In this document: one piece after another, positions 1 to 64,000 of the stretch
How the letters are laid out: the number at the start of each line of letters is the position of its first letter
How positions within the stretch are numbered: the first letter of the stretch is position 1
NCBI GenBank assembly: GCA_963756155.1
Contig: CAVWMQ010000008.1
Coordinates: forward strand, 23,240-87,239
Direction of reading: 5' to 3'
DNA from: an uncultured delta proteobacterium
Lineage (GTDB): Bacteria > Desulfobacterota > Binatia > Binatales > Binataceae
Length of the DNA stretch: 64,000 bases
Notes under the pieces: model-generated
Told to the model about the DNA's origin: nothing
Databases searched by the model: none
What the model saw: the letters and a program-made list of their open reading frames with translations, nothing else
Translations under genes and position numbers: made by a program

Positions 1-384
1 CGTGATGCCCGCGATAAGCTCGACCCCCTCGGGCGCCATCTTCTGCACCGCGACGCCCTCGAACCTGGCAGCGGGCGCTTTGGCAGCGAGGTTGCGCTGG
101 ATGCGCTCGAACGCGGCGCGCACTTCGGACTCGGTGGCGAGTCCCAGCTCGACGCCACCCACCTCGGTCTTGTGGCTGACCTCGCGCGCGACCACCTTGA
201 GCACCGCCGGAAACCCGGCGCGCGCCGCGAGCGCGGCCGCTTCGTCGGCGGTGCGCGCCAGCTCCGGCATCGCGGTGTTAATTCCGAGCGTCGCGAGGAT
301 TCGCTTGGACTCGATTTCAGAAAGAGCGGTGCGCCGTTCAGACCTGGCGTCCGCGATTATTTGTTTTGCAATGGAGTCGCTCAC
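1..384 (-). CDS. ATP-grasp domain protein, ADP-forming acetyl-CoA synthetase / acyl-CoA synthetase beta-type; C-terminus beyond window start
   Basis: Reverse-strand translation from GTG at 384 gives VSDSIAKQIIADARSERRTALSEIESKRILATLGI...AVLKVVAREVSHKTEVGGVELGL...EGVAVQKMAPEGVELIAGI, the classic ATP-grasp_5 pattern of acetate--CoA ligase (ADP-forming). In-frame stop upstream at 457-459 fixes the start. The track ORF 2..550 (+) is its shadow. Confidence 0.5.
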   Translation of the reverse strand, partial: MSDSIAKQIIADARSERRTALSEIESKRILATLGINTAMPELARTADEAAALAARAGFPAVLKVVAREVSHKTEVGGVELGLATESEVRAAFERIQRNLAAKAPAARFEGVAVQKMAPEGVELIAGIT

Positions 385-461
385 GCTTGAGGCGTATAGC
401 AGAGCTTCAGCCGGTTTTGAAACCGCGCCGCTCGGAGGCTCCGTTGCCGCGCATCGTCAAA

Positions 462-1514
462 TTGCAACCGACCGTTTTCGTGACCCGGCCGATCGCGGAT
501 GCGGCGCTTGCAAAACTCGCCACCGCCGCATCGGTGGATTTGTGGAATAACGAGATGCCGCCGCCGCGCGCGGCGCTCCTGAAGCATCTCAGCGGCGCCG
601 ACGGCATCCTGAGCATGATCACCGACCGGCTCGACGCCGCCGCGATAGCGCGTGCGCCGAAGCTGAGGGTGATCAGCAACCTCGGCGTCGGCGTCGACAA
701 CATCGACCTCAAGGCCGCCACCAGGGCCGGAATCGTAGTCGGACACACGCCCGGCATCCTCACCCAGACCACCGCTGACCTCGCGTTCGCACTGCTGATG
801 GCGGCGGCCAGGCGTGTTGCCGAGGGCGATCGCTACGTGCGCGCCGGTCGATGGCGCACGTGGGGACCCAAGACGATGCTGGGACGCGACGTCCACGGCG
901 CGACACTGGGAATCATCGGATTTGGCGCGATCGGGCAGGCAGTGGCGCACCGCGGACTGGGATTCGGGATGCGGATTCTGTATTCGAGCCGCCGCTCCGG
1001 CCGCAGCAAAACCAACGGCATCGCTGACTCGGGCAAGTTTCGCTCCGCGTCATTGCCGCGGGCGGGGCGGCCGCTGCAGGTCTCGATGGACCGGCTCCTC
1101 AAGGAATCGGACTTCGTGTCGCTACACGTCCCGCTCACGGCGGCGACGCGTCACCTGCTGGGCGCGCGCGAGTTTGCGCGGATGAAGGCGGGCGCGATCC
1201 TGATCAACACGGCGCGCGGTGCGGTGATCGATCAGCGCGCGCTCGCCGATGCGCTCGGGTCGGGACATCTGGGCGGCGCCGGCCTGGACGTGACCGATCC
1301 GGAGCCGATCGAGCGCCGCGATGCGATTCTCGAGTTTGGCAATGTCGTGATCACGCCGCATATCGGGAGCGCCAGTATCGCGACCCGGGAGCGGATGGCG
1401 GCAATCGCGGTAGACAACATCCTCGCAGTCTTCGCCGGGCGCATGCCGCGATACTGCGCGAACGCGGACGTTAAGCCCGCGCGTTCGGTGATCGAGGCTA
1501 CGTACAAACAATAG
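462..1514 (+). CDS. D-isomer-specific 2-hydroxyacid dehydrogenase (glyoxylate/hydroxypyruvate reductase-like), NAD-binding
   Basis: Track ORF 366..1514; VFVTRP...VISNLGVGVDNIDLKAATRAGIVVGHTP...GIIGFGAIGQAVA Rossmann motif, HV catalytic region. Likely start TTG 462 (LQPTVFVTRP) rather than 366. Confidence 0.85.
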   Translation: MQPTVFVTRPIADAALAKLATAASVDLWNNEMPPPRAALLKHLSGADGILSMITDRLDAAAIARAPKLRVISNLGVGVDNIDLKAATRAGIVVGHTPGILTQTTADLAFALLMAAARRVAEGDRYVRAGRWRTWGPKTMLGRDVHGATLGIIGFGAIGQAVAHRGLGFGMRILYSSRRSGRSKTNGIADSGKFRSASLPRAGRPLQVSMDRLLKESDFVSLHVPLTAATRHLLGAREFARMKAGAILINTARGAVIDQRALADALGSGHLGGAGLDVTDPEPIERRDAILEFGNVVITPHIGSASIATRERMAAIAVDNILAVFAGRMPRYCANADVKPARSVIEATYKQ

Positions 1515-1707
1515 CAGCGCCGTCAAACGAAACGGATAACAGCAGCCGCCAAGCGGTCCTGAGACGGATGAACCGCCGCTACGGCCTCGCGGCAGAAGCG
1601 GCCATTCGCGCAACTATTCCGTCGGTCGAGCCACGTTTAAGGCTCGCAACGACGACGGGCACCTGGTTCCGAGGCCGCGCGGGCCGCGCACGACCCCGCC
1701 ACGGACC

Positions 1708-1881
1708 CTAGATATCGCTGTTTAAGTTGTTGACCTGCGTCGAGATATTGCTGCCCAGCGCCGTATAGGCGGCGAGCGCAACCACCGCGATTGCAGCCAG
1801 GATCAGCGCGTACTCGGTCATCGTCTGTCCGCGAGTCCAACGCCATCGATACTGAAGATAAAACCTGAGAAGGTTCATCAT
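1708..1881 (-). CDS. flp: Flp family type IVb pilin
   Basis: MMNLLRFYLQYRWRWTRGQTMTEYALILAAIAVVALAAYTALG: Flp motif (G/TEYALI hydrophobic stretch). AGGAGA RBS 5 nt upstream of ATG at 1881. Confidence 0.8.
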   Translation of the reverse strand: MMNLLRFYLQYRWRWTRGQTMTEYALILAAIAVVALAAYTALGSNISTQVNNLNSDI

Positions 1882-1969
1882 AGCTCTCCTCTCCCCGATA
1901 GGCATCCGGGCGGGGGCTCCAGCCCCCGCCGTTCGGACCCACGTCTTAGCTCAACCGGCGGCTCTATTT

Positions 1970-2140
1970 CTAGAGGTCTGTGTTGAGGGTATTCACCATG
2001 GACGAGATCTTGGAGCCCATGGTGGTGTAGGCCGCCAGAGCAACCACAGCGATCGCGGCCAGGATCAACGCGTATTCAGTCATGGTCTGACCGCGCTGAT
2101 ACTCTTTCACTTTGACGTAGCCTTTCGTGATGAGATCCAT
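1970..2140 (-). CDS. flp: Flp family type IVb pilin (second tandem copy)
   Basis: MDLITKGYVKVKEYQRGQTMTEYALILAAIAVVALAAYTTMG; GGAGAGG RBS upstream of ATG at 2140; paralog of the downstream copy. Confidence 0.8.
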   Translation of the reverse strand: MDLITKGYVKVKEYQRGQTMTEYALILAAIAVVALAAYTTMGSKISSMVNTLNTDL

Positions 2141-2641
2141 TTCGCTTACCTCTCCGCTGATGGGTCCGGGGTCCCCGGTGATTCCCATGTGTCCGTTTCT
2201 TGAGCCATTCCGGTCGTCGAGGACCGGGTTTCCACTCTCGCCTCTGTTCCGCTTGCTCCCGCTGCGCCCTGATCGTCTTGCTTATTCGGGCGGGTATGCA
2301 ATTTGTAGGAAAAGTCGTCTTGTCGTTAGCTTGCTTTGCTTCTTCTTTCTTACTCTGTGCCTTGGCTAGATACCCTTACCAACGCATGTGTAAATTTAGT
2401 CCACGCATTTTCTACTTGTGCTTAGCATATGTCAAGAGCGCTTTCTCCTCATCTTCTCGTTTTATCAGTCAATATCGCCTAAATTCCTCAGCAGGCGGGC
2501 GACGGGGGGTTGTCACACTGCAAGGTTAGCGCTATTGGAAAAATGTAGGGGCGACTAAACGAGTTAAGACGAGCTATTGCGACAGCCGAGAGCTGAAGAG
2601 AGGGAGCGACCGCACATAAGGTCGCAAGCAGAGAAAATCAA

Positions 2642-3376
2642 TCAGCAAGCAGTTGCAATAGCCTCAGAAAGGGTGAATCGACTTTCGTAAAGCGCGCGTC
2701 CGACGATTACGCCGACTACACCGCGATCAAAGCATACAGACAATTTGTATACATCGCTGAGCGTCGCCACTCCCCCCGACGCGATCATTGGCAACCTGGT
2801 CGCCATAGCGATCGCCGCCGTCGCGGCAGCGTCGACGCCGGATTCGGTGCCGTCGCGCGCGATGTCGGTGACGATCGCGGCGGCGACGCCAGCGTCGCGG
2901 AATCGGCGCGCGGCCTCCTCGACGCTAAGCTCGCTGGTCTCCACCCATCCCTTGACGGCGAGCCTTCCCGCGCGCGCATCGATCGAGCCGAAGACGCGCC
3001 CCGGGTATTCCGCGCAGGCCTCGGCGAGCAGTTCCGGCTTCAGGAACGCCGCCGATCCGATCGACACCCGGTCCGCCCCTGCCGCGATTATTCGCCGCAC
3101 CGATTCGAGGCTACGAAGACCGCCGCTCACGTCGAGCGCGCATCTCACCGCGGCCCGAATCGCGAGCACTGAATCGAGGTTGCGCGGCTCGCCCGCGATC
3201 GCGCCATCGAGGTCCACGATGTGAATCAACTGCGCGCCCTCGGTCTCGAAATGCCGCGCCGTCGCGGCCGGATCGTCGCCGTACACGGTCGCGCGGGCCA
3301 TCTCGCCGCGAAGGAGCCGGACGACCTGGCCGTTCTTCAGGTCAATCGAGGGAATTACGGTGAAGCTTTCGAACAA
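2642..3376 (-). CDS. hisA: 1-(5-phosphoribosyl)-5-[(5-phosphoribosylamino)methylideneamino]imidazole-4-carboxamide isomerase
   Basis: VIPSIDLKNGQVVRL...SGGLRS...ASGGV (beta/alpha)8 His biosynthesis signature; his operon context. Confidence 0.9.
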   Translation of the reverse strand: MFESFTVIPSIDLKNGQVVRLLRGEMARATVYGDDPAATARHFETEGAQLIHIVDLDGAIAGEPRNLDSVLAIRAAVRCALDVSGGLRSLESVRRIIAAGADRVSIGSAAFLKPELLAEACAEYPGRVFGSIDARAGRLAVKGWVETSELSVEEAARRFRDAGVAAAIVTDIARDGTESGVDAAATAAIAMATRLPMIASGGVATLSDVYKLSVCFDRGVVGVIVGRALYESRFTLSEAIATAC

Positions 3377-3400
3377 GCGCGACCATCTGGACGAGCGCGG

Positions 3401-4123
3401 CTAGGTGAGCGTCCCCTTGGTGGATAGGATGCCGGACACGCGCGGCTCCAGGGCCGTCGCCTGGTCCATCGCGCGCGCGAGCGCCTTGAACGCCGCCTCG
3501 ATTATGTGATGCGGGTTGCGGCCGCCGAGCAGCTTGAGATGCAGGTTCATCCCGACCTCGTCGCTCATCGCCTTCATGAAGTCGTGCACCAGCTCGGTCT
3601 GGAAGCTGCCGACGCGCTCCTGGCGAATCGGGAGATCGTATCCCAGATATGAGCGCCCGCTGATGTCGACCACGACGTTGCAGAGCGCTTCGTCCAGCGG
3701 CACCGTCGCCTCGCCGAAGCGCCGGATTCCCGAGCGGTCCCCGAGCGCCTGCCGGAACGCGCGGCCGAGCACGATGCCCACGTCCTCGACGGTATGATGC
3801 TCGTCGATATGGAGGTCGCCCTTCGCGTCGATCTTGAGATCGAAGAAGCCGTGGCGCGCGAAACTCTCGAGCATGTGATCGAGGAACGGGACGCCGGTGC
3901 GCGCCTCGCCGCGGCCGCTGCCGTCCAGGCGCAGCGATACCGTCACGGCGGTCTCGCGAGTCTTGCGATCAACGTCAGCGGCGCGACGCGGAGTGTTCGG
4001 CGGGTTTATCGCGACGACGCTGGCCCGCGAGCTCGCCTCGTCCTTCGCCGGCAATGCCCTCGCCTTCGCCGACGATGCGATGCGCTTGCGTGATGACGAT
4101 TTTGCTTTGCGCCTGCTCTGCAT
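3401..4123 (-). CDS. hisB: imidazoleglycerol-phosphate dehydratase
   Basis: KTRETAVTVSLRLDG...DHMLESFARHGFFDL...DEHHTVEDVGIVLG...HHIIEAAFKALARA motifs. The ORF has a roughly 55-aa K/R/S-rich N-terminal extension with no internal alternative start. Confidence 0.85.
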   Translation of the reverse strand: MQSRRKAKSSSRKRIASSAKARALPAKDEASSRASVVAINPPNTPRRAADVDRKTRETAVTVSLRLDGSGRGEARTGVPFLDHMLESFARHGFFDLKIDAKGDLHIDEHHTVEDVGIVLGRAFRQALGDRSGIRRFGEATVPLDEALCNVVVDISGRSYLGYDLPIRQERVGSFQTELVHDFMKAMSDEVGMNLHLKLLGGRNPHHIIEAAFKALARAMDQATALEPRVSGILSTKGTLT

Positions 4124-4125
4124 CT

Positions 4126-5484
4126 TTAGTCCCGCTCCCGCTGCGCGCTCCTGACCTTCTGTTTGTGGCCGGAGCCATCAGCAGCTTTCCCACGAATCCT
4201 CAGCTCCACCGCACGCGCGTGACCCTCTAGATCCTCCATCCGCGCCAGGTGCGCGACCGCCGGCCCCAGTTCCGCGACCGCGCTCATCGACGCCTCGATT
4301 ATACTGGTTCGTTTGAGGAAATCGTATGCACCCAGCGGCGAGGCGAAGCGGGCCGCGCCCCCGGTCGGAAGCACGTGATTAGGCCCCGCCAGGTAGTCGC
4401 CCAACGGCGCGGGCGTCAACGACCCCAGGAACACCGCACCCGCCGCACGGACCCGCGGGAGCCATCGCGACGGATTCTTGATCGCGAGCTCGAGATGCTC
4501 GGGCGCGATTTCATTGGCGAGGTCGAACGCCTCTTTGAGATCGTCAACGATCACGACCGCCCCGCGCTTGGCGAGTGCGCCCGCCACCGCCTTGGCGCGT
4601 GGCAGCGTCTTGAGCGCGCGCTCGACGCTGTCCACAACCGCCGCGCCCAGCCGCGCCGAGGTGGTCATCAGGATCGCCGCCTCGTCGCCGGAACCGTGCT
4701 CGGCCTGCGCGATCAGGTCGGCTGCCACCCAATCGGCGCGCGCGCTGTCGTCGGCTATCACCAACACTTCGCTCGGCCCGGCCATCTTGTCGATATCGAC
4801 CACGCCGTAAACCTGGCGCTTGGCGGCCTGCACCCACGCGTTACCGGGCCCGACGATCTTGTCGACCGGCCGAATCTGCTCTGTTCCATAGGCGAGTGCC
4901 GCGACTGCCTGCGCGCCGCCGACGCGATAGTACTCGTCGACTCCCGCCAGCGCCGCCGCTGCGAGCACTGACAGGCGCTCGCCGCTGCGGGCCGGCGGCG
5001 AGACCATCACGACTTCCTCGACGCCGGCGACTTTGGCGGGTATTGCGTTCATCAGCACCGTCGATGGATACGCGCCCGCGCCGCCGGGAACGTAAATTCC
5101 GACCCGCTTCAGCGGCTGGACGATTTGTCCCAGCCGCATGCCGGCGCGGTCAGAGAAAATGAAGGATTGGTCCATCGTGCGCCGATGGAACGACGCAATT
5201 CGGCGTGCGGCCAGGTCGAGCGCCTGGCGATCCGCCTCTGGCAGCCGCTCGCGCGCGGCGTGAAGCTCGGCCGGGTTAACCCGCAGCTTCGATGGCGCGA
5301 GCGTGACGTGATCGAACTGACTGGTGAACTTAATCAGCGCGCGATCGCCGCTGCGGCGCACTTCGGCGATTATATCTGCGACCTTGGCCTCGATTGCGCT
5401 GTCGCTGCCGCCGCGCCGCTCGCCTATCGCGGTCAGGAAACGGCTGAGCTCGGGGCTCCCGGACTTCAGAATGCGGAGCTTCAT
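4126..5484 (-). CDS. hisD: histidinol dehydrogenase
   Basis: 452 aa; ...GIYVPGGAGAYPSTVLMNAIPAKVAGV...AQAEHGSGDEAAIL...GDYLAGPNHVLPTGGAARF typical HisD. Confidence 0.9.
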   Translation of the reverse strand: MKLRILKSGSPELSRFLTAIGERRGGSDSAIEAKVADIIAEVRRSGDRALIKFTSQFDHVTLAPSKLRVNPAELHAARERLPEADRQALDLAARRIASFHRRTMDQSFIFSDRAGMRLGQIVQPLKRVGIYVPGGAGAYPSTVLMNAIPAKVAGVEEVVMVSPPARSGERLSVLAAAALAGVDEYYRVGGAQAVAALAYGTEQIRPVDKIVGPGNAWVQAAKRQVYGVVDIDKMAGPSEVLVIADDSARADWVAADLIAQAEHGSGDEAAILMTTSARLGAAVVDSVERALKTLPRAKAVAGALAKRGAVVIVDDLKEAFDLANEIAPEHLELAIKNPSRWLPRVRAAGAVFLGSLTPAPLGDYLAGPNHVLPTGGAARFASPLGAYDFLKRTSIIEASMSAVAELGPAVAHLARMEDLEGHARAVELRIRGKAADGSGHKQKVRSAQRERD

Positions 5485-5493
5485 CCGGACTCG

Positions 5494-6750
5494 TTATTCT
5501 TTGACCCGCTGGATGCGAGCGCCGAGCGCGCCAAGCTTCTGATCGAGCGCCTCGTAGCCGCGATCTAGATGGTACACGCGGCTGATCTCGGTGGTCTTGT
5601 CGGCCGCCAGTCCGGCGAGAATCAGGCTCATGCTCGCGCGGAGGTCGGTGGCCATCACGGGCGCGCCGGAGAGCTTGCTGGGCCCGCGCACCACGGCGGT
5701 CGAGCCCTTCATCACGATGTCCGCGCCCATCCGGGCCAGCTCGAGTGCATGCATGAAGCGATTTTCAAAAATGGTCTCGGTTATGACCGAGGTGCCCGCC
5801 GCCTGCGTCAGCAACGCCATCATCTGCGCCTGCAAATCGGTCGGGAAGCCTGGATATGGAAGCGTGCGCAGCTCGACCGGGTTCAATTTGCCGTTGCGGC
5901 GCACGCGCACATCGCCGTTGTTGGCGGCGACGTCGACGCCCGACTCGGTGAGCTTCGAGACGACGGCTTCCAGATGTCTTAGCGGCGCGTTTTTAATCGT
6001 GACGTCGCCGCCACTGATCGCCGCCGCGACCATCAGCGAGCCGGCCTCGATACGGTCGGGAATGACTTCGTGCTCGCATCCGTGGAGGCGATCGACGCCG
6101 TCGATTTCGATCACATGCGTGCCCGCACCAGAGATCTTCGCGCCCATCGAGCAGAGCATCTGCGCGAGGTCGACGATTTCCGGCTCGCGCGCCACGTTTT
6201 CGATTTGCGTGTGTCCGCGCGCGCGCACCGCGGCCATCATGATATTTTCGGTCGCTCCAACCGAGGGATTGTCGAGCCACAGGCGCGCGCCGCGCAGGCG
6301 CTTCGCACGCGCCTCGACATAGCCGTTCTTGAGCTGGATCTTGGCGCCCAGCGCGCGCATCCCGGTGACGTGCAGGTTGACCGGGCGCACCCCGATGGTA
6401 TCGCCACCGGGCGTCGCGACCTGCGCGCGGCCTTCGCGCGCGAGCAGAGGACCCAGCACCAGGAACGACGCGCGCATCGTCTTGACCAGGTTGTACGGGG
6501 CCACCGGAGTCCGGATCGCGCTCGCGCGCACCTCGACCTCGTTGTCGCCGCACCAGCGTGCGTCGGCGCCGAGCTCGCCCAGCAGGGCAAGCGTGGTGGT
6601 CACGTCGCGCAGGCGCGGGACGTTGATCACGCGGACCGGCTCGTCGGTCAGCAGCGCGGCAATCAGGATCGGCAGCGCGGTGTTCTTGCTGCCGCTGACC
6701 GCGACGGTGCCCCGGAGCGGCACTCCGCCGCGGATGATCATTTTGTCCAT
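5494..6750 (-). CDS. murA: UDP-N-acetylglucosamine 1-carboxyvinyltransferase
   Basis: MDKMIIRGGVPLRGTVAVSGSKNTALPILIAALL... full-length EPSP-synthase fold, MurA signature. Confidence 0.92.
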   Translation of the reverse strand: MDKMIIRGGVPLRGTVAVSGSKNTALPILIAALLTDEPVRVINVPRLRDVTTTLALLGELGADARWCGDNEVEVRASAIRTPVAPYNLVKTMRASFLVLGPLLAREGRAQVATPGGDTIGVRPVNLHVTGMRALGAKIQLKNGYVEARAKRLRGARLWLDNPSVGATENIMMAAVRARGHTQIENVAREPEIVDLAQMLCSMGAKISGAGTHVIEIDGVDRLHGCEHEVIPDRIEAGSLMVAAAISGGDVTIKNAPLRHLEAVVSKLTESGVDVAANNGDVRVRRNGKLNPVELRTLPYPGFPTDLQAQMMALLTQAAGTSVITETIFENRFMHALELARMGADIVMKGSTAVVRGPSKLSGAPVMATDLRASMSLILAGLAADKTTEISRVYHLDRGYEALDQKLGALGARIQRVKE

Positions 6751-6765
6751 CGTGAAACTTGTCCG

Positions 6766-7756
6766 CTAACGCCGGGCGCGTACGACGCGCGGGATAGCAT
6801 CGAGATCATTTATCATACTCGTGCGGCGCAATCCCGCATCGGCCAAGCCCCCAGTCAGAATCGCGGCAACGGCGGCGGCCTGCCCTGCCCCGACTTCGAC
6901 GATAACTTCGTCGTCGCTGCCGCCCTCCAAATGCACCCCCGCGCCGCTCGCGATGGCGCGGAAGAAGTCGAGTCCGTCGCGTCCGCCGGCAAGCGCAATC
7001 TCGGGCTCGTATAGCCGGATATCGGGATCGAGGCGCTCGCGGCCTGCGTCGTCGATATAGGGCGGATTGGAGATGATGATATCGAAGCGTCCGAGCGGCG
7101 CGCCACCGTCGGTAACGGCGAAGAGGTCGGCGCGGCGGAACTCGATTCGCGCCGCCAAGTCATGGCGAGCCGCATTGCGGCCGGCCACCGCGAGTGCTGC
7201 GGCCGAGATATCGGTCGCGACGATGCGCGCGCGCGGCGCATGCACCGCGAGCGCGACCGTGATCGCGCCCGAGCCGGTGCCGATTTCGAGAACCCGCACC
7301 TCGGGCTTGTGCACGGACACCGCCGCGACCGCGTCGAGCGCCACGGTCACGAGGGTCTCCGTATGCGGCCTGGGAATGAGGACCGCGGGATTGACTTCAA
7401 GGTCGAGCGAGTAAAATTCCTTGTGCCCGACGATGTAAGCGACCGGCTCGCGCGCGACGCGGCGCGCGAGCATCTGCTCGAAGCGCTCGCGCTGCTCGGG
7501 CGACAGTGGCGATGCGGGCTCGCGCGGCGAGCCCGCATGCGCCGCGCCCGACCTCGCGCTGCTCGCCGGCTGGCGCGCCCGCGCGCGCAGAGCTGGCCGG
7601 CAGGATGCCGGCCAGCACCTGCGCGCGCGTCGCGCCGGTGGCGGCGCCAAGCAGCACCTCGGCGTCCAGCCGCGGAGACTCGACGCCTGCGGCCTCAAGT
7701 CTCCGCGCCGCCGCATCGAGTAGTGCGGCCACGGAGGATCTCTGCTCAGCGGTCAT
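6766..7756 (-). CDS. prmC: peptide chain release factor N(5)-glutamine methyltransferase (PrmC/HemK), apparently frameshifted
   Basis: N-terminal HemK region (MTAEQRSSVAALLDAAARRLEAAGVESPRLDAEVLL...) in track ORF 7397..7756. Methyltransferase core (PLSPEQRERFEQMLARRVAREPVAYIVGHKEFYSL...LEIGTGSGAI...NPPY) in ORF 6766..7716, a different frame. The switch lies around 7520-7590. Confidence 0.7.
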
Positions 7757-8065
7757 CTGATTAGCTACCTGCGGCTATTCCCGATTCGCGTTCTTGCAGG
7801 AATGTATGTTTCCAATCGATATCCGGCCGTCGAGCTGTCAACTTGCCTTCCTTTGATAGCTGCCACGACGTGAGCCCGAAGCGATCCGCGTTCTTGGAGA
7901 GTACGTAACCGGGGTGCAGGCTGCCAGCGCTGACGATGCTCCGACTTTTGAGAGAAGCGCCTCAAGGTTCGGCTTCGGACCCCAGGAATTCTGATTTTTG
8001 GGCTTGCAATTGGCACACCATTTCTACTACCGTGGGTAATACTACTGGTGTGGAGGAAACTCGCC

Positions 8066-8290
8066 ATGAGCGTTGCAAAATTATCGGTCTCACTTCCCGA
8101 CTCGCTGGCCGGGTTTGTCGAGGGTTATCGCAAAAAGCGCGGCCTGAAGAGCCGCTCCCAGGTCTTCGAGGAAGCGCTCAAGCTGCTCAGAAGCCAAGAG
8201 TTGGAGGCAGCTTACCGGGAGGCGGACTCCAAACACGACAAGGCCTGGGACAATGCGCTGTCGGACGGGCTGAGCGATGAGACGTGGTGA
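8066..8290 (+). CDS. type II antitoxin, ribbon-helix-helix/MazE-like
   Basis: MSVAKLSVSLPDSLAGFVEGY...RSQVFEEALKLL; GGAGGA RBS 8 nt upstream of ATG 8066; overlaps the downstream toxin by 14 nt. Confidence 0.6.
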   Translation: MSVAKLSVSLPDSLAGFVEGYRKKRGLKSRSQVFEEALKLLRSQELEAAYREADSKHDKAWDNALSDGLSDETW

Positions 8291-8612
8291 AATATACTAC
8301 GCCGACCTGGGCCCTACGATCGGCTCCGAGATCAACAAACGCCGGCCGGTGCTGATTGTCAGCAACGAAGCGAATAATCGTGCCGCGAGCACGGTGACCA
8401 TCCTGCCAATCACCTCCAATGTGAGCCGGATATATCCCTTCGAGATTCCACTTTCGCCAAGAGACAGCGGCTTACCCAGACCTTCGAAGGCACAGGCGCA
8501 GCAGATTCGCACCATCTCCAAGGAACGCATCCGAGGCGATGCGGTGGCGCGACTCGGGGCGATCCCGATGCGCAAGGCGGCCGATGCGATGCGTCTTCAT
8601 CTAGACCTGTAG
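8277..8612 (+). CDS. mazF: type II toxin, MazF/PemK family endoribonuclease
   Basis: MRRGEIYYADLGPTIGSEINKRRPVLIVSNEANN...VTILPITS: canonical PemK/MazF motif. Confidence 0.8.
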   Translation: MRRGEIYYADLGPTIGSEINKRRPVLIVSNEANNRAASTVTILPITSNVSRIYPFEIPLSPRDSGLPRPSKAQAQQIRTISKERIRGDAVARLGAIPMRKAADAMRLHLDL

Positions 8613-8722
8613 GAGCGCGCCGGAGAGCGCGGCGCATCTTGCTGGAACAAGTTCCCCCAAACACCTCCGATCCTGCCTTGCCCACCGAGCGGCGGCTATC
8701 GGACGGACTGCGAGGAATCACT

Positions 8723-8749
8723 CACTGAAACCTCAGCGAGGTTTCAGTG
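8723..8749. repeat. palindromic hairpin element (GAAACCTC family)
   Basis: cactgaaacctc-agc-gaggtttcagtg, 12-bp perfect stem. Arms identical to the core of the 61718..61765 palindrome. A related gaaaccc-gagt-gggtttc hairpin lies at 8776..8793. Confidence 0.5.
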
Positions 8750-8891
8750 CTCGCTCCGGGCCGAAAGGGAAGCGTGAAACCCGAGTGGGTTTCGTTGGGC
8801 TTAGATTAAAGTGCATGCATCATACTGATGCATTTGCGGATTAACGGTAGAAGGTAATCTTCGGGTCGCGAAGACGGTCGCTGCTCCTTCT

Positions 8892-9878
8892 TCACACGTG
8901 CGGGATTACTTCCTCGCCGAGGCGGCGGATGTCTTTCTCGCCCATTCCCATTGCGGTGCTGAAAATAAATTGGGAAATGTTCCATTCTTTGGCGCGGCGT
9001 TTCAGCTCGACGATGCACTGCTCGGGCGTGCCGATCAGCGCCAGCGCCGACTGGAGTATCGACTCGGGGCTGAGCTGGAACATCGGCGCCATCATTTCGG
9101 CGGTGCTGCGCGCGGCGGCCGGCGAATCAGCGATCACGGGGGCAAAGATGATGTTGCTAAACTTGATCGAGTTCGGATCGCGGCCCAGGCGTTTCGCTTC
9201 CTCGCGCGCGAAGCTCACCCGCCCTTGGAACGCCTCGCTGGTCATGCGGCTGACATTCTCGACGGAGAATTTCCCGGGCTTGCCCGCGTCAGGAATGATG
9301 TTGATGTAGTCGGCGTAGCGCGCCGCGATCCGGAGCAAGCCATTGCCACTGCCCCCGATGATTATCGGCGGATGCGGTTTCTGGAGCGGCTTGGGCCACA
9401 GAATTGCGTCGCGGAGATGATAGTACTTGCCCTCGAAGGTGGTCTTCTCATTGCTCCACAGCGAAGTGATGCAGGCCAGCGATTCATCCAGCATCTCGAG
9501 CCGTTCGCGGATCGGCGGAAACGGTATGCCGGTCATCCGGAACTCGGTCTCAGTCCATCCGGTGCCAAGGCCAGCGACCAGCCGGCCGCCGCTCAGATGA
9601 TCCAGCGTCACCAGGCTTTGCGCCGTGATCGCCGGATGGCGGAACAAATTGCACAGTACCAGGTGACCGATGCGGATCTTTTTGGTGGCGTCGGCGACGG
9701 TGGCGGCAATGACGATCGGATCGTAGGCCAGCGCGTGCGGATCGAACTGCTTCTCGGGACCCTCCAGCACGATGTGATCGGGGAACACGACCAGATCGTA
9801 CTTGAGCCCTTCGGCCGCCTGCGCCAGAGCGCGGAACCGGGCGGGTTCCATGTTAAACAGTTGAACTCCGAACTCCAT
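8892..9878 (-). CDS. LLM-class flavin-dependent oxidoreductase (luciferase-like monooxygenase)
   Basis: 328 aa; TIM-barrel LLM pattern ...DHLSGGRLVAGLGTGW...HPPIIIGGSG... Confidence 0.8.
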   Translation of the reverse strand: MEFGVQLFNMEPARFRALAQAAEGLKYDLVVFPDHIVLEGPEKQFDPHALAYDPIVIAATVADATKKIRIGHLVLCNLFRHPAITAQSLVTLDHLSGGRLVAGLGTGWTETEFRMTGIPFPPIRERLEMLDESLACITSLWSNEKTTFEGKYYHLRDAILWPKPLQKPHPPIIIGGSGNGLLRIAARYADYINIIPDAGKPGKFSVENVSRMTSEAFQGRVSFAREEAKRLGRDPNSIKFSNIIFAPVIADSPAAARSTAEMMAPMFQLSPESILQSALALIGTPEQCIVELKRRAKEWNISQFIFSTAMGMGEKDIRRLGEEVIPHV

Positions 9879-9943
9879 TTGCGCCTCCTCACGGCTGATT
9901 GGAATGTCAGCGGATGACGAAGTGGAAACTTGACCGGGAAATT

Positions 9944-10020
9944 TGGCGCGCCCGGAGGGATTCGAACCCCCAACCCTCAGATCCGAAGTCTGATGCTCTG
10001 TCCAGTTGAGCTACGGGCGC
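9944..10020 (-). tRNA. tRNA-Arg (anticodon TCG), CCA encoded
   Basis: Reverse complement GCGCCCGTAGCTCAACTGGACAGAGCATCAGACTTCGGATCTGAGGGTTGGGGGTTCGAATCCCTCCGGGCGCGCCA folds as a cloverleaf. Acceptor 7 bp, D-arm GCUC/GAGC, anticodon stem UCAGA/UCUGA, loop CUUCGGA with anticodon UCG, T-loop TTCGAAT. Confidence 0.85.
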
Positions 10021-10174
10021 GCGCGCATCTCAGATGTCAATCGTAGCTCGCACTCTCACGACCAAATCGCAACCGGACATACTATAGCGCTGAGAACTCC
10101 TGAGGCCAGCGCGAGTTGATGAGATTTCTTGAGCTTGGCCGCGTGCGGGTTCAGAATGGGATCGCGGAGGCATC

Positions 10175-11044
10175 ATGGCGATCAGCTTGTCTTTGGATAC
10201 TGCGGAATTGGCCGAGGAGTACGAACGGATCAGTGCGGAGCGCCAGTTTCGCGGCGGGCAGCTTTTGATCCGCGAGCTGGAGCTCGCGCCCGGAGAAAAG
10301 CTGCTTGACGTCGGATGCGGCACCGGGTTGCTCGCGGAATATGCCGCCGGCGTGGTCGGCCCGGAGGGCGCGGTGGTCGGAGTCGATCCGCTGCCGCTGC
10401 GCGTGGAACTTGCGCGAAAAAAGACGCTGGCGAATCTCAGCTTCAAGGTCGCGAACGCGTACGACCTGAGCGAATTTCCTGCCGAAGCTTTCGACGTGGT
10501 CTGCATGAGCGCAGTTTTTCACTGGCTCCCGGAGAAGCTCGCGCCCCTGCATCAGGTCTGGCGCGTGCTAAAGAGCGGCGGACGGTTCGGCCTCACGACC
10601 GGTTCGCGGCGCAACCCCAACCCCTTGCATGTGATCCGCGCCCGGGTGCTGGCGCGCGAGCCCTACAACCGTTACCCGGCGGCGTCCGTCAGCCAGGCCT
10701 ATCGGGTCGACGCCGACGAGCTCGAAGCTCTGCTGAAGCAGGCCGGTTTCGAGGTGAAGAAAATCCAGGAGCGATCCTATGCGGACCGGCGCAGCGGCGG
10801 ACAGCGTCCGACCGCGGAGGCGGCGATCAGATTCAGCGAGGCGAGTTCGTTCGGCAATTTCCTGGGCCATCTACCGGAGCATCTGCGTGCGTCCGCCCGC
10901 GACGAGATCAAACGCGAGCTGGAACAGCGCGTGTCCGCCCGCGACGAGATCATGCGCGAGCTGGAGCAATCGGGGTCGCCCGATGCGGTCCGGCGCGAGC
11001 GTGCGCGTGGATCGTGGATCGTGGCAATTGCGGTGAAGCCCTGA
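10175..11044 (+). CDS. class I SAM-dependent methyltransferase
   Basis: LDVGCGTGLLAEY (motif I), Methyltransf_11-like core; C-terminus carries an in-frame 42-bp tandem duplication. Confidence 0.8.
   Translation: MAISLSLDTAELAEEYERISAERQFRGGQLLIRELELAPGEKLLDVGCGTGLLAEYAAGVVGPEGAVVGVDPLPLRVELARKKTLANLSFKVANAYDLSEFPAEAFDVVCMSAVFHWLPEKLAPLHQVWRVLKSGGRFGLTTGSRRNPNPLHVIRARVLAREPYNRYPAASVSQAYRVDADELEALLKQAGFEVKKIQERSYADRRSGGQRPTAEAAIRFSEASSFGNFLGHLPEHLRASARDEIKRELEQRVSARDEIMRELEQSGSPDAVRRERARGSWIVAIAVKP
10891..10974 (+). repeat. 42-bp in-frame tandem duplication inside the methyltransferase gene
   Basis: gtccgcccgcgacgagatcaaacgcgagctggaacagcgcgt followed by gtccgcccgcgacgagatcatgcgcgagctggagcaatcg, encoding SARDEIKRELEQRV/SARDEIMRELEQSG. 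Confidence 0.5.
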
Positions 11045-11146
11045 GCGGCCGCGCTCAGCCAGCCAACTATCGACCTTAGGACTTGAGTCAGCCTTCAGGC
11101 GGGTCCTGCAGCTTACGGTAGATCGTTCTTTTCACGACACCTAAGG

Positions 11147-12382
11147 TCAGAAGACATCCAGGGTCGGAAATTTCGCGGTTCCTCTGACACAGTTCCATAA
11201 GTAGATTGCGAGGCCTAAGTCTCCGGTCCACAGCGAATACTTGCGCTGTCCGTACCTAGCGAGCGCGCGTTCGCATTGGACGATCGCATGCATCGCAAAT
11301 TGGCGCGCGCGATTGAGCCATTCATCGTTGCCGGTCCGCGTATACAGTTTCAGGAATGCATAGCCGCTGCCCGCCGCACCGTGACATAGGACCGGAAATT
11401 TGGCGAGCGGCCCGGCCTTCCACACCAGGTCGCCTGCCTGCCGCAACAAACCGTCGATCGGCCAGCGCGCGTCGTCGGGAAATTCCGCCATGCAGGTGAT
11501 TACCCCTGGGGCGCCATTGCAGTGTTGAACGACCAGTGCCAGCGGCTTCGGCCGGTTTGTCGGTCCGACGTTGTTGGGCCAGTTCGCGTGCGGCCCTTCG
11601 ATCAATGCGGTCGCGTGAACCGTCTCGTGGATTCGGCGCAGCATTTCCGCTGCACGAGCCGGCTCGAGCAAGCGGCGTCCGCGAAGCATCACATATGCGT
11701 TGGCAGCAAACCCGTGCAGGGCGCCGATGCGCATTTCTGTAACGCCATACAGACTCGACGACCAAAGATAGCAGCGCGCTTCGTCAGCGTAGGTCCATTG
11801 CTCCCAGAGCGGTTCGAAGCTTCGCAGATAAAGCTCTTTCCAGCGCGCGTCATCGGTGCGCTCATACATGAAGAGCGCCACGAGCATCGCGCCGGCGCTT
11901 CCCCACGCCACTCCGCGCGGATCCCCTATTCTTGCTTCGAGATGGTCATAGAGTTGCCGCGCAACATCTTCGGACGGCGCCAGTTTCCATTGCAGGAGAA
12001 GAATGCCGGCCTCGCCCAACATATAGGAGGCGAGTTCGCCGACCATGTACTTTCGCATCTCAGGATACTTGTCCATGTCGTCGCGAATTCGGCCGATTAG
12101 CTGACGCACCGTCGGAAGATAGTCGCGTTGGAGAGCCGCGGCTCCCGTCTCATCGAGATAATGGAGCGCCCAAATCACGCCGGCCGCACCGTGGTACATG
12201 AACTTGATCGAATCCGGCGGCCGTTCGGGGGAGAGATCGAACGGATGGATTGGCCACAGGCCCTGCACCGTAAAACTTTGATTGGTGTCGGCGACGATCG
12301 CTTCGATCGCGGCACGCGCGCGGTCTTCGCTCCACGGCGTGGCGATCAACCGTTCATGCCGCTCTGGCTCGTACAGTGCCAT
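11147..12382 (-). CDS. LanC-like (lanthionine synthetase C-like) protein
   Basis: HGAAGVIWAL, HCNGAPGVITCM (WCxGxxG-like) and LCHGAAGSGYAF (CHG) zinc-ligand motifs. Start ATG 12382 (MALYEPERHERL) with AGGAGA RBS; track ORF extends to 12481. Confidence 0.65.
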   Translation of the reverse strand: MALYEPERHERLIATPWSEDRARAAIEAIVADTNQSFTVQGLWPIHPFDLSPERPPDSIKFMYHGAAGVIWALHYLDETGAAALQRDYLPTVRQLIGRIRDDMDKYPEMRKYMVGELASYMLGEAGILLLQWKLAPSEDVARQLYDHLEARIGDPRGVAWGSAGAMLVALFMYERTDDARWKELYLRSFEPLWEQWTYADEARCYLWSSSLYGVTEMRIGALHGFAANAYVMLRGRRLLEPARAAEMLRRIHETVHATALIEGPHANWPNNVGPTNRPKPLALVVQHCNGAPGVITCMAEFPDDARWPIDGLLRQAGDLVWKAGPLAKFPVLCHGAAGSGYAFLKLYTRTGNDEWLNRARQFAMHAIVQCERALARYGQRKYSLWTGDLGLAIYLWNCVRGTAKFPTLDVF

Positions 12383-12526
12383 GGAATGAGATTCTCCTGC
12401 GCGGCTATTCCAATCGTGAATGCGCGGCGCTCGACTATCAAGGTTGCGTCGTGGCTTGTCGAACTGCGGCGAGGTCGACAAAATAGAAAGCTGGGTCGGG
12501 AATTCGGTGCCAGGGTCAAGGTAACG

Positions 12527-13846
12527 ATGAAAATTAAGTTAGTAATGGCCGCGCTGGTTGCGCTGGTGGGTCTATCGATTGCGGGCTCGCCCAGCGCGGG
12601 AGTCACTCCCGGAGACACCATCACCAAAGATCAGGCTGACAAGGTCGCCGACCTGGTGAGTCCGGGAAACCTCATCCTGGTGAAGCAGGGCATGACAATG
12701 AAGATCGTGCCGACGGAGCGCCTGGAGTGGCCGCCGCCGTACAAGGCGGCAACCGAAAAATATTCCTCGCAAGTGCAGCTTGGCCCAGATGGAACATTGA
12801 AGAACTACCTGGCCGGGTTGCCGTTCCCGCTGGTCGATGCGAACGATCCAAAGGCGGCGCAGAAAGTGATGTGGAATTTCAGCTATCGGCCGCTCTACAG
12901 CGACGATGCGGTATCCAAGAACGTCGAGATCGCGAGCTACAAGCCGGGATCGGCACCGGCCGATCCAGTCGAGCATTTCACGATCGGCAATGTCGGGTTC
13001 TACCACAACACCGGCCGCACCGAAGTCGAACCGATACCGACCGATCCGGAGGCGACCAGGGCGGGAATCCGTTATCGATTCGGCGCGTACCCGTTTCTCG
13101 AGCCGTCGGAGATGCGGGGATTCGGGTTTATCCGCTATCGCAATCTCGATCCGAAGGTCGAAGACAACTGTTGGATGTTCAATCCGCGCTCGCGGCATAC
13201 GACTCGCGCGTCCGCCAACGAGCTTTCGGACATCCTGGGCGTGATCCAGACCGGCGCGCAGGGTGCGGGCGCCGCCACCTATGCGAGCAACCTCGATCCG
13301 GATTCGTTCTTCGGTTTCGCGGCGAAGATCGAGGACTTCGATTACAAGTTCCTCGGCGAGAAGCCGATGCTTGCGGTGGTCAACGCGGAGAACTCCCCGT
13401 CCAAGGCGTGCCCGACCGATGGCGGGCGGACGATCTGTCCGGAGAACTGGGAAATGCGCCGGCTCTACGTGATCGAGGCGGACGCGAAGCAGACCTCAGT
13501 TACAGGGAGCGGCGTTTCGATTCCGAAGCGGATCTTTTATATCGACTCGGAAGGATGGTTCATCACGGCCTCGGATCAGTACGATCGTGACGGCAAGCTG
13601 TGGAAGACGGTGGCGACCTTCAATGCGTATCGCGACCGGCCGATTCCGAGCGCGCGCGTCGCGATCTGGCCGTTCAAGCGGATGTTCCAGACGGCATTGG
13701 TCGATGAAGACGTGACCAACGGCTTTTCAACCGTGGTGCTCTCGCCCGGATTCGAGACCGAAGAGCACGAGAGTTGGTACATCAATATGGGACTCGCGAC
13801 CGACAATTTTTTCCATCCCACGACGATGGCCAACGAGGCGCATTAG
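12527..13846 (+). CDS. secreted DUF1329-like protein (LolA-like fold family), signal peptide
   Basis: Start ATG 12527 in frame with track ORF 12128..13846; N-terminal MKIKLVMAALVALVGLSIAGSPSAG signal peptide. Pattern ITKDQADKVADLVSPGNLILVKQGMTMKIVPT resembles DUF1329 proteins (from memory, unverified). Confidence 0.4.
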   Translation: MKIKLVMAALVALVGLSIAGSPSAGVTPGDTITKDQADKVADLVSPGNLILVKQGMTMKIVPTERLEWPPPYKAATEKYSSQVQLGPDGTLKNYLAGLPFPLVDANDPKAAQKVMWNFSYRPLYSDDAVSKNVEIASYKPGSAPADPVEHFTIGNVGFYHNTGRTEVEPIPTDPEATRAGIRYRFGAYPFLEPSEMRGFGFIRYRNLDPKVEDNCWMFNPRSRHTTRASANELSDILGVIQTGAQGAGAATYASNLDPDSFFGFAAKIEDFDYKFLGEKPMLAVVNAENSPSKACPTDGGRTICPENWEMRRLYVIEADAKQTSVTGSGVSIPKRIFYIDSEGWFITASDQYDRDGKLWKTVATFNAYRDRPIPSARVAIWPFKRMFQTALVDEDVTNGFSTVVLSPGFETEEHESWYINMGLATDNFFHPTTMANEAH

Positions 13847-13921
13847 CAGATCTCACCTGCGCCGGTTGATGCGGGCTGCTCCCAGAGCCAGCCCGCATCG
13901 CCGGCGACGCTTTGAGCGCGG

Positions 13922-15178
13922 CTATACGATTCGCGACACGCCCGGGATGCTGCGGACCGCGGCGCTGGTTCCCCAGCTCAGCAGCAGCACGCCGGCGAAT
14001 ACCAGGAATCCTTTCTCGATTGCAGGTAGCGCGGAGCCGAGAATCGCGAGCTGCAGCCACGATACGAACATGTAGTGGATCAGGTACATCCCGTATTCGT
14101 TCTCGCTGAGACTATCCCAGATCCAGCGGCGCCGAGTCGCGAAGCGCACGAACAGCGCGAGGAAGGCGAACGATATCGAGGCGCAGGCAAGCGCGTAGAA
14201 TGCGCTGCCGACCAGGTTCGCGGTGGTCATCGACATGATGCTGTTCTTCGATATCGCGACCAGGAAGAAAACTACGCTCGACAGGAACGCAACCACCATC
14301 CAGGCAGTCCAGCGCCCCCAATGGCGCGCGAGTTTGCCGTCGGGGGCGAGCAGGCCGCGCTCGATCCCGTAGGCGCCAACGCCGATTCCCGCGAGAAAAT
14401 AGACCAGGTAGTGAAACAGACGGGCGGTCTGGAACTGGAACGGTCCGACGCTGGTCCAATCCGCCGGGCCGAAGATGAGGACCATCGGAAGGTATGCCGC
14501 AGCGGAAGCGCCGACCAGCAGTAGGAAGAATCGCACCGGATGCTCCCGCGCATTCGAGGCAAGGCGGCCCAGCCTCTCGCCGAAGTTCGGCGCTATCGCG
14601 AACAGCGCCGCCGTGGCGAGATCGAATGCGAGCAGCAGCCAGATGAACCACGCCGGGCCTGTCGGCCAGTCGCCAAACGATAGCCAATCGTGAATGTAGC
14701 CGGACACGGTATGGGGGCCGGTCGTCAGCAGGTAAGACGGATAGTACGCGAGAGGAGCGATGATCGCCGCCGCGAACAGAAACGGAATGCCGAGGCGCCG
14801 CAGTCGCTCGCGCATGAAGTTCGAATTGCCTTTACGCTGAAGACTCGACCATACGAACAGCCCGGAAACGAAAAACATCAGCGACATAAAGAAGGTGTCG
14901 TTGAAGCCGGTGAAGATACTGAATCCCACCCAGTGCTGATGATCGATCACCATGAAGGCGCGCCAGTATGGCGGCTGGGCCAGCAGCGAGGTGGCTTGCG
15001 GCGGCGGCGAGTCGATGTACGCGAGCACCGAGTGATGCGCCAGCACCAGCACGACCAAGAAGCCGCGAAGATAGCCGAGTGCGAGGTTGCGTGAGGGGCG
15101 TGCGACCTCGCTAGGGCGCATCCGCGCGGGCTCTAACGATTCGGGTTTGAGATGCGACGGCGCTGCTGACGATGCCAT
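13922..15178 (-). CDS. acyltransferase family 3 (OpgC-like) integral membrane protein
   Basis: LGYLRGFLVVLVLAHHSV start typical of acyltransferase_3, about 10 TM helices. ATG 15178 preceded by GGAGG, 13 nt after the TetR stop. Confidence 0.7.
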   Translation of the reverse strand: MASSAAPSHLKPESLEPARMRPSEVARPSRNLALGYLRGFLVVLVLAHHSVLAYIDSPPPQATSLLAQPPYWRAFMVIDHQHWVGFSIFTGFNDTFFMSLMFFVSGLFVWSSLQRKGNSNFMRERLRRLGIPFLFAAAIIAPLAYYPSYLLTTGPHTVSGYIHDWLSFGDWPTGPAWFIWLLLAFDLATAALFAIAPNFGERLGRLASNAREHPVRFFLLLVGASAAAYLPMVLIFGPADWTSVGPFQFQTARLFHYLVYFLAGIGVGAYGIERGLLAPDGKLARHWGRWTAWMVVAFLSSVVFFLVAISKNSIMSMTTANLVGSAFYALACASISFAFLALFVRFATRRRWIWDSLSENEYGMYLIHYMFVSWLQLAILGSALPAIEKGFLVFAGVLLLSWGTSAAVRSIPGVSRIV

Positions 15179-15191
15179 TGGAGTACCTCCG

Positions 15192-15923
15192 CTACGCGCG
15201 CGGTTTGCGAGTGGCCAGATCGAACAGGGTCGCCAACTCGTTCGCGTACGACTTGAGATCCAGTTTGGGGTCGACGGCCATAAGCGATGGGACTGCGTCG
15301 ATCGCATTCCTGATCGCCACCGCCATCACTTTGGTCGAGAACTCACGGAACTCGCCACTCTCCTGCCCATGGCGCAGGAGATTTTCCAGCGCGCTCACGG
15401 CGGGATCGAATGTCGTCATGAAATCGATCAGCGGTTTGCCATCGTCGTCGCGGGCGTTCATTACGATGTTGAGTATCGCCTGCGTGTAATTGCGTTCTGA
15501 ACCCAGGTACTCGAGGTTGCTCTCTATGTAGGCGCGCAGCATTCCGCCGGCGCTCTGCTCGGCGAGGACCCGCGGAAGCATCGCGGCTGTGCCCTTGTCT
15601 ATCACCGTGTGAACGACCTGCTCGATAAGCTCGCGTTTGCCGGAGAAGTGATAGGAAATCACGCCCTTACTGACTCCGGCGCGCTTGGCGATCTCGGCCA
15701 GCGAGGCGTTGGCGAAGCCGAGCTCGGCAATCGCATCGATGGCGCATTCGATGATTTGCGCACGCCGCGCCGTTTCGATGAACGAACGGTTCTCTGGACC
15801 GCTCGACCCCTCGCGAACGGCCGAGCGTGTATCGTCGATAGTCGAGGCGTCCCCTTGACCGCCACGTCCATCTTCCTGACCGTTCGAATCAGTTTCTGAC
15901 CGCACGATCAGAATCCTAGCCAT
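15192..15923 (-). CDS. TetR/AcrR family transcriptional regulator
   Basis: HTH: RRAQIIECAIDAIAELGFANASLAEIAKRAGVSKGVISYHFSGKRELI; start ATG 15923. Confidence 0.8.
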   Translation of the reverse strand: MARILIVRSETDSNGQEDGRGGQGDASTIDDTRSAVREGSSGPENRSFIETARRAQIIECAIDAIAELGFANASLAEIAKRAGVSKGVISYHFSGKRELIEQVVHTVIDKGTAAMLPRVLAEQSAGGMLRAYIESNLEYLGSERNYTQAILNIVMNARDDDGKPLIDFMTTFDPAVSALENLLRHGQESGEFREFSTKVMAVAIRNAIDAVPSLMAVDPKLDLKSYANELATLFDLATRKPRA

Positions 15924-16071
15924 CTGGCCAACGCGTGTCAAGCACCCGCTTTTACATCGTTTCCAATATTTGAGATTGCGCCGAGTTCTAGGCCCGCGAT
16001 ATCGGTTTACATCGGCCGGATCTCTTTCGGCGAGAGCTCTGGAATCAGGCCTGAATCGCTCGGCTACAGAA

Positions 16072-17673
16072 ATGAACATCCTGGATCAAATGGACGACAA
16101 GGCTGCCGAGGTCGATAAGCTTTTCAGCAAATGGGACAACACCAGCAGCCCGGGGTGCGCGCTGGCAGTGATGCACAACGGCCGAATCATCTGTGAGCGC
16201 GGGTATGGGCTCAGCGATCTGGACCATAACGTTCCGGTCACGCCCGCCACGGTTTTCCACGTCGCATCAGTGTCGAAACAGTTCACCGCGGCATCGATCG
16301 TGATGCTTGCACAAGAAGGGAAGTTGTCGCTGGACGATCCGGCGCGGAGCTACATTCCGGTGTTGCCGGACTTTGGCGAGCCAATCACAATTCGCCAGCT
16401 CATTCACCACACCAGCGGGCTCCGTGATCAGTGGGAGCTGCTGGGACTTGCAGGATGGCGATACTCGCTCGATTTGATCACCGACGACGACGTGCTGGCG
16501 CTCGTGTCGCGGCAGCAAGAACTTAACTTTCAGCCTGGCTCCGAGTTCATGTATAGCAACACGGGCTACACACTGCTTGGCCTGATCGTGAAGCGCGTCA
16601 GCGGACAAAGTCTTCGCCAGTTCACCCGCGCGCGCATTTTCGAACCGCTGGGCATGAAGGACACCCATTTTCGCGACGACCACGCAGAGGTCGTGAAAGA
16701 CGTTGCCTATGGTTATGTGGAGCACGGTGACCGGTTCAAGTTGAGCATTACTAACTTCGATACGGTCGGCGCGACCAGCCTGCTGACGACGGTGCGGGAT
16801 CTGGCTCGTTGGGACGCTAACTTCTACACCGGAGCGGTCGGCGGTCCTGCGTTACTGAGCCAGATGATAGAGCGCGGAAAGCTGAACGACGGCGAGGAGT
16901 TGGAATATGCCTCCGGACTTATGATCGGCTCATATCGCGGCTTGCCGACCGTGGATCATGCGGGCGCCGATGCGGGTTACCGCGCCGACTTGATTCGCTT
17001 CCCCGAGCAAAAGTTTTCGGTCGCCTGCCTCTGTTGTCTGGGAAATATCGAGCCGGGCAGTCTTACCAGAAAAGTTGCCGATATCTATCTCGCAGACCAG
17101 CTTGAACCCGTAGAACCCCAGGAGAGCCTTAAGGATTTGGGCAGTGACTTCGCTGGTCGAGCCGGTCTTTATGTAAACCGAACTATAGACAACGTGCTTC
17201 GCGTTGGATTTAAGGGTGGAAAGTTAAACGTCATGATGCCCGATGACCAGAGCGTCGAGCTGGTGCCGCTGACTGCGAATCGCTTTCGAATGGGATCGTT
17301 CCCGGTTGAGTTCGAGTTCGCAGGCGGTGAGCACGACGCGTCGACTCGAGTAAGTGTCAGCTCGCCCTTGCAGAAGCCGCAGACCCTGGAACGGGTGTCC
17401 GAGTTCGAGCCGAACGGCCACCAACTCCAGGAATTCGCCGGGACCTATTACAGCGACGAAGTCGAGGCGCGGTATCACGTGACGATCGACAGTGGCCGGC
17501 TGATGCTCAGCTCGATGAAGCTGAAGGCCACTCACTTGCGGCCAGCGACCGAAGATCTCTTCACCGGATGGTTCGGCCGCATGCGGTTTACCCGCGACTC
17601 GCACGGCCACGTCTCGGGCATGCTTTTCAATTCAGCAAGAATCCGGCATTTCCGGTTCAACAAGATTCGGTAG
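16072..17673 (+). CDS. serine hydrolase, beta-lactamase/penicillin-binding protein family
   Basis: S-x-x-K motif (ASVSKQFTA), YSN (MYSNTGY), HAG (DHAGADAGY): class C beta-lactamase-like; start ATG 16072 (MNILDQ). Confidence 0.8.
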   Translation: MNILDQMDDKAAEVDKLFSKWDNTSSPGCALAVMHNGRIICERGYGLSDLDHNVPVTPATVFHVASVSKQFTAASIVMLAQEGKLSLDDPARSYIPVLPDFGEPITIRQLIHHTSGLRDQWELLGLAGWRYSLDLITDDDVLALVSRQQELNFQPGSEFMYSNTGYTLLGLIVKRVSGQSLRQFTRARIFEPLGMKDTHFRDDHAEVVKDVAYGYVEHGDRFKLSITNFDTVGATSLLTTVRDLARWDANFYTGAVGGPALLSQMIERGKLNDGEELEYASGLMIGSYRGLPTVDHAGADAGYRADLIRFPEQKFSVACLCCLGNIEPGSLTRKVADIYLADQLEPVEPQESLKDLGSDFAGRAGLYVNRTIDNVLRVGFKGGKLNVMMPDDQSVELVPLTANRFRMGSFPVEFEFAGGEHDASTRVSVSSPLQKPQTLERVSEFEPNGHQLQEFAGTYYSDEVEARYHVTIDSGRLMLSSMKLKATHLRPATEDLFTGWFGRMRFTRDSHGHVSGMLFNSARIRHFRFNKIR

Positions 17674-17780
17674 TTGGGCCTGAGTCAGTCGTTCGCGAAG
17701 CCCGCAAGCGCTGCAGACTTGTCTTCAGAATTTTAAGTAAGCCAGCAATTTCGGAACCAGGGTCTGGTTCCGAAATTCAA

Positions 17781-19979
17781 TTATCTCGACTGCGAGGCAG
17801 ACGAGTTGGTACTGGTGCGAACCATTCGCGCTGCCGAAGCGAGCTTCGCCGGATCGAAGGCGATCACCATCAGACCGCGCGTATCTGGTTGCGGCGCGCG
17901 TAGGTCGTGCTGATAAGGAAAATAAATTTGCGCCGCACTAGGTCGGTAATGCGCGATTATCGGTTCGAGCGCCGCGTAGGAACCGTAGACGCCGACGCCG
18001 GGCCGCCCGTCGGGCATCGGGCCGAGCCATGCGCCGCAAAAGTAGCGTCCGCTGGAATCCATTACCGGATTTTCGAGTATCGACCAGCCTGCCATGGTTG
18101 GCCCCGTGAGCCATGATGCCGGGAGCAGGCCGTGCTGCTGCGCCCTGAGCGGAGTCAGCAGTGCGAGATTGTTTCCTTCGGAGAGCCATCGGTCGGCCGC
18201 AAGCAGTAGCGTATCGAACAGCGTTGAGTCGGCCTGCTGCTCCATCTCAGCTGCGGTGACCCCCGCGTAAGTCGCCAGCTCTCTTGGCGCAGCACGGTAG
18301 ATCGTCACACCGCCGGCGCCAGGCTTCGCGGCGCAGCATGCTGAGGCGAGCGCATGCCATGCCTTGGCGTCGGCATCACCATCGACTACCGCAATCGTGC
18401 TGACTGCATGATGGGCCATGAATGCGCTGAGTTGCGCGCGAGCGTCGGGAACGTAGGCCGCGTTCAGAAAGGCGCGAACGATCGGCCAGTTGCGAAACTC
18501 CGGCGGCAGCTGCCCGGTGTTTCCACCGACCATCCGGAAGTACATCTCCGTTTCGGCCTGCCAGAGCATGCTGCTGCCACGAATCCCAAATGGCAGGACG
18601 AGGACAGTTTCGCCTGGCGCAAGATAGTCGCGATGGAGCGTGCTGGTGAAAAAGGTCGGCGAGTCGTCCGGGCGCGTCCAGTAAGCCGCGGACAGGTTCG
18701 GCAGCGTGGAAACCACGATCGTCGCGGCAATCGCGACTTTCAGCGCGGAACTGAACCGGCTCTCGGCGAACCAAATCGACGTGATGATCGCGAGCACTAA
18801 AAAGGCATACGTCATCAAGCGCGCCGGGAGCGCTTTATTGAGCACCGGCAGCAGCGGAAGTATTTTGCCCGGCAACCCGCCCAGCACCGTGCCGCGAAAG
18901 TGCAGCAGCGGCCCCATAGCCAGCACGCAAATGACAATGAGCGAATCGATCAGGAGCTTGCCGGTCGGCTCGCGCCAATGGCGCCATGCATACACCGCTG
19001 CGAGGATGATCAGAGGCAGTCCCAGGTAGGCGCTCACTTCGCCGATGCTATAGGGGCGAAATGGCGCCGAAACACGGCTGATAAGAGGAATCACGCCGAG
19101 CGTGCTGGTTGGCGCGGGCACCACGAAGTTCAGCAGGTCGGCGGAATAAGCGTCGAGTGACCAGATCTCTCCAGGCGGCGCACCGAAGGCGAACATGCGG
19201 TAGAGATAAGGGCTGAGAATAACTGCTGCGATCGCATAAGCGACCGCGATCCGCAACGACGTCGTTACAATAGGCTTGTTCATGTCGGGCGGCGCGAATG
19301 ACCATGCAAGGAACAGAGCCATCCCGCCCATCGCAGTCATGGTCGCGAAGACCTCGACCGAGGTAAGGAACTGCGCGACCAGCAGCGCCGCCATCGCAGC
19401 GATAAATTCTCCTGCCGCGAGTTCGCCTGCAATTGCGCGCGCTGAAAGCAACACTGCAAGCGGCACCAGGAAAATCAGGGTCTGGTTCAGGTGGCCGCAA
19501 AGCTGATGGCCCAACATGTAAGCTGAGAAGCCGAAGATGTAACCGCCGAGCAGCGCAGGCCACCACGCACGACAGACGTAACGACAGAGAAGAAAGGCGG
19601 TCCATGCGGCGAGCGCGGGGCTCGCCAGACTCATCGCATTGTAGGCTGCAACCGGTCCGAGGCTCGCCGTCACCGGCCAGATGAAGAAGCTCGGCAGCGA
19701 GATCGCGGTCGTCCAGGCCAGGTTGATGCCATGCGGCACCCAGAGCAGATCCGTGAAGAGCGGGTCCAGGCGATGAACTAGCGCATACGGCCACCATACG
19801 AAGAACCACATCGAGATCGAGGGATCGTTGCCGGTCCCGATATACACGTCGGGAAAATGACCGGGCAGCGTGCGGCCGAAGAAAAACAGCGACAATCCGA
19901 GGTAAACGGCGAGTGCGCCCAGGCTCGGCGGATCAAGGACGCGCTGGTGCCCAGCGGCATCGTCCCCTCGCGAACTCAA
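17781..19979 (-). CDS. large polytopic membrane protein, possibly GT-C/ArnT-PMT-like glycosyltransferase, with C-terminal soluble domain
   Basis: 732 aa, at least 12 predicted TM helices in the first 450 aa then a hydrophilic about 280-aa domain; no sharp motif recognised. Confidence 0.45.
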   Translation of the reverse strand: MSSRGDDAAGHQRVLDPPSLGALAVYLGLSLFFFGRTLPGHFPDVYIGTGNDPSISMWFFVWWPYALVHRLDPLFTDLLWVPHGINLAWTTAISLPSFFIWPVTASLGPVAAYNAMSLASPALAAWTAFLLCRYVCRAWWPALLGGYIFGFSAYMLGHQLCGHLNQTLIFLVPLAVLLSARAIAGELAAGEFIAAMAALLVAQFLTSVEVFATMTAMGGMALFLAWSFAPPDMNKPIVTTSLRIAVAYAIAAVILSPYLYRMFAFGAPPGEIWSLDAYSADLLNFVVPAPTSTLGVIPLISRVSAPFRPYSIGEVSAYLGLPLIILAAVYAWRHWREPTGKLLIDSLIVICVLAMGPLLHFRGTVLGGLPGKILPLLPVLNKALPARLMTYAFLVLAIITSIWFAESRFSSALKVAIAATIVVSTLPNLSAAYWTRPDDSPTFFTSTLHRDYLAPGETVLVLPFGIRGSSMLWQAETEMYFRMVGGNTGQLPPEFRNWPIVRAFLNAAYVPDARAQLSAFMAHHAVSTIAVVDGDADAKAWHALASACCAAKPGAGGVTIYRAAPRELATYAGVTAAEMEQQADSTLFDTLLLAADRWLSEGNNLALLTPLRAQQHGLLPASWLTGPTMAGWSILENPVMDSSGRYFCGAWLGPMPDGRPGVGVYGSYAALEPIIAHYRPSAAQIYFPYQHDLRAPQPDTRGLMVIAFDPAKLASAARMVRTSTNSSASQSR

Positions 19980-20445
19980 ATCAACCCCCTACCCTCGGTC
20001 CGTCGTCTGATGCTCCGTCAGGTTGAGTCACAGGCGCGCCCGACTCAATCGGAAAACCCCGGTAGAGTCAACATTTGTGGAGCGCCAGAACAGAATCAGA
20101 GTGTCTAGAAGCGGATGCGCGACGCTTCGACACGGCTCAGTCGTGAGTCGTTACGGCCGTGGCTTGGTGGCTTCCGTCTCGCCAGCGCCGCCGGTCTTCA
20201 TCGCGCTGATGAGGCGCGGAGGGATGACACGGCGCGTCGGCATCGCGGCTCGGACCGCCGCGAGCACGCCCGCCGTCAACATCGTTAGTGCGGTTACCCA
20301 GATACGGTTGATATCATGAACCATGAGTTTGAGCGACCGTGTAGCGATCTATTCGCGTTGACTGAGTAACCTCAATCCAACTGACTAATACCCTGAGTAT
20401 TGAACTTTCACCGGGGCAATAGTTACAAGCTACTACTAGTGAGTA

Positions 20446-20490
20446 TTTGGCGGGCATCCCGGGAGGGGGAAGTCTCCCGGATGCCCGCCT
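20446..20490 (+). terminator. candidate rho-independent terminator hairpin
   Basis: ggcgggcatcccgggag-ggggaagt-ctcccggatgcccgcc followed by tttctg. Sits at the end of an unusually AT-rich roughly 110-bp stretch (20340-20445) with no convincing ORF. Confidence 0.35.
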
Positions 20491-20642
20491 TTCTGACTCG
20501 CGCCTTGCGGCGATTGCCACTTGGCCCGGGGAAGTACAGTAGCGACGACGCGGCTAATCGCTATCAATTTTGTTGTGGTCTTCATATCTTCATTAACTTG
20601 ACGCGAAGTTGCGGGTTTTTCACTTCGATCGTGGCCACAAGT

Positions 20643-20840
20643 TTAGTGCAGAGCAGGAAAATGCACGCCCGGAATGGGTCCCATCACACCGAAGACCTGT
20701 AAGACCCAGACCAGAACCACTACGAAGACCACGATGTTCAGTAAACTTTTGATGGCGCCGGCCATCGGAATGTAGGTATTGATTAGCCACATCACCAGGC
20801 CAACTACGACCAGAATCACGACGATATTCACAAGTGTCAT
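20643..20840 (-). CDS. small hydrophobic membrane protein (two TM helices)
   Basis: MTLVNIVVILVVVGLVMWLINTYIPMAGAIKSLLNIVVFVVVLVWVLQVFGVMGPIPGV. AGGAG RBS before ATG 20840. Resembles the small Thivi_2564-type membrane protein family (from memory, unverified). Confidence 0.5.
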   Translation of the reverse strand: MTLVNIVVILVVVGLVMWLINTYIPMAGAIKSLLNIVVFVVVLVWVLQVFGVMGPIPGVHFPALH

Positions 20841-21015
20841 TCGAGGAACTCCTGGCACCACACGTTGGCTGGCGCGATGCTGTTGCTGTCTATCTTCACG
20901 GTAGCGCCATGCGATCCAGATTGCCAAGCTGCGACCGTCGCCTTTTGTTACATAAGTAACCAAGCACCGGTCGGCAAAAACTATGCGCTCGCGATTGTTC
21001 TGCTAGATTGGTGTT

Positions 21016-21795
21016 ATGCGCGCGAAGCACCCGATCCGGAAACTGCGGGGACTCAGGAACATTTCCTGGCTCGACGCGCGCAAGCTAGAGCGCCTCGCGG
21101 CGGCGCTCACCGTGAGCGAGGTGGAAAAGCGCGGCGTCATTTTCGACGACAAGCACTCCGAAGAATCCGCATACGTGCTCCTCACCGGAGTCGCGCGCAT
21201 CTCATGCCGCAATCGAAAGGGTCAGCGCACCCTGGTAATCATGGTCGCACCCGGGATGATTCCCGGCCTTCCACCTCCGGTGCTCGGAATCAGCTACAGC
21301 TTCCGTTGCGAAGCGGTCACCGATTGTAAAGTCGGGACCATCGATCTGGATACGTTCATCGAGATTTCCCTGGGAATCACTTCTGTTGATTTCAAGCGGA
21401 TGGCCGCCAGCTATTCCGGACGATGGGATCTGGTTCAGTTGCGATGCTCAAATTTCATGAGCTGCACGCTCGAGGAGCGGCTCGCGCTGATCCTGATGGA
21501 ATTGAGCGACAACTTCGGCGAACAGGATGGCGGCAACGGAGTGCTCCTGTCGGTGAACGTCCGCCACAAGGATATTGCGGAGCTGGTGGGAGCCTCGCGC
21601 CCCCGGATCACCGAGCAGCTCCTCCGATTTGAGCGCAAGCACATGATAGCGCGGGAGAATCGCCATCTGGTGGTAAAGCGCGATCGTCTCGAGAGCTTCC
21701 TCAACGCCACTCACGTTCTGGAGTCCGGTTCCAGAGCGTCCGGTTCCAGAGCGCGGACCAACGGCGCTAAAGCGAGCAGAAGTTTGTCATCGTAG
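21016..21795 (+). CDS. Crp/Fnr family transcriptional regulator
   Basis: cNMP-binding beta-roll then C-terminal HTH HKDIAELVGASRPRITEQLLRFERKHMI. Confidence 0.75.
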   Translation: MRAKHPIRKLRGLRNISWLDARKLERLAAALTVSEVEKRGVIFDDKHSEESAYVLLTGVARISCRNRKGQRTLVIMVAPGMIPGLPPPVLGISYSFRCEAVTDCKVGTIDLDTFIEISLGITSVDFKRMAASYSGRWDLVQLRCSNFMSCTLEERLALILMELSDNFGEQDGGNGVLLSVNVRHKDIAELVGASRPRITEQLLRFERKHMIARENRHLVVKRDRLESFLNATHVLESGSRASGSRARTNGAKASRSLSS

Positions 21796-22014
21796 ACTTT
21801 CCTGTCCGCGTATCTGAACGATTCCACTGCATATTACGACTGAGAACAGTGCTGGAATGGCTATTCCTGGTGCTGGAAGTGTATATTTCGCGGTACTGCA
21901 AATGCATATTTAGAGGTTATGATCGGCACATGAAAATTGTCATCCAGGTAACATTTCGTTTGCTTTCGCCCGAAGTAAGGAATACGGTCGGTAGTATCCT
22001 CACAGGGTGAAAAT

Positions 22015-22728
22015 TTGAATGCAACGAAGAACCCGCATGACACCGACCTCGACAGGCTGAGCCGGCTTCAGGCTTTGTCCTGGCTCTCCTCCACAGAGCT
22101 TTCAATGCTGGTGGCAGCGCTCGCGCTGTCCAACTTCAAGCGGCGAGAAGTGATCTTGCGCGCCGCCGAGCTCGCCACCCAGGCACACATTCTGTTGGCC
22201 GGCATCGCACGCATCACCTGCCTAAGTGCCCGCGGCGAGCGTGTCACTGTGGCGATGCTTGCGCCGGGTCCGATACCGGAATTTCCCGCACTTCCGATGA
22301 GCCAATCCGACTTCCGCTGCGAGGCTTTCAATGACTGCCGGGTCGGCAGCGTGAGCTGGGAAGATCTCGACGGCATCACTGTGAATGCCTCCGAATCGGC
22401 ATTCAAGAAATTCCATCAGAACGATCTGAAGCAATGGTATCGGCTGCTGCTCCGCAGTTCGAGCTCCTTGAATCTCGGTCTTCACGAACGGATCGCGATG
22501 ACCCTGCTGGAATTGTGCTCGGACTTTGGGATCGAGGAATCGCGCGGCACTCTGCTGCGAGTATCTTTCAGCCACAAAGACATTGCCAATCTGGTCGGAG
22601 CCTCGCGGCCAAGAGTCACGGAACATCTTGCGCAATTGGAGCGCGAACGATTTGTGGTCCGTCAGGGACGTCAACTCGTCGTCCGCGTGGGCAAGCTCTG
22701 GGACTCGATGACGGTGCATGCCGCCTGA
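22015..22728 (+). CDS. Crp/Fnr family transcriptional regulator (tandem paralog)
   Basis: Same architecture; HTH HKDIANLVGASRPRVTEHLAQLERERFV. Confidence 0.75.
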   Translation: MNATKNPHDTDLDRLSRLQALSWLSSTELSMLVAALALSNFKRREVILRAAELATQAHILLAGIARITCLSARGERVTVAMLAPGPIPEFPALPMSQSDFRCEAFNDCRVGSVSWEDLDGITVNASESAFKKFHQNDLKQWYRLLLRSSSSLNLGLHERIAMTLLELCSDFGIEESRGTLLRVSFSHKDIANLVGASRPRVTEHLAQLERERFVVRQGRQLVVRVGKLWDSMTVHAA

Positions 22729-23050
22729 GGAAAAACTCTTCCAATCGGAACTCGCGGTAGCTAAAATTAGCGGCGCTGTCGAGGAGCAACGACCGGGGGC
22801 GCTGAAGTCGTAAGGCTAGATCGCCGGGCAACGGCTTGGCAACGTCCGACGTCATCCTCGGCATCAGCATCGGAACTTCGCGCATTGAACGAAGGGAGGA
22901 GGAACCTCAATGCGGAGCGAAAGTTGACCGGTCGATCTTTACTCGCCTGATTGTATGAAATAAGCATCGGTGCGTCGGGCGCGGGGCCCGGCCTCGGTCT
23001 CAATCGTGAGTGCTCGTTCGGGGGGCTCACCAGAAAAAGGAAGGTCGATC

Positions 23051-23749
23051 GTGCGAAGAAAAATCGGGATACACCTGCTGTGGATCGCGATGCTGGCGAT
23101 GGTATCGGGCTGCTCATCCTGGACGCCTCAGCAAAGGGAATACACCGCCTATGGAGCAGGCGGCGGCGCACTGCTGGGCGGTGGGCTGGGATGCGGAATT
23201 GCCGCGGCCACCGCAGGTCGCGGTCACGTGGGCGTGCAGGGCGCAGCTGCCTATGAGATCGGATGCCCCGTCGGCGTTGTGGCCGGCGCTCTCATCGGCG
23301 GCACGGTTGGCTACCTGATGGCGCCGAAACCGGTGCCGCCTCCGCCGCCACCACCACCTCCTCCGCCGCCACCACCTCCGCCGCCACCTCCGCCACCGCC
23401 GCCGCCACCGGAGAAGATCATTCTGCGCGGCGTGCACTTCGACTTTAACAAGTCGAACATTCGTCCGGGCGACGCTGCGGTGCTTGATGAAGGCGCGGCA
23501 ATCCTGAAGGCGCATCCGAATGTGAACATCAACGTGGACGGATACTGCGACGCCATCGGAAGCGAGAGGTACAATTTGAGGCTCTCCGACCGGCGCGCCA
23601 ATTCAGTGGTCAGGTATCTGGCTGGACAGGGGATTGCGGAAAGCCGCCTGATCCCGCACGGCTACGGCAAGACCAACTTCGTCGCACCGAACGACACGGC
23701 AGAGGGACGCGCGCAGAACCGCCGCGTCGAACTGGTGCCGCTGGAGTAG
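23051..23749 (+). CDS. OmpA family lipoprotein with glycine-zipper and 27-residue polyproline linker
   Basis: GTG 23051 with AGGAAGG RBS; lipobox LAMVSGC; GGGALLGGGLG glycine zipper; 27 consecutive Pro (ccg/cca run 23338-23418). OmpA_C: NFDFNKSNIRPGD...LSDRRANSV...AQNRRVEL. Confidence 0.85.
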   Translation: MRRKIGIHLLWIAMLAMVSGCSSWTPQQREYTAYGAGGGALLGGGLGCGIAAATAGRGHVGVQGAAAYEIGCPVGVVAGALIGGTVGYLMAPKPVPPPPPPPPPPPPPPPPPPPPPPPPPEKIILRGVHFDFNKSNIRPGDAAVLDEGAAILKAHPNVNINVDGYCDAIGSERYNLRLSDRRANSVVRYLAGQGIAESRLIPHGYGKTNFVAPNDTAEGRAQNRRVELVPLE

Positions 23750-23783
23750 CGCCGGGCTGACAAGTGCCTACTGAGTGAAGAGC

Positions 23784-23820
23784 GACCAGGTTGACGAGCC
23801 ATCGGCTCGTCAACCTGGTC
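23784..23820 (+). terminator. 17-bp perfect hairpin downstream of ompA-like gene
   Basis: gaccaggttgacgagcc-atc-ggctcgtcaacctggtc; no U-tract. Followed by a perfect 15-bp tandem duplication caacctggtccgcat x2 (23811-23840). Confidence 0.45.
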
Positions 23821-23880
23821 CGCATCAACCTGGTCCGCATCAATTGCGCTAGGCCCGTGTACGGCTTGGAGAATGCGGCC

Positions 23881-24393
23881 GAACTTGAGAAGCCGCGCCT
23901 ACGCTTGGTGGGATGTGGCTGAAATCGAGAGGCCGTGCCTACGCTTGCTGGGATGCGGCCGAAATCGAGAGGCCGTGTCTACTCCTTTCGGGATTCGGCT
24001 GAAACCGAGAGGCCGTTGTCCCCGGGATGCGGTCGAAATCTAGAGGCCGTGCCTGCTCCTTCTGGGATGCGGCTGAATCCGAGAGACCGTATCTACTTTT
24101 GCGGGATGTTGCTCGAATTCGAGAGACACCTCTACGGCAGGCAGGATGCGGCTGATTCGAGAGGTTAGGTCTACGGCCGGCGGGATGCGGCTGGACTTGA
24201 GAGGCCACCTATACGGCAGGCGGGATGCGGCTGATCCCATAGGGCGGCGGTCTACGACGGGCGGGATGCGGCTGAACTTGAGAGGCCGCATCTATGCCTC
24301 GGGGATGCGGGCGAAATCGCGCGTAGGGCTCCGTCCCCGGCTGGGGATGCGGGTGAATTTTGGAGGGCGGGTTCATGGAGAATGGGCGCGGGC
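23881..24393. repeat. non-coding tandem repeat array, about 12.5 units of 39-42 bp
   Basis: Unit consensus GAAATCGAGAGGCCGTGCCTACGCTTGCTGGGATGCGGCT. Units start at 23881, 23921, 23961, 24001, 24035, 24075, 24115, 24154, 24193, 24233, 24274, 24313, 24355. The period is not a multiple of 3, so it is not protein-coding. Confidence 0.8.
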
Positions 24394-24613
24394 TTTTCCA
24401 CCTCCGGCAGAGCGCGATCGTGGTCATTTCCCCGCGCTTGATTGCGCTGATTAGTGGTACTCATTTGACTGCGATCGTTGCGCGGCCTTACACTTAATTT
24501 GTCGGCATCGACATACGAATCGGGTCCGGCTTTGATCCAGCTCGACAGTGGCCCTTCCGCTCGCCTTTGACCACCTTCTCGCTAGACCAACCTGAATTGT
24601 AAGTGACCAAGGC

Positions 24614-25033
24614 TTGTGGAGGTCCTTCATGGGACACTCTGGGCCGATGCGTACGTGGTTTCAGCCCGAGCGCTCGATCGAGCTGCCCGCGCTTTCCAAC
24701 GAAGCTGTCTCGAGACTGAGCATGTTGTGCGGCCTGGCGGCGGCGGAAGTGTTTTCAATCTACGCCGTCTTCGTCGCGCACGCGCTGATGCCGGTGCAGG
24801 TCTTCATGGTCGACCGGCTCACCAATCGCATCCTGGTGCCCGGCTCGATCGGCAACCTCGAGGAAGTCTTCAACTGGAACGGGCTGCTTCCCTGCTTGCT
24901 GTTCACATCGATTACTTTCACCTTGACCTGGTGGACAGTTCGCTGGGCCACTTCGATGCCGGTGAGTCCAGCCGCCGCACCTCTCGATAGCATTGAGACA
25001 ATAGCCGGCCGTCTGGCGATCGTGAGCGAATGA
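24614..25033 (+). CDS. hypothetical protein
   Basis: Only an ORF with one hydrophobic segment; no recognisable domain. Confidence 0.25.
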   Translation: MWRSFMGHSGPMRTWFQPERSIELPALSNEAVSRLSMLCGLAAAEVFSIYAVFVAHALMPVQVFMVDRLTNRILVPGSIGNLEEVFNWNGLLPCLLFTSITFTLTWWTVRWATSMPVSPAAAPLDSIETIAGRLAIVSE

Positions 25034-25080
25034 CTAATCGAGTTACTACCGAAGAAAATCAACTGGCTACAGGAAATAGT

Positions 25081-25338
25081 ATGAAATCCACATTAGGCAT
25101 ATGGGCTGTGCGATCGCTGGCCGCGCTTTCACTTCTGACTATTGCCGGATGCTACTCCGGATGGCGCGGCAACGACGCCTACAATTCAAGCTCGCGTTCC
25201 AACTGGAACCACAGCGATCAGCAATCCGAAGACTGGAAGGTGAACCGCGACAGCGGGGATCGCGCCGGCGCCGTCGCTGACCGCAACCCGGAATATTCCG
25301 CGGACTACTCCGATCGCTACTACCGCGACGTCAACTGA
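25081..25338 (+). CDS. small hypothetical lipoprotein
   Basis: MKSTLGIWAVRSLAALSLLTIAGC signal peptide plus lipobox; D/S/R/Y-rich mature part. Confidence 0.35.
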   Translation: MKSTLGIWAVRSLAALSLLTIAGCYSGWRGNDAYNSSSRSNWNHSDQQSEDWKVNRDSGDRAGAVADRNPEYSADYSDRYYRDVN

Positions 25339-25402
25339 TGAAAGTCGACTATCCGAGCGTGGACGAATGCGTGCTCGAGGTTCTCTACAAGGTGCAAAGC
25401 TG

Positions 25403-25648
25403 ATGAAATCAATCCTATGGTTCGGCGCATGCCTGGCTCTGTTCGGGCTTCTTGGGCTGGCTATTCCAAAATTTACCACTTCACCAAACGGCGACATCGG
25501 ATGGTCGCGCGATTCCGGCGTTAGCAACATCACGGAATCGATGCAATCGATGCATCTGATCACGCGAACCTTCAGCGCCGGATTGCTTCTCCTCGGTATC
25601 GTTCTGATTGGCGCGGAAACTTACCGGCGGCGTGGCGCCGTCGCTTAA
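25403..25648 (+). CDS. small hypothetical membrane protein
   Basis: MKSILWFGACLALFGLLGLAI ... LLLLGIVLIGAETYRRRG, two hydrophobic helices. Confidence 0.3.
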   Translation: MKSILWFGACLALFGLLGLAIPKFTTSPNGDIGWSRDSGVSNITESMQSMHLITRTFSAGLLLLGIVLIGAETYRRRGAVA

Positions 25649-25865
25649 GTGGTTCGCTTGGTGGCGGCCGGGAGAAAGCTGTAAAAGTTTTGCCCGCCGC
25701 CACACAATTTTCGCGCGCCCTCTAAAGCCCGCATCACTAACCGCCAGGTCACCACCAGGGCCCGGCGCCCCTAACGATCGTCAGGGGCAGCCCCGCTCCA
25801 GCCTAACGCTCGTCAGGGCGATTGCCGCCCCGATTGACTCGCGCGCGCAGTCTCGGCAAATGTAT

Positions 25866-25879
25866 GACTGACTGGTCAG
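25866..25879. promoter_or_regulatory. candidate TetR operator palindrome
   Basis: ACTGAC-TG-GTCAGT perfect inverted repeat 4 bp upstream of the TetR start (25883). Confidence 0.3.
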
Positions 25880-25882
25880 TTT

Positions 25883-26551
25883 ATGAAGAGAAGCAACGGA
25901 AAGATGCCAAAGCCCAGCTACGGCAGGACCGCCGCCGACCACCATAATCCCGCCTCCAAGCGCGAGCGGATCCTGGCCGCCGGCCTCAAGCTCTTCGCCT
26001 ACCAGGCATACCAGGCCGTCACCATGGACCGCGTGGCGGAGGCGGCCGGCGTCGCCAAGGGGACGCTCTACCTCTATTTCCCCTCCAAGGAGGCGCTCTA
26101 CCTGGGAATTTTGAGCGAGGGGATGGAGTCGGTCACCCGCGCCTACCAATCGAGCGTGGACGCGAACGCCGACCTGCGCGAGCGCCTGCGCCGTGCCATT
26201 TCCGTGAGCATCCAGTACCACGACAAAAATCGCGACCTGCTGCGCCTGATTGCCACCGAGGAGCCGCGGATGGCACAGGCGCGCAACCGGCTGCTCGAGG
26301 CGTGGCGCGAGCGCGGATTCAACTTTTTCACCTCGCTGGTCGCGCAAGGCGCCGAGGCGGGGGTTTTTTCACCTCTCGATTCGCGCCTGGTCACGATGGC
26401 GATTCTCGGCTCGATTCGCTCGGTCCTGCTCTACTACGGGCCGGACCGGCCGGTGGCTGAACTGAGCGACGAGCTCGCGCATTTCTTCGTCAACGCACTG
26501 GCAACTGTTCCGTTCGCGACTCATCAGGCAAAGGCTGTACAGACCGCATGA
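25883..26551 (+). CDS. TetR/AcrR family transcriptional regulator
   Basis: RERILAAGLKLFAYQAYQAVTMDRVAEAAGVAKGTLYLYFPSKEAL HTH. Confidence 0.8.
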   Translation: MKRSNGKMPKPSYGRTAADHHNPASKRERILAAGLKLFAYQAYQAVTMDRVAEAAGVAKGTLYLYFPSKEALYLGILSEGMESVTRAYQSSVDANADLRERLRRAISVSIQYHDKNRDLLRLIATEEPRMAQARNRLLEAWRERGFNFFTSLVAQGAEAGVFSPLDSRLVTMAILGSIRSVLLYYGPDRPVAELSDELAHFFVNALATVPFATHQAKAVQTA

Positions 26552-27391
26552 TCAGGAAAATCCTGCGCCGGCTAATCTCCCTCTCGATCCTGGCGGCCCT
26601 CGTGGTTGGCTTCTTCATTTTCGGCCATCGTTATCTGTGGCCGGAGGTGGATCGGAGCTCGATCAAAGTGGTCGGGATGCTCGAGGCGCCCGAGGTGAAC
26701 CTCACCAGCCGCATCGCCGGCCGCATTTCCAAGCTTGATTTGATCGAGGGCGATCACGTCAAGCGCGGGCAGGTGGTGTGCGAAATCGAGGACATCGACC
26801 TGCGCAACCAGGTTGCCAAGGCCCACGCCGACCTGGCCAAGGCTAACGCCGACCTCGCCGACGCGCGCCGCACCATGGGCCGCGAAACTCAACTCCTGGG
26901 CGAGCACATCATCTCGACCAAGGAGCACGATGACGTCACCACCACGCTCGCCGACGATGACGCGGCGGTGGAAAGTGCGCGCGCCAATCTGAAGTTCTAT
27001 GAAGATCAGCTCGCCGACACCCAGATCAAGTCGCCGGTCGACGGCGTGATCGTCAACAAGGCGCTGGAAGCCGGCGAATGGGTCACGCCCGGCGTGCCGA
27101 TCCTGACGATCGACGACCTGCAGACGGTGTGGGCGCGCGTCGACGTCGAAGAAACCGACCTCGGCACGCTGTTCGTCGGCAAGGCCGCTGAGGTTTCGCT
27201 GCCGACCAACCCGCCGCAGGTTTACAGCGGACGGGTGATGGCGATCGGACAGGAAGGCGACTTCGCCACCGAGCGTGATGTGCGCCGCGGCCGCCAGGAT
27301 ATCCGCACTTTCTACGTCAAGGTGCAGGTGTTGCAGAGCGGCGGAGAACTCAAGCCCGGGATGACCGCCGAGGTCACTTTTCAGCGCGCTG

Positions 27392-28405
<1,014 letters not shown>

Positions 28406-28411
28406 GCCGCA

Positions 28412-29527
28412 ATGAAAATCTGGGCCATCATGCGTCGCGACCTGCGCAAGCTGCTGCGCAATCCAATCACCTTGGTCGCGGTCATCATTATGCCGATGGT
28501 CTACCTGGTGATTATCGGCAACTCGTTCGAGGGGCAGCTCAAGCATCTGCCGCTCGCGGTGGTGGTACAGGATCACGGCGTGTTCGCGCGCCGCGTGATC
28601 GAACAGTTGCAAGCACTCGAGGCCGGGCCCAAGACCATCGACCTGACTTTCGTTTCCGATCCGGGACGCGCCATCAACGAAGTCCGCGACGGCGTCTACA
28701 AAGGGGTGATCGTGATTCCCCCCAACTTTAGCCACGACGTAGCCGAAGGACGCATCGGCGAGATCGGCTTGTTTGACGACAACGTCGACTCGGTGAGTTC
28801 GGCGGGACTCGAGGGCGTGATCTCGGCGGCGGCCGCATCGGTGCGCGTGAGCTTCGTCACCGCGCGCGAGCCCAAGCTCGATCAAATCTCATTTCGGCCG
28901 AGCTGGCTGTTCCCGTATGTCGACTACGATCGCTCGCTGATTCCGGGCGTGATCGTGATGGCGTTGTTCACCGGGTCGTTGATGTCCGGTGTGTTCAACT
29001 GGGTAATGGACAAATTCATGGGGGTGACGGAGTGCTACCTGGTAACGCCGCTCTCGCGATGGGACATTGCGGGCGGGATTCTATGCAGCGGGGTCACCGT
29101 CACCAGTATCGCCGGGATCATCGTGATGTTCATGGGGCTGCTGATCACGCGCGGCCATATCGAGGGCGGTTTGCCCGCGTTGGCCACGCTCATCGTGATC
29201 ATAGTTCTGAGCGCGATGGGATTGCTGGCGATGACGTTCTCGATGCTGGGGCGCGCGGGGCATCCGCGCCTGGTAGGAACTTTCTCGGGCTTCCTCAACG
29301 TGATCCTGTTTTTTCCCAGCGGCGCTATCTATCCGGTCGAAAGTTTTCCCCCGTGGCTCAGATCCTTCGCACGCTATAATCCGGAGACGCACGCGGTCAG
29401 CGCCATCAAGCAGATACTGTTCAAGGGGGCAGACTTCGCCGCGGTCACCAACGACATCGCATACCTGGCGGTGTTCACGGGAATCATGCTGGTGCTGGCG
29501 AGCATGTCGTTCCGCCGAACGCTGTAA
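28412..29527 (+). CDS. ABC-2 family transporter permease
   Basis: N-terminal TM, large periplasmic loop, 5 C-terminal TM helices; typical ABC-2 topology. Confidence 0.75.
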   Translation: MKIWAIMRRDLRKLLRNPITLVAVIIMPMVYLVIIGNSFEGQLKHLPLAVVVQDHGVFARRVIEQLQALEAGPKTIDLTFVSDPGRAINEVRDGVYKGVIVIPPNFSHDVAEGRIGEIGLFDDNVDSVSSAGLEGVISAAAASVRVSFVTAREPKLDQISFRPSWLFPYVDYDRSLIPGVIVMALFTGSLMSGVFNWVMDKFMGVTECYLVTPLSRWDIAGGILCSGVTVTSIAGIIVMFMGLLITRGHIEGGLPALATLIVIIVLSAMGLLAMTFSMLGRAGHPRLVGTFSGFLNVILFFPSGAIYPVESFPPWLRSFARYNPETHAVSAIKQILFKGADFAAVTNDIAYLAVFTGIMLVLASMSFRRTL

Positions 29528-29559
29528 ATCCACAATTCCGTTTCAGCGCGGAAAAAAGC

Positions 29560-29664
29560 GTGAAGCGTCTACCGGTGGTGGACGCCGAAGGCGAGCTGGT
29601 TGGAATCGTGGGCCGAACCGAAATGATGCGGGCGTTGCTCGCTAGTTCCGTCGCGATTGACTGA
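29560..29664 (+). pseudogene. orphan C-terminal fragment of a CBS-domain protein
   Basis: VKRLPVVDAEGELVGIVGRTEMMRALLASSVAID* is a canonical CBS-domain C-terminus; no full-length ORF upstream. Confidence 0.35.
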
Positions 29665-29744
29665 AGATCACCGCCGGTTAATTCCGATCATCGAAGTGCT
29701 TCGGATTTCGCCGGCAACCGCATTCCGCAAAGTGGTGTAGCCGG

Positions 29745-30797
29745 CTAGCCGCCGGCGGGAATCGATTTGCCCGCGAGCTGCTTCATCATGTTGAACAGGG
29801 TCTGCATCTGCGGACCGTTCTTCTGCGCGTAGTTCGAATTTGTATAGCCCCACCAGTCCCAGCATCCTTCGCCGTTGTCTGGGATAGTGGGAATCGCCTG
29901 CGGATAAACGACGACAATTCGATTCGTGTCCGCCCACTCATTCAGCCCGGCATCATCGACGTAATCAGTTCCCACCGCGCTCGCCGACTGTTCGCATCCG
30001 TGAAGCGCGAGAATCAGTCCACAGGAATTTTTCGCCGTGCAATCGGCCGGGGTGAACAGATATCCGGTGTCATCCATGCTGATCGCTGCCGCAGACCCGC
30101 CCGGGACGTATGGATTCTGATCGAAGGTCGAGAGCGTGCCGGTGAGCGTGCCATTGTTCTTCGGCTTCAGCTCACCGAACCACTGGCTCAGGAAGACCTG
30201 CTCGGAGTCGTACACCGCGCCGTTTTGATCGCAAACGATCACGTATGGGCTTCCGAGCTGCTCACATGCGTTGGGACCATATGGCGATTCCCATCCATGT
30301 TCGGCAGGAAAGTCGTTGTCGTATTTGAAAACGTTCGCGCCGAAATAGTCGTAGAACGAATCGACATTGTTCATCGCGCCCTGCGCGACGATCGTGTCGA
30401 GCTTTCCCGACCAGAGGTAGATGGGCTGGTTTTTTAGATTTTTGGTCGAATCGATCACGCCGCTTTTGGCGAGTGCCTCAGTGTCGCTCTCCAGCGCGGC
30501 GATATCGATTGCGGGAGTGTCCTGTTCACAGGTGGTTAGCGCGGTCTCGAGACTGTCCTGCGCGCAATCGTATGGAATGCCCGCATAGATCGCCGCTCCC
30601 TTGAAAACTTTCGAGTACGCCACATCCATCTGGATCGCGACTGCGGCGCCCGATGAAATTCCCGCCACGTAGATGCGCTGCGGATTGATTTTCAACGCCG
30701 GTAAATTTTGCGCGAGCACGGGCGGCGACCAGATCAGAACGCTCAGCATGATGAGTGGGTAAAAAGTAGCGACCCAGCGAGCGCGAATGAGGTGCAT
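29745..30797 (-). CDS. secreted esterase, PHB-depolymerase-like (type-2 catalytic domain order)
   Basis: Signal peptide; lipase box AGISSGA near N-terminus; HGCEQS oxyanion-hole-like region near C-terminus. Confidence 0.5.
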   Translation of the reverse strand: MHLIRARWVATFYPLIMLSVLIWSPPVLAQNLPALKINPQRIYVAGISSGAAVAIQMDVAYSKVFKGAAIYAGIPYDCAQDSLETALTTCEQDTPAIDIAALESDTEALAKSGVIDSTKNLKNQPIYLWSGKLDTIVAQGAMNNVDSFYDYFGANVFKYDNDFPAEHGWESPYGPNACEQLGSPYVIVCDQNGAVYDSEQVFLSQWFGELKPKNNGTLTGTLSTFDQNPYVPGGSAAAISMDDTGYLFTPADCTAKNSCGLILALHGCEQSASAVGTDYVDDAGLNEWADTNRIVVVYPQAIPTIPDNGEGCWDWWGYTNSNYAQKNGPQMQTLFNMMKQLAGKSIPAGG

Positions 30798-30977
30798 GGG
30801 CGGCCTCCGGGAAGAAGCTCTGCTCCAAAAAGCGTAGCATCGCGAAGTTCACTATTGAAGAAAAAACAAAACGACTCACGGGCATCCGAGGGCGACGCCC
30901 GTGAGTCTCTTCCGTCCTGGTTCTTTCGCTAGCGTCTTATCCGATCAGCGCTCGCGGCCTGACCAGCGCCGCGGCGA

Positions 30978-31418
30978 TTAACGCTCGTCGTGATTCACTT
31001 TGTCGGCTGCCGCATGATTCTCGGCCGGTGCACGGTTGACATGAGGCTCGGAAGTGGTGCGAGTCTCGGGAACAGCGCGGCGTTCCGGCGCGACCGCACG
31101 CTCACGCTCTGGCGCGGCCGCCACGCGAACACGCTCCGGGGAGACCACGCGCTCGTTTTCGACCACGCGCTCACGCTCGTTGGTCACATAGACGTTGGAC
31201 GGAGCGGCGTAACCGGGAGCATAGCCGTATCCGGGGGCATAGCCGTATCCGGAACTGTAGGCCGGTCCCGATTCATATCCGGGACTGTAGGCAGGTCCCG
31301 AGGCGTATCCAGGTCCGCCGCCGTAGTAACCTCCGCCACCGCCATAACACGCTTGCAGTGAGACCATTCCCAACAGCAGCCCCGCCGCCGTAGATATACG
31401 AACTATATTGCTCCTCAT
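30978..31418 (-). CDS. Gly/Tyr-rich low-complexity lipoprotein
   Basis: MRSNIVRISTAAGLLLGMVSLQAC lipobox, then (G)nYYGGGPGYASGPAYSPGYESGPAYSSGYGYAPGYGYAPGY and ERERVV repeats; GAGGT RBS before ATG 31418. Confidence 0.5.
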   Translation of the reverse strand: MRSNIVRISTAAGLLLGMVSLQACYGGGGGYYGGGPGYASGPAYSPGYESGPAYSSGYGYAPGYGYAPGYAAPSNVYVTNERERVVENERVVSPERVRVAAAPERERAVAPERRAVPETRTTSEPHVNRAPAENHAAADKVNHDER

Positions 31419-31742
31419 CTTCATTACCTCGTTTACCAGTAAGGAGAGCATCATCAGTGCCAGCCAAAAGAGTAATGAAAGCGCCGCTTTCGCGATGCGC
31501 GAAGCGTATTGGAGTACGCATTCGGGAATAACAACGCAGAGCGGCGAAGGCTGTTCGTGGATTCTTACTGGGTATTCAGGTCAGGATCCTGAACGATTCG
31601 ATGAAGTAGTCAGGCGAACCGCAGACTGCCGTACTGATGTTGCGTGGGAAGCGGACTTGCCGCGCGACGCGCGCGCCGGCTGATTGAGAAGTTACCTCAG
31701 CCGGCGCACGTCATCTCGCGGGCTGCGTAATTAACTGACTAT

Positions 31743-31879
31743 CTATCTGCGATAGCCATAGTGACCGTGACCCCATCCGCCGTAGTATCCTGGTCCGGGT
31801 CCGATCCAGCAGGCCTGAGCTGCGAAGATTCCAGCTAAGAGCAATAGCGTTTTCGCCATCGCACCGATTTTTTTCTTCA
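31743..31879 (-). CDS. 45-aa Gly/Tyr-rich lipoprotein, not in ORF track
   Basis: MKKKIGAMAKTLLLLAGIFAAQACWIGPGPGYYGGWGHGHYGYRR: signal peptide plus lipobox plus GYYGG motif shared with the neighbouring gene. Confidence 0.35.
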
Positions 31880-32167
31880 TTGTTTTTCACCCACGGAGAT
31901 TCTGTATAGTTTCTGTACCTCCTGATATTTGGACGATCCGCCGCGCCGCGCCGTTCAATCCCTGGGTTTTCAGAAAAGCATGCGCGGCGCGCGGGATTTT
32001 TCCGCCCGGCGCGACGCCCTACCTGAACGAACATTAATTTGCGGTTAATTTCGCCGACATGGAAAAAGAGGGCTGCTGGCCGTCAGCGCATAGCGCGCAC
32101 GCCAGACGTTACCGGCAGCGACATCGAAGCTGTTTCCGCCGCTCAGGTGCTGAGGCTCGGCCCCTTG

Positions 32168-33172
32168 CTAAGGACGGGGACCGGGGAGGCGCGCCTGCAT
32201 CGCGCCGGGATACTCGGGCGGCAGCGCGCTGGCCTTGTCGAGCGCCGCAAGCTCGGCTGCTTCGAGTTTCAGGCCGAGGCTGCCCAGATTTTCGTCGTTC
32301 TGCTCAACGGTGCGGGCGCCATAGATCACCGAGCTGACGCCCGGCTGCTGATTCACCCAGGCGAGCGCGATTTGCGATATTTTTCGCCCGCGCTCCTTGG
32401 CGATCTGTTCGACGGCCTCGAGGGTGCGATAGTTGCGCTCGTTGGCGAGCCGGTTCCACAGGTCCATCTTGGCCAGGCGCGAGTCTTCAGGCGGCTTTTC
32501 GCCGCTGCGATATTTCCCGGTCAGGAAGCCTCCACCCAACGGACTCCATGGGATCACGCCGACGCCTTCGTTGCGGCACAAGGGCAATATCTCGCGCTCG
32601 ATTTCGCGCGATATCAGGCTGAATTGAGGCTGGAGCGAGTCGAAGCGGGAGTAACCATGCTTATCGCTTTCCCACAGGCTTTTCATCAATTGCCATCCGG
32701 TGAAATTAGAGGCACCGAGATAGCGCACCTTCCCGTGACGGACCAAATCGTCCAGCGCGCGCATCGTCTCTTCGATCGGCGTCTCGAAGTCCCACGAATG
32801 GACCTGGTAGAGGTCGATATAGTCAGTATTAAGGCGCTTCAGGCTCGCCTCGACCTCCGACATGATATGGCCGCGCGACAGGCCCCATTCGTTGGGACCC
32901 ACGGGCTTGCCGGTGAAAAGGTTCGCATTGAAGCGGACTTTGGTAGCGAGTACCAGGTCATGGCGCCGTTTGCCGACGATGTGCCCGAGGATTTCCTCCG
33001 ATGCGCCGGCGGCATAAACGTTGGCGGTATCGAGGAAATTCCCGCCCGTTGCAATGTATTTGTCGAGAATCTGGCTGGCAGTTCCCTCGTCGGTTTCCCG
33101 CCCAAAAGTCATGCATCCGAGGGACAATTCCGACACTTTAAGCCCGGTCCGGCCAAGTCGCCTGTATTCCAT
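32168..33172 (-). CDS. aldo/keto reductase
   Basis: MEYRRLGRTGLKVSELSLGCMTFG...LDTANVYA...IDLYQVHSWD...GASNF; start at MEYRRLG (track ORF extends to 33334). Confidence 0.85.
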   Translation of the reverse strand: MEYRRLGRTGLKVSELSLGCMTFGRETDEGTASQILDKYIATGGNFLDTANVYAAGASEEILGHIVGKRRHDLVLATKVRFNANLFTGKPVGPNEWGLSRGHIMSEVEASLKRLNTDYIDLYQVHSWDFETPIEETMRALDDLVRHGKVRYLGASNFTGWQLMKSLWESDKHGYSRFDSLQPQFSLISREIEREILPLCRNEGVGVIPWSPLGGGFLTGKYRSGEKPPEDSRLAKMDLWNRLANERNYRTLEAVEQIAKERGRKISQIALAWVNQQPGVSSVIYGARTVEQNDENLGSLGLKLEAAELAALDKASALPPEYPGAMQARLPGPRP

Positions 33173-33535
33173 TTCGAAGCCTCCGACGACGAGTTTCGTC
33201 TGTTCGAGATATTCGCGCAAACGAATTTTCCCCGGCGTGAATTCCGACTGAATATTGTGAAGGTGCCCACGTCTAAAACTTCGGGTGCATAGATGGCTCT
33301 GGCACCCACTCTGGTTGGATGCTCCTCCCACCAACCGGGTACCGTCCGCCGCGTACGCGGACGGCCGCTACGAACAGGCGGGCATCAGGGAGCCCCCCCT
33401 TCCTGACTGCCCGCCATTTTTTTGCCCTCAATTTCTCCAGTCTTTCGTTGTATTCCCTGAACGCGCCGCGGTACGACGCTGGTCGCGCGCTTTTCCTTGA
33501 CATGATCGAAAGGTGCAGTCATAGCTTTTGGTTCG

Positions 33536-35089
33536 ATGTCGCGGCGTATCAGATGGTTCGTGATACCGCCGGTTCTGCTGTTTGTATTCGGAGCGTTGGT
33601 TCTGAGTTGCGGCGGTGGAAGCAGTGGCTGTCCGAGCGGCGAAGTTTGCGGTCCCCCGCCTACCACAGGATTCCAGCTACAATCGATCGAGATTTGTTTC
33701 GGCTCGCCGGCGCCGCCCACGCCGACGCCCAGCCCCACGCCCAAGACAACTCCGACCCTGACCCCGTGCCCCGGCGCAACCAGCACCGCGATCAGCGTTC
33801 AAGAAACGATCAACTTCATCGCGCAGGGAACCTTCACCCTGGGCACAAAGACGGAGATACTCGGCCTCACCGACAACTCGACTACGCTGTGGACCTCGAG
33901 CAATAGCCAGGTGCTGCTGCCGCCGCTGTCCGGCCAGGGCGGACAGTTCCTCGGTCAGAGCTCCGGATGCGCCTGCGTCAACGCCAGCTCGGGCTCACAG
34001 GTAAGCTTGCCGGTCGGAGTTGCGGTCGAGACATCGGCGGCGGACTGCATATGCCCGACGCCGGCGCCGACTCCGGCTCCGACGCCGAAGGCCGGCGCAG
34101 TGTCGGCGTCGGCGCAAACGGCCGAGGCCACACCGGCGTCGGCGCCGGGCGCGGGCGGCAATAGCGCCGGCGTCCTGATGTGGCGCTACGACGCCGGCGC
34201 CAGGCTCGGCGGACCGATCGTGCCGGCACCCAACGGACACGCTTACTTCATCACCGAGAATGGCGTCCTACACGCGATCGACAGCCTGGGGCACAGCGTC
34301 TTCACGCGCCTGGCCGGAGGATCGACGGTCGCGGTGGCGCCCGACAATACGATCTATGCGGCCGGGACGGGCGGCGATATTGAAGCGCTCGACGCCGACG
34401 GCGTGCTCGAGTGGAAGGCTGACAGCGGCGGCGCGGCGAACATCCTCGCGGCGGGTGATGGCTACGGCTATGCGGCGGTGGGCAACGAACTGGTCGCGGC
34501 GAGCGCGCCGGGCCAGGTCGATTGGCGCGTGGCGCTCGCCGGAATTCCGCTCGCGGTGCTCCCGACCAGCGAGGGATTGCTGGTGGGCACCTCCAATGGC
34601 GCGGTTAGCGCGCTGTCATCGGACGGCGTGGTGCAGTGGTCATTTACGCCCACCGGTGGATTCGCGGGGCAGCTCGCGGCCTCGGACAGCGCGGCCTACG
34701 TGGGCGCGGGCGGCGGCATCTACGCGATCGATTTGAGGACGGGCTCGGAGCTCTGGCATGTCGGCACCGGCCACAGCATCACGTCGGGGCCGGCAGTCGG
34801 ATCGTCGGGGAATATCTACGTCGGCGCGGGGCCGCTGATCGCGATCGATCCTGACGGACACGTTGCCTGGAGCGTGGATGCGGTTACGCCGGGCAACACG
34901 CCGCTGGCAGCTACGACGGGCGGCGGAGTCTTCGGCGTCGGGTCGGACGGCCTTGCCGCGGCGATCGCGGCCGACGGCGGATACATCTGGACCACGCGAA
35001 GTTTCTCGAAGGTGACGAGCGCGGCCGCGTCATCGTCGGGAGTGATCTACGTCGGAACGGACGCGGGTCACATTTTCGCCATCAGGTAG
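33536..35089 (+). CDS. PQQ-like beta-propeller repeat lipoprotein (BamB-like fold)
   Basis: Lipobox LVLSCGGG; Pro/Thr-rich linkers (PTPTPSPTPKTTPTLTP, PTPAPTPAPTPK); repeated G..YA....DG..W motifs. Confidence 0.6.
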   Translation: MSRRIRWFVIPPVLLFVFGALVLSCGGGSSGCPSGEVCGPPPTTGFQLQSIEICFGSPAPPTPTPSPTPKTTPTLTPCPGATSTAISVQETINFIAQGTFTLGTKTEILGLTDNSTTLWTSSNSQVLLPPLSGQGGQFLGQSSGCACVNASSGSQVSLPVGVAVETSAADCICPTPAPTPAPTPKAGAVSASAQTAEATPASAPGAGGNSAGVLMWRYDAGARLGGPIVPAPNGHAYFITENGVLHAIDSLGHSVFTRLAGGSTVAVAPDNTIYAAGTGGDIEALDADGVLEWKADSGGAANILAAGDGYGYAAVGNELVAASAPGQVDWRVALAGIPLAVLPTSEGLLVGTSNGAVSALSSDGVVQWSFTPTGGFAGQLAASDSAAYVGAGGGIYAIDLRTGSELWHVGTGHSITSGPAVGSSGNIYVGAGPLIAIDPDGHVAWSVDAVTPGNTPLAATTGGGVFGVGSDGLAAAIAADGGYIWTTRSFSKVTSAAASSSGVIYVGTDAGHIFAIR

Positions 35090-35155
35090 ACTCGCATCGC
35101 GATCGCGAGCGTCGCGTCTTGACTGCCCAGGTCTGGCGCGCGGCATTATGGATCC

Positions 35156-35656
35156 ATGAGCGCAATCGAAATCATCAAGCGTCGGCTCAAGGAAGATCGC
35201 GTTCCGGAGACGCCTGACGAAATCTCGCAAAAGAAAAAGCGGCCGCGTGAAGTCGCCTTCATGGACGTCAACCTGTGCTTCCCGTGCGGCAAGTGCCCGG
35301 AGTTTTGTCCGGTCCAGTGCATCGAGTACCTGCGGCCGGGGTCGGTCCCGAACCGCGGTGTTCAGCCGGTGCAGGACCGTTTTCAGGAGTGTATCGGGTG
35401 CTACATCTGCGTCGAGGTCTGCGCGCTGCTCACCGACTATGATGCGGTTCGAATGTACGATAGCAACCTGGTCGAGGATGTGCTGGGCGTGAAAATTACC
35501 GACCACGTGCCGCCAGAACCGGTTCCCGCCGAGCCGTACGAGGAGTTTTTCTCAGAGGGCGGACTCTATCGCCATCTCGGCAAGGGCTCGCGCATCCGCG
35601 AGAAGATGACGGCCGAGGAACGCGCGATCTTCGCCCGCGAGCGAGTGCGCAGCTAG
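35156..35656 (+). CDS. 2x[4Fe-4S] ferredoxin-domain protein
   Basis: CFPCGKCPEFCP and CIGCYICVEVC cluster-binding motifs. Confidence 0.6.
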   Translation: MSAIEIIKRRLKEDRVPETPDEISQKKKRPREVAFMDVNLCFPCGKCPEFCPVQCIEYLRPGSVPNRGVQPVQDRFQECIGCYICVEVCALLTDYDAVRMYDSNLVEDVLGVKITDHVPPEPVPAEPYEEFFSEGGLYRHLGKGSRIREKMTAEERAIFARERVRS

Positions 35657-35821
35657 CGTCTCCTAGCGGCGCGCCACCCCAGCAGCGGTTTGTCCTTGTC
35701 GTAAGCCAGCGTTCGTATCGCGATGACTGAGGTTACGCGCGGTTGTTTATGATTCTTGAGCCGAGGTTTGACAGTGCGGAAAAACGCGGATAGCGTCAGG
35801 GCTATCGTAGGGAGCACCTGA

Positions 35822-36472
35822 ATGGAACGACAGGCCAGGCGCGCGCAAGTGCTGCGCCATGCCAAGCGCATCTTCGCCCGCAAAGGCTACCATCGCACCA
35901 ACGTCGCGGACATCATCGCGCGCGCGCGCATCGCGCGCGGGACCTTCTACCTCTACTTCGAGAACAAGAAGGACCTTTTCGAGGAGCTGTTGGAGCAGGT
36001 GGTAACCGAGCTGACCACCCGGATTCTGCGCCTGCGCGTCGGACCCGACGAGGCCAGCCCGGTCGAGCAGTTGCGCGAGAATCTTCGCCGCGTGCTGACC
36101 TACGTTCTGGCCGAGCGCGAGCTGACCGACATCCTGCTCAATCATTCGGTTGGGTTCGATCGCGAGCTCGACGCCAAGATTCGCGATTTTTATGATCGCA
36201 TCGCGGCGATGATTCAGCGTTCGCTGGATCTCGGCATCCAGATGGACCTGGTGCGCAAGTCCGACACGCGCGCGGTCTCGTATTGCATCCTGGGAGGAAT
36301 CAAGGAAGTCATTGGACTTTTGTCGCGCAATCATCCGACGGACATCACGGCACTGGTCGAGGAGATCCTGGACTTTGGGCTGCGCGGCGTGGCCCGTCCC
36401 GAGCTGTTGGAAGCGGTCCGAAACCTGGATGCGCCCCCTGGGGAGGGCGGCTTTTTTATTACCCGTAACTAG
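35822..36472 (+). CDS. TetR/AcrR family transcriptional regulator (first gene of lipid operon)
   Basis: RAQVLRHAKRIFARKGYHRTNVADIIARARIARGTFYLYFENKKDLF. Upstream GATAGC-N6-GCTATC palindrome at 35789-35806 and a TTGACA hexamer at 35768. Confidence 0.8.
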   Translation: MERQARRAQVLRHAKRIFARKGYHRTNVADIIARARIARGTFYLYFENKKDLFEELLEQVVTELTTRILRLRVGPDEASPVEQLRENLRRVLTYVLAERELTDILLNHSVGFDRELDAKIRDFYDRIAAMIQRSLDLGIQMDLVRKSDTRAVSYCILGGIKEVIGLLSRNHPTDITALVEEILDFGLRGVARPELLEAVRNLDAPPGEGGFFITRN

Positions 36473-36478
36473 ACTGAC

Positions 36479-37273
36479 ATGTCAGTTTATCGAAAAATTT
36501 CGCCTCGCGACGGACGCCAGACGCGTCGTCGGCGCGCCGCCTTCTACGACCTCGACGGCACCCTGGTCGATCTGAACTTGATCCACATGACGCTTTTCAT
36601 ACTGGCCAATATCGGCGAATGGAGCGCGCGCATTTCCTACCTGCTCAGTTTTGTTGTGCGGGTGCCGCGGCTTTACCTCGCCGAGCGTGACGATCGCCGC
36701 AAGCTCAACACCGTCTTGTTCGAATCGTTCAAGGGAGTGTCGCACGACCGGCTGGTCGAGCTTGGCGAGGAATATTGCGATCGCATCCTGATCAAGCATC
36801 TGTTCCCGCGCGCGATTGAGATGCTCGAGGCGAATCGCGCGGCCGGGCTCGAGCCGGTGCTGGTTACAGGCTCCCCGGATTTCATCGCCGCTCCCCTCGC
36901 CCGTCATCTCGGCGTCGCCGATTTCGCGGGCAACCGGCTGGTAATCAGCCGCGGCTGCGCGACTGGCCGGCTCGCGGAACCGGTGATGGCCGGCGAGGAC
37001 AAGGCGCACTGGTGCGAGGATTACGCTGCGCAGCGAGGAATCGATCTCACCGAATGCTGGGGCTACGCGGATTCGAACTACGACATGCCGTTCCTGGCCG
37101 CGCTGGGTCATCCGGTGGCCGTCAATCCGGATCGCAAGCTCAGAGCCGCCGCGATGAGCCGTCACTGGCCGATCATTCACTTCGAAATGGACGGGGCCGA
37201 CGCGACGCCCTCCGACGACGACGAACTCAAACTGAGCGAACTGGAACGGAGCGAATCGGATGGCGCGTCCTGA
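36479..37273 (+). CDS. HAD-IB family hydrolase (phosphoserine-phosphatase-like)
   Basis: AAFYDLDGTL (DxDxT), ...VTGSPDFIAAP..., GYADSNYDMPFL motifs. Confidence 0.75.
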   Translation: MSVYRKISPRDGRQTRRRRAAFYDLDGTLVDLNLIHMTLFILANIGEWSARISYLLSFVVRVPRLYLAERDDRRKLNTVLFESFKGVSHDRLVELGEEYCDRILIKHLFPRAIEMLEANRAAGLEPVLVTGSPDFIAAPLARHLGVADFAGNRLVISRGCATGRLAEPVMAGEDKAHWCEDYAAQRGIDLTECWGYADSNYDMPFLAALGHPVAVNPDRKLRAAAMSRHWPIIHFEMDGADATPSDDDELKLSELERSESDGAS

Positions 37274-38900
37274 GTCGAAGATTAAGGAGCTGAAGCCCGC
37301 CGATCTGCGCCACGAGGTCGGCGCGCGCCGCGATCTGGTCGTTACGCTTAATCGTCGCTCCGAGCGACGCCTGATTGCCTACGGTGACGATTTCATGTTC
37401 GAGAAGTTGCCGGTCGGCACTCGCGTGATCTATCCACCGCCGCCGCTCGAGGCGCTGCCCGACCCCGACCAGGCGATTCGCTATGCGCTCCTGCGGCCCG
37501 AGAACGCCGACCCGCTGTTCGCGCAGTTGAATCCCAATATGCGCGTGACCGTCGCGATCGACGACATCAGCCTGCCACTGCCCCCGATGCGCCGGCCCGA
37601 TATCCGCGAGCGCGTCCTGAACCAGGTGCTGCAGACGCTAGCCGACTATGGCGTCGACGACGTGCATCTCATCATCGCGACGTCGTTGCATCGCCGCATG
37701 ACCGAGGCTGAAATTCGCCGCGCCGTCGGCGAGCGCGCCTTCAAGCAGTTCTGGCCCGACCGCCTCTATAACTTCGACGCCGAAAATCGCGCCGAGCTCG
37801 CGATGCTGGGCAAGACCGACCATGGCGAGGAAGTGTGGCTGAGTAAGCGTGCCGTCGAATCCGATCTCGTCATCTATGTGAACATTAACCTCGTTCCGAT
37901 GGACGGCGGCCACAAGTCGGTTGCCGTCGGCCTCGCGCCGTATCAGAGCCTGCGCCACCATCACAACGCCGCGACGCTTCGCGACAGCCACTCGTACATG
38001 GATCCGACCCGCTCGGCGCTCCATCGCTCTGCCGATCGAATGGGCAAAATCGTGAACGACAACGTAAACGTGTTCACCGTCGAGACCGCCGTCAACACGC
38101 GCATGTATGGCGGGATGCTCGACTTTCTCCACAAGAACGAAGACCGCTTCACCGACTGGGATCGCACGCGGCTTGGCGGCTTCAAGTGGACTCTCAAAAA
38201 TCTCTCCAACGACTTGCGGCGCAAGGCGTTGCAGAATTATTCCTCACCGTACGGGATGACCGGCGTGTGGGCCGGTGAGACCGAGGCCGTCCATCAGAAG
38301 GCGCTCGCCAAGGTCTTCCAGCAATACGCGGTGCCGGTGAAGGGCCAGTCCGACATCCTGATCGTCGGCGTTCCGTTCATCTGCCCTTACAACGTCAACT
38401 CGATCATGAACCCGGTCCTCGTGCAGTGCACCGGGCTCGGCTACTTGTTCAATATGTATCGCGGCAAGCCGCTGGTGCGGCCCGGCGGCACCGTGATCAT
38501 ATGCCACCCGCTGCGCGACGAGTTCCATCCCGAGCATCACCCGAGCTACATCGAGTTCTTCCATCGATGCCTCGCTGAAACTACCGACGCGATCGAACTC
38601 GAGCGCGCCTTCGAGCACGAGTTCGCCCGCAACCCGACCTACATTCACATGTATCGCTACGGCCACGCGTACCACGGCGTGCATCCGTTCTACATGTGGT
38701 ATTGGGGCGAGCCCGCGCGCCAGCACGTCGGACGCGTGATCGCCGCCGGATGCGAAGAGCCGGAAGTCGCGGCGCGGCTCGGATGGGATTCCGCTGACAC
38801 CCTTGACCAGGCGATCGCGATGGCGACTTCCGACCTCGGCCGCTCGGCCACCATCACGTATCTCCATTTGCCGCCAATAGTGATTGCCGATGTCGAGTAG
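37260..38900 (+). CDS. LarA-like / DUF2088 (lactate racemase N-terminal domain) family protein
   Basis: 546 aa; VTVAIDDISLPLPP...DVHLIIATSLHRRMTEAE...LVPMDGGHKS pattern resembles nickel-pincer-dependent racemase/epimerase family. Assigned from memory, needs HMM check. Confidence 0.45.
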   Translation: MARPESKIKELKPADLRHEVGARRDLVVTLNRRSERRLIAYGDDFMFEKLPVGTRVIYPPPPLEALPDPDQAIRYALLRPENADPLFAQLNPNMRVTVAIDDISLPLPPMRRPDIRERVLNQVLQTLADYGVDDVHLIIATSLHRRMTEAEIRRAVGERAFKQFWPDRLYNFDAENRAELAMLGKTDHGEEVWLSKRAVESDLVIYVNINLVPMDGGHKSVAVGLAPYQSLRHHHNAATLRDSHSYMDPTRSALHRSADRMGKIVNDNVNVFTVETAVNTRMYGGMLDFLHKNEDRFTDWDRTRLGGFKWTLKNLSNDLRRKALQNYSSPYGMTGVWAGETEAVHQKALAKVFQQYAVPVKGQSDILIVGVPFICPYNVNSIMNPVLVQCTGLGYLFNMYRGKPLVRPGGTVIICHPLRDEFHPEHHPSYIEFFHRCLAETTDAIELERAFEHEFARNPTYIHMYRYGHAYHGVHPFYMWYWGEPARQHVGRVIAAGCEEPEVAARLGWDSADTLDQAIAMATSDLGRSATITYLHLPPIVIADVE

Positions 38901-41900
38901 CAACAACGGTAACGGCAGCGGCCGCAACGGAAACGGCCACGGCAACGGGCGCGTGAGCGCCTCCGCGATGCCACCGCTGGAGCAGGTGCTGCGCAAGCGG
39001 CGGATCCTGCTGACTGGCGCGACCGGATTCCTCGGCAAAGTCTTTCTCGAGCTGCTCCTCCAATGGCATCCCGAGATCGAACGCGTCTATTTGCTGATTC
39101 GCGGCGACCGCCGCTCCAGCCAGGGCCGCTTCCGCCGCGAAATTCTCGACTCACCGGTGGTGGCACCGCTGCGCGAGCATCTTGGCGCCCACTTCGATTC
39201 CTACATCGAAAGCAAAATCGCGGTCGTCTCCGGGGACATTACCAATGAAGGCCTGCTGAGCGACGACGCCGAGCCTTTCAAGCGCGGCAGTCTCGACGCG
39301 GTCGTGCACAGCGCCGGCCTGGTGAACTTCGAGGCGTCGCTGGAGAAAGCGCTGGCAGTCAACACCATCGGCGTCGCCAACGTGATCGAGTTCTGCCGCA
39401 AGGTCGGCGCCGCGATGATCCACGTCTCGACCTGTTACGTGGCAGGCAACGCCGACGGTCATCGCTTCGAGGACGATCTGCCGGAGAACTGGTGCCCTGC
39501 GGGCCGGCGCAAATTCAGCCTCGAACGCGAGGTCCGCGACGCGAGCGCGGCGATCGCTCGAGTCGAAGCCGAGTCGCGCGATCAGTTGCGCCAGTCCGAG
39601 CTGCACGCCTCCGCCGAAGAGGACGGCCAGTTCCTCGACGGCCACGAGACCGCATTCGAGCATCGGCGCAAGCGATGGGTCGAAGATCGCCTAAAGGACA
39701 TCGGGCGCAAGCGGGCGCTCAGCTGGGGATGGCCCAACACCTACAGCTACACCAAGAGCCTCGGCGAACAGCTCGTGCTGGCAGCGCGCGATGCGATCGA
39801 CGTTACTGTCGTGCGCCCCGCGGTTATTGAGAGCGCGCTGCGCGACCCCTTTCCCGGATGGAACCAGGGCGTCAACACCAGCGCGCCGCTGACCTACCTG
39901 GCTGGCCGCGGCTACCGCTTCTATCCGGCGAAAGCCGAGCTGGTTCTTGACGTGATACCGGTCGATCTCGCCGCGCACGCGATGATTCCGATCCTCGCCG
40001 CGACTCTCCTCAAGCGCCAGAAGCCCATCTACCAGCTCTGCACCTCGGATCGGAATCCGCTCCCGATGTACCGGCTGGTCGAGCTCACCGGCCTTGCCAA
40101 TCGCAACGAGCATCGCAAGCACGGCGGCCCGATGGGCCGCCTCGCGCGCCATCTGGAGGCCACCGTCGTCTCGCAGACGACCTACGACCTCGCGAGCCTC
40201 ACGCTTCCCAGGCTTCTCAAGCAGGGCGCGGAACTCGCGCGCAGTGTGCTTGGTGAGGATTCCGAGCGCGGCCGCAGGCTCGTGGCCGGTGCCGGCGCGC
40301 TCGAAGAGACCATGGACCTCGCGCGCTCGCTGGTTCAGGTCTACCGCCCCTACATCCAGGAGCTGGTCTACACTTTTCACTCCAACAACATCCGCGCGCT
40401 CTACGCCTCGATTCGCGAGGCCGACGCCGCCAACCATCCCTTCCATCCCGAAAAGATCGACTGGCGCGACTACTGGATAAACGTGCATATGCCCGGGCTG
40501 CGCCGGCACATCTATCCGCAGCTCGACCTTCACACCCGCGGCCGTCCGCGCCTGCTCCCGCGCCATCGCACGCTGGTTGATTTGCTCGAACGCGCCGCGG
40601 AGCGTTACGGCGCCGACACCGCGTTGATGGCGCACAAGCCGTCCGGCGAGCGCACCTCGGTAACTTACCGTGAGCTGCGCGACCACGCGCGACGCGGCGG
40701 TATCGTGCTCGCGCAGCGCGGGATCAAGCCCGGCGATCGTGTCCTGCTGATCAGCGAGAACTCGCCGGATTGGGTGCTCGCGTTCTTTTCGATTCTCGAA
40801 GCCGGCGCTATCGCGGTGCCGCTCGACCATCTGATTTCCGCCGAAGAGCTCGCGCCCATCTGCAAAATCGCCGAGCCGCGCGCCGCCCTCCGCTCCGCGT
40901 CCGTCGCGCGCCGCCTGGGCAGCGCGGTCCGCGACACGGTCGCGAAAATCGTCGAGCTTGATCTCGCCGAGCTGAGCCGCCCGTTCCTGCTCCGCGCCGA
41001 CGCCGCAGCACCGCCCACGCCCGACCGCAAGACCGTCGCCTCGATTGTGTTCACCTCGGGCACCACCGGCGCACCCAAGGGCGTGATGCTCACCCACGGG
41101 AATTTCTGCGCCGAAGTCTCGATGCTGGGCCGCGTGTTTGCGCTGGCCGGCGACGACCTGGTGCTCTCGCTGCTTCCGCTCCATCACACTTTCGAGTTCA
41201 CCTGCGGGATGCTGCTGCCGCTTGCCAGTGGCGCGACCGTCGCCTACCCGCTCGAGGTCGACGCGAAAAATCTCTCGCGCACGCTCGCTGATATCCGCCC
41301 CACCGCGCTCATTGGTGTGCCCGCGCTGTGGGAAGCGGTGCATCGTCGCATCGTCGACGAGGTCGAATCGCGCGGACCGTTCTTTCACGCCGGGTTCAAC
41401 AATCTGCGCGACCTCAATCGGCGCCTCGATCGCGACTCGGGTCTCAATCTCGGCTCGATCCTGTTTCGCCAGGCGCATTCGGCTCTCGGCGGCAGGCTCA
41501 AGCTCGCCGTCAGCGGCGGTGCCGCCCTGCCCCACCGCGTTGCCGAGTTTTTCAATGACATTGGAATCCGGCTGCTCGAGGGCTACGGCCTAACTGAGGC
41601 GGCTCCCGTGCTATGCGCGGCGCATCCCGACGAGCCGTTGAAGCTGGGCTCCGTCGGCAAGCCGCTCAATGGCGTCGAAATCAAACTCGCCGCCAACGGC
41701 CACGAGAACGGCGAGAGCATCATCGGCGAGATACTGGCCCGCGGCCCAAACGTGATGGCCGGCTACTATAGGAACCAATCCGCGACCGACGAAGTTATCC
41801 GCGACGGATGGCTGCATACCGGCGACCTCGGCCGCTTCGACGAGGACGGACGGCTCTCCGTTGTCGGCCGCGCCAAGGAAGTCATCGTCGATTCGGGCGG

Positions 41901-43344
41901 CAACAACATCTATATCGACGAGCTCGAAGAAGCCTATGGCCGCTCCCATTACGTGAAGGAGATGGCCGTAGTGGGCCTCACTGTCGGACAGGGTGAGCTG
42001 GTCGCCGCGTTGGCTGTGCCAGCGTATGCGCGCGGTGAGAGCCGCCGCTCGGTCGAGGACAAACTCCGCAGCCACTTCGAGAAGGTCGGCCAGGCGCTGA
42101 GTCCGCACAAGCGAATCAGGATCCTGCGCTTCACCGACGCCGACCTGCCGCGCACGCGTACCCGCAAGATCAGGCGCGCCGAAGTCGTCGCGATTGTCCG
42201 CCGGATGCTCGAGAGCAAGCCCGAGCAAGCCGCCTCGGCCAGCGCCGAGGTCGAGCCGTGGCTCGCCGAGACCCTCGCCGCAGTCTCCAGCGAGCCAGTC
42301 GCCATCACTCCCAGCACCCGCCTGATCGAAGACCTGGGTCTCGACTCGCTGGCGATGGCGGAACTCGGTGAGCATATCGCCGTGCGCGCGGGACGCGACA
42401 TCGGCCCGGAAGAGATGGCCAATCTGCGCACCGTTGACGACCTGCAGCGGCTCGCGCTTGCGGCCAACGGCAACGGCAGCCGGCATCGGATGCCTTCCTA
42501 CGCGCGCTTCGCGGAGCCGTATACACCGAAACTCCCCCGGCCGCTCCGATGGCTCGGCACCACGATCGCCCGCAATGCGCAGCGCGCCGCGTTCGAGTCG
42601 TGGCTCAAGCCAAAGATCCTCGGACGTGGGAACATCCCCGCCAATCGCAACGTGCTGGTGGTCGCCAATCATTCGAGCCACGTCGATTTCGGGTTGGTCG
42701 GCTACGCACTCGCAGCGATGGGCAACGATCTGCGCGTGCTCGCCGCCAAGGATTATTTTTTCAACACCCCGGCGCGCCGTTATATCGCGACTAACTTCAC
42801 CTCATTGATTCCCTTCGACCGCGAGCGTGCGCAGCTCGAGTCGCTCGACGACGCGCTCGCAGAGCTGAGCGCGGGCCGCAGCGTATTGATGTTCCCTGAA
42901 GGCACCCGCTCGGCCGACGGCGAGATGCAGGAATTCAAGAGCGGCGCCGGCTACCTGGCGCTGCGCAGCGGATGCGACGTGCTGCCGATGCATATCAGCG
43001 GGACCTTCAAGGTCCTCGGTAAAGGCAGCCTGGTCCCGCGCCGCGCACCAGTCGAGGTCCGCATCGGACGCGTGATTCCCAGCGCCGAGTTGCGCAACCT
43101 GGCCGAGAGCTCGGAAGGGATGGGCGCGTACCGGAAGCTCGCCGACTTCATGTACGAGGCGGTGATCGCGCTCAAAAGCGGGCGCAGCGTGCGACGCATC
43201 GGTCTGCGCGCCGCCGAAGCAGTGGTGCTGGCCCCGCAACTTCCGGCGCCCCAGACTCAGGAGCAGTCACAGGAACCGCCGAGCGCGAGGCCTCACAAGA
43301 CGCATGCGACGGGCACTCATGCGCGCGGACACGCCAAGGGTTGA
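38884..43344 (+). CDS. four-domain lipid biosynthesis enzyme: fatty acyl reductase, AMP-dependent acyl ligase, acyl carrier protein and 1-acyl-sn-glycerol-3-phosphate acyltransferase (ElbD-like)
   Basis: 1486 aa. N-terminal ILLTGATGFLGKVFLELLL...YLLIRG...VVHSAGLVNF...STCYV (NAD_binding_4/FAR). Mid region FTSGTTGAPKGVMLTHGNF...EGYGLTEA...GWLHTGDLGRFDEDGRL (AMP-binding). LIEDLGLDSLAMAELGEHIA (PP-binding serine). C-terminal VVANHSSHVDFGLV...FPEGTRSADGE (PlsC HX4D/EGTR). Confidence 0.85.
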   Translation: MPMSSSNNGNGSGRNGNGHGNGRVSASAMPPLEQVLRKRRILLTGATGFLGKVFLELLLQWHPEIERVYLLIRGDRRSSQGRFRREILDSPVVAPLREHLGAHFDSYIESKIAVVSGDITNEGLLSDDAEPFKRGSLDAVVHSAGLVNFEASLEKALAVNTIGVANVIEFCRKVGAAMIHVSTCYVAGNADGHRFEDDLPENWCPAGRRKFSLEREVRDASAAIARVEAESRDQLRQSELHASAEEDGQFLDGHETAFEHRRKRWVEDRLKDIGRKRALSWGWPNTYSYTKSLGEQLVLAARDAIDVTVVRPAVIESALRDPFPGWNQGVNTSAPLTYLAGRGYRFYPAKAELVLDVIPVDLAAHAMIPILAATLLKRQKPIYQLCTSDRNPLPMYRLVELTGLANRNEHRKHGGPMGRLARHLEATVVSQTTYDLASLTLPRLLKQGAELARSVLGEDSERGRRLVAGAGALEETMDLARSLVQVYRPYIQELVYTFHSNNIRALYASIREADAANHPFHPEKIDWRDYWINVHMPGLRRHIYPQLDLHTRGRPRLLPRHRTLVDLLERAAERYGADTALMAHKPSGERTSVTYRELRDHARRGGIVLAQRGIKPGDRVLLISENSPDWVLAFFSILEAGAIAVPLDHLISAEELAPICKIAEPRAALRSASVARRLGSAVRDTVAKIVELDLAELSRPFLLRADAAAPPTPDRKTVASIVFTSGTTGAPKGVMLTHGNFCAEVSMLGRVFALAGDDLVLSLLPLHHTFEFTCGMLLPLASGATVAYPLEVDAKNLSRTLADIRPTALIGVPALWEAVHRRIVDEVESRGPFFHAGFNNLRDLNRRLDRDSGLNLGSILFRQAHSALGGRLKLAVSGGAALPHRVAEFFNDIGIRLLEGYGLTEAAPVLCAAHPDEPLKLGSVGKPLNGVEIKLAANGHENGESIIGEILARGPNVMAGYYRNQSATDEVIRDGWLHTGDLGRFDEDGRLSVVGRAKEVIVDSGGNNIYIDELEEAYGRSHYVKEMAVVGLTVGQGELVAALAVPAYARGESRRSVEDKLRSHFEKVGQALSPHKRIRILRFTDADLPRTRTRKIRRAEVVAIVRRMLESKPEQAASASAEVEPWLAETLAAVSSEPVAITPSTRLIEDLGLDSLAMAELGEHIAVRAGRDIGPEEMANLRTVDDLQRLALAANGNGSRHRMPSYARFAEPYTPKLPRPLRWLGTTIARNAQRAAFESWLKPKILGRGNIPANRNVLVVANHSSHVDFGLVGYALAAMGNDLRVLAAKDYFFNTPARRYIATNFTSLIPFDRERAQLESLDDALAELSAGRSVLMFPEGTRSADGEMQEFKSGAGYLALRSGCDVLPMHISGTFKVLGKGSLVPRRAPVEVRIGRVIPSAELRNLAESSEGMGAYRKLADFMYEAVIALKSGRSVRRIGLRAAEAVVLAPQLPAPQTQEQSQEPPSARPHKTHATGTHARGHAKG

Positions 43345-44291
43345 TGATCGCGCGCGCAAGGGGGGATTGCCGTCGCGCGATTCGCGCCGCGGTCGCCTCG
43401 CTCTCGTTCGCGATCATCTTTTTCCGCGCCACGAACGGATTCGCCTGGGACAGTGCGACCCATAGGTTGATCACCCGGCTAGCGGTCCGTGCGCTTCCCA
43501 AGTCTCCGCTGAGTGTCGAATTCATGTTGAACGAAGACCACCTCGAACGGTACTCAGTGGAACCCGATTCGGTCCTGAAGAAGGAATACGGCCACAAAGA
43601 AGAAATTCGTCACTATATCGATCTGGAAAACCTCGGCCCCGATCCTTTTTCCGTGTTGAACCCCAATTTCGCTGCGATGCAGCAGCGGTTCGGCGAGCTG
43701 CTCGACCGGACGGGTACGCTCCCGTGGACGATAGACGTAATGGCCGCCAAGCTCCCGGGAGAGTGGATGCGCAACGACTGCACCGACGTGATTCGCGACG
43801 CCGGCTACTTGGCCCACTACGTCGGCGACGCGAGTCAGCCGCTGCATACTACCGCGAACTGGGACGGTTTCGATCGCGGCGATCGCGGCCTCCATGCGCG
43901 CATCGAGCTTGCGGTCGATCACAATGTGGAATTGCTCGGCGCACTCACTTCGGGCCAGGTGCACGCCGCAGACATTACCGCGGTGTGGCCGACGGAAATC
44001 ACAGAGATTCGGCAGGCGCACCAATACGTCGCCAAATTTATCGATGACGATCGCCAGTTGCGCCATCTGGCTCGGAGCGGCGACACCGACGCCTATGAAA
44101 AGGCGCTCGTCAGGCGCGACTTGCAGCTCTTTTCCGGCCAGATTGCATCGGCAGCTTCCACGCTCGCATCGATATGGCTGTTCGAATGGCGCAAGGCGGG
44201 AAGCCCGACGGGATGTGCAAAACGACTCCCTTCGCGCCACGGCAGACGCGATGGCCACGACGGCCGCTTACTGGATTACCACCCGTTCTGA
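43341..44291 (+). CDS. secreted zinc-dependent hydrolase, S1/P1 nuclease or phospholipase C family
   Basis: Signal peptide; WDSATHRLI, HYIDLEN, HYVGDASQPLH metal-ligand pattern. ATGA overlap with the upstream gene. Confidence 0.55.
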   Translation: MMIARARGDCRRAIRAAVASLSFAIIFFRATNGFAWDSATHRLITRLAVRALPKSPLSVEFMLNEDHLERYSVEPDSVLKKEYGHKEEIRHYIDLENLGPDPFSVLNPNFAAMQQRFGELLDRTGTLPWTIDVMAAKLPGEWMRNDCTDVIRDAGYLAHYVGDASQPLHTTANWDGFDRGDRGLHARIELAVDHNVELLGALTSGQVHAADITAVWPTEITEIRQAHQYVAKFIDDDRQLRHLARSGDTDAYEKALVRRDLQLFSGQIASAASTLASIWLFEWRKAGSPTGCAKRLPSRHGRRDGHDGRLLDYHPF

Positions 44292-44308
44292 TAGTTAAAC
44301 TTGGACCA

Positions 44309-44845
44309 ATGGTAGACTGGTTCAGCAAACGCCCAGACGGACATGCGCGCCCCACCCGCCATTGGGGCCGGCCCGCGGTCGCCGAGATTACGCCCACGCT
44401 ACTGATCGGCGAATATCCGCGCGACGAGGATGTCGACTGGCTCAAGGAAACTCACGCCGTCACCGCGGTGCTCAATCTCCAGGACGAAGAGGATCTGCGC
44501 GTCAACGGCATCGACATCGACGCGATGCGCGAGCGCTACGCTGAAAACGGTATCAAGCTGGTGCGCACTCCCATCCCCGACGGCAGCGCCGATGCGATGA
44601 AGGACCATCTCAAGGTCGCGCTCGACGATCTGCACGAATTGATCGGGGCGCAGGAGCGCGTATTTTTACACTGTAACGGCGGCGTCAATCGCGCGCCCAC
44701 CCTGGCGATCGCATATCTGCGCGCGTTCGGCGGGCTGTCGCTCAACGAGGCGCAGGCGCACGTCAAAACGCGGCGCGCATGCGGTCCGTTCATGACCGTG
44801 CTCGAGGAATACTTCGGGCCGCGTGACCTGAAGCCGGACGCATAA
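44309..44845 (+). CDS. dual-specificity phosphatase family protein (PTPMT1-like CX5R)
   Basis: HCNGGVNRAPT active-site P-loop; about 178 aa. The sequence as I read it shows an in-frame stop near 44288 that the ORF track (44174..44845, read through) contradicts, so coordinates near 44275-44300 may be off by 1 nt. Confidence 0.7.
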   Translation: MVDWFSKRPDGHARPTRHWGRPAVAEITPTLLIGEYPRDEDVDWLKETHAVTAVLNLQDEEDLRVNGIDIDAMRERYAENGIKLVRTPIPDGSADAMKDHLKVALDDLHELIGAQERVFLHCNGGVNRAPTLAIAYLRAFGGLSLNEAQAHVKTRRACGPFMTVLEEYFGPRDLKPDA

Positions 44846-44885
44846 CTTGGCAATCAGCGGCACCGCGAGAACTTTTCCCGAGACC

Positions 44886-45602
44886 ATGCCGAGGCGGCGT
44901 TTCCTGCTGGCCTGCGCGTGGGGCGTTCATCTGTACACCGCGCTCGGCGCGGTCGCGGGGCTGCTTGCGATTTACTTCGCGAGCCGATGGGAATTCCGCG
45001 CGTCATTCATCGCGATGGGCGCGGCGACTTTTATCGACTCGAGCGACGGGCCGCTCGCGCGCCTGGTCAACGTGCGCGCGCGAGTTCCATCCTTCGACGG
45101 CGCGCTGCTCGACAACATCGTCGACTACCTGACCTACACCGTAGCGCCCGTGTTCCTGATGATCGAAGCGGGAATCACGCCGCCAGGATGGATCGGGCTC
45201 GGCCTCGCGTGTTTCGTGATGCTGGCCAGCGCCTATGGCTTCTGTCAGACCGCAGCCAAGACCGACGACCATTATTTTCTCGGTTTCCCGAACTACTGGA
45301 ACCTCATCGCGTTCTATCTCTATTGCCTTGGCCGCAGCCCTACGTTCAACGCCGCGATCCTTGCAACCTTTGCCGTGCTGGTCTTCGTGCCGATCAAATA
45401 CATTTATCCCAATCGCACAGTCGCGCTCCGCCCGCTGACGCTCACCCTCGGGATCATCTGGGCGGTTATCACGATCGCGATGCTCGCGATGCTGCCCAGC
45501 GTGAATCCGGTGCTGCTGTTCGCCTCGCTGAGCTTCATCGCCTACTACCTGATCGCCTCTTTCGCACTCCACGCGCGCTCCGCGCTCGCCACACTGCGAT
45601 GA
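44886..45602 (+). CDS. CDP-alcohol phosphatidyltransferase family protein (Pcs/PgsA-like)
   Basis: DSSDGPLARLVNVRARVPSFDGALLDNIVD matches the D-G-x2-A-R...G-x3-D-x3-D motif; 6 TM helices. Start ATG 44886 or TTG 44847. Confidence 0.75.
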   Translation: MPRRRFLLACAWGVHLYTALGAVAGLLAIYFASRWEFRASFIAMGAATFIDSSDGPLARLVNVRARVPSFDGALLDNIVDYLTYTVAPVFLMIEAGITPPGWIGLGLACFVMLASAYGFCQTAAKTDDHYFLGFPNYWNLIAFYLYCLGRSPTFNAAILATFAVLVFVPIKYIYPNRTVALRPLTLTLGIIWAVITIAMLAMLPSVNPVLLFASLSFIAYYLIASFALHARSALATLR

Positions 45603-45615
45603 ATCGCAAATCGCA

Positions 45616-47415
45616 ATGAGCGCTTCCGCGTCCGGCCCGTTGACATCCCGCGCGCCCGTCGAGCCCTGGCTCGAAACTATCGACACCGACTCCCCGCTCC
45701 TTCTGATCGCGCCGCACGGGGGACGCGCGGAGCCTGCGACGCGCTCGATGCTGAATCCCAAGGTCAACGATCTGCACACTGCGGACATCACGCGCGAGTT
45801 GGCGCGACGCCTGGACGCGGCGGCACTGATCAACGCGGGAATGGATCGCAATCGGCTGGACTGTAACCGGATTCAGCAACTGCTCGCGCGCGCCCCGTGG
45901 CTGCTCGAGATGATCGCCGATCGGCTCGAACAAATCGTCGACCGGCACGGCCACGCGGTGGTCCTGCTGATTCACGGCTGGAACATCATCGAGCCGCGCG
46001 TCGATTTTGGACTGGGACTGCGCAACATCGGTGGCGAACTGCATCCGCCCGGCACCGCGTGCGTCTCCGCGTGCGACGAATTCATCCACGGACCGCTCGC
46101 GCACTTTGCCGAGCGGCTTCGCGAGCACGGAATCCGGCCTAGCTTCGGTATGCGTTACCCGGCAGGCGGACTACAGAACCTGGTGCAGGCATTTACCGGG
46201 CGCCACCGCGACAATCCGGCGGAGCCGCTCAGACGCATCGCCGCGATCGCGGAGCGCGCGCAGGTCGACGCGGCACAGCTCGAATTGTCGGTCGCGCTCC
46301 GGATGCCGGGGACGCTGCGCGCGCGATGCCTCGATGCGATCGAAACGTCGTTCGCATCCAACGGACACGCGCCGTCGCATCATGACCTCGACACGCCATC
46401 GCGTCCGGGAATCGTCGTAAACCGAACCCCGCGGCCGCGTTTGGCGCCCCCGAAGTCCCCCGCGGCTGCATCGGCGCCCGCTCCGCCAGCACGCGTCGGA
46501 GTCGAGTTCTTCGACCCTGCCACGCGCATCGGCGCGATGGCCAGCTTCGATATTGGAACCGGCTTCGGCGCGCGAATCATGATGCTCCTGGGCGGGCGGC
46601 GGGTCGCGCTCTTCACTGGGGAGGGCGCCGTCACGTGCAAGGCAGGCCGGATTGCGCTCGGACCTCTCGCACTTTCCGAGGATGGCCGCGAACTCCTGCT
46701 AACGTTCAAAGGACCCGCGGTAGTCGTTCCGGATTCATCGGCGTACTTGAGCATCGAGCGCGCGCTCGCCTCGGGCCGGCTCGATGGCGCGGCCGAGGTC
46801 TCGGCGCGGCTCAAATTTCCCGGCCGCAGAATCAATCTCGACGAAATCACCTCCGGCGCTGGCGCGCGCGACGCGAGCGGGCAGGCTTTCTTCGGAAGAC
46901 TCACCGGGACCGTCTCGGTCGACGGCATGACCAGCCCGATCGATGCGGTCGTGCGCGCGGGAGTTTCATTCACTGGGCTCGGGCCGCAAAAGTTCGTCGC
47001 GCGCCGGATGATATGGGCGTCCTTACCGGACGGCGTGTCACCGTCGGCGCTCGAGCTGCGGGTCGTTAAGACTGACGACGGCACGAATCAAAGTGCACGG
47101 GCGCTCGGACCGGTCGGATGGTCGCCATGCGAAATCAATCAGCTCGTCCTCGAGACGGCGTCGGTCGAAGAGCCGCCGCATCAACTCTCGGCGCTACTGA
47201 CGGTTGACGGCGCCCAGCCCAAGGCGCTCATCGGCCAGGTCGAGAGCTTCATCCCGCTCTCACGGCCGGGCCCCGAGCAGACGCGCATCTACACGTCGCT
47301 GGGCTTCGCGCGCTTCAGCTTCGGCGGGCGAGCGGGAGCAGGCATGTTCGAATACTCGCGGCGCGCGGAGACGGTGCTGACCGCGGCCGAATCCGACGAC
47401 GAAGACTCCGACTGA
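45616..47415 (+). CDS. N-formylglutamate amidohydrolase-like hydrolase domain protein with about 300-aa uncharacterised C-terminal domain
   Basis: LLLIAPHGGR...DLHTADITREL...RNRLDCNR...VVLLIHGW resembles the FGase family; last gene of the lipid operon. Confidence 0.4.
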   Translation: MSASASGPLTSRAPVEPWLETIDTDSPLLLIAPHGGRAEPATRSMLNPKVNDLHTADITRELARRLDAAALINAGMDRNRLDCNRIQQLLARAPWLLEMIADRLEQIVDRHGHAVVLLIHGWNIIEPRVDFGLGLRNIGGELHPPGTACVSACDEFIHGPLAHFAERLREHGIRPSFGMRYPAGGLQNLVQAFTGRHRDNPAEPLRRIAAIAERAQVDAAQLELSVALRMPGTLRARCLDAIETSFASNGHAPSHHDLDTPSRPGIVVNRTPRPRLAPPKSPAAASAPAPPARVGVEFFDPATRIGAMASFDIGTGFGARIMMLLGGRRVALFTGEGAVTCKAGRIALGPLALSEDGRELLLTFKGPAVVVPDSSAYLSIERALASGRLDGAAEVSARLKFPGRRINLDEITSGAGARDASGQAFFGRLTGTVSVDGMTSPIDAVVRAGVSFTGLGPQKFVARRMIWASLPDGVSPSALELRVVKTDDGTNQSARALGPVGWSPCEINQLVLETASVEEPPHQLSALLTVDGAQPKALIGQVESFIPLSRPGPEQTRIYTSLGFARFSFGGRAGAGMFEYSRRAETVLTAAESDDEDSD

Positions 47416-47448
47416 ATTTCTGAAGAAAGGCTGAGCGCGAGACGGCCG

Positions 47449-48372
47449 TCACGCGACGGCGCTCGCAACCCGTGCGCGCGAGGCGAGAATCGTTTCGACT
47501 CGCAGCGCCAGCTCGGTGAGGCTCTTACCGATCGGCGTGTCCGCGTACGCATGCACGAACAGGACACCGCGATCCGAGGCTTCGGCCAGGCGCGGATCGA
47601 AAGCGAAACGCGCGAGGATTGGCACATCGGCCTCGCGCGCGATTGCGGGCAGGCCGCCCTCCGGCCACAGCGGACGCACCGAACGGCATCCGTCGCAATG
47701 AAAGCCGGCCATGTTCTCGACGATTCCGATCACCGGCGTGGCGGTCGCCGTAGCGAGGCGGACTGCGTCGCGCGCGGCGCCCGCGGCAAGTCCGGACGGA
47801 TTGCTCATCAGGATAATCCCGTCGAGCTTGACCGTCTTCGAGAGCAATTCGAGGTTCCCGAGTCCCGGCCCGAGGTCGACTACCAGGTAATCAAGCGCGC
47901 CGAATCGCGACTGCCCGAAGACCAGCCGCAGCGCCTGCGCATAGCTCATCGCCTCCGGCCGCTCAGGTGGACGCGGTGCAGGCGCGTCGTCATCGCCGAG
48001 GAAGCTCACCGGCGGCGGCTCCCCGCCCGCGATCAGATCGCTGGCGACCACGCGCAATCCGTGCGGCCCCGCGACCGGCTCGATCCCCTCGGTCATCGGC
48101 AGATTGCGCGGCCGCTTCATACCGAGCATCGCGACCACGCTTGGCGCGTTGAAGTCGGCGTCGACCAGCGCAACTTTGCGGCCCTTGAGCGCCAACGCTC
48201 CGGCGACGTTGACGGCCACGATGCTCTTTCCGACGCCGCCCTTGGCGCTGGCGATCGCCACGATCGCCTTGACGCCGGAAAGGTTGCTCCTGATGCGTTC
48301 GAGGTCGTGCTCGAGTTGCGCCTGCGCCTGTGCGTCTGCCGCGTTCGCGAGCTCAGTGAAGATCTTCATCAA
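47449..48372 (-). CDS. apbC: Mrp/NBP35 family iron-sulfur cluster carrier ATPase
   Basis: AIVAIASAKGGVGKS P-loop, CDGC motif. Confidence 0.85.
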   Translation of the reverse strand: MMKIFTELANAADAQAQAQLEHDLERIRSNLSGVKAIVAIASAKGGVGKSIVAVNVAGALALKGRKVALVDADFNAPSVVAMLGMKRPRNLPMTEGIEPVAGPHGLRVVASDLIAGGEPPPVSFLGDDDAPAPRPPERPEAMSYAQALRLVFGQSRFGALDYLVVDLGPGLGNLELLSKTVKLDGIILMSNPSGLAAGAARDAVRLATATATPVIGIVENMAGFHCDGCRSVRPLWPEGGLPAIAREADVPILARFAFDPRLAEASDRGVLFVHAYADTPIGKSLTELALRVETILASRARVASAVA

Positions 48373-48633
48373 TTTTTCGGCGCGGCAATCAAATCCGCGT
48401 ATCTATCATTCTCCGGCGCGGCATTCCGTATAGGATGCCCCGTTTGAAGTGGCTCGTAAAGAATGGGGACGAGCGTTGCGCGAACAACTCATCCGTAACA
48501 CCTTGTCGCGTATCGCGAGTATCGCTCGTGCAGGAACGCTCGGCGCTTATGGCGCGGCAGCACTCGTCGCGTGGTAGCTGCCACGCGATCACACGGCGAT
48601 ACGGCGCTGGCCCGGCTCGCGAGAACGATCGCG

Positions 48634-49086
48634 CTACATGTTCTCTTCGTCGGCGTCGGTCGAGCCGAGTTTGCGATAGGTATTGCGCTCGTCTTCGAAT
48701 TTGCGCTGCGACTTCGCTTCGTGCTCCTGCTCCTGCTGGCAGTCGCGGCACAGCCGGGTGAACGGCATCACGTTGAGCCGTTCCTCGGCGATCTCGAGCC
48801 CGCACGATTCGCAGACGCCGTAGGTCGAATCCTCGAGCCGCTCCAGCGCGTCGTCGATCTGCTTGATCTTCATGCGCTCGCGATCGGAGAGGATGAAATT
48901 GATTTCGCGGTCGCGCTCTTCGGAGGCGAGGTCATAGGTGTCCATGCCCTCGTCCTTGTTGCTCTCGCGTTCGGCCTTGAGCTCCGAGTCGATTTCGCTG
49001 AGCAGTTTGGTCTTCATGTCCGACAGGCGCTCACGGACTTTAGCCAGGAACTTTTTCCGGTTCGAGGCTGCGGGTTTACGCGCCAT
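48634..49086 (-). CDS. dksA: DksA/TraR family C4-type zinc-finger RNA polymerase-binding protein
   Basis: Coiled-coil plus CESCGLEI...CRDCQ zinc finger. Confidence 0.8.
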   Translation of the reverse strand: MARKPAASNRKKFLAKVRERLSDMKTKLLSEIDSELKAERESNKDEGMDTYDLASEERDREINFILSDRERMKIKQIDDALERLEDSTYGVCESCGLEIAEERLNVMPFTRLCRDCQQEQEHEAKSQRKFEDERNTYRKLGSTDADEENM

Positions 49087-49109
49087 GATTCACGACTCCT
49101 CTTCCTATA

Positions 49110-50646
49110 TTAAAGAACCGCGCCCACGACCCTGCCCTGGAGATCGTAGCTGAGAGCTTTTTCGATTCGCGCGCGCACGAATTCGCCCGGCTCGGCGTCG
49201 CCAGCAAGGAACACCGCGCCGTCGATATCGGGCGCCTGTCCGGAGGTTCGCCCGCGCATTCGCGTGGCGCGTCCGGGCATCGGGCCTTCCACCAGAACCT
49301 CGAGTTCGCGGCCGACCAGGTCGCGGTTCTTCTTCAACGAAATTTCCGCCTGCATGCGCATTAGCTCGGCGCGGCGCGCGCGCTTGACGCGCTCCGGCAC
49401 CTGACCCGCCATCTCGAAGGCGGCGGTATTCTCCTCGCGCGAGTAAGTAAACACGCCGAGGCGGTCGAATTGTTCCGCGCGCACGAAATCGACGAGCCGA
49501 TCGAACGCCGCATCGGTCTCGCCGGGAAATCCGACGATGAATGAGGTGCGCAGCGCGACGCCCGGGATGCGCGTGCGCACGCGCTCGAGCAGCCGGCGGA
49601 GTGCCGCGCCGGAGCGCTCGCGGCGCATCGCGCGCAGGATCGCGTCGTCGGCGTGCTGCAGCGGGATGTCGATATACTTCACGACCTGGGGAAGCTCGGC
49701 GACCGTGTCGAGCAGCTCGTCGGTAACGAAGTTCGGATAGCAGTAGAGCAGCCGGATCCAGCGAATGCCGGCGACCGTCGCAAGCTCGCGCAGCAGCTTC
49801 GCGAGCGAAACCGCCGGCCTCAGATCGCGTCCGTACGCGGTAAGATCCTGCGCTATCAAATTGAGCTCGCGGACACCGTCGCTGGCCAGTTGGCGGGCTT
49901 GGGCGACCAGGTTGCCAACGGGGCGACTTTCGTGGCGGCCGCGGATTTTCGGGATGATGCAGAAGGCGCAGCTGTGATTGCAGCCCTCCGAAATCTTCAA
50001 GTAAGACGTGAAGTATTCGCCGAGCCGGACCCGCGGCGCTGCCGCATCGGGCAGTAAATGAGCCGCGCCTGCCGATGGAATTGGGCGATTCTCGAGGTTC
50101 GCCGCGCCTGCACGATGGGATTGGGCGATTTTCGAAGTTTGCCGCGGCTGCATATGGGATCGAGCGATTCTCGAGGTTTGCGGCGCCGGCGAACAGAATC
50201 CGCCTGTCCTCGATGTGCGACGCGTTTGCGTATGCGATTGGGTGGTCTTTGAGGTGGGCGGCGCCGGCGTAGGGGATTGCGCGGTCTTCGGGGGACTCGG
50301 TGCGGCGGAGGAGCTCCGGCAGGTCGAGGAAGTTGCCGGTGCCTACGAAAACGTCAACCTCTGGCAACCTGTCGCGCAGCTCGGCGCCGTAGCGTTGCGA
50401 CAGGCATCCGGCGACCACCAGGCGTTTGCCGTGCCCGCGCTTCTTGACCGCCGCAGCTTCCAGGATCGCGTCAATGGATTCCTTCTTGGCGGCTTCGATG
50501 AACGCGCAGGTGTTCACGACGAGCACCTGCGCCGCCTCCGGGTCGAGCGTGATCTCGAACCCTGCGCTGGTGAGCGCGCCAAGCATCAACTCGCTGTCCG
50601 CCAGGTTCTTGGGACAGCCGAGAGTGAGGAGATGAACGGTTTCCAT
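49110..50646 (-). CDS. rimO: ribosomal protein S12 methylthiotransferase RimO, interrupted by an internal tandem repeat expansion and an apparent +1 frameshift
   Basis: MTTase N-domain (METVHLLTLGCPKNLADSE...VVNTCAFI...VVAGCLSQRYG) in frame of track ORF 49105..50694. Radical-SAM CNHSCAFCIIP plus TRAM domain in frame of ORF 49110..50153. Frames switch inside a 39-bp repeat block at 50040-50300. Confidence 0.7.
50041..50300. repeat. about six units of a 39-40-bp tandem repeat inside the rimO linker (13-aa units)
   Basis: Units such as gccgcgcctgcacgatgggattgggcgattttcgaagttt, encoding DRAIPYAGAAHLK/DHPIAYANASHIE/DRRILFAGAANLE/NRSIPYAAAANFE/NRPIPS. One unit is 40 nt (ccatcgt instead of ccatcg/ccatat). 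Confidence 0.7.
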
Positions 50647-50823
50647 GGCTATGTCAGGATTTCCGAGGGAGTCTACTTGTACTCGCCATGTCAAAACGAC
50701 GCAATCGGGTGTGCCGCAGCGGACGTTCCAGGCGTGTTACTTCCGGAACAAGAAAAACTCGCGGCTGATCGATTATCCACAGGCGATGGGCTGAGGTCTC
50801 CAATTTCAAGCTAAACTCGTCAC

Positions 50824-51618
50824 TCAGTTTTGCTGCGCCTTCGACGCCATCGGATTTTTCGGCGCCGTCACGACGTCCGCGCCGGCTGGCACCGTGAACG
50901 AAAACTGCGCATCGTCGAGCGCGACGTTGTCGCGAACGTCGCTGAACTCCAGAGTGGTCACGTCGCCGAGCTGATCGGTCATCGTGAATCCGACGATGTC
51001 GTACGTTTTAGGATCGAGCGCGACTTCGAAGCGGTCGTTGCTGGCCTTGGGTTTCAGGGCGACATGAATCCGTCCGTCGGGCGCCTGCGCCTTGGGAGCG
51101 GAGACGTCAAAGTCGCGCGAGATGTCGCCGATTCCGAGCAGGAAGCCGGCCGTGCCGCTCGAGCTAATCGCCTGCGCCAGCGGGGTTTCGACGACCTGGT
51201 TGAGATCCGGCTCGTAGCTGTAGAGCTGCTTGCCGTCGCTCACGATGGTCTGCAGGTCGGGTTGCGCAAACTCCCAGCGCATCCGGCCCGGCTTGTGAAA
51301 CAACACGGTGCCCTGGCGCGTGCGCTTGGGCGCGCCGACCGCGACGATCGTTTCCTTGAACTTCGCGCTGAAGGAATTGGTGGTGTTGTAATGATGCTGC
51401 ATCTTGTCGACGACTGACTTGAGCGAGACTTTGTCCGACGGCGGAGTGGCGAACTTTTCCGCCGGCGCAGTCGGATTCTCCGGCGCAGCCGGATTTTCGG
51501 GAGCGTTCGAGTTTGCGGTCGGCGGCGGCGCTGACTCGGCGGCGAACACGCCCGAGGCGCCAAAGAACATCGCCGCGCCTACGGCGAAAACAATCGAGAT
51601 CGTAATGCTCATTTTCAC
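50824..51618 (-). CDS. lolA: outer-membrane lipoprotein carrier protein LolA
   Basis: Signal peptide; FKETIVAVG...GTVLFHKPGRMRWEF..PDLQTIVSDGKQLYSYEPDLNQV LolA beta-sheet motifs; conserved ftsK-lolA synteny. Confidence 0.75.
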   Translation of the reverse strand: MKMSITISIVFAVGAAMFFGASGVFAAESAPPPTANSNAPENPAAPENPTAPAEKFATPPSDKVSLKSVVDKMQHHYNTTNSFSAKFKETIVAVGAPKRTRQGTVLFHKPGRMRWEFAQPDLQTIVSDGKQLYSYEPDLNQVVETPLAQAISSSGTAGFLLGIGDISRDFDVSAPKAQAPDGRIHVALKPKASNDRFEVALDPKTYDIVGFTMTDQLGDVTTLEFSDVRDNVALDDAQFSFTVPAGADVVTAPKNPMASKAQQN

Positions 51619-51775
51619 GGGAAGCCCGCTCCTTCGCGGGCCAAGGCCAGAAAGGCCGCGGATCCGTTAAGTTTTGAAGGATCGACCTGGAAGACCCGCA
51701 AGATCCGGTAGAACGCGACCTGCTACCAGTGTAGACCAATTCCGCGCGCGACGCTTCAAGGAAAATCCGCGGCGG

Positions 51776-53920
51776 TCAGCGTACGCTGCGCAGGCGCACC
51801 TCGCGGGGACGCGCGCCGTCGGCGGGCATCACGATTCCCTCGTGCTCCATCAGCTCGACCATCCGCGCCGCGCGGTTGTAGCCGATGCGGAGCCGCCGCT
51901 GGATCATCGAGATCGACGCCTGGTTGGTCTCCATGACGATCCGCACCGCCTCATCGTACATCTCGTCGCGACGCTCCGGGTCACCGTCGTCTTCGCTCTC
52001 GCTGGGCGGCCTGGTCTCGAGGATTTCCATCCGGTATTCGGGGGTGCCCTGCGCGCGCAGGAAGTCGGTGAGCTTGCGAATCTCGTTCTCGGAGACGAAG
52101 GGACCGTGCAGGCGGCGCAGTTTCGCGCTGCCCGGCGGCATGAACAGCATGTCGCCGGCGCCCAGCAGGCGTTCGGCGCCGATCGAATCGAGGATGGTGC
52201 GCGAGTCGACGCGCGAGGTGACCTGGAAGGAGATGCGCGCCGGCAGGTTCGCCTTGATTATTCCCGTGATGACGTCGACCGACGGCCGCTGGGTGGCGAG
52301 TATCAGATGGATTCCCGACGCACGCGCCTTCTGCGCGAGGCGCGTGATATTGAGCTCGACGGTCTTGCCCTCGCTGAGCAGCAAGTCGGCGAGCTCGTCG
52401 ATCACGATGACGATCTTGGGGAGCTTGCGATGCTCGATCGGCGCGGCCTGCCCATCCGCCGCGCCGGCGGCGGCGCCGCTCACCTGCTCGATGGGCTTTA
52501 GCTGTACGACCTTCTCGCCCGAGGCGAGCGCGCGATTGTAGCCGTCGATATTGCGCACGCCCAGCTCGCGCATCGCGAGGTAACGGTTCTCCATCTCCTG
52601 GGTGGCCCACAACAAGGCGGACGCCGCCTTCTGTGGGTCGACGACTACCGGAACCAGCAGATGCGGGATGTTCTCGTAGACCGACAGCTCGAGCATCTTG
52701 GGATCGATCAGGATGAAGCGCACGTCGTCGGCGGTCGCGTTGAACAGGATCGATGCGATCATGGTGTGAATGGAGACCGACTTACCGGTGCCGGTCGCGC
52801 CCGCGATCAGCAAATGCGGCATCCGCGCGAGATCGGCGGCCATCGGGCGTCCCGCGATGTCCTTGCCGAGCGCGATCGCGAGCTGGCTTCCCGACGAGGC
52901 AAACTCTTCGGCCTCGAGGATTTCGCGCAGGTAGACGCGCTCGCGTTTGCGGTTGGGAACTTCGATACCAACCACCGCCTCGCCGGGCACCGGGGCCTGG
53001 ATGCGGACCGCGGCCGCTCGGAGAGCCATCGAGAGGTCGTCGGCCAGGTTCACAATTTGGCTCACCTTGATTCCGGAGCCGGGCTCGAACTTGTACATCG
53101 TGACCACCGGCCCGGGCTGCACCTCGACCACCCTGCCCTCGACGCCGAAGTCGGCGAGCTTCTGTTCGAGCACGCGCGCGCTGCGCTCGAGCTGCTCTTC
53201 ATCGACCTGGGCATGCTCGGCGGGCGGATTGTCGAGCAGCGACGGCGCGGGCAGTTTGTAGCCGCCCTTGCTCCGCGGCGTGGGGGCCTTGTCGCGCTTG
53301 TCGCGCGCCGCCGGCGCGAGCGGCTCGATGCGGCGGACCTTGAGCGCGCGCGGCTTGCCGTCAATGTCTGTTTCGATGTCGCGAAAGCGTTCGCCGTCGC
53401 CTGAATTGTCGCGAGACTCAGCGCCTCCGAGCGTGAACACGCCCCCGTCGCGATCCGAATCGCGATCGTCGCGAGTATCGCGGCGCGGCCGGATTCTGCC
53501 GGCCAGCCCGCTCACGACCTCGGTAGGCGCCCGCTTGACCATCAGGGCGAAGCCGAGTGCGAGCGCGAACAGCACAGCGAGGTAACCACCGGCAAGGTTG
53601 AGCGAGCCGTTGAGCGCGCCCGCGGCCATCGCGCCCGCTTGCCCGCCGAGGTGCGCGTCGCTTAAGTCCCAGAGGCTCGCGCCGGTCGCGAGCGCCGCGA
53701 TCAGAATCGCGCCGCCCAGGACCTCGCGGGCCATCGTGCGAAGCGGCGTGCCGGTCCACACCCGAATCGCGAGCCAGACGACCAGGGCCGTCACCAGGTA
53801 CGACTGGTAACCGATCGCGACGCTCAGATACGCCGCCATCGCATCGCCGACCGGGCCGCCGAGGTTGGGCCTGCGGCGCGATCTAAGCATCCGAGGCTGG
53901 TCGCGCCGAACGCGGCGCAT
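51776..53920 (-). CDS. ftsK: DNA translocase FtsK
   Basis: NLGGPVG, Walker A LLIAGATGTGKS, ...IDELADL..., C-terminal gamma domain winged helix (ISMIQRRLRIGYNRAARMVE). An N-terminal TM helix may be in another frame upstream of 53920. Confidence 0.9.
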   Translation of the reverse strand: MRRVRRDQPRMLRSRRRPNLGGPVGDAMAAYLSVAIGYQSYLVTALVVWLAIRVWTGTPLRTMAREVLGGAILIAALATGASLWDLSDAHLGGQAGAMAAGALNGSLNLAGGYLAVLFALALGFALMVKRAPTEVVSGLAGRIRPRRDTRDDRDSDRDGGVFTLGGAESRDNSGDGERFRDIETDIDGKPRALKVRRIEPLAPAARDKRDKAPTPRSKGGYKLPAPSLLDNPPAEHAQVDEEQLERSARVLEQKLADFGVEGRVVEVQPGPVVTMYKFEPGSGIKVSQIVNLADDLSMALRAAAVRIQAPVPGEAVVGIEVPNRKRERVYLREILEAEEFASSGSQLAIALGKDIAGRPMAADLARMPHLLIAGATGTGKSVSIHTMIASILFNATADDVRFILIDPKMLELSVYENIPHLLVPVVVDPQKAASALLWATQEMENRYLAMRELGVRNIDGYNRALASGEKVVQLKPIEQVSGAAAGAADGQAAPIEHRKLPKIVIVIDELADLLLSEGKTVELNITRLAQKARASGIHLILATQRPSVDVITGIIKANLPARISFQVTSRVDSRTILDSIGAERLLGAGDMLFMPPGSAKLRRLHGPFVSENEIRKLTDFLRAQGTPEYRMEILETRPPSESEDDGDPERRDEMYDEAVRIVMETNQASISMIQRRLRIGYNRAARMVELMEHEGIVMPADGARPREVRLRSVR

Positions 53921-54049
53921 GCGATCATCGCGAGCGCGAGCAGCTCGCGCGCGATCCGATTGTGACTCTCGTCGGCCGGCTGGAGCTCGATCGGCGGCGG
54001 CGCCGGAACGGGATCGGACGGTGGCGATTTGGGCTTCTGCGCGATCGCC

Positions 54050-55735
54050 TCAGACCTCCGTCAGATGGGTGATGACCAGCGGGCGCTTGCCGAGCTCGTC
54101 GATGAAGTAGCGGCGCAGCGCGCGCATCACCTCGTCCTTGATCTCGTCGTGAATTTCGCTTTTGAGCCTGGAATCCCCGGCGCGCAGGCTGCCGACCTGG
54201 CTGAGCCGCGCTTCCAGCTCGGCGCGCGCGCGGCGCATATGCTCCGAGGTGCCGTCGCCGTTGAGCAGCCCGCGCGAGACCAGCTCGGGCCCGCCAACGA
54301 TCGCACCGGTTTTCGCGGAGACCACGATTACCGCCATCACGGTGCCGTCGCGCGCCAGCGCGCGGCGCTCGCCGAGAAGAGCCGGCGAGCTTTCCTCGCC
54401 CGCCTCGTCGATCATGCGCCGTCCGGACGGGACCGCACCGCCGCGGCGCGCGCCGGCGCCGTTCATCACCAGTGTCTCGCCGTCTTCGAGCAGGAAGCAG
54501 TCGCGCTCGGCGATGCCGCTCTCGACGGCCAGGGCGACGTGATGGGTGAGATGACGATACTCGCCATGAATCGGGATGAAGTTTCGCGGGCGCGTCAGCG
54601 CGATCATCTCGGCCAGCTCGTCGCGGCTGGCGTGACCGGAAACGTGCACCGGCGCGATCGCGTCGTAGACCACCTCGGCGCCCTGCTTGAACAGCCGGTT
54701 GACGACGGTATTGATGGTGCGTTCGTTGCCCGGGATCGATCGCGATGAAAGCACCACCACGTCGCCGGACTCGATACGCACGCGCGGATGGGAATCGACT
54801 GCAAGCCGGGACAGCGCGGAGAGCGGCTCGCCCTGGCTGCCGCTGGCGAGATAGGTGAGCCGATGCGGCTCGAGAAACTCGGCCTCGGTGGGTTCGATGA
54901 AGATGCCAGCGGGCAACGGCAGCAGGCCCATCTCGAGTCCGAGCCGCACGCTCTCTGCCATTCGCCGTCCGAGCGGGACCACGCGGCGGCCGAATTCGCG
55001 CGAGACTTCCGCGGCCTGGCGGATGCGATGCAGATGCGACGAAAACGCGGTGACGAAAAAGCGTCCGCGAGTGCGCGAGACCAAGTCGCGCAGTATCGGC
55101 TTGAGCGAGCTTTCGGAGCCGGAGCGGCCGGGGCGCTCGACGTTGGTTGAATCGGAGAGCAGGAGCGCCACGCCCTCGGCGCCGAGCGCGGCAAAGCGCT
55201 CGCGATCGAAGCGCTCGCCGTCGACCGGGTTCTCGTCGATCTTGAAGTCGCCACTATGAACGATAAGACCGGCGGGCGTGCGGATGGCGAGCGCGAGCGA
55301 GTCGGGCGTCGAATGCGTGACGCGGAGCGGCTCGACGGTAAACGGTCCCACGGTGAAGGGATTGCGCGGCGAAATGGCGCGGAGGTCCGCGCCTTCGAAT
55401 GCGCCCTCGCGAAGACGGCGGCGCGTGAACGCGAGCGTCACCGCGCTGCCATAGACGGGAGCCGGCGCGCGTCTCAGCAGATGCGGCAGCGCGCCGATAT
55501 GATCTTCATGCGCATGAGTCAGGACCATGGCGTCGATCGAGAAGCGCTCGGTGTCGAGGGCCGCGAAATCGGGGACGTAAACGCCGCCGCCGAGGGCCGG
55601 CTCTTCGGGGAACATCAGGCCGCAATCGATCACCACGGCATGGCCGCCGCACTCAACCGCCATCAGGTTGAGCCCGATCTCGCCGAGCCCGCCGAGAGCC
55701 AAAATTCTTACTGGAGGCGTCGTGGAAGCAGCCAT
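54050..55735 (-). CDS. rnj: ribonuclease J (beta-CASP metallo-beta-lactamase)
   Basis: MVLTHAHEDHIGALP (HxHxDH), beta-CASP and C-terminal domain; 561 aa. Confidence 0.9.
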   Translation of the reverse strand: MAASTTPPVRILALGGLGEIGLNLMAVECGGHAVVIDCGLMFPEEPALGGGVYVPDFAALDTERFSIDAMVLTHAHEDHIGALPHLLRRAPAPVYGSAVTLAFTRRRLREGAFEGADLRAISPRNPFTVGPFTVEPLRVTHSTPDSLALAIRTPAGLIVHSGDFKIDENPVDGERFDRERFAALGAEGVALLLSDSTNVERPGRSGSESSLKPILRDLVSRTRGRFFVTAFSSHLHRIRQAAEVSREFGRRVVPLGRRMAESVRLGLEMGLLPLPAGIFIEPTEAEFLEPHRLTYLASGSQGEPLSALSRLAVDSHPRVRIESGDVVVLSSRSIPGNERTINTVVNRLFKQGAEVVYDAIAPVHVSGHASRDELAEMIALTRPRNFIPIHGEYRHLTHHVALAVESGIAERDCFLLEDGETLVMNGAGARRGGAVPSGRRMIDEAGEESSPALLGERRALARDGTVMAVIVVSAKTGAIVGGPELVSRGLLNGDGTSEHMRRARAELEARLSQVGSLRAGDSRLKSEIHDEIKDEVMRALRRYFIDELGKRPLVITHLTEV

Positions 55736-55930
55736 CTCCCTAATCCCCCCGCCCTACCGCCGCACCGCTCCCGAGTATATAGGTCGCAAAATAGCTGCGA
55801 AAGCGGACCGCGCGGTCCCATAATGCGCCGGGGCCGCGAAGCGTTTTCCACAGATGGGCGTGCGGTTTGGGCCGATCTTCTTGCGTTCAGCGGGGGGCGG
55901 GGTTAGCTTCGCTTCCAGAGGCAGTGGGAG

Positions 55931-56404
55931 ATGGCAGTTAACAAGGTGATTCTGATCGGCAACCTGGGACGCGACCCGGAAATCCGCTACCTGAATAACG
56001 GCAACCCAGTCGCGAACTTTTCGGTCGCGACCTCCGAGTCGTTCACCGATCGCAACGGCGCCAAGCAGGAACGCACCGACTGGCACACGATCGTCGTGTT
56101 CGGCAAGCAGGCCGAGCTGTGCGGCCAGTACCTGAAGAAGGGCCGCCAGGTTTTTATCGAGGGCCGTATCAGCTACCGCCAGTATGAGGCCAAGGACGGA
56201 AGCGGCAAACGCTACGTCACCGAGATCGTCGCGCAGCGCGTGCAGTTCCTGGGCGGGCGTGCGGCAGCGGGCGGCGACGAGCCGGGCGAGTTCCGCGGCG
56301 GCGGCGGTGGAGGCGGAGGCGGCGGCGGACATCCGGGCGGCGACGAGGGCGGCGGGCCGCCAATGGACGACGAAGACATTCCGTTTTATCGTTCGCACGG
56401 TTGA
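55931..56404 (+). CDS. ssb: single-stranded DNA-binding protein
   Basis: MAVNKVILIGNLGRDPEIRY...OB fold, Gly-rich linker, acidic tail DDEDIPF. Confidence 0.92.
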   Translation: MAVNKVILIGNLGRDPEIRYLNNGNPVANFSVATSESFTDRNGAKQERTDWHTIVVFGKQAELCGQYLKKGRQVFIEGRISYRQYEAKDGSGKRYVTEIVAQRVQFLGGRAAAGGDEPGEFRGGGGGGGGGGGHPGGDEGGGPPMDDEDIPFYRSHG

Positions 56405-56463
56405 TACTGGGAGTTAAGTCTTCCGCGGCAAGTTCCACCGCCTGCGCAAGGAATCGGCGCTAA

Positions 56464-56835
56464 ATGGCAAGACGAGCTTCGTGCGTGATCAGCCGCGAAG
56501 TTTGCCACGCAGCCACGCTCGCGCTGATGGGCTGGTATCTGATGATGCCGCCGTCAACAACAGTGAACGGCAAACCTGGCCTGGACTTACGCGCTCCTTT
56601 CGCACAATGGTCGGGTGGCGGCAGAGCATTCGCGTCGAGACACGATTGCGAAGCGGCAAGAGCCGCAGTGCGGAAAATTGCGGAGAAGCACCTGCCAGAG
56701 GACCACCCTGACTCGGGAGTGTTTTTAGACTCCGGTGGTCGGCAGGTGGTCATCACAGTAGATCCTCTTGTTTTCACGAAAACCGACGCAATGGAGTGTG
56801 TCGCGAGCGACGATCCCCACCTCAGAGGAAATTAA
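56464..56835 (+). CDS. hypothetical protein
   Basis: ORF only; weak hydrophobic N-terminus, no recognised domain. Confidence 0.2.
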   Translation: MARRASCVISREVCHAATLALMGWYLMMPPSTTVNGKPGLDLRAPFAQWSGGGRAFASRHDCEAARAAVRKIAEKHLPEDHPDSGVFLDSGGRQVVITVDPLVFTKTDAMECVASDDPHLRGN

Positions 56836-56886
56836 GCCCGCCGCAATTCCAAACCCATCACTTGCGCTCAATTAGCGCGATTTCTT

Positions 56887-57252
56887 TCAGAGGCGGCGGA
56901 GTTTTGGCGGCGGCGGTAAGGCGCGATCGTCGCCGGCCAGTGCTATCGCGAAAAAATCGGTGAGGGCGTCGCGCAGCTCTCCGAGCGCGAGGTTCATGTG
57001 CTCGGGCGGCAGCTCATCGAGCTTCGCGCGCGATTTTTCGTGCAGAGAAGCCGCGCCCTCGAGATTTCCGCGCTGGGCGTGCAGGATCGCGACGGCGGCC
57101 TGGATGATTCCCTGGTAGAAGACTTTTTCGGGGCCGGCGCTGCGCTTCCAGACCTCCTCCCATGCCTCGTGGCATTCGAAGAAGCGGCCCTGGTTGAAGA
57201 GGTCGATGCCTTCCTCGTAGAACTCGGCGGAAGATTTGCGCGGTGCCGTCAT
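56887..57252 (-). CDS. DUF309 domain protein
   Basis: GIDLFNQGRFFECHEAWEEVW is the DUF309 signature. Confidence 0.7.
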   Translation of the reverse strand: MTAPRKSSAEFYEEGIDLFNQGRFFECHEAWEEVWKRSAGPEKVFYQGIIQAAVAILHAQRGNLEGAASLHEKSRAKLDELPPEHMNLALGELRDALTDFFAIALAGDDRALPPPPKLRRL

Positions 57253-57329
57253 AACCTCGGATGAAGCATAGCGGTGGCGCGCTTGACGGATAAAGCGGGC
57301 GCGATCGAGTATCGCGCCAGAGGTGTCTC

Positions 57330-58108
57330 ATGAGCCAGGCATACGCCAACAAGATGATCGCGCTCCCCGGCGCCATCCTTAAGATGCGCGAGCGCGACCT
57401 GATGCGCGGCGGCAGCGAAGCAATGCTCGAAATTCCGGTGCCGTCGTTCCTCGTCGAGCATCAGCAGGGGCTGGTGCTGTTCGACACGGGAGTCAATCCG
57501 CGCGTCGCCGAGGACCCGGAGGGTTACTGGGGACCGGCCGCGAAATTTCTGAACGTGAGCTGCACGCCGGAGCAAATCGTCGACCGCCAGGTGCGCGCGC
57601 ACGGCTATAAGCCCGAAGACGTGAAGTTCGTGGTCGTCTCGCATCTGCATCTGGACCACGCGGGCGGCCTCGCGCTGTTCCCCAACGCGCAGTTCGTAAT
57701 CATGAAGGGCGAGCTTCCCTACGCGTACTGGCCCGACCGGCGCGCGCGCGGCGGATTCATCCTGGGTGACCTGCTTCCGACGCGCGGCTTCAATTGGCGC
57801 GAGCTGACCGAGGACACCGATCTTTTCGGCGAGGGCAGCGTGAGCATTCTACGAACCACCGGGCACACTCCCGGCGAATGTTCGATGGTGGTGCGGCTCA
57901 AGAATTCGGGCCCGATAGCGCTCACCGGCGATACGATTCATATCCGCAGGCAACTCGACACGCTGGCCGCGATGGCCGGGGATTTCGACGAGAGCGAGGC
58001 CAGCCGATCGATCAAACGGCTCAAGGAGATGCAGGACAGCAAGCGGCGCGGCTGTGGATCAGCCACGCGCCCGAGGACTGGGCGAACTACCCGCACGAGA
58101 TGGATTAG
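57330..58108 (+). CDS. N-acyl homoserine lactonase-like metallo-beta-lactamase, apparent -1 frameshift near C-terminus
   Basis: HLHLDHAGG zinc motif, ...TGHTPGE..., IKRLKEM. Conserved C-terminus ARLWISHAPEDWANYPHEMD* is in the frame of track ORF 57794..58108. Frames meet around 58040-58050 in a gcggcgcgg run. Confidence 0.65.
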
Positions 58109-58114
58109 CGGCCA

Positions 58115-58807
58115 TCAGATCAGGCCGGCCTGCCTGCTTCGTTTCTTTCGGTCGCCTGCGGCGCGTAATGTCGCGTCATACAGGGGCGTCTCGCCCCGCG
58201 GCTCGACACTGTCGAGGCTGGCGATGGCAGCCTGATGGTCGGTTGTGAAGGGCTCGACCAGCTGAACCGGGGTCTCTTCCGAAGTTGAGCTGTTGGGAGG
58301 ACCGCCACCGAAAGTGAAAACGGCGACCTCGTTGCAGGCGTTGAGCTTTTGAACCGCGCCGGAGAGCAAGCTATGAATGGTTTTGAACTTGCTCTCGCCG
58401 TTAACCGATAGCTTGTCCTTCATACTTCCGGAACTATCGGTGATAATCGCAAGCGCAATAGGCATCGTTCCTCTGCTCTCTTGAAAATATGAGATTGGCA
58501 CCGGCTTGCCCGCGATTGAGACAGCGAAGTCCGACTGCTTCAACGCCTCGATCGGTCGACCCGAATTGTCGGTGACAATTACCGAGTACTGTGCGTATCC
58601 GGGCGTTGACGCGAGATTTTTCGGCCGAGAGTCGGGCAGCGGGCAGAGCGTGAGCGGCGGCGGCGAAGCCAGTTGCCGCTGAACCGGTGGAGGTGGAGGT
58701 GAAGACGGAGGTGGAGGTGACTGGCTGCTCGAGCACGCGGTTGCAAGCGCAATCGAACAGGCGACTACCAGTGTGCGGCTGGAACCACCAGTTAGCATTA
58801 CCTCCAT
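58115..58807 (-). CDS. von Willebrand factor type A domain lipoprotein
   Basis: Lipobox LATAC; Pro/Ser-rich linker; MIDAS DSSGSM (DxSxS); GETPLYDA. Confidence 0.7.
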   Translation of the reverse strand: MEVMLTGGSSRTLVVACSIALATACSSSQSPPPPSSPPPPPVQRQLASPPPLTLCPLPDSRPKNLASTPGYAQYSVIVTDNSGRPIEALKQSDFAVSIAGKPVPISYFQESRGTMPIALAIITDSSGSMKDKLSVNGESKFKTIHSLLSGAVQKLNACNEVAVFTFGGGPPNSSTSEETPVQLVEPFTTDHQAAIASLDSVEPRGETPLYDATLRAAGDRKKRSRQAGLI

Positions 58808-58947
58808 ATCTTAAACGTTTCCCTGCCACCCGGCGAGATCGCAGAGCGACACGGTCAATTCACTAGAGCGAGTTGATAGCTCAACTTGCGTGCGCCGAGT
58901 TTGCGCTACATGGAAGCTCGGTGTCGCCGTCGCTGAATAGAGCGGAG

Positions 58948-60507
58948 TTACTTAAAAGCCTTCCAGGTGAAGTTGGTGGTTCCCGCGTCCGGGGTCGCGG
59001 CCGTGGAGAGCGTGTTTCCAGTGGCGCTGTTGCTCATCGTGATGTTGACGCTGGTGGAGCCCAGGCAACAGTTGACGTAGCCCTGGTGACGCGCGCTGTT
59101 CGGACGCCGCGCATAGGCCCAATAGATCGAACCGCTGCTGTAGTCCGCGAGGTCTGCGGGCGTGGTGCCGAAAGTCGGCCGCTCCATGATCCACTCCGCC
59201 TCGCTGCCGCCGACGGTGGTGCTGCCTATAGGGGTATAGATGTAGGTGGAAGTGGACGTGGTCAGATCACTGACCAGAAAGACGCCGAAGGGGCCGCTCA
59301 GCGAAAGCGACCCGCCCGCGGAACCCATCGATACTTCGACGAAGATCTGATCGCCGGGATTCACGGTGAAGTTGCTGATGATCGATTCGGTCGCTTCCTG
59401 GGGGAGAAACTGGGTCCACGCGCGATAAGTCGTGACCAGCGTGCCGCCGGTGCCAAAGGCCTCCTGTTCGGTTCCGGCCTGGACAAGGTCGGTGGTCCCG
59501 TCGCCGTCGATGCCGATCCAGGTGGAGGAGTCAGTGTTAGTGTTGGCCTCGCCGGTGACGCTGACAACGTTCCATGCGCCAGTCACCCAATCGTAGGCGC
59601 CCGCCGTCTCCTGCAACTCGTCGCCGCTCCAGATATTGGATCCTTCCGGGGAGTTGCTGGGAATCAGCGTCGAAATGGGAATCGAAACCTCCCGGAGCCA
59701 TTTGCTGATCGCCAGATTGGATTTGTTGTCAGTCACAATGGGCCGCGGGGGATAGCCGCGCAGTTTCAGCTCCGCGGCGGACATACGGAGAGCTTGGTCT
59801 CTGGTGAGTCCGGGGAGCACCTCATTTATCTTGGGGATCACGAATTTTTTCGGCGGATATGGGCGATAGCAATGGCAATAGTCTTCGCGCACCTCGGAGC
59901 TAAGCCTGGTTTGAGCCGCGATTGATGTGACTGGAACCGATACGGCGCGCAGCCATCCCTGGTAGGCCTTGGGTGCTCCCTCCGGGCTGGGACGCATCGG
60001 ATAGCCTCGCTTGATCAGTTCTTCATCAGAGAGATTGGCGATCTCATCCTTGTTGAGAGCGGGAAGGATGCGGCCTGCGACCGGGCGGCGGATCTCCTTC
60101 GCCAGCAAGGGCATCTCCGCGGTCGGGGTGGTGTTGGCGCGGAGGTCGACCGGGTAGGTGGCGGATTTAGCGCCGGCGACACAGTCGGCAACCAGATGAG
60201 TGAGCTGCTCGGAGGCGGCGCCGGGATGCACGAAGAATCGAATCATGCCGTCCTGGTCCGCATAGATGTGGATGCGATGGACGCTATCACCCACCGCGTG
60301 AAGGGTGCATTCCGCATTCGGAAGCGTCGTGAGCACGATCGGGGAGTTGGCCGAAGGCGGAATGGTGAGCCGTAGCGCCGAGACCGGATGTAGTTGCGTC
60401 GCGGAAGTTTGCGCCTCGCTTCGGGTAACGCTCACAATCAGGACCAGCGCGAGGACAAATACACCAGACGAAAAAATGAGGCAGGAGAAGGAGTTCGGTC
60501 GTTTCAT
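58948..60507 (-). CDS. secreted peptidase G1 (eqolisin/scytalidoglutamic peptidase)-like protein with duplicated N-terminal motif
   Basis: Signal peptide. C-terminal ...AWNVVSVTGEANTNTDSSTWIGIDGDGTTDLVQAGTEQEA...YRAWTQFLPQEA...VNPGDQIFVEV resembles the G1 family catalytic core (WVGIDG plus Gln/Glu dyad). N-terminal repeats ELIKRGYPMRPSPEGAPKAYQGWLRAVS / ELKLRGYPPRPIVTDNKSNLAISKWLREVS. Confidence 0.5.
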   Translation of the reverse strand: MKRPNSFSCLIFSSGVFVLALVLIVSVTRSEAQTSATQLHPVSALRLTIPPSANSPIVLTTLPNAECTLHAVGDSVHRIHIYADQDGMIRFFVHPGAASEQLTHLVADCVAGAKSATYPVDLRANTTPTAEMPLLAKEIRRPVAGRILPALNKDEIANLSDEELIKRGYPMRPSPEGAPKAYQGWLRAVSVPVTSIAAQTRLSSEVREDYCHCYRPYPPKKFVIPKINEVLPGLTRDQALRMSAAELKLRGYPPRPIVTDNKSNLAISKWLREVSIPISTLIPSNSPEGSNIWSGDELQETAGAYDWVTGAWNVVSVTGEANTNTDSSTWIGIDGDGTTDLVQAGTEQEAFGTGGTLVTTYRAWTQFLPQEATESIISNFTVNPGDQIFVEVSMGSAGGSLSLSGPFGVFLVSDLTTSTSTYIYTPIGSTTVGGSEAEWIMERPTFGTTPADLADYSSGSIYWAYARRPNSARHQGYVNCCLGSTSVNITMSNSATGNTLSTAATPDAGTTNFTWKAFK

Positions 60508-60648
60508 GTTGAGCCCTCACTGCGACGGTTCGGGCAGCGGAACTAACGCGGCCGACGTTTTGAACAACGGCGTCGTGTAACATTATCCGCCCAAGCGGAC
60601 AATCGAACTTTCGATGGAGAGCGCTCGCAACGCTCGAGCGAAAATTGA

Positions 60649-61614
60649 CTATCGGGCAGGCGCGAGGACCTCGCGATACAGCGCCGGGTCGACGTTGCCG
60701 CCGCTGAGAATCAGGGCGACGCACTTGCCGGCCATCGCGGCGCGCTCCTTGAGCATCGCAGCCAGGGGAGCGGCGCCGGCGCCTTCGGCGAGATTGTGGG
60801 TGTCGGTGAAGTAATGGCGCATCGCGTCTTTGATCTCGGCGTCGGAGACCGTGACGATCCGCTCCGCGTATCGATTGATGAGCTCGACCGCGTCCGCGTC
60901 CGGCACCCGGAGCGCGATTCCGTCGGCGATCGTGTCGGCGCTGTCAGTGGAGACGGGACGCCTGGATGCGAACGAGAGCGCATAGGCGGGAGCGCGCTCA
61001 GAAACCACGCCGACTACCTTGGTGCGCAGGCCGAGCGCCTCGCGCGCGGCGATCACGCCGCTGATCCCGGAGCCAAGGCCGATCGGAACATAGACGGTGT
61101 CGAGGTCCGCGACCGCGCGGAACAATTCCATCGCGTAGGAGCCGACGCCGGCGATCAGCAGCGGATGGTAGGGCGGATAGAGATGCGCGCCGCGCTCCGC
61201 CGCGAGCGCCTGCGCATGCTCGTACGCGGCCTGGTAGTCGTGGCCGTGCTCGATGAGCGTGGCGCCATACGCGCGCATCGCAGCGTTCTTGGTCTCGCTG
61301 TTGCCGCGCGGAACCACGATCGTCGCGGCGAGGCCGAAGCGTCGCGCGGCGAACGCGACGCTCTGGCCGTGATTGCCACGCGTCGCCGCGACCATCTCCG
61401 TCGGGCGCGTGGAGGAGCGCATCAGGTCGTCGACGTAGACCAGGCCGCCGCGCACCTTGAAGGCGCCGGTCGGGAGATGGTTCTCGTGCTTGACCCAGAC
61501 TTCCGCGGCGCATCGCGCGGAGAGCATCGGCCAGCAGATCTGCGGCGTCGGCGCGAGGACGGAGTGTACGAGTTCGCTCGCGGACTCGAGTTGCGCGCGG
61601 GTGGGGAGTCGCAT
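60649..61614 (-). CDS. ilvA: PLP-dependent threonine/serine dehydratase (no ACT domain)
   Basis: VWVKHENHLPTGAFKVRGG (PLP lysine), GNHGQ, glycine-rich loop; 321 aa. Confidence 0.8.
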   Translation of the reverse strand: MRLPTRAQLESASELVHSVLAPTPQICWPMLSARCAAEVWVKHENHLPTGAFKVRGGLVYVDDLMRSSTRPTEMVAATRGNHGQSVAFAARRFGLAATIVVPRGNSETKNAAMRAYGATLIEHGHDYQAAYEHAQALAAERGAHLYPPYHPLLIAGVGSYAMELFRAVADLDTVYVPIGLGSGISGVIAAREALGLRTKVVGVVSERAPAYALSFASRRPVSTDSADTIADGIALRVPDADAVELINRYAERIVTVSDAEIKDAMRHYFTDTHNLAEGAGAAPLAAMLKERAAMAGKCVALILSGGNVDPALYREVLAPAR

Positions 61615-61664
61615 GGTGAGACGATAGCGGGGATTGGCGACGGCCGGAAGGACGGAGCGGCGGA

Positions 61665-61824
61665 GCGCCGGAGGCGAAACCTGGGACAGGTTTCGCCTCC
61701 GGCGCTGGGGTGGTCGGCAAGGACGCGTACTGAAACCTCGTACGAGGTTTCAGTACGCGTCCTTGCGGGGGCGGGAGCCTGCGCCGCTGCGTTGCGGCGA
61801 ACGCCGCAACGCAGCGGCGCAGGC
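61665..61824. repeat. cluster of three consecutive long perfect hairpins or palindromes
   Basis: 61665-61705: 17-bp stem gcgccggaggcgaaacc/ggtttcgcctccggcgc. 61718-61765: 48-nt perfect palindrome caaggacgcgtactgaaacctcgtacgaggtttcagtacgcgtccttg. 61777-61824: 23-bp stem gcctgcgccgctgcgttgcggcg/cgccgcaacgcagcggcgcaggc. Confidence 0.6.
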
Positions 61825-61884
61825 CGGCGGGCGCGCGCGCCGCAGGCGTCGCGCGTGCCCGCCGGTCACGAGCACGTACGCGGG

Positions 61885-62424
61885 TCAGTGTTTCGTGGTG
61901 CCGGGTTCGAGCTCGACGCCGCAGGGCACCAGCACCCGCACCACCTGGTTGTAGAAGGCGACGTTCTGCACCAGCTCCATGATCCGCCGGGTATCGAGAA
62001 ATGACTTGAGCGCGTTCCAGGTCGCGTCGCTGACCTTCACGTTGTTGGTCGCCTCGACGGCGTAGCGGATCACGGCGCGGTCGTCGTCGCTGAAGACCGG
62101 GGATTTTTCCCAATCGGCGAGCGCCTCGAGCTTCTCGCGCGGGACGCCGGCGCGGCGCGCGAGATTCCAGTGATGGACAAATTCGTACTCGGCGTTGGTG
62201 AGACGGCCCACCGTCATGATCGCGAGCTCGCGCAGTTTCGGATCGAGGGCGGTGCCGTTGCGAAGCTCACCGCCGAGCGCCAGGAAGCGGCGCAGGAGCT
62301 TCGGCGTATGCGCGAGAGTGCGGAAGATGTTCCCGACCGAGCCGCGCTCCGCGGCGAGATTGTCGAAAAGTTCGCGATCGGCTTCGGGCAGGTCTTCGCG
62401 ATTGAGATATGGAACGCGCGCCAT
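61885..62424 (-). CDS. carboxymuconolactone decarboxylase (AhpD-like) family protein
   Basis: CMD-family helical fold, ...TVGRLTNAEYEFVHHWNLAR... motif. Confidence 0.8.
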   Translation of the reverse strand: MARVPYLNREDLPEADRELFDNLAAERGSVGNIFRTLAHTPKLLRRFLALGGELRNGTALDPKLRELAIMTVGRLTNAEYEFVHHWNLARRAGVPREKLEALADWEKSPVFSDDDRAVIRYAVEATNNVKVSDATWNALKSFLDTRRIMELVQNVAFYNQVVRVLVPCGVELEPGTTKH

Positions 62425-62571
62425 TGGTGACTCTCCTTGTTGACGGAGAGTCTGTTACGAATCGAGGCATGAGGGCAACCGCGCCGCGCGCGTGCGCACT
62501 CGCGGTCATGAGATGTCCGTCATCATCCGAGGTTCGCGGAAAAGGGAATGCGCCGGAGAGCGCGGCGGGGC

Positions 62572-64000
62572 TTAGGCGAACAGCATTTCCGACATCGAGC
62601 CGCCGGGCGGGATCATCGGCATCACGGCTTCTTCCTTCGGAATCACGACGTCGATCAGCACCGGCCCCGGCGTGGCGAATGCTTCCTTCATGACGCGCGA
62701 GAGATCTTTGGCCTTCTCGATTCGGAAGCCGTGCGCGCCGTACGCGTCGGCGAGCTTGACAAAATTCGGCACCGACATCGCGGAGTACGAATAGCGCTCG
62801 TCGTAGAATTTTTCCTGCCACTGCCGGACCATCCCGAGGAAATAGTTGTTCAGGATGATCACTTTGATGTCGACGTTGTACTGGACCGCGGTCCCGAGCT
62901 CCTGGATGTTCATCTGGATCGAGCCGTCACCGGAGACCACCACTACCGGACGGCCCGGCGCCGCGAACGTGGCGCCGATTCCCGCCGGCAGCCCATAGCC
63001 CATCGTGCCCAATCCGCCCGAGGTGAGCCAGGAGCGCGGATGCTCGAAGGGAAACATCTGCGCGACCCACATCTGATGCTGGCCCACGTCGGTGGCCATG
63101 ATGCAGTCGCCCTTGGTTATCTTGTAGAGCTCGGAGACGACGTCGATGGGCGAGACCTTGTCGCCGCGCTTGCCGTTCTCGTACAGCGGCTTGTCCTTCT
63201 GCCACTTGAGGATCTGCTGATGCCAGCGGGTCCAATCGGCGCGCCGGCGCGCGATGCTCTCGCGGCCCTTAATCACCTGGAGCATGTCGGTCAGCACGTG
63301 CTTGATGTCGCCGACGATCGGGATATCGACCTTCACGTTTTTCGAGATCGAGGACGGGTCGATGTCGATGTGGATGATCGATTCGGCGTTGGGCGCGAAG
63401 TCCGCGATCCGCCCGGTGACGCGATCGTCAAAGCGCGCGCCAACCGCGATCAGGCAGTCGGTGTTGGTGACCGCGGTGTTGGTGCCGTAGGAGCCATGCA
63501 TCCCGAGCATCCCCAGTCGCAGCGAATCGGAGGCTGGAAACGAGCCGAGGCCCATCAGGGTTTCAGTGATCGGAATTCCCAGTCCGCGCACCAGCTCGCG
63601 CAGCTCTGGCGCGGCGCCCGACCATTGCACTCCGCCGCCGACGTAGAACAGCGGCTTGGAACTTTTTTCGATCGCTTCGATCGCGCGCTCGATCTGGCGC
63701 GGATTGCCGCGGATGGTCGGCTTGAAGCCGCGCAGCTCCACCGTGTCGGGATACTTGAAAACGTGCTCCGCCTGCTGCACATCCTTGGGAAGGTCGACGA
63801 CCACCGGTCCCGGCCGCCCGGTGCCGGCGATATAGAACGCCTCCTTGATGGTGCGCGCGATGTCCTTGACGTCCTTCACCAGGTAGTTGTGCTTGGTGCA
63901 GGGGCGCGTGATGCCAACGATGTCGGCCTCCTGGAAAGCGTCGTTGCCGATGAGCGAGGTCGAGACCTGCCCGGTGATCACGACCAGCGGAGTGGAGTCC
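62572..64000 (-). CDS. ilvB: acetolactate synthase large subunit (biosynthetic, TPP-dependent); N-terminus beyond window end
   Basis: MITGQVSTSLIGNDAFQEADIVGITRPCTKHN..., TPP-binding GDG...N C-terminal region, ends GGSMSEMLFA. Confidence 0.9.
   Translation of the reverse strand, partial: DSTPLVVITGQVSTSLIGNDAFQEADIVGITRPCTKHNYLVKDVKDIARTIKEAFYIAGTGRPGPVVVDLPKDVQQAEHVFKYPDTVELRGFKPTIRGNPRQIERAIEAIEKSSKPLFYVGGGVQWSGAAPELRELVRGLGIPITETLMGLGSFPASDSLRLGMLGMHGSYGTNTAVTNTDCLIAVGARFDDRVTGRIADFAPNAESIIHIDIDPSSISKNVKVDIPIVGDIKHVLTDMLQVIKGRESIARRRADWTRWHQQILKWQKDKPLYENGKRGDKVSPIDVVSELYKITKGDCIMATDVGQHQMWVAQMFPFEHPRSWLTSGGLGTMGYGLPAGIGATFAAPGRPVVVVSGDGSIQMNIQELGTAVQYNVDIKVIILNNYFLGMVRQWQEKFYDERYSYSAMSVPNFVKLADAYGAHGFRIEKAKDLSRVMKEAFATPGPVLIDVVIPKEEAVMPMIPPGGSMSEMLFA

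Follow-up and report, generated by a model that had tools for sequence, protein, structure and literature searches.

The E. coli REP consensus reads GCC(G/T)GATGNCG(G/A)CG...CTTATC(C/A)GGCCTAC, and a REP family normally comprises hundreds of dispersed copies. Orientation alternates in BIMEs, which are clustered REPs, and in REPINs, which are inverted REP pairs, and clustered units of the REP, BIME and SMAG kinds are thought to stabilise the upstream mRNA. Mycobacterial MIRUs also form a dispersed family, with about 40 loci per genome, some of which have small ORFs. The sopC centromere of plasmid F consists of 12 direct repeats of 43 bp; each unit contains an inverted repeat that is bound by SopB, and the array lies beside sopAB on the plasmid. 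For RNAs that bind CsrA, the SELEX consensus is RUACARGGAUGU and the repeat of CsrB is CAGGAUG. Stem-loop repeat families have been surveyed in PMC2267715, and PMC4596501 describes BrickBuilt, a minisatellite-containing MITE of Porphyromonas gingivalis: its units are 23 nt long, its leader and tail subunits have ends that are inverted repeats, and it is present in 19 copies per genome and shows promoter activity.

Here we analyse a tandem array of about 40-bp units in a 64-kb stretch of DNA from an uncultured bacterium of the Binataceae (the whole stretch is referred to as the window). The array lies between an ompA-like gene, which ends at 23749, and a 134-aa gene, which starts at 24629, both on the + strand. 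The features of this region are as follows.

23051..23749, + strand: OmpA-family lipoprotein-like gene with a poly-proline linker (Pfam OmpA PF00691, E 3.5e-22)
23784..23820, + strand: perfect 17-bp inverted repeat with a 3-nt loop (arms 23784-23800 and 23804-23820; inverted-repeat search)
23810..23843, + strand: 15-bp direct repeat in 2.3 copies (TCAACCTGGTCCGCA; Tandem Repeats Finder, 100% match)
23851..23860, + strand: predicted 5' arm of a split intrinsic terminator (AGGCCCGTGT; collinearity with the sister species, folding)
23870..24383, + strand: minisatellite of 13 direct units of 34-42 bp (unit cutting, Tandem Repeats Finder, unit profile)
24328..24363, + strand: strongest late hairpin, at the unit 12/13 junction (GCTCCGTCCCC-GGCT-GGGGATGCGGGT, then GAATTTTGG; folding)
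24384..24399, + strand: partial 14th head, predicted 3' arm of the split terminator with its T tract (GGGCGCGGGCTTTTCC; alignment, pairing)
24465..24494, + strand: promoter-like site TTGACT-18-TACACT, for the downstream operon (consensus match only)
24629..25033, + strand: 134-aa gene of unknown function (gene call in independent assemblies)

Cutting the array at the GGGATGCGG anchor gave 13 complete units at 23870-24383, all head-to-tail on the + strand, followed by a partial 14th head, GGGCGCGGGC, at 24384-24393. A preliminary description of this DNA had placed 12.5 units at 23881-24393, which is a fair count of the same array (23870-24393) in a register shifted by 11 nt. The unit lengths in order are 40, 40, 40, 34, 40, 39, 40, 39, 40, 41, 39, 42 and 40 nt; the period of about 40 bp given earlier therefore stands, but because unit 4 is 34 nt long the true range is 34-42 bp rather than 39-42 bp. 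In each unit, the head (GGGATGCGGCY) is joined to the tail by a link (GAAATCGAGA). The conserved 25-nt core that had been noticed, GGGATGCGGCTGAAATCGAGAGGCC, was borne out by 7 occurrences at no more than 3 mismatches, compared with 0.00 expected from 100 shuffles. What had been called a variable 15-nt segment is indeed a looser tail, but it is not random: CTAC is kept in the tail of 8 of the 13 units, and two tail subtypes can be distinguished, GGCCGTGCCTACGCTTGCT in units 1-6 and GGCCACCTCTACGGCAGGC in units 7-10.

Tandem Repeats Finder, which had been suggested as a check, recovered the array with a period of 40 (72% matches, over 23873-24125 and 24101-24285) together with higher-order periods of 74 and 79 (80-86% matches). 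A profile built from the units matched 13/13 of them; pairwise identity between units was 52-85%, and the most decayed units were the first and the last two, at the array edges. Each reading frame meets a stop codon within about 3 units, and ORFs crossing the array on either strand had no homologue among billions of predicted proteins. With a period that is no multiple of 3 and a copy number that varies between strains (see below), the earlier reading of the array as a non-coding minisatellite was upheld.

A layout of repeat plus variable segment is also that of a CRISPR, and the array could be taken for a degenerate or orphan one. The 'spacers', however, would be only 9-17 nt long and share CTAC and other positions, the 'repeats' are just 52-85% alike, and Pfam scans of about 57 candidate ORFs detected no cas domain in the window. 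The preliminary description had named a true CRISPR with nearby cas genes as one of the findings that would overturn its reading, and the short, partly shared 'spacers' and the missing cas domains speak against it. We regard a CRISPR origin, together with the assembly artefact considered next, as practically out of the question.

We found the same units in five independent metagenome assemblies from different samples (L160, L161, L162, L164 and L172), which were recovered by exact-protein look-ups for the same species; L160, L161, L162 and L172 are 97-99% identical to the window at the nucleotide level. Since five independent assemblies carry the same units, the array is not an assembly artefact, which the preliminary description had still allowed for. 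The contigs L160, L161 and L162 start inside the array, whereas L172, obtained from another sample and with an overall identity of 97.6%, spans the whole array. The array is also a place at which short-read assemblies break: the starts of L160-L162 and L164, and the end of L172, fall within it or at its end. As a separate observation, four Logan contigs representing independent short-read assemblies of the same species (L001 and L125-L127) all begin at 24545-24549, so that their common breakpoint lies about 150 nt after the array and not at the repeat.

Copy number among related strains, a comparison proposed at the outset, was found to differ, with 13 units in the window and 11 in L172. The latter is without exactly units 3 and 4 (74 nt, a clean difference) and has four further small indels, and in L164 a single unit resembling unit 3 stands in place of units 9 and 10 of the window. 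Closely related strains have gained and lost units in blocks of one or two. The junctions implied by these copy-number differences share only about 9 nt, so their collapse by a de Bruijn assembler would be unlikely. Between the window and L172, the 536-nt array region showed 2.40% substitutions and 5 gap events, compared with 0.38% and 1 gap event in the 3.4-kb upstream flank and with 0.8-0.9% and no gaps in the 3-kb downstream flank. The substitution rate of the array is about six times that of its flanks, and the array is under relaxed constraint.

We then searched for further copies of the unit. Using the unit profile (nhmmer --max), no other unit was detected on either strand of the 64-kb window or in further same-species contigs, about 95 kb of the genome being covered in total (64 kb plus about 30 kb). 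Rfam contained no match for the array, and the spurious ORFs that sister arrays would produce were sought among predicted proteins with no hit on either strand. Genome contigs were scanned for three occurrences of GGATGCGG at 36-43-bp spacing, a loose pattern that returned at least 120 loci; none of the matches listed fitted the unit profile, and all of these were unrelated, for example hexamer coding repeats in Erwinia. In metagenome contigs, a scan for GGGATGCGGCNGAANNNGAGAG turned up no array but 32 single matches due to chance, in a collection that apparently holds no samples containing the organism of the array, and searches of viral, plasmid and phage sequences returned nothing similar. 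Diverged relatives would escape the metagenome and viral scans, in which the degenerate core had to be matched exactly. The preliminary description had considered that the units might be absent from the rest of the genome and from relatives, the region being an artefact; they do lack a counterpart elsewhere in the window and in one relative (L165, see below), but the inference of an artefact did not hold.

The window contains further tandem repeats. A second minisatellite with 39/40-bp units is located at 50062-50290 within a rimO/miaB-type methylthiotransferase gene (- strand, 49110-50694), where it encodes about six copies of a 13-aa repeat with a consensus close to IPYAGAANLENRP in the linker that joins the UPF0004 domain to the radical-SAM domain. 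Membership of this array in the same family was rejected, as 94/500 and 177/500 shuffles scored as well against the consensus of the first array. In the window, an extra base at 50112 places the N-terminal domain and the radical-SAM and TRAM part in different frames. A contig that is 99.2% identical (L173, taken from a 148-kb ENA contig of ERZ25039605) encodes an intact 511-aa RimO with the repeat in frame, and the frameshift of the window therefore either arose by mutation in the strain or reflects a sequencing error. Exact-protein look-ups directed at the first array in that 148-kb contig did not retrieve it. At 31208-31310, in or near a 123-aa ORF with no Pfam match, there are further tandem repeats with lengths of 18 and 30 bp (CGTATCCGGGAGCATAGC and the like); their minus strand resembles a Gly/Tyr-rich coding repeat.

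The locus was also compared with that of a sister species. Orthologous loci were located via the 134-aa downstream gene, and the locus obtained in this way (L165) has about 78% nucleotide identity to the window, with 69% amino-acid identity between the downstream protein orthologues. L165 keeps the flanking genes and the upstream hairpin of the window. Its alignment extends up to 23837 and resumes at 24450, and between these points L165 has 75 nt where the window has 612 nt. The 75-nt stretch contains a single intrinsic terminator, AGGCCGC-N18-GCGGCCT followed by TTTTCC, with a folding energy of -24.4 kcal/mol. When units 1-13 are removed, the window is collinear with this single terminator, and the reconstituted junction forms a 10-bp stem followed by TTTT (-16.8 kcal/mol). 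The partial 14th head with its T tract (24384-24399) aligns with GGGCTGCGGCCTTTTCC of L165, and in the minimum free energy fold of the array-only + strand the arms at 23851-23860 and 24386-24395 pair around the whole array. Given that the two arms flank the array, pair around it and are collinear with L165, the minisatellite occupies the loop of the predicted terminator of the ompA-like gene. The array appears to be absent outside the species, a statement that rests on a single comparison because L165 is the only sister-species locus.

We also considered whether the unit derived from the terminator hairpin itself. The position fits, and by eye the unit tail resembles the left arm of the terminator and the unit head its right arm. 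However, a profile of the rotated unit detected neither L165 nor the reconstituted junction, and in comparisons of the flanks with the unit 152/1000, 885/1000 and 230/1000 shuffles scored as well. The sequence similarity is thus non-significant, and this derivation was kept only as a possibility.

Upstream of the array, the perfect 17-bp hairpin and the 15-bp duplication mentioned in the preliminary description were both present. The hairpin at 23784-23820 has no T tract and is also found in the sister species, with a folding energy of -37.8 kcal/mol in both. Between the window and L165, three stem positions have changed on both sides (A-T to G-C, T-A to C-G and C-G to T-A). In the 15-bp repeat, the end of the hairpin's 3' arm occurs a second time, which makes an alternative pairing of 23784-23794 with 23825-23835 possible, and this second copy is also kept, in diverged form, in L165, where hairpin and repeat together lie at 536-600. 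As the hairpin has no T tract, it may be a conserved RNA or DNA element of its own, for instance a processing or protein site, or else a non-canonical terminator.

For the ompA-like gene, the start at 23051 agrees with that of the 231-aa gene called in L172, the frame being open from 22970. In its translation, a lipobox-like VSGC is present and a long CCN repeat at 23335-23410 gives rise to about 28 consecutive prolines. Among named homologues the best is 'OmpA family protein [Candidatus Binatus sp.]' with 67% identity, a single annotation that makes the Binatia the probable affiliation of the organism. The protein search returned no close copy (at least 90% identity) of this protein, while the complete gene is present in L172; the missing copies are probably due to the proline CCN repeat and the array. 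In related Binatia-like contigs (L167-L170), three or four tandem paralogues of this OmpA-family poly-proline lipoprotein gene are located beside uvrB, whereas in the window a single ompA-like copy precedes the array and the operon downstream is a different one. These contigs were rejected as orthologous sites, as they carry tandem paralogue clusters in another context without the 40-bp array.

The 134-aa downstream protein had no Pfam match, and only two protein clusters related to it are known, at 99% and 69% identity; its gene is the first of three small genes ahead of a TetR/HlyD/ABC operon. The remainder of the window is core chromosome, with his genes, aroA, prmC, ftsK, lolA, rimO, dksA, RNase J and ssb. 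Among about 57 of its candidate ORFs scanned with Pfam there were no cas, transposase, partition or replication genes, and the sole 'ParA' match is an Mrp/NUBPL-type ATPase 23 kb from the array. Elsewhere in the window, a PemK/MazF-type toxin gene at 8277-8612 is preceded by an 80-aa ORF that is probably its antitoxin, and this toxin-antitoxin-like pair (span 8048-8612) adjoins a tRNA gene at 9947-10020.

This context bears on whether the array is a set of protein-binding sites at the DNA level, as the preliminary description had suggested. Examples would be a sopC-like centromere, iterons, or operators for two Crp/Fnr-family regulators encoded upstream. The regular layout of 13 units of about 40 bp with a conserved 25-bp core would suit such an array, and two Crp/Fnr-type regulator genes are indeed located just upstream (21016-21795 and 22015-22728). 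Yet the units share no palindrome or Crp/Fnr-like dyad, unit 7 being the only palindromic one, and the array follows a gene and precedes the T tract of a terminator instead of occupying a promoter region. There are no partition or replication genes in this core chromosome context, no plasmid or phage record is similar, and the array is variable between strains and absent from L165, which retains both flanks. We therefore consider binding sites of this kind very improbable.

We next evaluated the folding of the array. The array-only + strand folded with a z-score of -3.0 against dinucleotide shuffles, none of which (0/100) folded as well, while the - strand showed no excess folding (z +0.6). 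Two local pairings were distinguished. In the first, the tail of a unit pairs with the head of the next (GGCCGTGCCTA with TGGGATGCGGCC) over up to 11 bp plus a bulge, giving -10 to -19 kcal/mol at 9 of the 14 junctions. In the second, a shorter stem is formed across the link (CGGCY-N10-GGCCG), giving hairpins of 5-8 bp with -4.7 to -11.7 kcal/mol in 11 of the 13 units, the exceptions being unit 8 (-2.8) and unit 13 (-0.3). Both pairings need G.U pairs, which are present only on the + strand. Summed over the units, the hairpins reached -160.8 kcal/mol compared with -130.7 kcal/mol in shuffles, with few units below a z-score of -1.5, and RNAalifold across the units gave no convincing common structure. 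A string of stem-loops along the array transcript is accordingly a plausible but weak prediction, because the per-unit hairpins are only modestly more stable than those of shuffles and the RNAalifold result is unconvincing. The hairpin at 24328-24363 had an energy of -16.9 kcal/mol and formed in the same way within 24320-24405; it may act as a substitute terminator.

The second pairing allows the array to be read as clustered REP-like elements, such as RAYTs (REP-associated tyrosine transposases) mobilise. Each unit would then be a short imperfect palindrome, CGGCY-N10-GGCCG, followed by CTAC, so that the minus strand presents GTAG and a hairpin. The minus strand of 8/13 units does read GTAG followed by GCACGGCC-loop-GGCCGCATCCC, and the small link hairpins of 5-8 bp in 11/13 units, the unit length of 35-40 nt and the site just 3' of a gene, the usual REP position, fit as well. 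The unit also bears a resemblance to the E. coli REP consensus, with GGATGCGGC and GCCTAC at similar spacing. On the other hand, there is no second locus on either strand of the 64 kb or in the other same-species contigs, 13/13 units are direct on the + strand, and no Y1 transposase or RAYT domain was found in the approximately 57 candidate ORFs scanned. The stems are moreover short, and their G.U pairs become A.C mismatches on the GTAG strand, which is the one without excess folding. REP-like elements are thus an unlikely explanation, although a little less so than the other alternatives.

The excess of structure on the + strand and the regular RGGAUG motif could mean that the RNA does something, for example as a CsrB/RsmZ-like protein sponge or regulatory RNA in which 11-13 RGGAUG motifs, one per 40 nt and ended by a terminator, titrate a CsrA-like protein. 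The array holds 11 GGATG and 15 GGA motifs, about one per unit, and ends in a T tract; significant structure is confined to the + strand. At the junction of units 7 and 8, the sequence is GCAGGATGC, which may be set beside the CsrA and CsrB motifs given above. In the most stable folds, however, in which a tail pairs with the next head, GGAUG lies within the stem, and only the weaker fold leaves it in a linker. A promoter scan of 22800-25100 returned no site in or upstream of the array, the sole match being that at 24465-24494, which is outside the array and after the terminator, in a region conserved in L165. The array had no Rfam match, is absent from L165 with both flanks kept, varies in unit number and changes faster than its flanks. 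No csrA gene was found in the window either, a weak point since the window is a small part of the genome. The earlier suggestion of an sRNA-generating locus finds no backing in the Rfam search, the promoter scan or conservation, and we judge a sponge or regulatory RNA to be improbable.

We conclude that the array is probably a lineage-specific, non-coding minisatellite (VNTR). By analogy with other bacterial minisatellites, it would have expanded, and would still be changing, by replication slippage or unequal recombination between units; the 74- and 79-bp periods are consistent with units having been duplicated in pairs. The array would be transcribed as the 3' tail of the ompA-like mRNA, with the transcript ending either at the T tract at 24394-24397 or at the hairpin and TTTT of the unit 12/13 junction, and its RNA would form a string of modest, G.U-rich stem-loops. 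Any REP-like effect on 3' end stability or termination would be incidental at most. The array appears to have no dedicated function; there is no nearby partner gene, no further copies were found in the window or the collections scanned, and judging from L165 it is not conserved beyond the species.

A more far-reaching interpretation would make the array either a very young functional RNA that titrates a CsrA-like or other RNA-binding protein, or the first REP-like family in Binatia, organised in direct arrays. As a functional RNA, the array could act from the 3' tail of the ompA-like mRNA or from a fragment processed out of that mRNA, through its small hairpins and its 13 RGGAUG motifs at even spacing. 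The dose would then be tuned between strains by the number of units, and a sponge RNA would have been newly born from amplification of a terminator region. We give this interpretation little credence.

Read as a minisatellite, the array is another case of hairpin-rich 3' intergenic DNA ballooning into tandem repeats and carries little biological weight. The empty site survives in L165 and places the expansion inside a predicted intrinsic terminator. Should the array affect termination or make the ompA-like mRNA more or less stable, the expression of an envelope lipoprotein could be modulated by unit number. The locus also offers a ready-made VNTR strain marker for an uncultured soil lineage.

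Compared with known systems, the array resembles the REP and BIME elements known from Enterobacteria and pseudomonads, and the SMAG elements known from Stenotrophomonas, in having extragenic units of about 35-40 nt at a 3' gene end, with a possible stem-loop and, in 8 of the 13 units, GTAG/CTAC beside it, but it differs from them by its lack of dispersal, its direct orientation, its weak stems and the absence of a RAYT gene in the window. It is similar to sopC in the number and length of its direct repeats, but has no dyad and no partner genes and is chromosomal. With BrickBuilt it shares species-specific, intergenic short direct repeats without true spacers; unlike BrickBuilt, it is single-copy, has no inverted-repeat ends or target duplication and interrupts a predicted terminator. 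In contrast to the MIRU family, only one locus of the array is known, and it is located inside a predicted terminator hairpin. Like the bacterial intergenic minisatellite or VNTR loci used in MLVA typing and the mycobacterial MIRUs, it consists of direct repeats of tens of bp between co-directional genes, with imperfect units, changes in whole-unit steps and a copy number that differs between close strains.

Follow-up and report, generated by a model that had tools for sequence, protein, structure and literature searches.

An elbB-elbC-elbD core with a Binataceae-specific tail in a putative ether-lipid operon of an uncultured Binatota bacterium

The closest described relatives of the locus studied here are the elbA-elbE clusters of Myxococcus xanthus and Stigmatella aurantiaca (Lorenzen 2014; MIBiG BGC0000871; PMC9131029). 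Genetic work in M. xanthus and Stigmatella connects elbD with alkyl and vinyl ether lipids. In M. xanthus, ElbE is important for the yield of ether lipids, and of the ElbD activities those of the ligase and the ACP have been demonstrated in vitro, but not those of the reductase or the acyltransferase (PMC9131029). The elb-like families of sponge-symbiont Acidobacteriota and Poribacteria share elbB and elbD as a core; the neighbouring genes vary and in some clades include CDP-alcohol phosphatidyltransferases and a phosphatase, and ether lipids with phosphocholine have a precedent in Acidobacteria (bioRxiv 10.64898/2026.06.23.733905). In the literature, no known phosphatidylcholine synthase (Pcs) gene is reported inside an ether-lipid cluster, and our search found no paper linking Binatota and ether lipids.

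The locus lies in a 64,000-nt stretch of DNA (the window, meaning the whole stretch analysed) from an uncultured soil bacterium of the family Binataceae, phylum Binatota. Its features are the following.

35768-35796, + strand: putative sigma-70-like promoter, TTGACA (35768-35773)-N17-TAGCGT (35791-35796), a conserved motif
35789-35806, no strand: palindrome GATAGC-N6-GCTATC, overlapping the -10 element
35822-36472, + strand: TetR-family regulator (ORF)
36479-37273, + strand: ElbB, HAD-IB phosphatase (ORF; TIGR01490)
37260-38900, + strand: ElbC, LarA-like, DUF2088 (ORF; NF052592)
38884-43344, + strand: ElbD, four-domain enzyme (ORF; Pfam domains)
~39004-40514, + strand: ElbD FAR-type reductase domain (Pfam NAD_binding_4, 170 bits; Sterile)
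~40585-42168, + strand: ElbD acyl-AMP ligase domain (Pfam AMP-binding, 275 bits)
~42259-42444, + strand: ElbD ACP domain (Pfam PP-binding)
~42622-42999, + strand: ElbD AGPAT-type acyltransferase domain (Pfam Acyltransferase, 85 bits)
43341-44291, + strand: Zn phospholipase-C-like hydrolase, ZnH (ORF; Zn_dep_PLPC/S1-P1)
44309-44845, + strand: DSP (CX5R) phosphatase (ORF; DSPc)
44847-45602, + strand: Pcs-like CDP-alcohol phosphatidyltransferase (ORF; NCBIfam Pcs models)
45616-47415, + strand: gene 8, FGase-fold and AttH/CrtC-like fusion (ORF; fold)
~45658-46365, + strand: gene 8 N-terminal FGase-fold hydrolase, aa 15-250 (fold)
~46492-47370, + strand: gene 8 C-terminal AttH/CrtC-like beta-barrel, aa 293-585 (fold)

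An initial annotation had described eight tightly packed same-strand genes, and all eight + strand ORFs between 35822 and 47415 were borne out, with successive junctions of +6, -14, -17, -4, +17, +1 and +13 nt (range -17 to +17 nt). Internal promoters or terminators had been named as grounds against a single unit; scanning the cluster region revealed no sigma-70-like promoter and no convincing terminator between the eight genes. Its domain assignments were confirmed for TetR, HAD-IB, Lar_N and the four ElbD domains, and more weakly for Zn_dep_PLPC/S1-P1, DSPc and CDP-OH_P_transf, while the FGase match is very weak. We consider it likely, with a probability of about 0.72, that the cluster region is a single TetR-headed operon encoding an elb-type aerobic ether-lipid pathway together with a lineage-specific tail.

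Genes 2-4 are the elbB-elbC-elbD core of the published Myxococcus ether-lipid cluster (Lorenzen 2014; MIBiG BGC0000871), in the same order and with the same tight coupling as in M. xanthus and S. aurantiaca. The earlier reading of an ether-lipid operon is thus retained whereas that of an undescribed pathway variant is not, since the core is that of a known cluster. Unlike the two myxobacterial clusters, the Binataceae operon is headed by TetR and has four extra genes after ElbD, its host belongs to an uncultured phylum, and neither ElbA nor ElbE (NAD-dependent epimerase/dehydratase) is present in the cluster or the window. ElbB scores 125.5 bits against TIGR01490 (cut-off 98.3) and has an intact DxDGT motif. 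ElbC scores 836 bits against NCBIfam NF052592 (cut-off 740) and belongs to the LarAH14/15/16 family of the LarA superfamily; the M. xanthus ElbC, listed as an ‘unknown’ protein, is recognised here as LarA-like.

We compared 80 genome loci, 18 from Binataceae and 62 from other lineages. The HAD-LarAH pair is nearly universal among them, the HAD gene lying directly upstream of the LarA-like gene in around 74 of the 80 loci, which come from five phyla. This adjacency makes the LarA-like gene a core member, and what had been taken for an unexplained accessory is in fact ElbC, the most conserved member of the core. Synteny of ElbC with ElbD extends over Binataceae, Acidobacteriota and some of the Myxococcota. 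Acidobacteriota and Myxococcota show the arrangement HAD-LarAH-ElbD-NAD-epimerase, and in two Anaeromyxobacteraceae loci NAD-epimerase genes flank HAD-LarAH-ElbD on both sides, which is the elbA-E gene order.

The nearest solved structures to ElbC are 9Q2U and 9Q3J, single-histidine LarA homologues (E 7e-28). As in LarA_Sp (9Q2U/9Q3K) and LarA_Bw (9Q3J) (PMC12611868), the first catalytic His (H144), the cofactor-linking Lys (K219) and the Ni-binding His (H235) are kept, in 79 of 79 ElbC sequences, and there is no second catalytic His, the equivalent of His174 being Val in ElbC. ElbC differs from these two proteins in its low identity, with matches in two stretches, in the replacement of the phosphate/carboxylate-binding Arg/Lys by Leu (at the equivalent of the carboxylate-binding Arg75), in having invariant C-terminal motifs of its own that are rich in His, HHPSYIEFFHR and YHGxHPF, and in a lipid rather than carbohydrate genomic context. 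ElbC probably binds the nickel-pincer nucleotide cofactor. As had been noted before, LarB, LarC and LarE domains are missing among the window ORFs scanned, and because of this the nickel-pincer dependence is deduced from residues only. The title of the matching NCBIfam model names LarAH14, which was inactive towards the 2-hydroxyacids tested (PMC7583248).

The domain architecture of ElbD is as described for M. xanthus ElbD (PMC9131029), and its translation carries GATGFLG, YxxxK, TSGTTGAPKG, DSL, NHxxxxD and FPEGTR, all motifs being intact. It is conceivable but improbable that an enzyme of this type makes fatty alcohols or aldehydes, wax-type lipids or acylated lysolipids instead of glycerol ethers, and that the HAD and LarA-like proteins serve otherwise. 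The limited in vitro activities of M. xanthus ElbD would be consistent with such products, as would Pontiella, which has ElbD homologues but in which ether lipids were not detected (PMC11868695), and the HAD-LarAH pairs that have no ElbD next to them in Polyangiaceae, Sorangium, Minicystis and Planctomycetota. However, the myxobacterial genetics link elbD to ether lipids, and the same three-gene core also occurs in Pyrinomonadaceae, subdivision 4 Acidobacteria known as ether-lipid producers.

In Binataceae the order is TetR-HAD-LarAH-ElbD-[ZnH]-DSP-Pcs-gene 8, with the same convergent ParA/Mrp gene beyond it. TetR and the tail are found in Binataceae only, the tail standing in place of elbE; the combination of PLC-like, DSP, Pcs-like and FGase-AttH genes with TetR occurs in 0 of the 62 non-Binataceae loci, and the set is not described for the sponge-symbiont families (bioRxiv 10.64898/2026.06.23.733905). 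Conservation of the neighbourhood, proposed earlier as a check, was therefore found within Binataceae for TetR and the tail (ZnH in around half of the loci) but not outside the family. Since TetR and the four tail genes are conserved within Binataceae only, the tail is a lineage-specific extension and the only new part.

The same comparison bears on whether the region is one unit or two. TetR and elbB-C-D might form the ether-lipid unit and ZnH-DSP-Pcs-gene 8 an independent module for salvage of choline or phospholipid head groups or for membrane remodelling that is only syntenic with elb, in which, for example, the PLC-like enzyme releases phosphocholine, the phosphatase frees choline and Pcs makes phosphatidylcholine for the cell itself, the lipids being ordinary diacyl lipids. 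We regard this as unlikely, although several observations point towards it. Besides its absence outside the family, two of the Binataceae loci (L006, L012) have none of the tail genes, around half of the clusters lack ZnH, 485-740 nt separate ElbD from DSP in two loci (L013, L014) and two extra genes are inserted in another (L003). In a divergent relative (L085) all eight genes are kept, with tail proteins at 32-55% identity (gene 8 at 39%) against 66-88% for the core, and distant gene 8 relatives adjoin a PF01663 phosphodiesterase, PhoU and Ppx, a phosphate-scavenging context. Against two units, a 4-nt overlap joins the tail to ElbD in the window with no promoter-like or terminator-like site between them, and ElbD is immediately followed by the tail, on the same strand, in all of 14 Binataceae loci that span a wide divergence. 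The DSP-Pcs-gene 8 junctions across Binataceae loci are always -22 to +28 nt.

The transferase matches five NCBIfam Pcs models (NF045884-NF045888) over its full length at 130-196 bits (E down to 7e-58), all below the strict equivalog cut-offs of 300-440, and PssA at 43 bits. It shares with bacterial Pcs a size of ~240-250 aa and the motif DG-x2-AR-x12-G-x3-D-x3-D, and JGI annotates its orthologues as phosphatidylcholine synthase. By these sequence features the enzyme is phosphatidylcholine-synthase-like, not PGP-synthase-like, with choline use as a prediction. Translation could also start from an ATG at 44886; an overlapping ORF (44918-45619) was rejected as the CDP-alcohol gene as it has no family match, the 44847-45602 frame being the gene. 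The initial annotation had likened the phosphatase to PTPMT1, which dephosphorylates phosphatidylglycerophosphate (PGP). On such a model the transferase would be a synthase of PGP or a similar lipid, the phosphatase would act on its product, and ether phosphatidylglycerol or cardiolipin-type lipids would result. The phosphatase 1 nt upstream of the transferase would suit a phosphorylated-alcohol route (PGP or PIP), and the sub-cut-off Pcs scores leave room for another alcohol substrate. This pairing is not supported and is very unlikely, given that the five Pcs models dominate, no PgsA-type model is among the nine NCBIfam matches (E up to 1) and the x12 spacing of the motif is of the Pcs type. 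The phosphatase, a cytoplasmic protein with the CX5R active site HCNGGVNR (Pfam DSPc 52 bits) and a most likely start at 44309 (178 aa) rather than 44174, has as best solved relatives LSF2 (E 2e-21), then LSF1, SEX4 and laforin (down to 1e-8), PTPMT1 being absent from the 60 matches listed. A PTPMT1-like assignment was thus rejected in favour of a resemblance to plant glucan phosphatases.

The product of 43341-44291 is predicted to be an exported phosphoesterase with a trinuclear zinc site, a member of the phospholipase C / P1 nuclease superfamily. Each of the six orthologues has matches to Pfam Zn_dep_PLPC (E 1e-8 at best) and S1-P1 nuclease (7e-7). The likeness to B. cereus PC-preferring phospholipase C and the S1/P1 nucleases lies in the zinc-ligand set (H159, D163, H169, H185 and E189 align with PLC H118, D122, H128, H142 and E146) and in the N-terminal Trp left by the predicted signal-peptide cleavage; W36, H41, D76, H91 and two Cys do not vary among orthologues. 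The similarity is nevertheless very weak (orthologue profile against PC-PLC, E 0.005) and ZnH has an extra C-terminal helical region. Gene 8 has 10-19% identity to the FGase family (PF05013) or to AttH/CrtC-like barrels (2ICH, 7A0Q, 9FZN), and we found no description of their fusion in the literature. Its distant relatives adjoin Pho-type or beta-oxidation genes, not elb.

We counted as evidence against an elb-type reading the missing ElbE, the lack of larB, larC and larE in the window, the Pontiella case (PMC11868695), the LarAH14 inactivity (PMC7583248), the Pcs cut-offs, the tail losses and gaps, the contexts of the gene 8 relatives and the empty literature search on Binatota ether lipids.

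In the proposed elb-type pathway, whose steps beyond the M. xanthus ElbD ligase and ACP activities are inferred and which in Binataceae is predicted from the genes, the ElbD ligase domain would activate a fatty acid and load it onto the ACP domain, and the FAR-type domain would reduce the loaded acyl group to an aldehyde or alcohol. The 1-O-alkyl bond would then be made by ElbC and ElbB acting on the glycerol-phosphate backbone. ElbC may work by redox-neutral ‘hydride borrowing’ at the C2 hydroxyl group of a derivative of glycerol phosphate, transiently giving the ketone needed by ether exchange chemistry, with phosphate removal by ElbB before or after this step. The AGPAT domain would acylate sn-2, and the Pcs-like transferase could place a choline-type head group onto the CDP-activated (alkyl)acylglycerol to give ether phosphatidylcholine. 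DSP, the exported zinc enzyme and gene 8 may serve head-group processing or recycling, or lipid remodelling.

The TTGACA-N17-TAGCGT motif lies around 25 nt 5' of the TetR start codon and is the sole + strand match within the cluster region. A TTGACA-N17/18-TAGCGT/TAGCTT/TAGGTT-like motif occupies the same position in most of the 18 Binataceae loci, which suggests that it is the operon promoter. The palindrome previously proposed as the TetR operator exists, but it was found in the window and one locus (L002), with one mismatch in another (L001), and is absent from the 16 other Binataceae loci; at least one match with up to one mismatch arose in 15 of 100 shuffles. It would at best be a strain-specific operator. 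TetR itself (Pfam TetR_N 57 bits, TetR_C_24 33 bits) has as its nearest named NCBIfam model the acyl-CoA-sensing FadR of Bacillus (65 bits, cut-off 200), and among the 80 loci it lies upstream of the HAD gene in those of Binataceae only.

Between 35822 and 47415 the plus strand carries eight ORFs, which encode in order a TetR regulator, a HAD-IB hydrolase, a LarA-like (DUF2088) protein, a multidomain enzyme, a zinc hydrolase, a dual-specificity (DSP) phosphatase, a CDP-alcohol transferase resembling phosphatidylcholine synthase (Pcs), and a last protein, gene 8, predicted to be a fusion of a hydrolase of the FGase fold (N-formylglutamate amidohydrolase, PF05013) to an AttH/CrtC-like barrel. 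The junctions are tight (+6, -14, -17, -4, +17, +1 and +13 nt), generic scans gave no promoter-like site between the genes, and terminator-like sites were fewer than in shuffled sequence (7 versus 10.0 +/- 3.6). Hence the compact, same-strand unit of eight genes described in the initial annotation is confirmed. The window has a G+C content of around 63%, and the landmarks flanking the unit are as follows.

33536-35656: gene for a PQQ-like beta-propeller protein that has a Pro/Thr-rich linker, and one for a small ferredoxin-like protein, both close upstream of the operon
Ferredoxin-like gene: upstream of the operon, separated from it by a 165-nt gap
35768-35796, plus strand: candidate promoter (TTGACA ... 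TAGCGT), recognized by conservation upstream of TetR
47449-48372: convergent ParA/Mrp-type gene, downstream of gene 8

The ATG at 44309 is the most likely start of the DSP phosphatase (178 aa), in line with gene calls on related contigs. For the transferase, an ORF at 44918-45619 was considered and rejected as it has no Pfam or NCBIfam match; the true frame is the overlapping 44847-45602. A terminator-like GC hairpin followed by a T-run (36432-36459) lies within the final 40 nt of the TetR coding sequence and 20 nt ahead of the HAD gene, and might partially uncouple TetR from the biosynthetic genes. The PQQ-like and ferredoxin-like genes are syntenic with the operon in the Binataceae loci L008, L016, L018 and L069, though the promoter gap intervenes.

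The first gene encodes a TetR-type protein with an N-terminal helix-turn-helix (TetR_N, 57 bits) and a C-terminal domain (TetR_C_24, 33 bits). Upstream of it, Binataceae loci conserve a TTGACA element separated by 17-18 nt from a TAGCGT/TAGCTT-like hexamer. Since the motif at 35768-35796 is the only plus-strand match in the cluster region, the arrangement fits one promoter for the whole unit. The generic promoter scan missed this candidate because its -10 element matches at only 3 of 6 positions, and it was conservation across loci that revealed it. The palindrome at 35789-35806 had been proposed as a TetR operator. It is real, yet confined to this strain and its closest relatives: it is not conserved in the other Binataceae loci, nor is it statistically unusual, 15 of 100 shuffles containing at least one match with up to one mismatch. 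Overlapping the -10 element, it could act as a local operator, a role that conservation does not support.

The operon had been read as an undescribed pathway variant. Its core is the published elb cluster, the ether-lipid cluster elbA-elbE of Myxococcus xanthus. The fourth gene is a single ORF of 1486 aa with Pfam domains NAD_binding_4, Sterile, AMP-binding, PP-binding and Acyltransferase in that order, so that a FAR-like reductase, an acyl-AMP/CoA ligase, an ACP and an AGPAT-like acyltransferase are all present; the nucleotide-binding, YxxxK, adenylation, phosphopantetheine-serine and HX4D motifs can be read intact in the translation. This is the architecture described for M. xanthus ElbD, which is genetically required for alkyl and vinyl ether lipids and for which only the ligase and ACP activities have been demonstrated in vitro (PMC9131029). 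Like ElbB, the product of gene 2 is a HAD-IB hydrolase, scoring 125.5 bits with TIGR01490 (cut-off 98.3). The HAD-IB gene overlaps the LarA-like gene, which in turn overlaps ElbD, giving the order elbB-elbC-elbD that is also found in Myxococcaceae, Anaeromyxobacteraceae and Acidobacteriota loci. The window differs from the elb cluster in having no ElbE counterpart, the sole tblastn match to this NAD-dependent epimerase/dehydratase being the reductase domain of ElbD itself. With three of the four testable features present and ElbE the one lacking, the locus belongs to the elb ether-lipid cluster family. We found no paper linking Binatota with ether lipids.

In order to compare the neighbourhood across genomes, we used a scan of one genome per species (GTDB), run with an alignment of gene 3 relatives, which gave at least 596 confirmed matches among 600 candidate stretches; 80 loci were kept and compared by tblastn with all window proteins and by gene maps. 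In about 74 of the 80, a HAD gene immediately precedes the LarA-like gene; these loci belong to Binataceae, Acidobacteriota (mostly Pyrinomonadaceae), Myxococcota, Planctomycetota and Gemmatimonadales. The next gene is ElbD in Binataceae, Acidobacteriota and part of the Myxococcota; in Polyangiaceae, Sorangium and Minicystis it is located elsewhere, apart from the pair. The same separation of elbB/C from elbD/E in some taxa has been reviewed (PMC9131029). Outside Binataceae, ElbD is usually followed by a NAD-dependent epimerase/dehydratase (PF01370), and the ElbE-like family follows it in 21 non-Binataceae loci. The full elbA-B-C-D-E order is seen in two Anaeromyxobacteraceae loci, as epimerase-HAD-LarA-like-ElbD-epimerase.

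This synteny with the HAD and ElbD genes, including the complete order in Anaeromyxobacteraceae, identifies the LarA-like protein as ElbC, which in the published operon is a 'protein of unknown function'. It had been taken for an unexplained accessory, yet no protein of the cluster is better conserved. Its identity across phyla is 55-60%, compared with 35-45% for the HAD protein and ElbD (tblastn), and in L085, a divergent Binataceae relative, it is 88% identical whereas the other seven proteins are 32-71% identical. Conservation so far above that of its operon partners points to an unusually strong constraint on ElbC. Its closest named relatives, at 85-90% identity, come from MAGs of Candidatus Binataceae or Binatus (phylum Binatota, class Binatia). 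An identical protein is encoded on two ENA metagenome contigs (L001 and L002), on which the other genes are 68-100% identical to those of the window (tblastn). Their gene calls have ElbD split and TetR and gene 8 truncated, probably through assembly or indel errors, while the window ORFs are intact. Because of this divergence and the split ElbD, both contigs were left out as independent evidence.

ElbC matches the NCBIfam model 'NPN-dependent hydroxyacid isomerase, LarAH14/15/16 family' (NF052592) at 836 bits against a cut-off of 740 and the Lar_N domain PF09861 at 123 bits, which places it in the superfamily of LarA, the nickel-pincer nucleotide (NPN) racemases/epimerases. The nearest solved structures are LarA_Sp (9Q2U/9Q3K, E 7e-28) and LarA_Bw (9Q3J, E 3e-26). 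We mapped ElbC residues through the LarA_Sp alignment and then counted them in 79 ElbC-family sequences. H144 (the first catalytic His108 of LarA), K219 (Lys184, the covalent cofactor link) and H235 (His200, a nickel ligand) are each kept in 79 of 79. Judged by sequence alignment only, the position of the second catalytic residue, His174, in a loop three residues shorter, is V212 in ElbC and Val in all 79, and that of Arg75 is L105 (75 Leu, 3 Val and 1 Met, never a basic residue). In canonical LarA, Arg75 binds the cofactor phosphate and the substrate carboxylate; the ElbC family lacks both Arg75 and His174. The C-terminal half of ElbC has invariant His-rich motifs of its own.

LarAH14 of Frankia, one of the proteins that the matching NCBIfam model is named after, was inactive on the 2-hydroxyacids tested (PMC7583248). 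Together with the retention of the cofactor residues and the loss of His174 and Arg75, this argues for ElbC being a cofactor-binding enzyme whose substrate is probably something other than a 2-hydroxy acid. Gluconate 2-epimerase activity, suggested by the 'LarAH14/15/16' label and known from Phytophthora LarAH15 (PMC11770544), was set aside. The numbering schemes may not coincide, and LarAH15 has a canonical GntE-type pocket (PMC11770544) whereas the ElbC family is without Arg75 and His174. The window ORFs that were scanned contain no LarB, LarC or LarE domain, and the other ORFs were judged housekeeping by eye, in agreement with the partnerless state noted initially. Our literature searches gave no link between DUF2088 or LarA and ether lipids. 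Two ElbC relatives, P0058 (72% identical) and P0065 (68%), have the catalytic histidine H144 replaced by Asn or Arg and have lost the cofactor-linking lysine; they look like degenerate or repurposed copies.

The surroundings of this core are more restricted. TetR, the DSP phosphatase, the CDP-alcohol transferase and gene 8 occurred, among the 80 loci, in Binataceae loci only, where they are present in 13 of about 16 with enough sequence; the zinc hydrolase, also counted with the tail (genes 5-8), is found in around half of these loci. The neighbourhood test was thus passed by TetR and the tail within one family and failed outside it, and it is the LarA-like/HAD pair that is conserved across phyla. 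All eight genes are present, in order, even in L085, with gene 8 only 39% identical, and are followed there by the same downstream ParA, DksA, RimO, LolA, FtsK and RNase J genes. The junctions of the DSP phosphatase, Pcs-like and gene 8 genes always fall between -22 and +28 nt in the Binataceae loci. The gap from ElbD to the tail is short in most loci and 485-740 nt in L013 and L014. These two are the most divergent Binataceae-type loci, and a gap of this size could hold a promoter or a small gene.

The whole tail is absent from L006 and L012. In L012 an 818-aa ORF (16085-18541) with, by eye, the look of a secreted sulfatase follows ElbD instead. In L003 (9112-10554) a SAM-dependent methyltransferase and a short-chain dehydrogenase (SDR) are inserted between ElbD and the zinc hydrolase, which hints at further chemical variation of the product.

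Such patchy presence is what would be expected if the tail were a separate head-group salvage module, merely syntenic with elb, and we regard this as the main rival to a single pathway. The faster divergence of the tail and the genomic contexts of distant gene 8 relatives also favour it, while the overlap of the tail with ElbD, the constant position of the tail and the lack of internal signals between ElbD and the tail speak against it. The distant two-domain gene 8 relatives (31-35% identity; L083/L084, L089/L090, L091 and L088) lie in divergent orientation beside phosphate-starvation-type genes, namely a PF01663 phosphodiesterase, Ppx-GppA, PhoU, a sensor kinase and a response regulator. In one case such a relative lies beside MaoC, acyl-CoA dehydrogenase, thiolase and ChsH2-like genes.

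The seventh gene aligns over its full length with five phosphatidylcholine synthase NCBIfam models, which are its five best matches, at 196, 150, 139, 132 and 130 bits, all below cut-offs of 300-440 that are strict, clade-specific equivalog cut-offs. PssA scored 43 bits, and there was no PgsA-type model among the NCBIfam matches listed. The translation contains the modified CDP-alcohol motif DG-x2-AR-x12-G-x3-D-x3-D as DGPLAR-x12-GALLDNIVD, with an x12 spacing that we take to be Pcs-specific, and orthologues are annotated as phosphatidylcholine synthase by JGI. Sequence searches of the PDB gave one weak chance match for this protein and no match for gene 8.

The phosphatase encoded by gene 6 (DSPc, 52 bits) had been likened to PTPMT1, which dephosphorylates phosphatidylglycerophosphate. 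Its CX5R active site is present (HCNGGVNR); the assignment to PTPMT1 fares less well, as its nearest relatives of known structure are LSF2 (2e-21), LSF1 and SEX4, which are plant glucan phosphatases, together with laforin, and PTPMT1 is not among the 60 matches listed (E up to 0.01).

A single-sequence AlphaFold model of the zinc hydrolase (gene 5) was unusable (pLDDT 36.9), so it was replaced by a profile of six orthologues. Every orthologue has a hydrophobic leader ending A|W(D/N)S-TH, and W36, H41, D76, H91, H159, D163, H169, H185, E189 and two cysteines are invariant in the six. The trinuclear zinc ligand set, including the mature N-terminal Trp, is complete, and five of the invariant residues align onto the zinc ligands of Bacillus cereus PC-PLC. 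The profile found this enzyme at E 0.005 and S1/P1 nucleases at 0.6. The window protein itself falls just below the Pfam gathering threshold for PLC (26.6 versus 26.8) and further below that for S1-P1 (24.4 versus 29.5), and all six orthologues match both families with E below 0.01. Gene 5 is thus predicted to be an exported zinc phosphoesterase, slightly nearer to phospholipase C than to the nucleases.

Aerobic alkyl ether-lipid synthesis in bacteria is unsolved, leaving unexplained how the ether is formed and what ElbB, ElbC and ElbE do (PMC9131029). In the model that we consider most likely, ElbD would activate a fatty acid, tether and reduce it, and later acylate the sn-2 position. ElbC and ElbB would act jointly on a phosphorylated glycerol backbone, as their near-universal gene pairing indicates. 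ElbC, we propose, would abstract a hydride at C2 and hold it transiently on its cofactor, giving the keto intermediate required for ether exchange, and then return it. In Binataceae the product would then be given a choline-type head group by the Pcs-like enzyme, and the DSP phosphatase, the exported PLC-like enzyme and gene 8 would process or recycle head groups or remodel the lipid. Apart from the in vitro ligase and ACP activities of ElbD and the elbD genetics in M. xanthus, we infer every step of this model, and every step in this organism. That ElbC is the missing catalyst of aerobic bacterial ether-bond formation, borrowing and returning a hydride at glycerol-phosphate C2 through the NPN cofactor, and that ether phosphatidylcholine is then made in Binataceae through the Pcs-like enzyme, is in our estimate, taken as a whole, improbable (about 0.15). 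If true, ElbC would stand in for two enzymes of the eukaryotic route, the flavoenzyme AGPS and the alkyl-DHAP reductase, and would be the first case of a nickel-pincer enzyme in lipid biosynthesis and also of one acting on a non-carboxylate substrate.

A head-group extension of elb is, as an idea, already known, since CDP-alcohol transferases and phosphatases adjoin elb-like clusters of sponge symbionts and phosphocholine ether lipids occur in subdivision 4 Acidobacteria (bioRxiv 10.64898/2026.06.23.733905). What stands as new, and as a variant of the pathway, is the host phylum, the TetR head, the loss of ElbE and the tail of Pcs-like enzyme, LSF2-like DSP phosphatase, predicted FGase-AttH fusion and optional PLC-like enzyme. 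The range of the elb cluster is extended to the Binatota, a widespread uncultured phylum of soil and peat. As a natural variant, the locus suggests that ElbE is dispensable in cis and that a Pcs-like head-group enzyme can be hard-wired to the pathway; it predicts ether phosphatidylcholines in soil bacteria, which bears on the source assignment of environmental ether lipids. Of most value, and reaching beyond this locus, is the explicit placement of ElbC in the LarA superfamily, its cofactor site intact and its substrate site altered, which offers a testable biochemical hypothesis. Current views are not overturned, and we consider the locus a useful lead and no surprise.

Elsewhere in the window, a small antitoxin-like ORF overlaps a PemK/MazF-type toxin gene (8048-8612; Pfam PemK_toxin, E 3e-26), forming a type II toxin-antitoxin pair, and two adjacent paralogous plus-strand ORFs (21016-21795 and 22015-22728) have, by eye, the look of Crp/Fnr-type regulators.

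What the first reader, a model, noticed from the sequence alone, without database searches (positions are those of the whole stretch)
38884..43344. 1486-aa four-domain lipid enzyme (FAR, acyl-AMP ligase, ACP, PlsC acyltransferase) reminiscent of myxobacterial ElbD
One polypeptide combines an N-terminal fatty acyl reductase domain, an AMP-dependent acyl activating domain, a phosphopantetheine carrier domain and a C-terminal lysophospholipid acyltransferase domain. The known four-domain enzyme of this type, ElbD of Myxococcus xanthus, makes alkylglycerol ether lipids; the domain order here (R-A-ACP-AT) may differ from the described ElbD. It could activate a fatty acid, reduce it on the carrier to an aldehyde or alcohol, and install it on glycerol-3-phosphate. 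An ether-lipid or wax-ester-like product would be notable in this lineage.
Basis: partly seen in the sequence, partly recalled or inferred. Interest (0 to 1): 0.8.

Follow-up and report, generated by a model that had tools for sequence, protein, structure and literature searches.

The report
ElbD-type ether-lipid enzyme in Binataceae
This gene is an intact relative of ElbD, the four-domain enzyme myxobacteria need to make ether lipids, found in an uncultured Binataceae bacterium beside its usual partner genes; it is a new member of a known family, not a new kind of enzyme.

Summary
The ORF is real. It runs 38884-43344 on the + strand, and the true start is probably the ATG at 38890, giving 1484 aa. 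It carries FAR (NAD_binding_4 plus Sterile), AMP-binding, PP-binding and PlsC-type acyltransferase domains, with every catalytic motif intact.

The domain order is the same as in described ElbD, not different. The protein aligns end to end with myxobacterial ElbD orthologues: 39% identity to Corallococcus coralloides and 38% to Archangium.

The two upstream genes are the elbB (HAD-IB) and elbC equivalents. The latter is 52% identical to M. xanthus MXAN_1529. So this is the elbB-elbC-elbD core in a Candidatus Binataceae genome.

It differs from the myxobacterial operon in two ways. No elbA/elbE-type reductase lies in the window. Four Binataceae-specific genes follow instead: a Zn-PLC-like protein, a DSP phosphatase, a Pcs-like transferase, and a fusion of an FGase-like domain with a lipid-binding double barrel.

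ElbD homologues are already reported in many phyla, so I rate this a new member of a known kind, of modest interest.

One by-product is more interesting. ElbC is called "unknown function" in the ether-lipid literature, but it is a LarA-superfamily (nickel-pincer nucleotide) homologue. It accompanies the FAR and acyltransferase genes in six of the seven lineages examined and in about half the myxobacterial loci.

The parts
35822..36472 (+). TetR-family regulator, first gene of the co-directional cluster
   Evidence: Pfam TetR_N 1.5e-15 and TetR_C_24. Same position in Binataceae locus L001, 80% identity. A 6-nt gap separates it from the next gene.
36479..37273 (+). elbB equivalent: HAD-IB family phosphohydrolase
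   Evidence: Pfam HAD 6e-30. NCBIfam TIGR01490 HAD-SF-IB-hyp1 at 125.5 bits, above the 98.3 cut-off. 35-39% identical to the HAD gene two genes upstream of elbD in about 30 myxobacterial loci.
37260..38900 (+). elbC equivalent: LarA-superfamily (nickel-pincer nucleotide) homologue, groups 14/15
   Evidence: Pfam Lar_N 1.2e-35. NCBIfam NF052592 LarAH14/15/16 family at 836 bits, above the 740 cut-off. 52% identical without gaps over 383 aa to M. xanthus MXAN_1529 and 51-58% to the gene directly upstream of elbD in myxobacterial loci. His144, Lys219 and His235 align with the catalytic His, the cofactor-tethering Lys and the Ni-ligand His of LarA-type enzymes. The second catalytic His is absent, as in groups 14/15.
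38890..43344 (+). elbD equivalent: four-domain FAR / A / ACP / AT enzyme, 1484 aa from ATG 38890 (ORF opens at TTG 38884)
39010..39984 (+). ElbD domain 1a: FAR-type NAD(P)H-binding reductase domain (NAD_binding_4)
   Evidence: Pfam 9e-50. GATGFLG at aa 43-49, S180/T181, Y285-x3-K289 (numbering from Met 38890). The closest solved chain for the N-terminal part is a fatty acyl-CoA reductase, 7eoz, 1.2e-49.
40309..40512 (+). ElbD domain 1b: FAR C-terminal 'Sterile' domain
   Evidence: Pfam PF03015 6e-8, 33.2 bits, just below the gathering score of 35.4. The same domain is on record for nearly all homologues.
40585..42168 (+). ElbD domain 2: adenylate-forming fatty-acid activating domain (AMP-binding plus AMP-binding_C)
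   Evidence: Pfam 1e-81 and 5e-8. Motifs TSGTTGAPKG 722-731, GYGLTE 898-903, HTGD 976-979, GRAKE 993-997 and K1093.
42259..42444 (+). ElbD domain 3: acyl carrier domain (PP-binding) with the phosphopantetheine serine
   Evidence: Pfam 1.2e-5, 25.9 bits, above the 20.8 cut-off. GLDSL with Ser1153, conserved across the family.
42622..42999 (+). ElbD domain 4: PlsC/GNPAT-type glycerolipid acyltransferase
   Evidence: Pfam 3.9e-24. N-H1261-SSHV-D1266 (HX4D) and FPEGTR 1335-1340; NH.SH.D and PEGTR are invariant in all 32 aligned family members.
43341..44291 (+). Zn-dependent phospholipase C / P1-nuclease-like protein with signal-like N-terminus (Binataceae-specific addition)
   Evidence: Pfam Zn_dep_PLPC 6e-6 and S1-P1_nuclease 3e-5, both just below their cut-offs. 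N-terminal hydrophobic stretch followed by AWDSATH. Conserved at this position in L001, 48% identity. Absent from all myxobacterial and other-phylum flanks examined. Start overlaps the elbD stop by 4 nt.
44309..44845 (+). Dual-specificity-phosphatase-fold protein (Binataceae-specific addition)
   Evidence: Pfam DSPc 6e-14. Closest solved chains are the plant glucan phosphatases LSF2 (2e-21) and SEX4, and laforin. The 178-aa start at ATG 44309 matches the L001 orthologue, 62% identity.
44847..45602 (+). Membrane CDP-alcohol phosphatidyltransferase related to phosphatidylcholine synthases (Binataceae-specific addition)
   Evidence: Pfam CDP-OH_P_transf 8.7e-5. The best NCBIfam hits are five Pcs models, all below cut-off (196 bits against 440). 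The motif DSSDGPLAR...G...D...D is visible in the translation and several hydrophobic segments are present. 73% identical in L001.
45616..47415 (+). 599-aa Binataceae-restricted protein: FGase-like N-terminal domain plus AttH/CrtC-like double beta-barrel
   Evidence: No significant Pfam or NCBIfam hit. The top 120 homologues are all hypothetical proteins; every one that carries an organism name is from Binataceae or Binatus. AlphaFold2 model: mean pLDDT 83.8, pTM 0.83. Foldseek matches the C-terminal half to 25-phosphosteroid lyase (4e-9), AttH, kievitone hydratase and fungal Diels-Alderases, and the N-terminal part to N-formylglutamate amidohydrolase 2q7s (1e-4).

Best explanation
The gene encodes the Binataceae orthologue of ElbD, the multifunctional enzyme that Myxococcus xanthus needs to make 1-O-alkyl (and, downstream, vinyl) ether glycerolipids. 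It sits in a conserved elbB-elbC-elbD core inside an eight-gene co-directional lipid cluster.

Proposed mechanism, with the status of each step:
1. The adenylation domain activates a long-chain fatty acid as acyl-AMP and loads it as a thioester on the phosphopantetheine arm of the in-cis carrier domain (Ser1153). This is inferred here from intact motifs. The review reports it as shown in vitro for M. xanthus ElbD.
2. The carrier-bound acyl group then has two fates on the same polypeptide. The N-terminal FAR-type reductase uses NAD(P)H to release a fatty aldehyde or alcohol. The C-terminal HX4D acyltransferase transfers an acyl group to a glycerol-phosphate-type acceptor (G3P, DHAP or a 1-alkyl-lyso intermediate). 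Both are inferred; neither activity has been demonstrated for any ElbD.
3. Ether-bond formation and finishing need the neighbours. ElbC is a LarA-type nickel-pincer-nucleotide enzyme that lacks the second catalytic histidine. ElbB is a HAD phosphatase. Their involvement is inferred from gene linkage in six of the seven lineages examined.
4. In Binataceae, the downstream Pcs-like transferase, DSP phosphatase, Zn-PLC-like protein and the FGase / lipid-barrel fusion would install or remodel the head group or the chain. This is speculative.
For: Four domains in the ElbD order with strong E-values. All catalytic motifs are present and conserved across 32 family members from several phyla. End-to-end colinear alignment: 39% identity to the C. 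coralloides protein that sits in a canonical SDR-HAD-Lar_N-ElbD-SDR (elbABCDE) operon, and 38% to Archangium. In a rough NJ tree the Binataceae clade falls in the same major branch as the Myxococcota proteins, apart from the Planctomycetota, Acidobacteriota and Verrucomicrobiota branch. The upstream genes are elbB and elbC equivalents: 35-39% and 51-58% identity to the genes upstream of myxobacterial elbD, and 52% to MXAN_1529. The eight-gene order is conserved in another Binataceae genome, with overlapping or at most 18-nt gaps between genes. The last gene has a fold used by enzymes that act on hydrophobic substrates. Literature: deleting elbD blocks alkyl and vinyl ether lipid formation in M. 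xanthus.
Against: No lipid data exist for any Binatota, which are uncultured. The held literature gives a counter-example: Pontiella (Verrucomicrobiota) carries an elbD homologue but no ether lipids were detected in culture. No elbA/elbE-type SDR, Zn-ADH or DAG-kinase partner lies in the 64-kb window, although elbE inactivation lowered ether lipids in M. xanthus. FAR and acyltransferase activities of ElbD have never been shown in vitro. Identity to the myxobacterial proteins is only 38-39%. I could not obtain the M. xanthus ElbD sequence itself, so the comparison uses close Myxococcaceae orthologues.
Confidence: 0.7

Rival explanations
1. Fatty-acid salvage and lysophospholipid re-acylation enzyme, like E. 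coli Aas but with a built-in carrier. The FAR domain would make fatty alcohols or aldehydes for wax esters or other neutral lipids rather than for ether bonds.
For: The A / ACP / AT part scores against the NCBIfam acyl-[ACP]--phospholipid O-acyltransferase (Aas) models, at 215.8 and 175.3 bits. ElbD acyltransferase and FAR products are not biochemically established. At least one elbD-carrying cultured bacterium shows no ether lipids.
Against: The Aas models score far below their cut-offs (1221 and 1349 bits) and match only parts of the protein. Aas has no FAR domain and no in-cis carrier. No wax synthase/DGAT gene is in the window. Colinear orthology and elbB/elbC synteny tie the gene to the one locus where genetics shows an ether-lipid role.
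Confidence: 0.12
2. An ElbD-family enzyme whose product in Binataceae is not a structural membrane ether phospholipid. It could be a specialised neutral or signalling lipid (for example an alkyl-diacylglycerol like M. xanthus TG-1) or a head-group-modified lipid made by the lineage-specific downstream genes.
For: A TetR regulator heads the cluster, and four Binataceae-only genes follow elbD, including a secreted-type Zn-PLC-like protein that could strip head groups. Sponge-symbiont elb-like clusters are also proposed to make diverse products.
Against: This is a variant of the best explanation rather than a contradiction. Nothing here identifies the product. The operon is conserved across very many Binataceae contigs, which also fits a housekeeping membrane lipid.
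Confidence: 0.15
3. An NRPS-like carboxylic acid reductase, or another non-lipid adenylating enzyme, with an unrelated C-terminal domain.
For: The A domain matches carboxylic acid reductases and NRPS A domains in the PDB at 1e-29 to 1e-35.
Against: Those matches cover only the A domain. The reductase here is N-terminal and of the FAR type (NAD_binding_4 plus Sterile; best solved match is the fatty acyl-CoA reductase 7eoz, 1e-49), not a C-terminal CAR R domain. The C-terminal domain is a bona fide HX4D / FPEGTR glycerolipid acyltransferase.
Confidence: 0.02

Closest known systems
Myxococcus xanthus ElbD (MXAN_1528) and the elbABCDE ether-lipid operon (Lorenzen et al. 2014, as summarised in PMC9131029 and PMC13012113)
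   Same: Same four domains in the same order. Colinear 38-39% identity to Myxococcaceae and Archangiaceae orthologues. Same catalytic motifs. The same upstream partners: elbB (HAD-IB) and elbC (LarA group 15, MXAN_1529).
   Different: No elbA or elbE NAD-dependent epimerase/dehydratase genes flank it or occur anywhere in the window. A TetR gene leads the cluster and four Binataceae-specific genes follow it. It has low-complexity N- and C-terminal tails. The host phylum is Binatota, not Myxococcota.
elb-like gene clusters and ElbD homologues reported in Acidobacteriota, Poribacteria, Latescibacterota, Planctomycetota, Verrucomicrobiota and others (bioRxiv 10.64898/2026.06.23.733905; PMC11868695)
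   Same: ElbD homologue with a variable set of phospholipid-related neighbours, including HAD and CDP-alcohol phosphatidyltransferase genes. Function is inferred from homology only.
   Different: The window protein belongs to the myxobacterial-type branch (38-42% identity). It is only 30-34% identical to the Planctomycetota, Acidobacteriota and Verrucomicrobiota proteins. Those loci carry DAG-kinase-like and Zn-ADH partners that are absent here. Binatota are not mentioned in these surveys.
Eukaryotic peroxisomal ether-lipid pathway: FAR1 + GNPAT + AGPS
   Same: A FAR-type reductase domain and a GNPAT/AGPAT-type acyltransferase domain supply the two halves of the chemistry.
   Different: Here the two are fused to their own adenylation and carrier domains. 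No AGPS (FAD-dependent alkyl-DHAP synthase) gene lies in the cluster or the window. A LarA-type nickel enzyme occupies the conserved partner position instead.
E. coli Aas (2-acyl-GPE acyltransferase / acyl-ACP synthetase)
   Same: It combines an adenylate-forming fatty-acid activating domain with a PlsC-type acyltransferase.
   Different: Aas has the opposite domain order, uses free ACP and has no FAR domain. The NCBIfam Aas models score about 216 bits against a cut-off of 1221.

Membership tests
ElbD (myxobacterial multifunctional ether-lipid enzyme) | Single polypeptide with FAR-like, acyl-activating (ACS/A), ACP and AGPAT-like domains, in that N-to-C order | tested here: met
   Pfam order in the window protein equals that of the C. 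coralloides orthologue and the published description.
ElbD (myxobacterial multifunctional ether-lipid enzyme) | Full-length colinear sequence homology to ElbD of Myxococcota | tested here: met
   39% identity over aa 25-1432 to C. coralloides; 38% over aa 29-1432 to Archangium. Same major branch in a rough NJ tree. The M. xanthus protein itself was not retrievable.
ElbD (myxobacterial multifunctional ether-lipid enzyme) | Catalytic residues of all four domains intact | tested here: met
   GxxGxxG, S/T, YxxxK; A3, A5, A7, A8 and A10 Lys; DSL serine; HX4D and FPEGTR.
ElbD (myxobacterial multifunctional ether-lipid enzyme) | Linkage to elbB (HAD) and elbC (MXAN_1529-type) genes | tested here: met
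   HAD-IB and the LarA homologue lie directly upstream with overlapping stop and start codons. They are orthologous to the genes upstream of elbD in at least 27 of 55 myxobacterial loci with enough upstream flank and to MXAN_1529.
ElbD (myxobacterial multifunctional ether-lipid enzyme) | Linkage to elbE (NAD-dependent epimerase/dehydratase), implicated genetically in M. xanthus | tested here: not met
   No homologue of C. coralloides elbA or elbE anywhere in the 64-kb window (tblastn, E<=1e-3), and no such Pfam hit among the scanned window ORFs. It may lie elsewhere in the genome.
ElbD (myxobacterial multifunctional ether-lipid enzyme) | Required for alkyl/vinyl ether glycerolipid formation in vivo | not testable with these tools
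   Needs genetics or heterologous expression plus lipidomics. Binatota are uncultured.
Alcohol/aldehyde-forming fatty acyl reductases (FAR; NAD_binding_4 + Sterile) | NAD_binding_4 Rossmann domain with S-Y-K catalytic residues, followed by the Sterile C-terminal domain | tested here: met
   NAD_binding_4 9e-50. Sterile is 33.2 bits, marginally under the gathering score of 35.4, but in the expected position. Best solved match is the fatty acyl-CoA reductase 7eoz, 1.2e-49. Motifs.
NRPS-like carboxylic acid reductase (A-PCP-R) | Reductase domain C-terminal to the carrier domain; no acyltransferase | tested here: not met
   The reductase is N-terminal and FAR-type, and the C-terminus is a PlsC-type acyltransferase. 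CAR structures match only the A domain.
Aas, acyl-[ACP]--phospholipid O-acyltransferase | Score above the NCBIfam equivalog cut-off; AT-then-AAS order | tested here: not met
   NF006386 scores 215.8 bits against 1221, and NF005291 scores 175.3 against 1349. The domain order is reversed.
LarA superfamily, groups 14/15/16 (neighbour gene 37260-38900) | NCBIfam NF052592 above cut-off; residues for NPN binding (catalytic His, tethering Lys, Ni-ligand His) | tested here: met
   836 bits against a cut-off of 740. His144, Lys219 and His235 align with the corresponding residues of LarA_Sp and of group 14/15 sequences. The second catalytic His is missing, as in those groups. Actual Ni/NPN loading is not testable here.
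Phosphatidylcholine synthase Pcs (neighbour gene 44847-45602) | Score above the cut-off of any of the five NCBIfam Pcs equivalogs | tested here: not met
   The best is NF045886, at 196 bits against 440. It is Pcs-related but not a certified Pcs. The CDP-alcohol transferase motif is present.

The most novel reading that the evidence does not exclude
The conserved partner ElbC, a LarA-type nickel-pincer-nucleotide enzyme with a single catalytic histidine, is the missing AGPS-independent step of the ElbD pathway. It would shuttle a hydride within a glycerol-phosphate-bound intermediate. One possibility is transient oxidation of C2 of an acyl- or hemiacetal-G3P, so that the acyl group or aldehyde can be exchanged or reduced to an alkyl ether, followed by return of the hydride. 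In Binataceae this redox-neutral route would work without the SDR or ADH partner seen elsewhere, and the four lineage-specific genes would turn the product into a distinctive ether phospholipid. Binatota, widespread in soils and sediments, would then be an unrecognised source of environmental alkyl glycerol ether lipids.
Probability: 0.2. Interest if true: 0.75.

Novelty: new member of a known kind. Interest (0 to 1): 0.35.

Why it matters
This predicts ether-lipid capacity in Binatota, an uncultured phylum with no lipid data. That is useful to people tracing the sources of bacterial alkyl glycerol ethers in soils and sediments. It remains a homology-based prediction of a kind already made for many phyla.

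The larger value is comparative. The window helps show that the invariant core of this pathway is FAR + PlsC-type acyltransferase + HAD-IB + a LarA-type nickel enzyme. The ether-lipid literature calls the last of these (ElbC) 'unknown function', and the LarA literature lists it (MXAN_1529, group 15) as 'unknown function' too. No paper in the held library connects the two. That gives a concrete candidate, testable in vitro, for how bacteria form the ether bond without AGPS.

Tried and rejected
- Exact-sequence look-ups of the window's ElbD and of the 100%-identical P0400 found no contig on record. The source record could therefore not be named, and taxonomy rests on named homologues at 93% identity and below.
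- Cluster-name look-up of ten 50%-identity representatives gave almost no taxon names.
- I guessed from amino-acid composition that P0184 was myxobacterial. It turned out to be Methylomirabilis-like, but its hit list supplied named Archangium and Cystobacterineae proteins.
- The single genome-contig scan, seeded with the Archangium protein, returned 80 Myxococcota loci but not M. xanthus itself. C. coralloides (COCOR_01539 neighbourhood) was used as the proxy.
- The primary paper, Lorenzen et al. 2014, is not held, so statements about M. xanthus biochemistry come from reviews.
- The promoter/terminator scan of the cluster gave nothing above shuffled expectation.
- PDB sequence searches found nothing for the 599-aa protein or the Pcs-like protein, and only marginal PLC hits for the 316-aa protein.
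- The carboxylic-acid-reductase and Aas readings were considered and rejected on domain order, domain type and NCBIfam cut-offs.
- No larB/larC/larE, AGPS, wax synthase, elbA/elbE, Zn-ADH or DAG kinase gene was found among the window ORFs scanned.

Full report
**Observation.** The + strand carries an uninterrupted ORF from TTG 38884 to the stop at 43344. Its GC3 of 0.82 matches the other coding regions of the window. The real start is very probably the ATG at 38890, giving 1484 aa. That ATG overlaps the stop codon of the upstream gene, and the closest homologues begin MSSSNG.... Pfam places the domains along the protein as follows:
- NAD_binding_4, aa 43-367, E 9e-50
- Sterile, aa 476-543, E 6e-8, marginally below the gathering score
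- AMP-binding, aa 568-962, E 1e-81
- AMP-binding_C, aa 1013-1095
- PP-binding, aa 1126-1187, E 1e-5, above its cut-off
- Acyltransferase, aa 1247-1372, E 4e-24

**Catalytic competence.** All expected motifs are present (numbering from Met 38890):
- Reductase: GATGFLG at 43-49, S180/T181 and Y285-x3-K289.
- Adenylation: TSGTTGAPKG at 722, GYGLTE at 898, HTGD at 976, GRAKE at 993 and Lys1093.
- Carrier: GLDSL with Ser1153.
- Acyltransferase: NH1261SSHVD1266 and FPEGTR at 1335.

In an alignment of 32 family members from several phyla these positions are invariant or nearly so. Among solved structures, the N-terminal part is closest to a fatty acyl-CoA reductase (7eoz, 1e-49). The middle part matches fatty-acid and aryl-CoA ligases. 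Carboxylic acid reductases match only the A domain.

**Source organism.** The 120 best database hits are 68-93% identical, 1411-1493 aa long, and carry the same domain set. Those that are named come from Candidatus Binataceae or Binatus, with one exception labelled Bathyarchaeia that is probably a mis-binned contig. Binataceae belong to the candidate phylum Binatota. The rest of the window is ordinary chromosome: his genes, FtsK, LolA, RNase J, SSB and others.

**Comparison with ElbD.** The review PMC9131029 describes M. xanthus ElbD as having an N-terminal FAR1-like domain followed by ACS, ACP and AGPAT-like domains. It sits in the operon elbA (NAD epimerase), elbB (HAD), elbC (unknown), elbD, elbE (NAD epimerase). 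The locus tags run from MXAN_1531 to MXAN_1527. The domain order here is therefore identical to ElbD, not different.

I could not retrieve the M. xanthus protein itself. A homology search did yield a named Archangium protein. A genome scan seeded with it returned 80 Myxococcota loci, including complete genomes of Corallococcus coralloides, C. exercitus, Archangium gephyra and Anaeromyxobacter oryzae. The C. coralloides locus has exactly the published operon layout, SDR-HAD-Lar_N-four-domain protein-SDR. Its Lar_N protein is COCOR_01539.

The window protein aligns with the C. coralloides ElbD over aa 25-1432 at 39% identity, and with the Archangium protein at 38%. An exhaustive search of 1.8 billion representatives found roughly 58 full-length four-domain clusters at 29-45% identity. 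In a rough, unbootstrapped NJ tree the Binataceae proteins group with the Myxococcota-type branch. The Planctomycetota, Acidobacteriota, Verrucomicrobiota and Latescibacteria branch is only 30-34% identical.

**Neighbourhood.** Eight co-directional genes with overlaps or gaps of at most 18 nt run from 35822 to 47415:
1. TetR regulator
2. HAD-IB hydrolase
3. LarA homologue
4. ElbD homologue
5. Zn-PLC / P1-nuclease-like protein
6. DSP-fold phosphatase
7. Pcs-like CDP-alcohol phosphatidyltransferase
8. A 599-aa protein with no database annotation

The same order occurs in another Binataceae genome at 48-86% protein identity.

The HAD gene and the LarA homologue are the elbB and elbC equivalents. 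They are 35-39% and 51-58% identical to the two genes directly upstream of elbD in at least 27 of 55 myxobacterial loci with enough flank. The LarA homologue is 52% identical, without gaps over 383 aa, to MXAN_1529.

The four downstream genes have no counterpart in any non-Binataceae locus I fetched. No elbA/elbE-like SDR, Zn-ADH or DAG-kinase homologue lies anywhere in the window.

**ElbC is a LarA-superfamily protein.**
- NCBIfam assigns the upstream gene to the LarAH14/15/16 family, at 836 bits against a cut-off of 740.
- Desguin et al. 2020 list MXAN_1529, COCOR_01539, Anaeromyxobacter and Sorangium proteins as LarA group 15, and Frankia, Acidimicrobium and Rubrobacter proteins as group 14. 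Both groups are marked 'unknown function'. They have the first catalytic His, the cofactor-tethering Lys and the Ni-ligand His, but lack the second catalytic His.
- Frankia LarAH14 showed no activity on the seven reactions assayed.
- In the window protein these residues are His144, Lys219 and His235.
- The same authors suggested that single-histidine LarA homologues might move a hydride to an adjacent site rather than racemise.
- The closest solved structures are two single-histidine LarA-like enzymes of unknown substrate.
- In the held library no paper contains both 'nickel-pincer nucleotide' and 'ether lipid', or both 'lactate racemase' and 'elbD'. The 2026 sponge preprint on elb clusters does not mention it either.

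**The linkage is broad.** A Lar_N gene lies next to the FAR and acyltransferase genes in six of the seven lineages examined:

| Lineage (locus) | Gene arrangement |
|---|---|
| Binataceae (window, L001) | TetR, HAD, Lar_N, ElbD, then four lineage-specific genes |
| Myxococcota | SDR, HAD, Lar_N, ElbD, SDR; elbB/elbC directly upstream in about half the loci with enough flank, unlinked in the rest |
| Unassigned contig (L085) | Full elbABCDE layout |
| Acidobacteriota (L084) | DAG-kinase-like, ElbD, Lar_N |
| Planctomycetota (L083) | Lar_N, DAG-kinase-like and Zn-ADH, divergent from ElbD |
| Actinomycetota-type (L086) | FAR-HAD fusion, Zn-ADH, Lar_N, PlsC-type AT |
| Dehalococcoidia-type (L087) | Zn-ADH, Lar_N, DAG-kinase-like, FAR-AT fusion, HAD, PlsY |

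The last two lack the A and ACP domains altogether. The invariant core therefore appears to be FAR + PlsC-type AT + HAD-IB + LarA homologue. A dehydrogenase (SDR or Zn-ADH) is a frequent partner, and it is missing from the Binataceae cluster.

**The lineage-specific genes.**
- The 316-aa protein has a signal-like N-terminus followed by AWDSATH, the N-terminal Trp motif of the zinc PLC / P1 nuclease family. This is my reading of the sequence, supported by weak Pfam hits.
- The DSP protein is closest to the plant glucan phosphatases LSF2 and SEX4 and to laforin, enzymes that dephosphorylate sugar phosphates rather than proteins.
- The transferase is related to phosphatidylcholine synthases but scores below all their cut-offs.
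- The 599-aa protein's top 120 homologues are all hypothetical proteins, and every one that carries an organism name is from Binataceae or Binatus. A confident AlphaFold2 model (pLDDT 83.8, pTM 0.83) shows an N-terminal domain like N-formylglutamate amidohydrolase. Its C-terminal double beta-barrel resembles 25-phosphosteroid lyase, AttH, kievitone hydratase and fungal Diels-Alderases, all of which enclose hydrophobic substrates.

Together these fit head-group installation or remodelling and chain chemistry on a lipid. The product cannot be deduced.

**Mechanism and confidence.** I regard the assignment as an ElbD orthologue as near certain (about 0.9). A role in ether glycerolipid synthesis is likely (about 0.65-0.7), because it depends on transferring genetics from M. 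xanthus across 38-39% identity. There is also at least one elbD-bearing cultured bacterium without detectable ether lipids. The steps are:
- Adenylation and loading: shown for M. xanthus ElbD, inferred here.
- Reduction by the FAR domain and acyl transfer by the AT domain: inferred everywhere.
- Ether-bond formation involving ElbC and ElbB: inferred from linkage only.

Rival readings (Aas-like salvage, a neutral or signalling lipid product, a CAR-like enzyme) are weighed in the structured fields.

**Verdict.** Because ElbD homologues are already reported from many phyla, it is a new member of a known kind with modest interest. The lead most worth following is the LarA-type identity and near-universal linkage of ElbC.

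Noticed in passing
window 37260-38900; loci L036, L083-L087: ElbC, called 'unknown function' in the ether-lipid literature, is a LarA-superfamily (nickel-pincer nucleotide) homologue. MXAN_1529 is listed as LarA group 15, also 'unknown function', in Desguin 2020. A Lar_N gene accompanies the FAR and acyltransferase genes in six of the seven lineages examined and in about half the myxobacterial loci. No paper in the held library connects the two fields.
   Followed up: yes
L086 7001-13375; L087 3090-10947: In Actinomycetota-type and Dehalococcoidia-type contigs the FAR domain is fused to HAD-IB or to the PlsC-type acyltransferase, with no A or ACP domains. These still sit next to Lar_N and a Zn-ADH. 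This suggests the adenylation and carrier part of ElbD is an optional add-on to an older FAR/AT/HAD/LarA module.
   Followed up: partly
window 45616-47415: A 599-aa protein, all of whose named homologues are from Binataceae, has no sequence-level annotation. It models confidently as an N-formylglutamate-amidohydrolase-like domain fused to an AttH/CrtC-like double beta-barrel. The closest solved fold is 25-phosphosteroid lyase.
   Followed up: yes
window 49105-50694 (- strand): The MiaB/RimO-like methylthiotransferase appears frameshifted. The UPF0004 domain is in one frame (ORF 49105-50694), and Radical_SAM plus TRAM are in another (ORF 49110-50153). The orthologue in Binataceae locus L001 is a single 466-aa gene. 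This is either an assembly error or a pseudogene.
   Followed up: partly
window 43341-44291: The Zn-PLC / P1-nuclease-like protein has a signal-like N-terminus and then AWDSATH, which would leave an N-terminal Trp after cleavage, as in zinc phospholipase C. Its start overlaps the elbD stop by 4 nt.
   Followed up: partly
window 44309-44845 and 44847-45602: A DSP-fold phosphatase, closest to the plant glucan phosphatases LSF2 and SEX4, sits immediately before a Pcs-like CDP-alcohol phosphatidyltransferase. The pairing recalls two-step head-group synthesis through a phosphorylated intermediate, as in PGP or PIP synthase followed by a phosphatase.
   Followed up: partly
window 17781-19979 (- strand): A 731-aa ORF with coding-like GC3 (0.72) has no Pfam family at E<=1e-4.
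   Followed up: no
window 25883-29527: A second TetR gene is followed by HlyD-type membrane-fusion, ABC ATPase and ABC-2 permease genes, a putative efflux operon about 6 kb upstream of the lipid cluster.
   Followed up: no
window 33536-35656; L001 3287-5490: A PQQ-like beta-propeller protein (517 aa) and a small 4Fe-4S ferredoxin lie directly upstream of the TetR-elb cluster in both Binataceae loci. Whether they are functionally linked is unknown.
   Followed up: no
protein P0115: One close homologue (71% identity) of the Binataceae ElbD is labelled 'Candidatus Bathyarchaeia archaeon' in NCBI. This is most likely a mis-binned bacterial contig.
   Followed up: no

Follow-up and report, generated by a model that had tools for sequence, protein, structure and literature searches.

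The rimO gene of a Candidatus Binataceae species, an uncultured soil bacterium, raises the question of how a run of tandem repeats came to lie between two domains of the enzyme, and whether the single additional base that leaves the two halves of the gene in different frames is real. RimO carries out the methylthiolation of a conserved Asp in ribosomal protein S12. The gene was analysed within a 64,000-nucleotide stretch of DNA (the window), for which the original prediction had offered either a repeat-associated sequencing error or a phase-variable or pseudogenised essential enzyme. As assembled, rimO runs on the minus strand from an ATG at 50646 to a stop codon at 49112-49110, with the following features.

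49110..50646, minus strand: rimO (30S ribosomal protein S12 methylthiotransferase) as assembled, its frame interrupted by one extra base.
50341..50637, minus strand: MTTase N-terminal domain (UPF0004, PF00919; Pfam), residues 4-102, in the upstream frame.
50052..50286, minus strand: interdomain linker array of six tandem 39-nt units, each encoding 13 aa (repaired residues 121-198).
50112, A on the plus strand and T on the gene strand: the extra base, which shifts the rimO frame.
49482..49997, minus strand: radical-SAM core (PF04055; Pfam), repaired residues 217-388, in the downstream frame.
49125..49316, minus strand: TRAM domain (PF18693, PF01938; Pfam), repaired residues 444-507.

When the extra base was taken out, the two halves of the gene were joined in a 511-aa product. 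This repaired protein scored 485.6 bits against the RimO equivalog profile TIGR01125 (cut-off 356.95). By contrast, it fell below the cut-offs of the tRNA methylthiotransferases MiaB (TIGR01574; 288.6 bits, cut-off 355.3) and MtaB (TIGR01579; 249 bits, cut-off 357.05), with which it shares superfamily and architecture (PDB 7mjv), and the gene is therefore assigned to RimO and not to a tRNA enzyme. The Pfam domain order UPF0004, Radical_SAM and TRAM was recovered in the repaired protein, as in other members of the family (TIGR01125; E. coli RimO/YliG; T. maritima 4jc0 and 2qgq), and so were the three N-domain cysteines (C11, C47 and C81) and the radical-SAM CxxxCxxC motif (C222-x3-C226-x2-C229) common to that family, all of which were invariant in a 28-sequence alignment. 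Like its Binataceae orthologues, the gene adjoins a dksA-like gene. The match to T. maritima RimO (4jc0, E = 1e-99) consisted of two blocks covering both sides of an interdomain linker, which occupies residues 107-204 of the repaired protein. This linker is 98 residues long, whereas T. maritima has 26 and other Binataceae have 33; its extra length comes from a 13-residue segment that is present six times. Both the naming of the gene and the placing of its repeats between the MTTase N-domain and the radical-SAM core (Pfam 4-102 and 217-388, array 121-198) had been given correctly in the original prediction, while its count of "about six" 39-bp units could be made exact: there are six, arranged head-to-tail and beginning after residue 120.

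50286-50248, minus strand: unit 1, DRAIPYAGAAHLK.
50247-50209, minus strand: unit 2, DHPIAYANASHIE.
50208-50170, minus strand: unit 3, DRRILFAGAANLE.
50169-50131, minus strand: unit 4, NRSIPYAAAANFE.
50130-50091, minus strand: unit 5, the sole 40-nt unit; NRPIPS/AGAANLE after removal of one base.
50090-50052, minus strand: unit 6, NRPIPSAGAAHLL.

It is the 40-nt unit 5 that puts the N-terminal and C-terminal halves of rimO, as assembled, into different frames, as had been predicted. In a codon-usage Viterbi analysis the frame switch in rimO was placed at ~50127, and was the clearest such switch away from a stop codon. On the gene strand the extra base lies in the context CCATCG[T]GCAGG, flanked by G on both sides and outside any homopolymer, where unit 6 reads CCATCGGCAGG; without the extra T, unit 5 reads NRPIPSAGAANLE.

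The window was compared with other assemblies of the same species, which were reached via exact look-ups of DksA and HisA only. The dksA-like protein next to rimO (48634-49086) was found with identical sequence on eight other contigs, while exact look-ups of both as-assembled rimO ORFs, and of LolA, MurA, MazF and MazE, gave no match. One conspecific contig (ENA ERZ25039605 contig_51414, 148 kb; here L083), which has 99.1% DNA identity to window positions 53084-44635 (8.4 kb), carries a called, uninterrupted rimO of 511 aa with six units. Another (JGI 3300075518, 20 kb; here L084), with 98.7% DNA identity to the window, begins 50 nt upstream of the array and runs through it in frame to the rimO stop. 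In both, the six units have a uniform 39-nt period, and the single reading frame that is interrupted in the window is intact. The base at 50112 is the only indel within rimO that separates the window from either contig. At this position L083 has the Ser codon TCG and L084 the Tyr codon TAT, and the TCG+T of the window equals the L083 allele plus the last base of the L084 allele. The 12-mer with the extra base is CCATCGTGCAGG, and its normal-length forms are CCATCGGCAGG and CC(A/G)TATGCAGG, corresponding to the TCG and TAT haplotypes.

The extra base is therefore best explained, and we think probably, as a consensus error at a polymorphic site. On the strength of these three sequences, the TCGT of the window would be the product of a consensus builder that merged reads of the TCG and TAT alleles, and the actual rimO of the organism would code for an unbroken enzyme of 511 aa, like that of the other two conspecific assemblies. 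A repeat-associated sequencing error was thus the best-fitting of the readings first offered, given the uniform 39-nt period and intact 511-aa frame of the two conspecific assemblies, an outcome that comes down to the first refutation named in the original prediction, that of a simple error. Against the error stands the consideration that, if the contig was built from accurate short or HiFi reads, the novel 12-mer would have to exist in real molecules, and this dependence on the sequencing platform is the main reason for calling the error reading probable and not certain.

Errors of a similar kind could be followed in related assemblies. In related Binataceae species, rimO was broken by 1-4 frameshifts in 5 of 29 loci from Nanopore-only 'MFD...bin' MAGs, and no rimO frameshifts were found in the other loci, outside this set. 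For the Microflora Danica MAGs, assembly was by Flye followed by a single round of Medaka (PMC12313526). In the conspecific contigs L083 and L091, single-base insertions in GC-rich, non-homopolymer contexts split ftsK (three times), murA and a 599-aa gene, leaving in ERZ25039605 split products of 374 + 272 aa for ftsK, 135 + 484 aa for the 599-aa gene and 328 + 109 aa for murA.

L045, L053, L059, L060 and L070, ~3001-4340 in each: broken rimO in MFD MAGs.
L083:207, 236, 453 and 6215: insertions, equivalent to window 52878, 52850, 52634 and 46872.
L091:3396: insertion, equivalent to window 5980.

The extra base in rimO is, like these indel errors of Nanopore-only assembly, one inserted base amid GC-rich sequence outside a homopolymer. 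The window, however, is intact at all five insertion sites, and its overall indel load is far below that of L083 and L091. With only two frame breaks in 64 kb, and ~30 genes with full-length Pfam coverage, errors are not frequent in it.

The main alternative is that the extra base is real, and that the strain or a dominant subpopulation carries a very recent loss-of-function allele of rimO, in which the N-terminal domain would be fused to ~335 out-of-frame residues and no functional enzyme would be made. We consider this a serious possibility, but an unlikely one. In its favour, the window sequence as given does read out of frame within an otherwise fairly clean assembly, in which prmC, a second translation-related modification gene, is likewise out of frame. 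Such an allele would also be viable, because rimO is dispensable in E. coli, where rimO mutants grow like wild type with no growth defect (PMC10002905); this is also why the earlier description of RimO as an essential enzyme does not hold. In addition, the array mutates faster than the rest of rimO, and real mutations are likelier there too because its synonymous difference rate is raised (0.05 versus 0.009). Against a null allele, rimO is intact in both conspecific assemblies, the inserted base gives just what overlapping the two known alleles at this codon would give, and frameshift artefacts are frequent in the long-read MAGs of this clade. Nor does the gene bear any sign of secondary decay. 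All catalytic motifs are present, dN/dS against the next species (L019; SMAG_U263, k141 assembly, 85% DNA identity) is 0.10 for the part of rimO downstream of the frameshift, and outside the array only one non-synonymous (over ~966 non-synonymous sites) and three synonymous differences separate the window from L083. By these comparisons rimO is not decaying, and the lesion, if real, would be very recent.

We turn to the array itself. Tandem Repeats Finder detected only its three most similar units (period 39, 3.2 copies, score 175), but over all six units identity at a lag of 39 nt was 0.68, compared with 0.22-0.32 at neighbouring lags, and this periodicity exceeded that of codon shuffles with z = 11.6. 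Among the other 234-nt stretches of the window, none reaches the lag-39 identity of the array. Pairwise identity between units is 51-79% at the DNA level, too low for a recent duplication, and in many pairs the differences fall mostly at third codon positions. The array is therefore old, and has long been translated in frame.

The relatives of this RimO in other species indicate what was amplified. The claim that such repeats are unusual for RimO was borne out, since all 27 relatives inspected have one copy of the segment each, and differ in length at their termini. The best 120 protein matches listed, RimO proteins of Candidatus Binatus and Binataceae, are all 445-467 aa long, and matches at 80 genome loci are all at most 1392 nt long, compared with 1536 nt in the window. 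A typical Binataceae RimO of ~446 aa with one unit therefore stands against one of 511 aa with six units in the window species. These single-copy proteins (e.g. P0007 and P0004) are 76-83% identical overall to the window protein, and the motifs flanking the array, LLRRTE-P-E and GAAHLLP, are identical between them. The ancestral single segment reads E-x-R-P-I-P-Y-A-G-A-A-H-L-L-P, with GAAHLL invariant in relatives; its upstream context survives in unit 1, and the invariant GAAHLLP beside the catalytic core in unit 6. In an alignment with the 27 relatives the window protein has a 65-residue insertion, and because 511 - 446 = 65 = 5 x 13, it is a conserved linker piece that has been amplified and not an arbitrary spacer that has been inserted. 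Slippage or unequal recombination would be the most likely origin of the array.

Further searches for the array in other proteins gave little. When the repeat region alone served as a protein query, the only matches were short RimO fragments with one copy, and units 1-5 searched against 1.84 billion representative proteins returned only unrelated repeat proteins. A scan of JGI metagenomes with repeat-specific peptides yielded, among the matches listed, two that were confirmed, both single-copy. These negatives carry little weight for close relatives, because the existing RimO proteins of L083 and L084 were not returned. A literature search for 'RimO' with 'tandem repeat' found nothing relevant.

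Between strains, the array differs far more than the remainder of the gene, with 0.034-0.046 non-synonymous differences per site versus 0.001-0.008 elsewhere in rimO (~30 times the rest of the gene). L083 and L084 share six amino-acid differences from the window, which must therefore be real alleles and not errors. In an AlphaFold2 model, residues 118-238 had pLDDT < 50 and no secondary structure, while the three domains folded as expected; the array is thus predicted to be disordered, from an input alignment that was shallow and had no homologous rows in the inserted region. The simplest reading of the array is as a flexible, weakly constrained tether. A longer flexible tether would presumably be tolerated because the two domains could still dock on each other.

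Strain differences close to rimO were also seen in window 48519-48565, which lies between the dksA-like gene and a ParA/Mrp-like gene. Here, 1-2 nt intergenic indel polymorphisms occur in one state in the window and L083, and in another in the JGI and k141 contigs.

A stronger version of the tether would have it functional and fast-evolving under diversifying selection, for example by tuning the access of S12 or a partner to the two iron-sulfur clusters, with both the rimO frameshift and the prmC break being genuine. If so, the strain would have lost two enzymes that modify the translation apparatus. We hold this combination of claims to be improbable.

It is more doubtful still that the array is itself an assembly artefact and that the true gene has a single unit like its relatives. 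The original prediction had held that absence of the repeats from relatives would suggest misassembly. Other species do lack the repeats, and some contigs built from short reads, both from this species and from its nearest relative, stop no more than ~110 nt from the array, yet the conclusion does not follow, since assemblies of the same species carry it. The window, the ENA contig and the JGI contig, from different samples and archives, agree on six units and on their unit-specific substitutions, and because these independent conspecific assemblies carry the same six units, the array is real and not misassembled. Moreover, units that are 51-79% identical are too diverged for assembler confusion, and third-position differences are expected of a long-translated sequence. 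Copy number is constant at six across the three assemblies, and the array would appear to be confined to this species.

Three contigs that end near the array were recorded: one from the nearest other species (L019:1 = window 50018) and two JGI contigs of the same species (L084:1 = 50336; L085:1 = 49945). Strain variation within the array thus seems to break up assembly graphs.

Least credible of all is a functional frameshift, whether a repeat-driven phase-variable ON/OFF switch or a programmed +1 ribosomal frameshift that yields full-length RimO. The break does fall within a tandem repeat, but changes in copy number cannot switch the frame when the 39-nt unit is a multiple of three, six copies are present in all three assemblies (the only three available), and the extra base, with a G on either side, lies outside any homopolymer or short repeat tract, so that the phase-variable enzyme of the original prediction has to be given up. 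In common with bacterial contingency loci, where repeat slippage causes phase variation, rimO has an intragenic tandem repeat whose sequence varies between strains; unlike them, its unit keeps the frame, its copies are diverged and constant in number, its product is a cytoplasmic housekeeping enzyme and no surface protein, and the break does not come from the register of the repeats. For a programmed shift, the insertion is followed, out of frame, by AGG, an Arg codon used less often in this DNA (5.0 per 1000 versus 58.9 for CGC), which superficially recalls hungry-codon +1 sites. AGG is, however, only moderately rare, and reading 50100-50130 by eye gave no slippery sequence for tRNA re-pairing (UCG to CGU, UGC to GCA), no in-frame stop and no upstream Shine-Dalgarno-like stimulator. 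The shift is also not conserved, as the genes of all other relatives, like the conspecific ones, keep the frame. Re-initiation at an internal ATG (50153), which would give a split enzyme, was likewise set aside, as no Shine-Dalgarno-like sequence was seen upstream of that ATG and the intact conspecific genes make such an enzyme unnecessary.

What these sequences support, then, is a real, apparently species-specific six-fold linker repeat in an otherwise ordinary RimO, a minor new variant of a known enzyme. Its biological weight is small: a housekeeping radical-SAM enzyme would tolerate a 65-residue repetitive insertion between two cluster-binding domains, and such a linker insertion can turn into a local hot spot of strain variation. 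In practice, when a metagenome-derived contig shows a frameshift within a repeat, calling it a pseudogene or a phase switch should wait for comparison with independent assemblies of the same species, a comparison that was supplied here in one step by looking up an identical neighbouring protein (the dksA-like protein).

The second frame break of the window lies in prmC.

6766-7756, especially 7498-7564, minus strand: prmC, frame broken.

Positions 2-39 of the PrmC_N profile match in ORF 7397-7756 and positions 41-71 in ORF 6766-7716, which lies in a different frame. Between the two parts lies a 67-nt segment flanked by a 12-nt direct repeat, GAGCAGCGCGAG, and deletion of these 67 nt restores the frame. 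The segment holds a perfect 12-bp palindrome, ATGCGGGCTCGC / GCGAGCCCGCAT, with a DNA fold of -26.5 kcal/mol (z = -2.6); sought as a member of a repeated element family, the palindrome had a single occurrence in the window. The conspecific contig L091, whose prmC is out of frame as well, carries an additional G at window 7546, and this disagreement between the two assemblies indicates a site that is difficult to sequence.

Elsewhere, window 2222-2290 differs at two places, by -1 and by -2 nt (net -3 nt) and at a distance of 27 nt, from both L091 (a long contig) and L092 (a k141 contig). The site lies in or close to a small gene for a Flp/Fap pilin (ORF 1970-2281), and the two indels may compensate each other. 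A frame-switch scan also flagged window 8048-8612 on the plus strand as a possible frameshift, but this proved to be a MazE/MazF-like toxin-antitoxin pair instead, in which a 111-aa ORF with a full-length PemK_toxin match overlaps an 80-aa upstream ORF by 14 nt. Finally, window 37236-47415 on the plus strand consists of tightly packed same-strand genes, including a 1487-aa ORF (38884-43344) and two ORFs with no Pfam match (44832-45602 and 45553-47415). Every frame change in this region falls at a stop codon and thus marks the boundary of a gene, not a frameshift.
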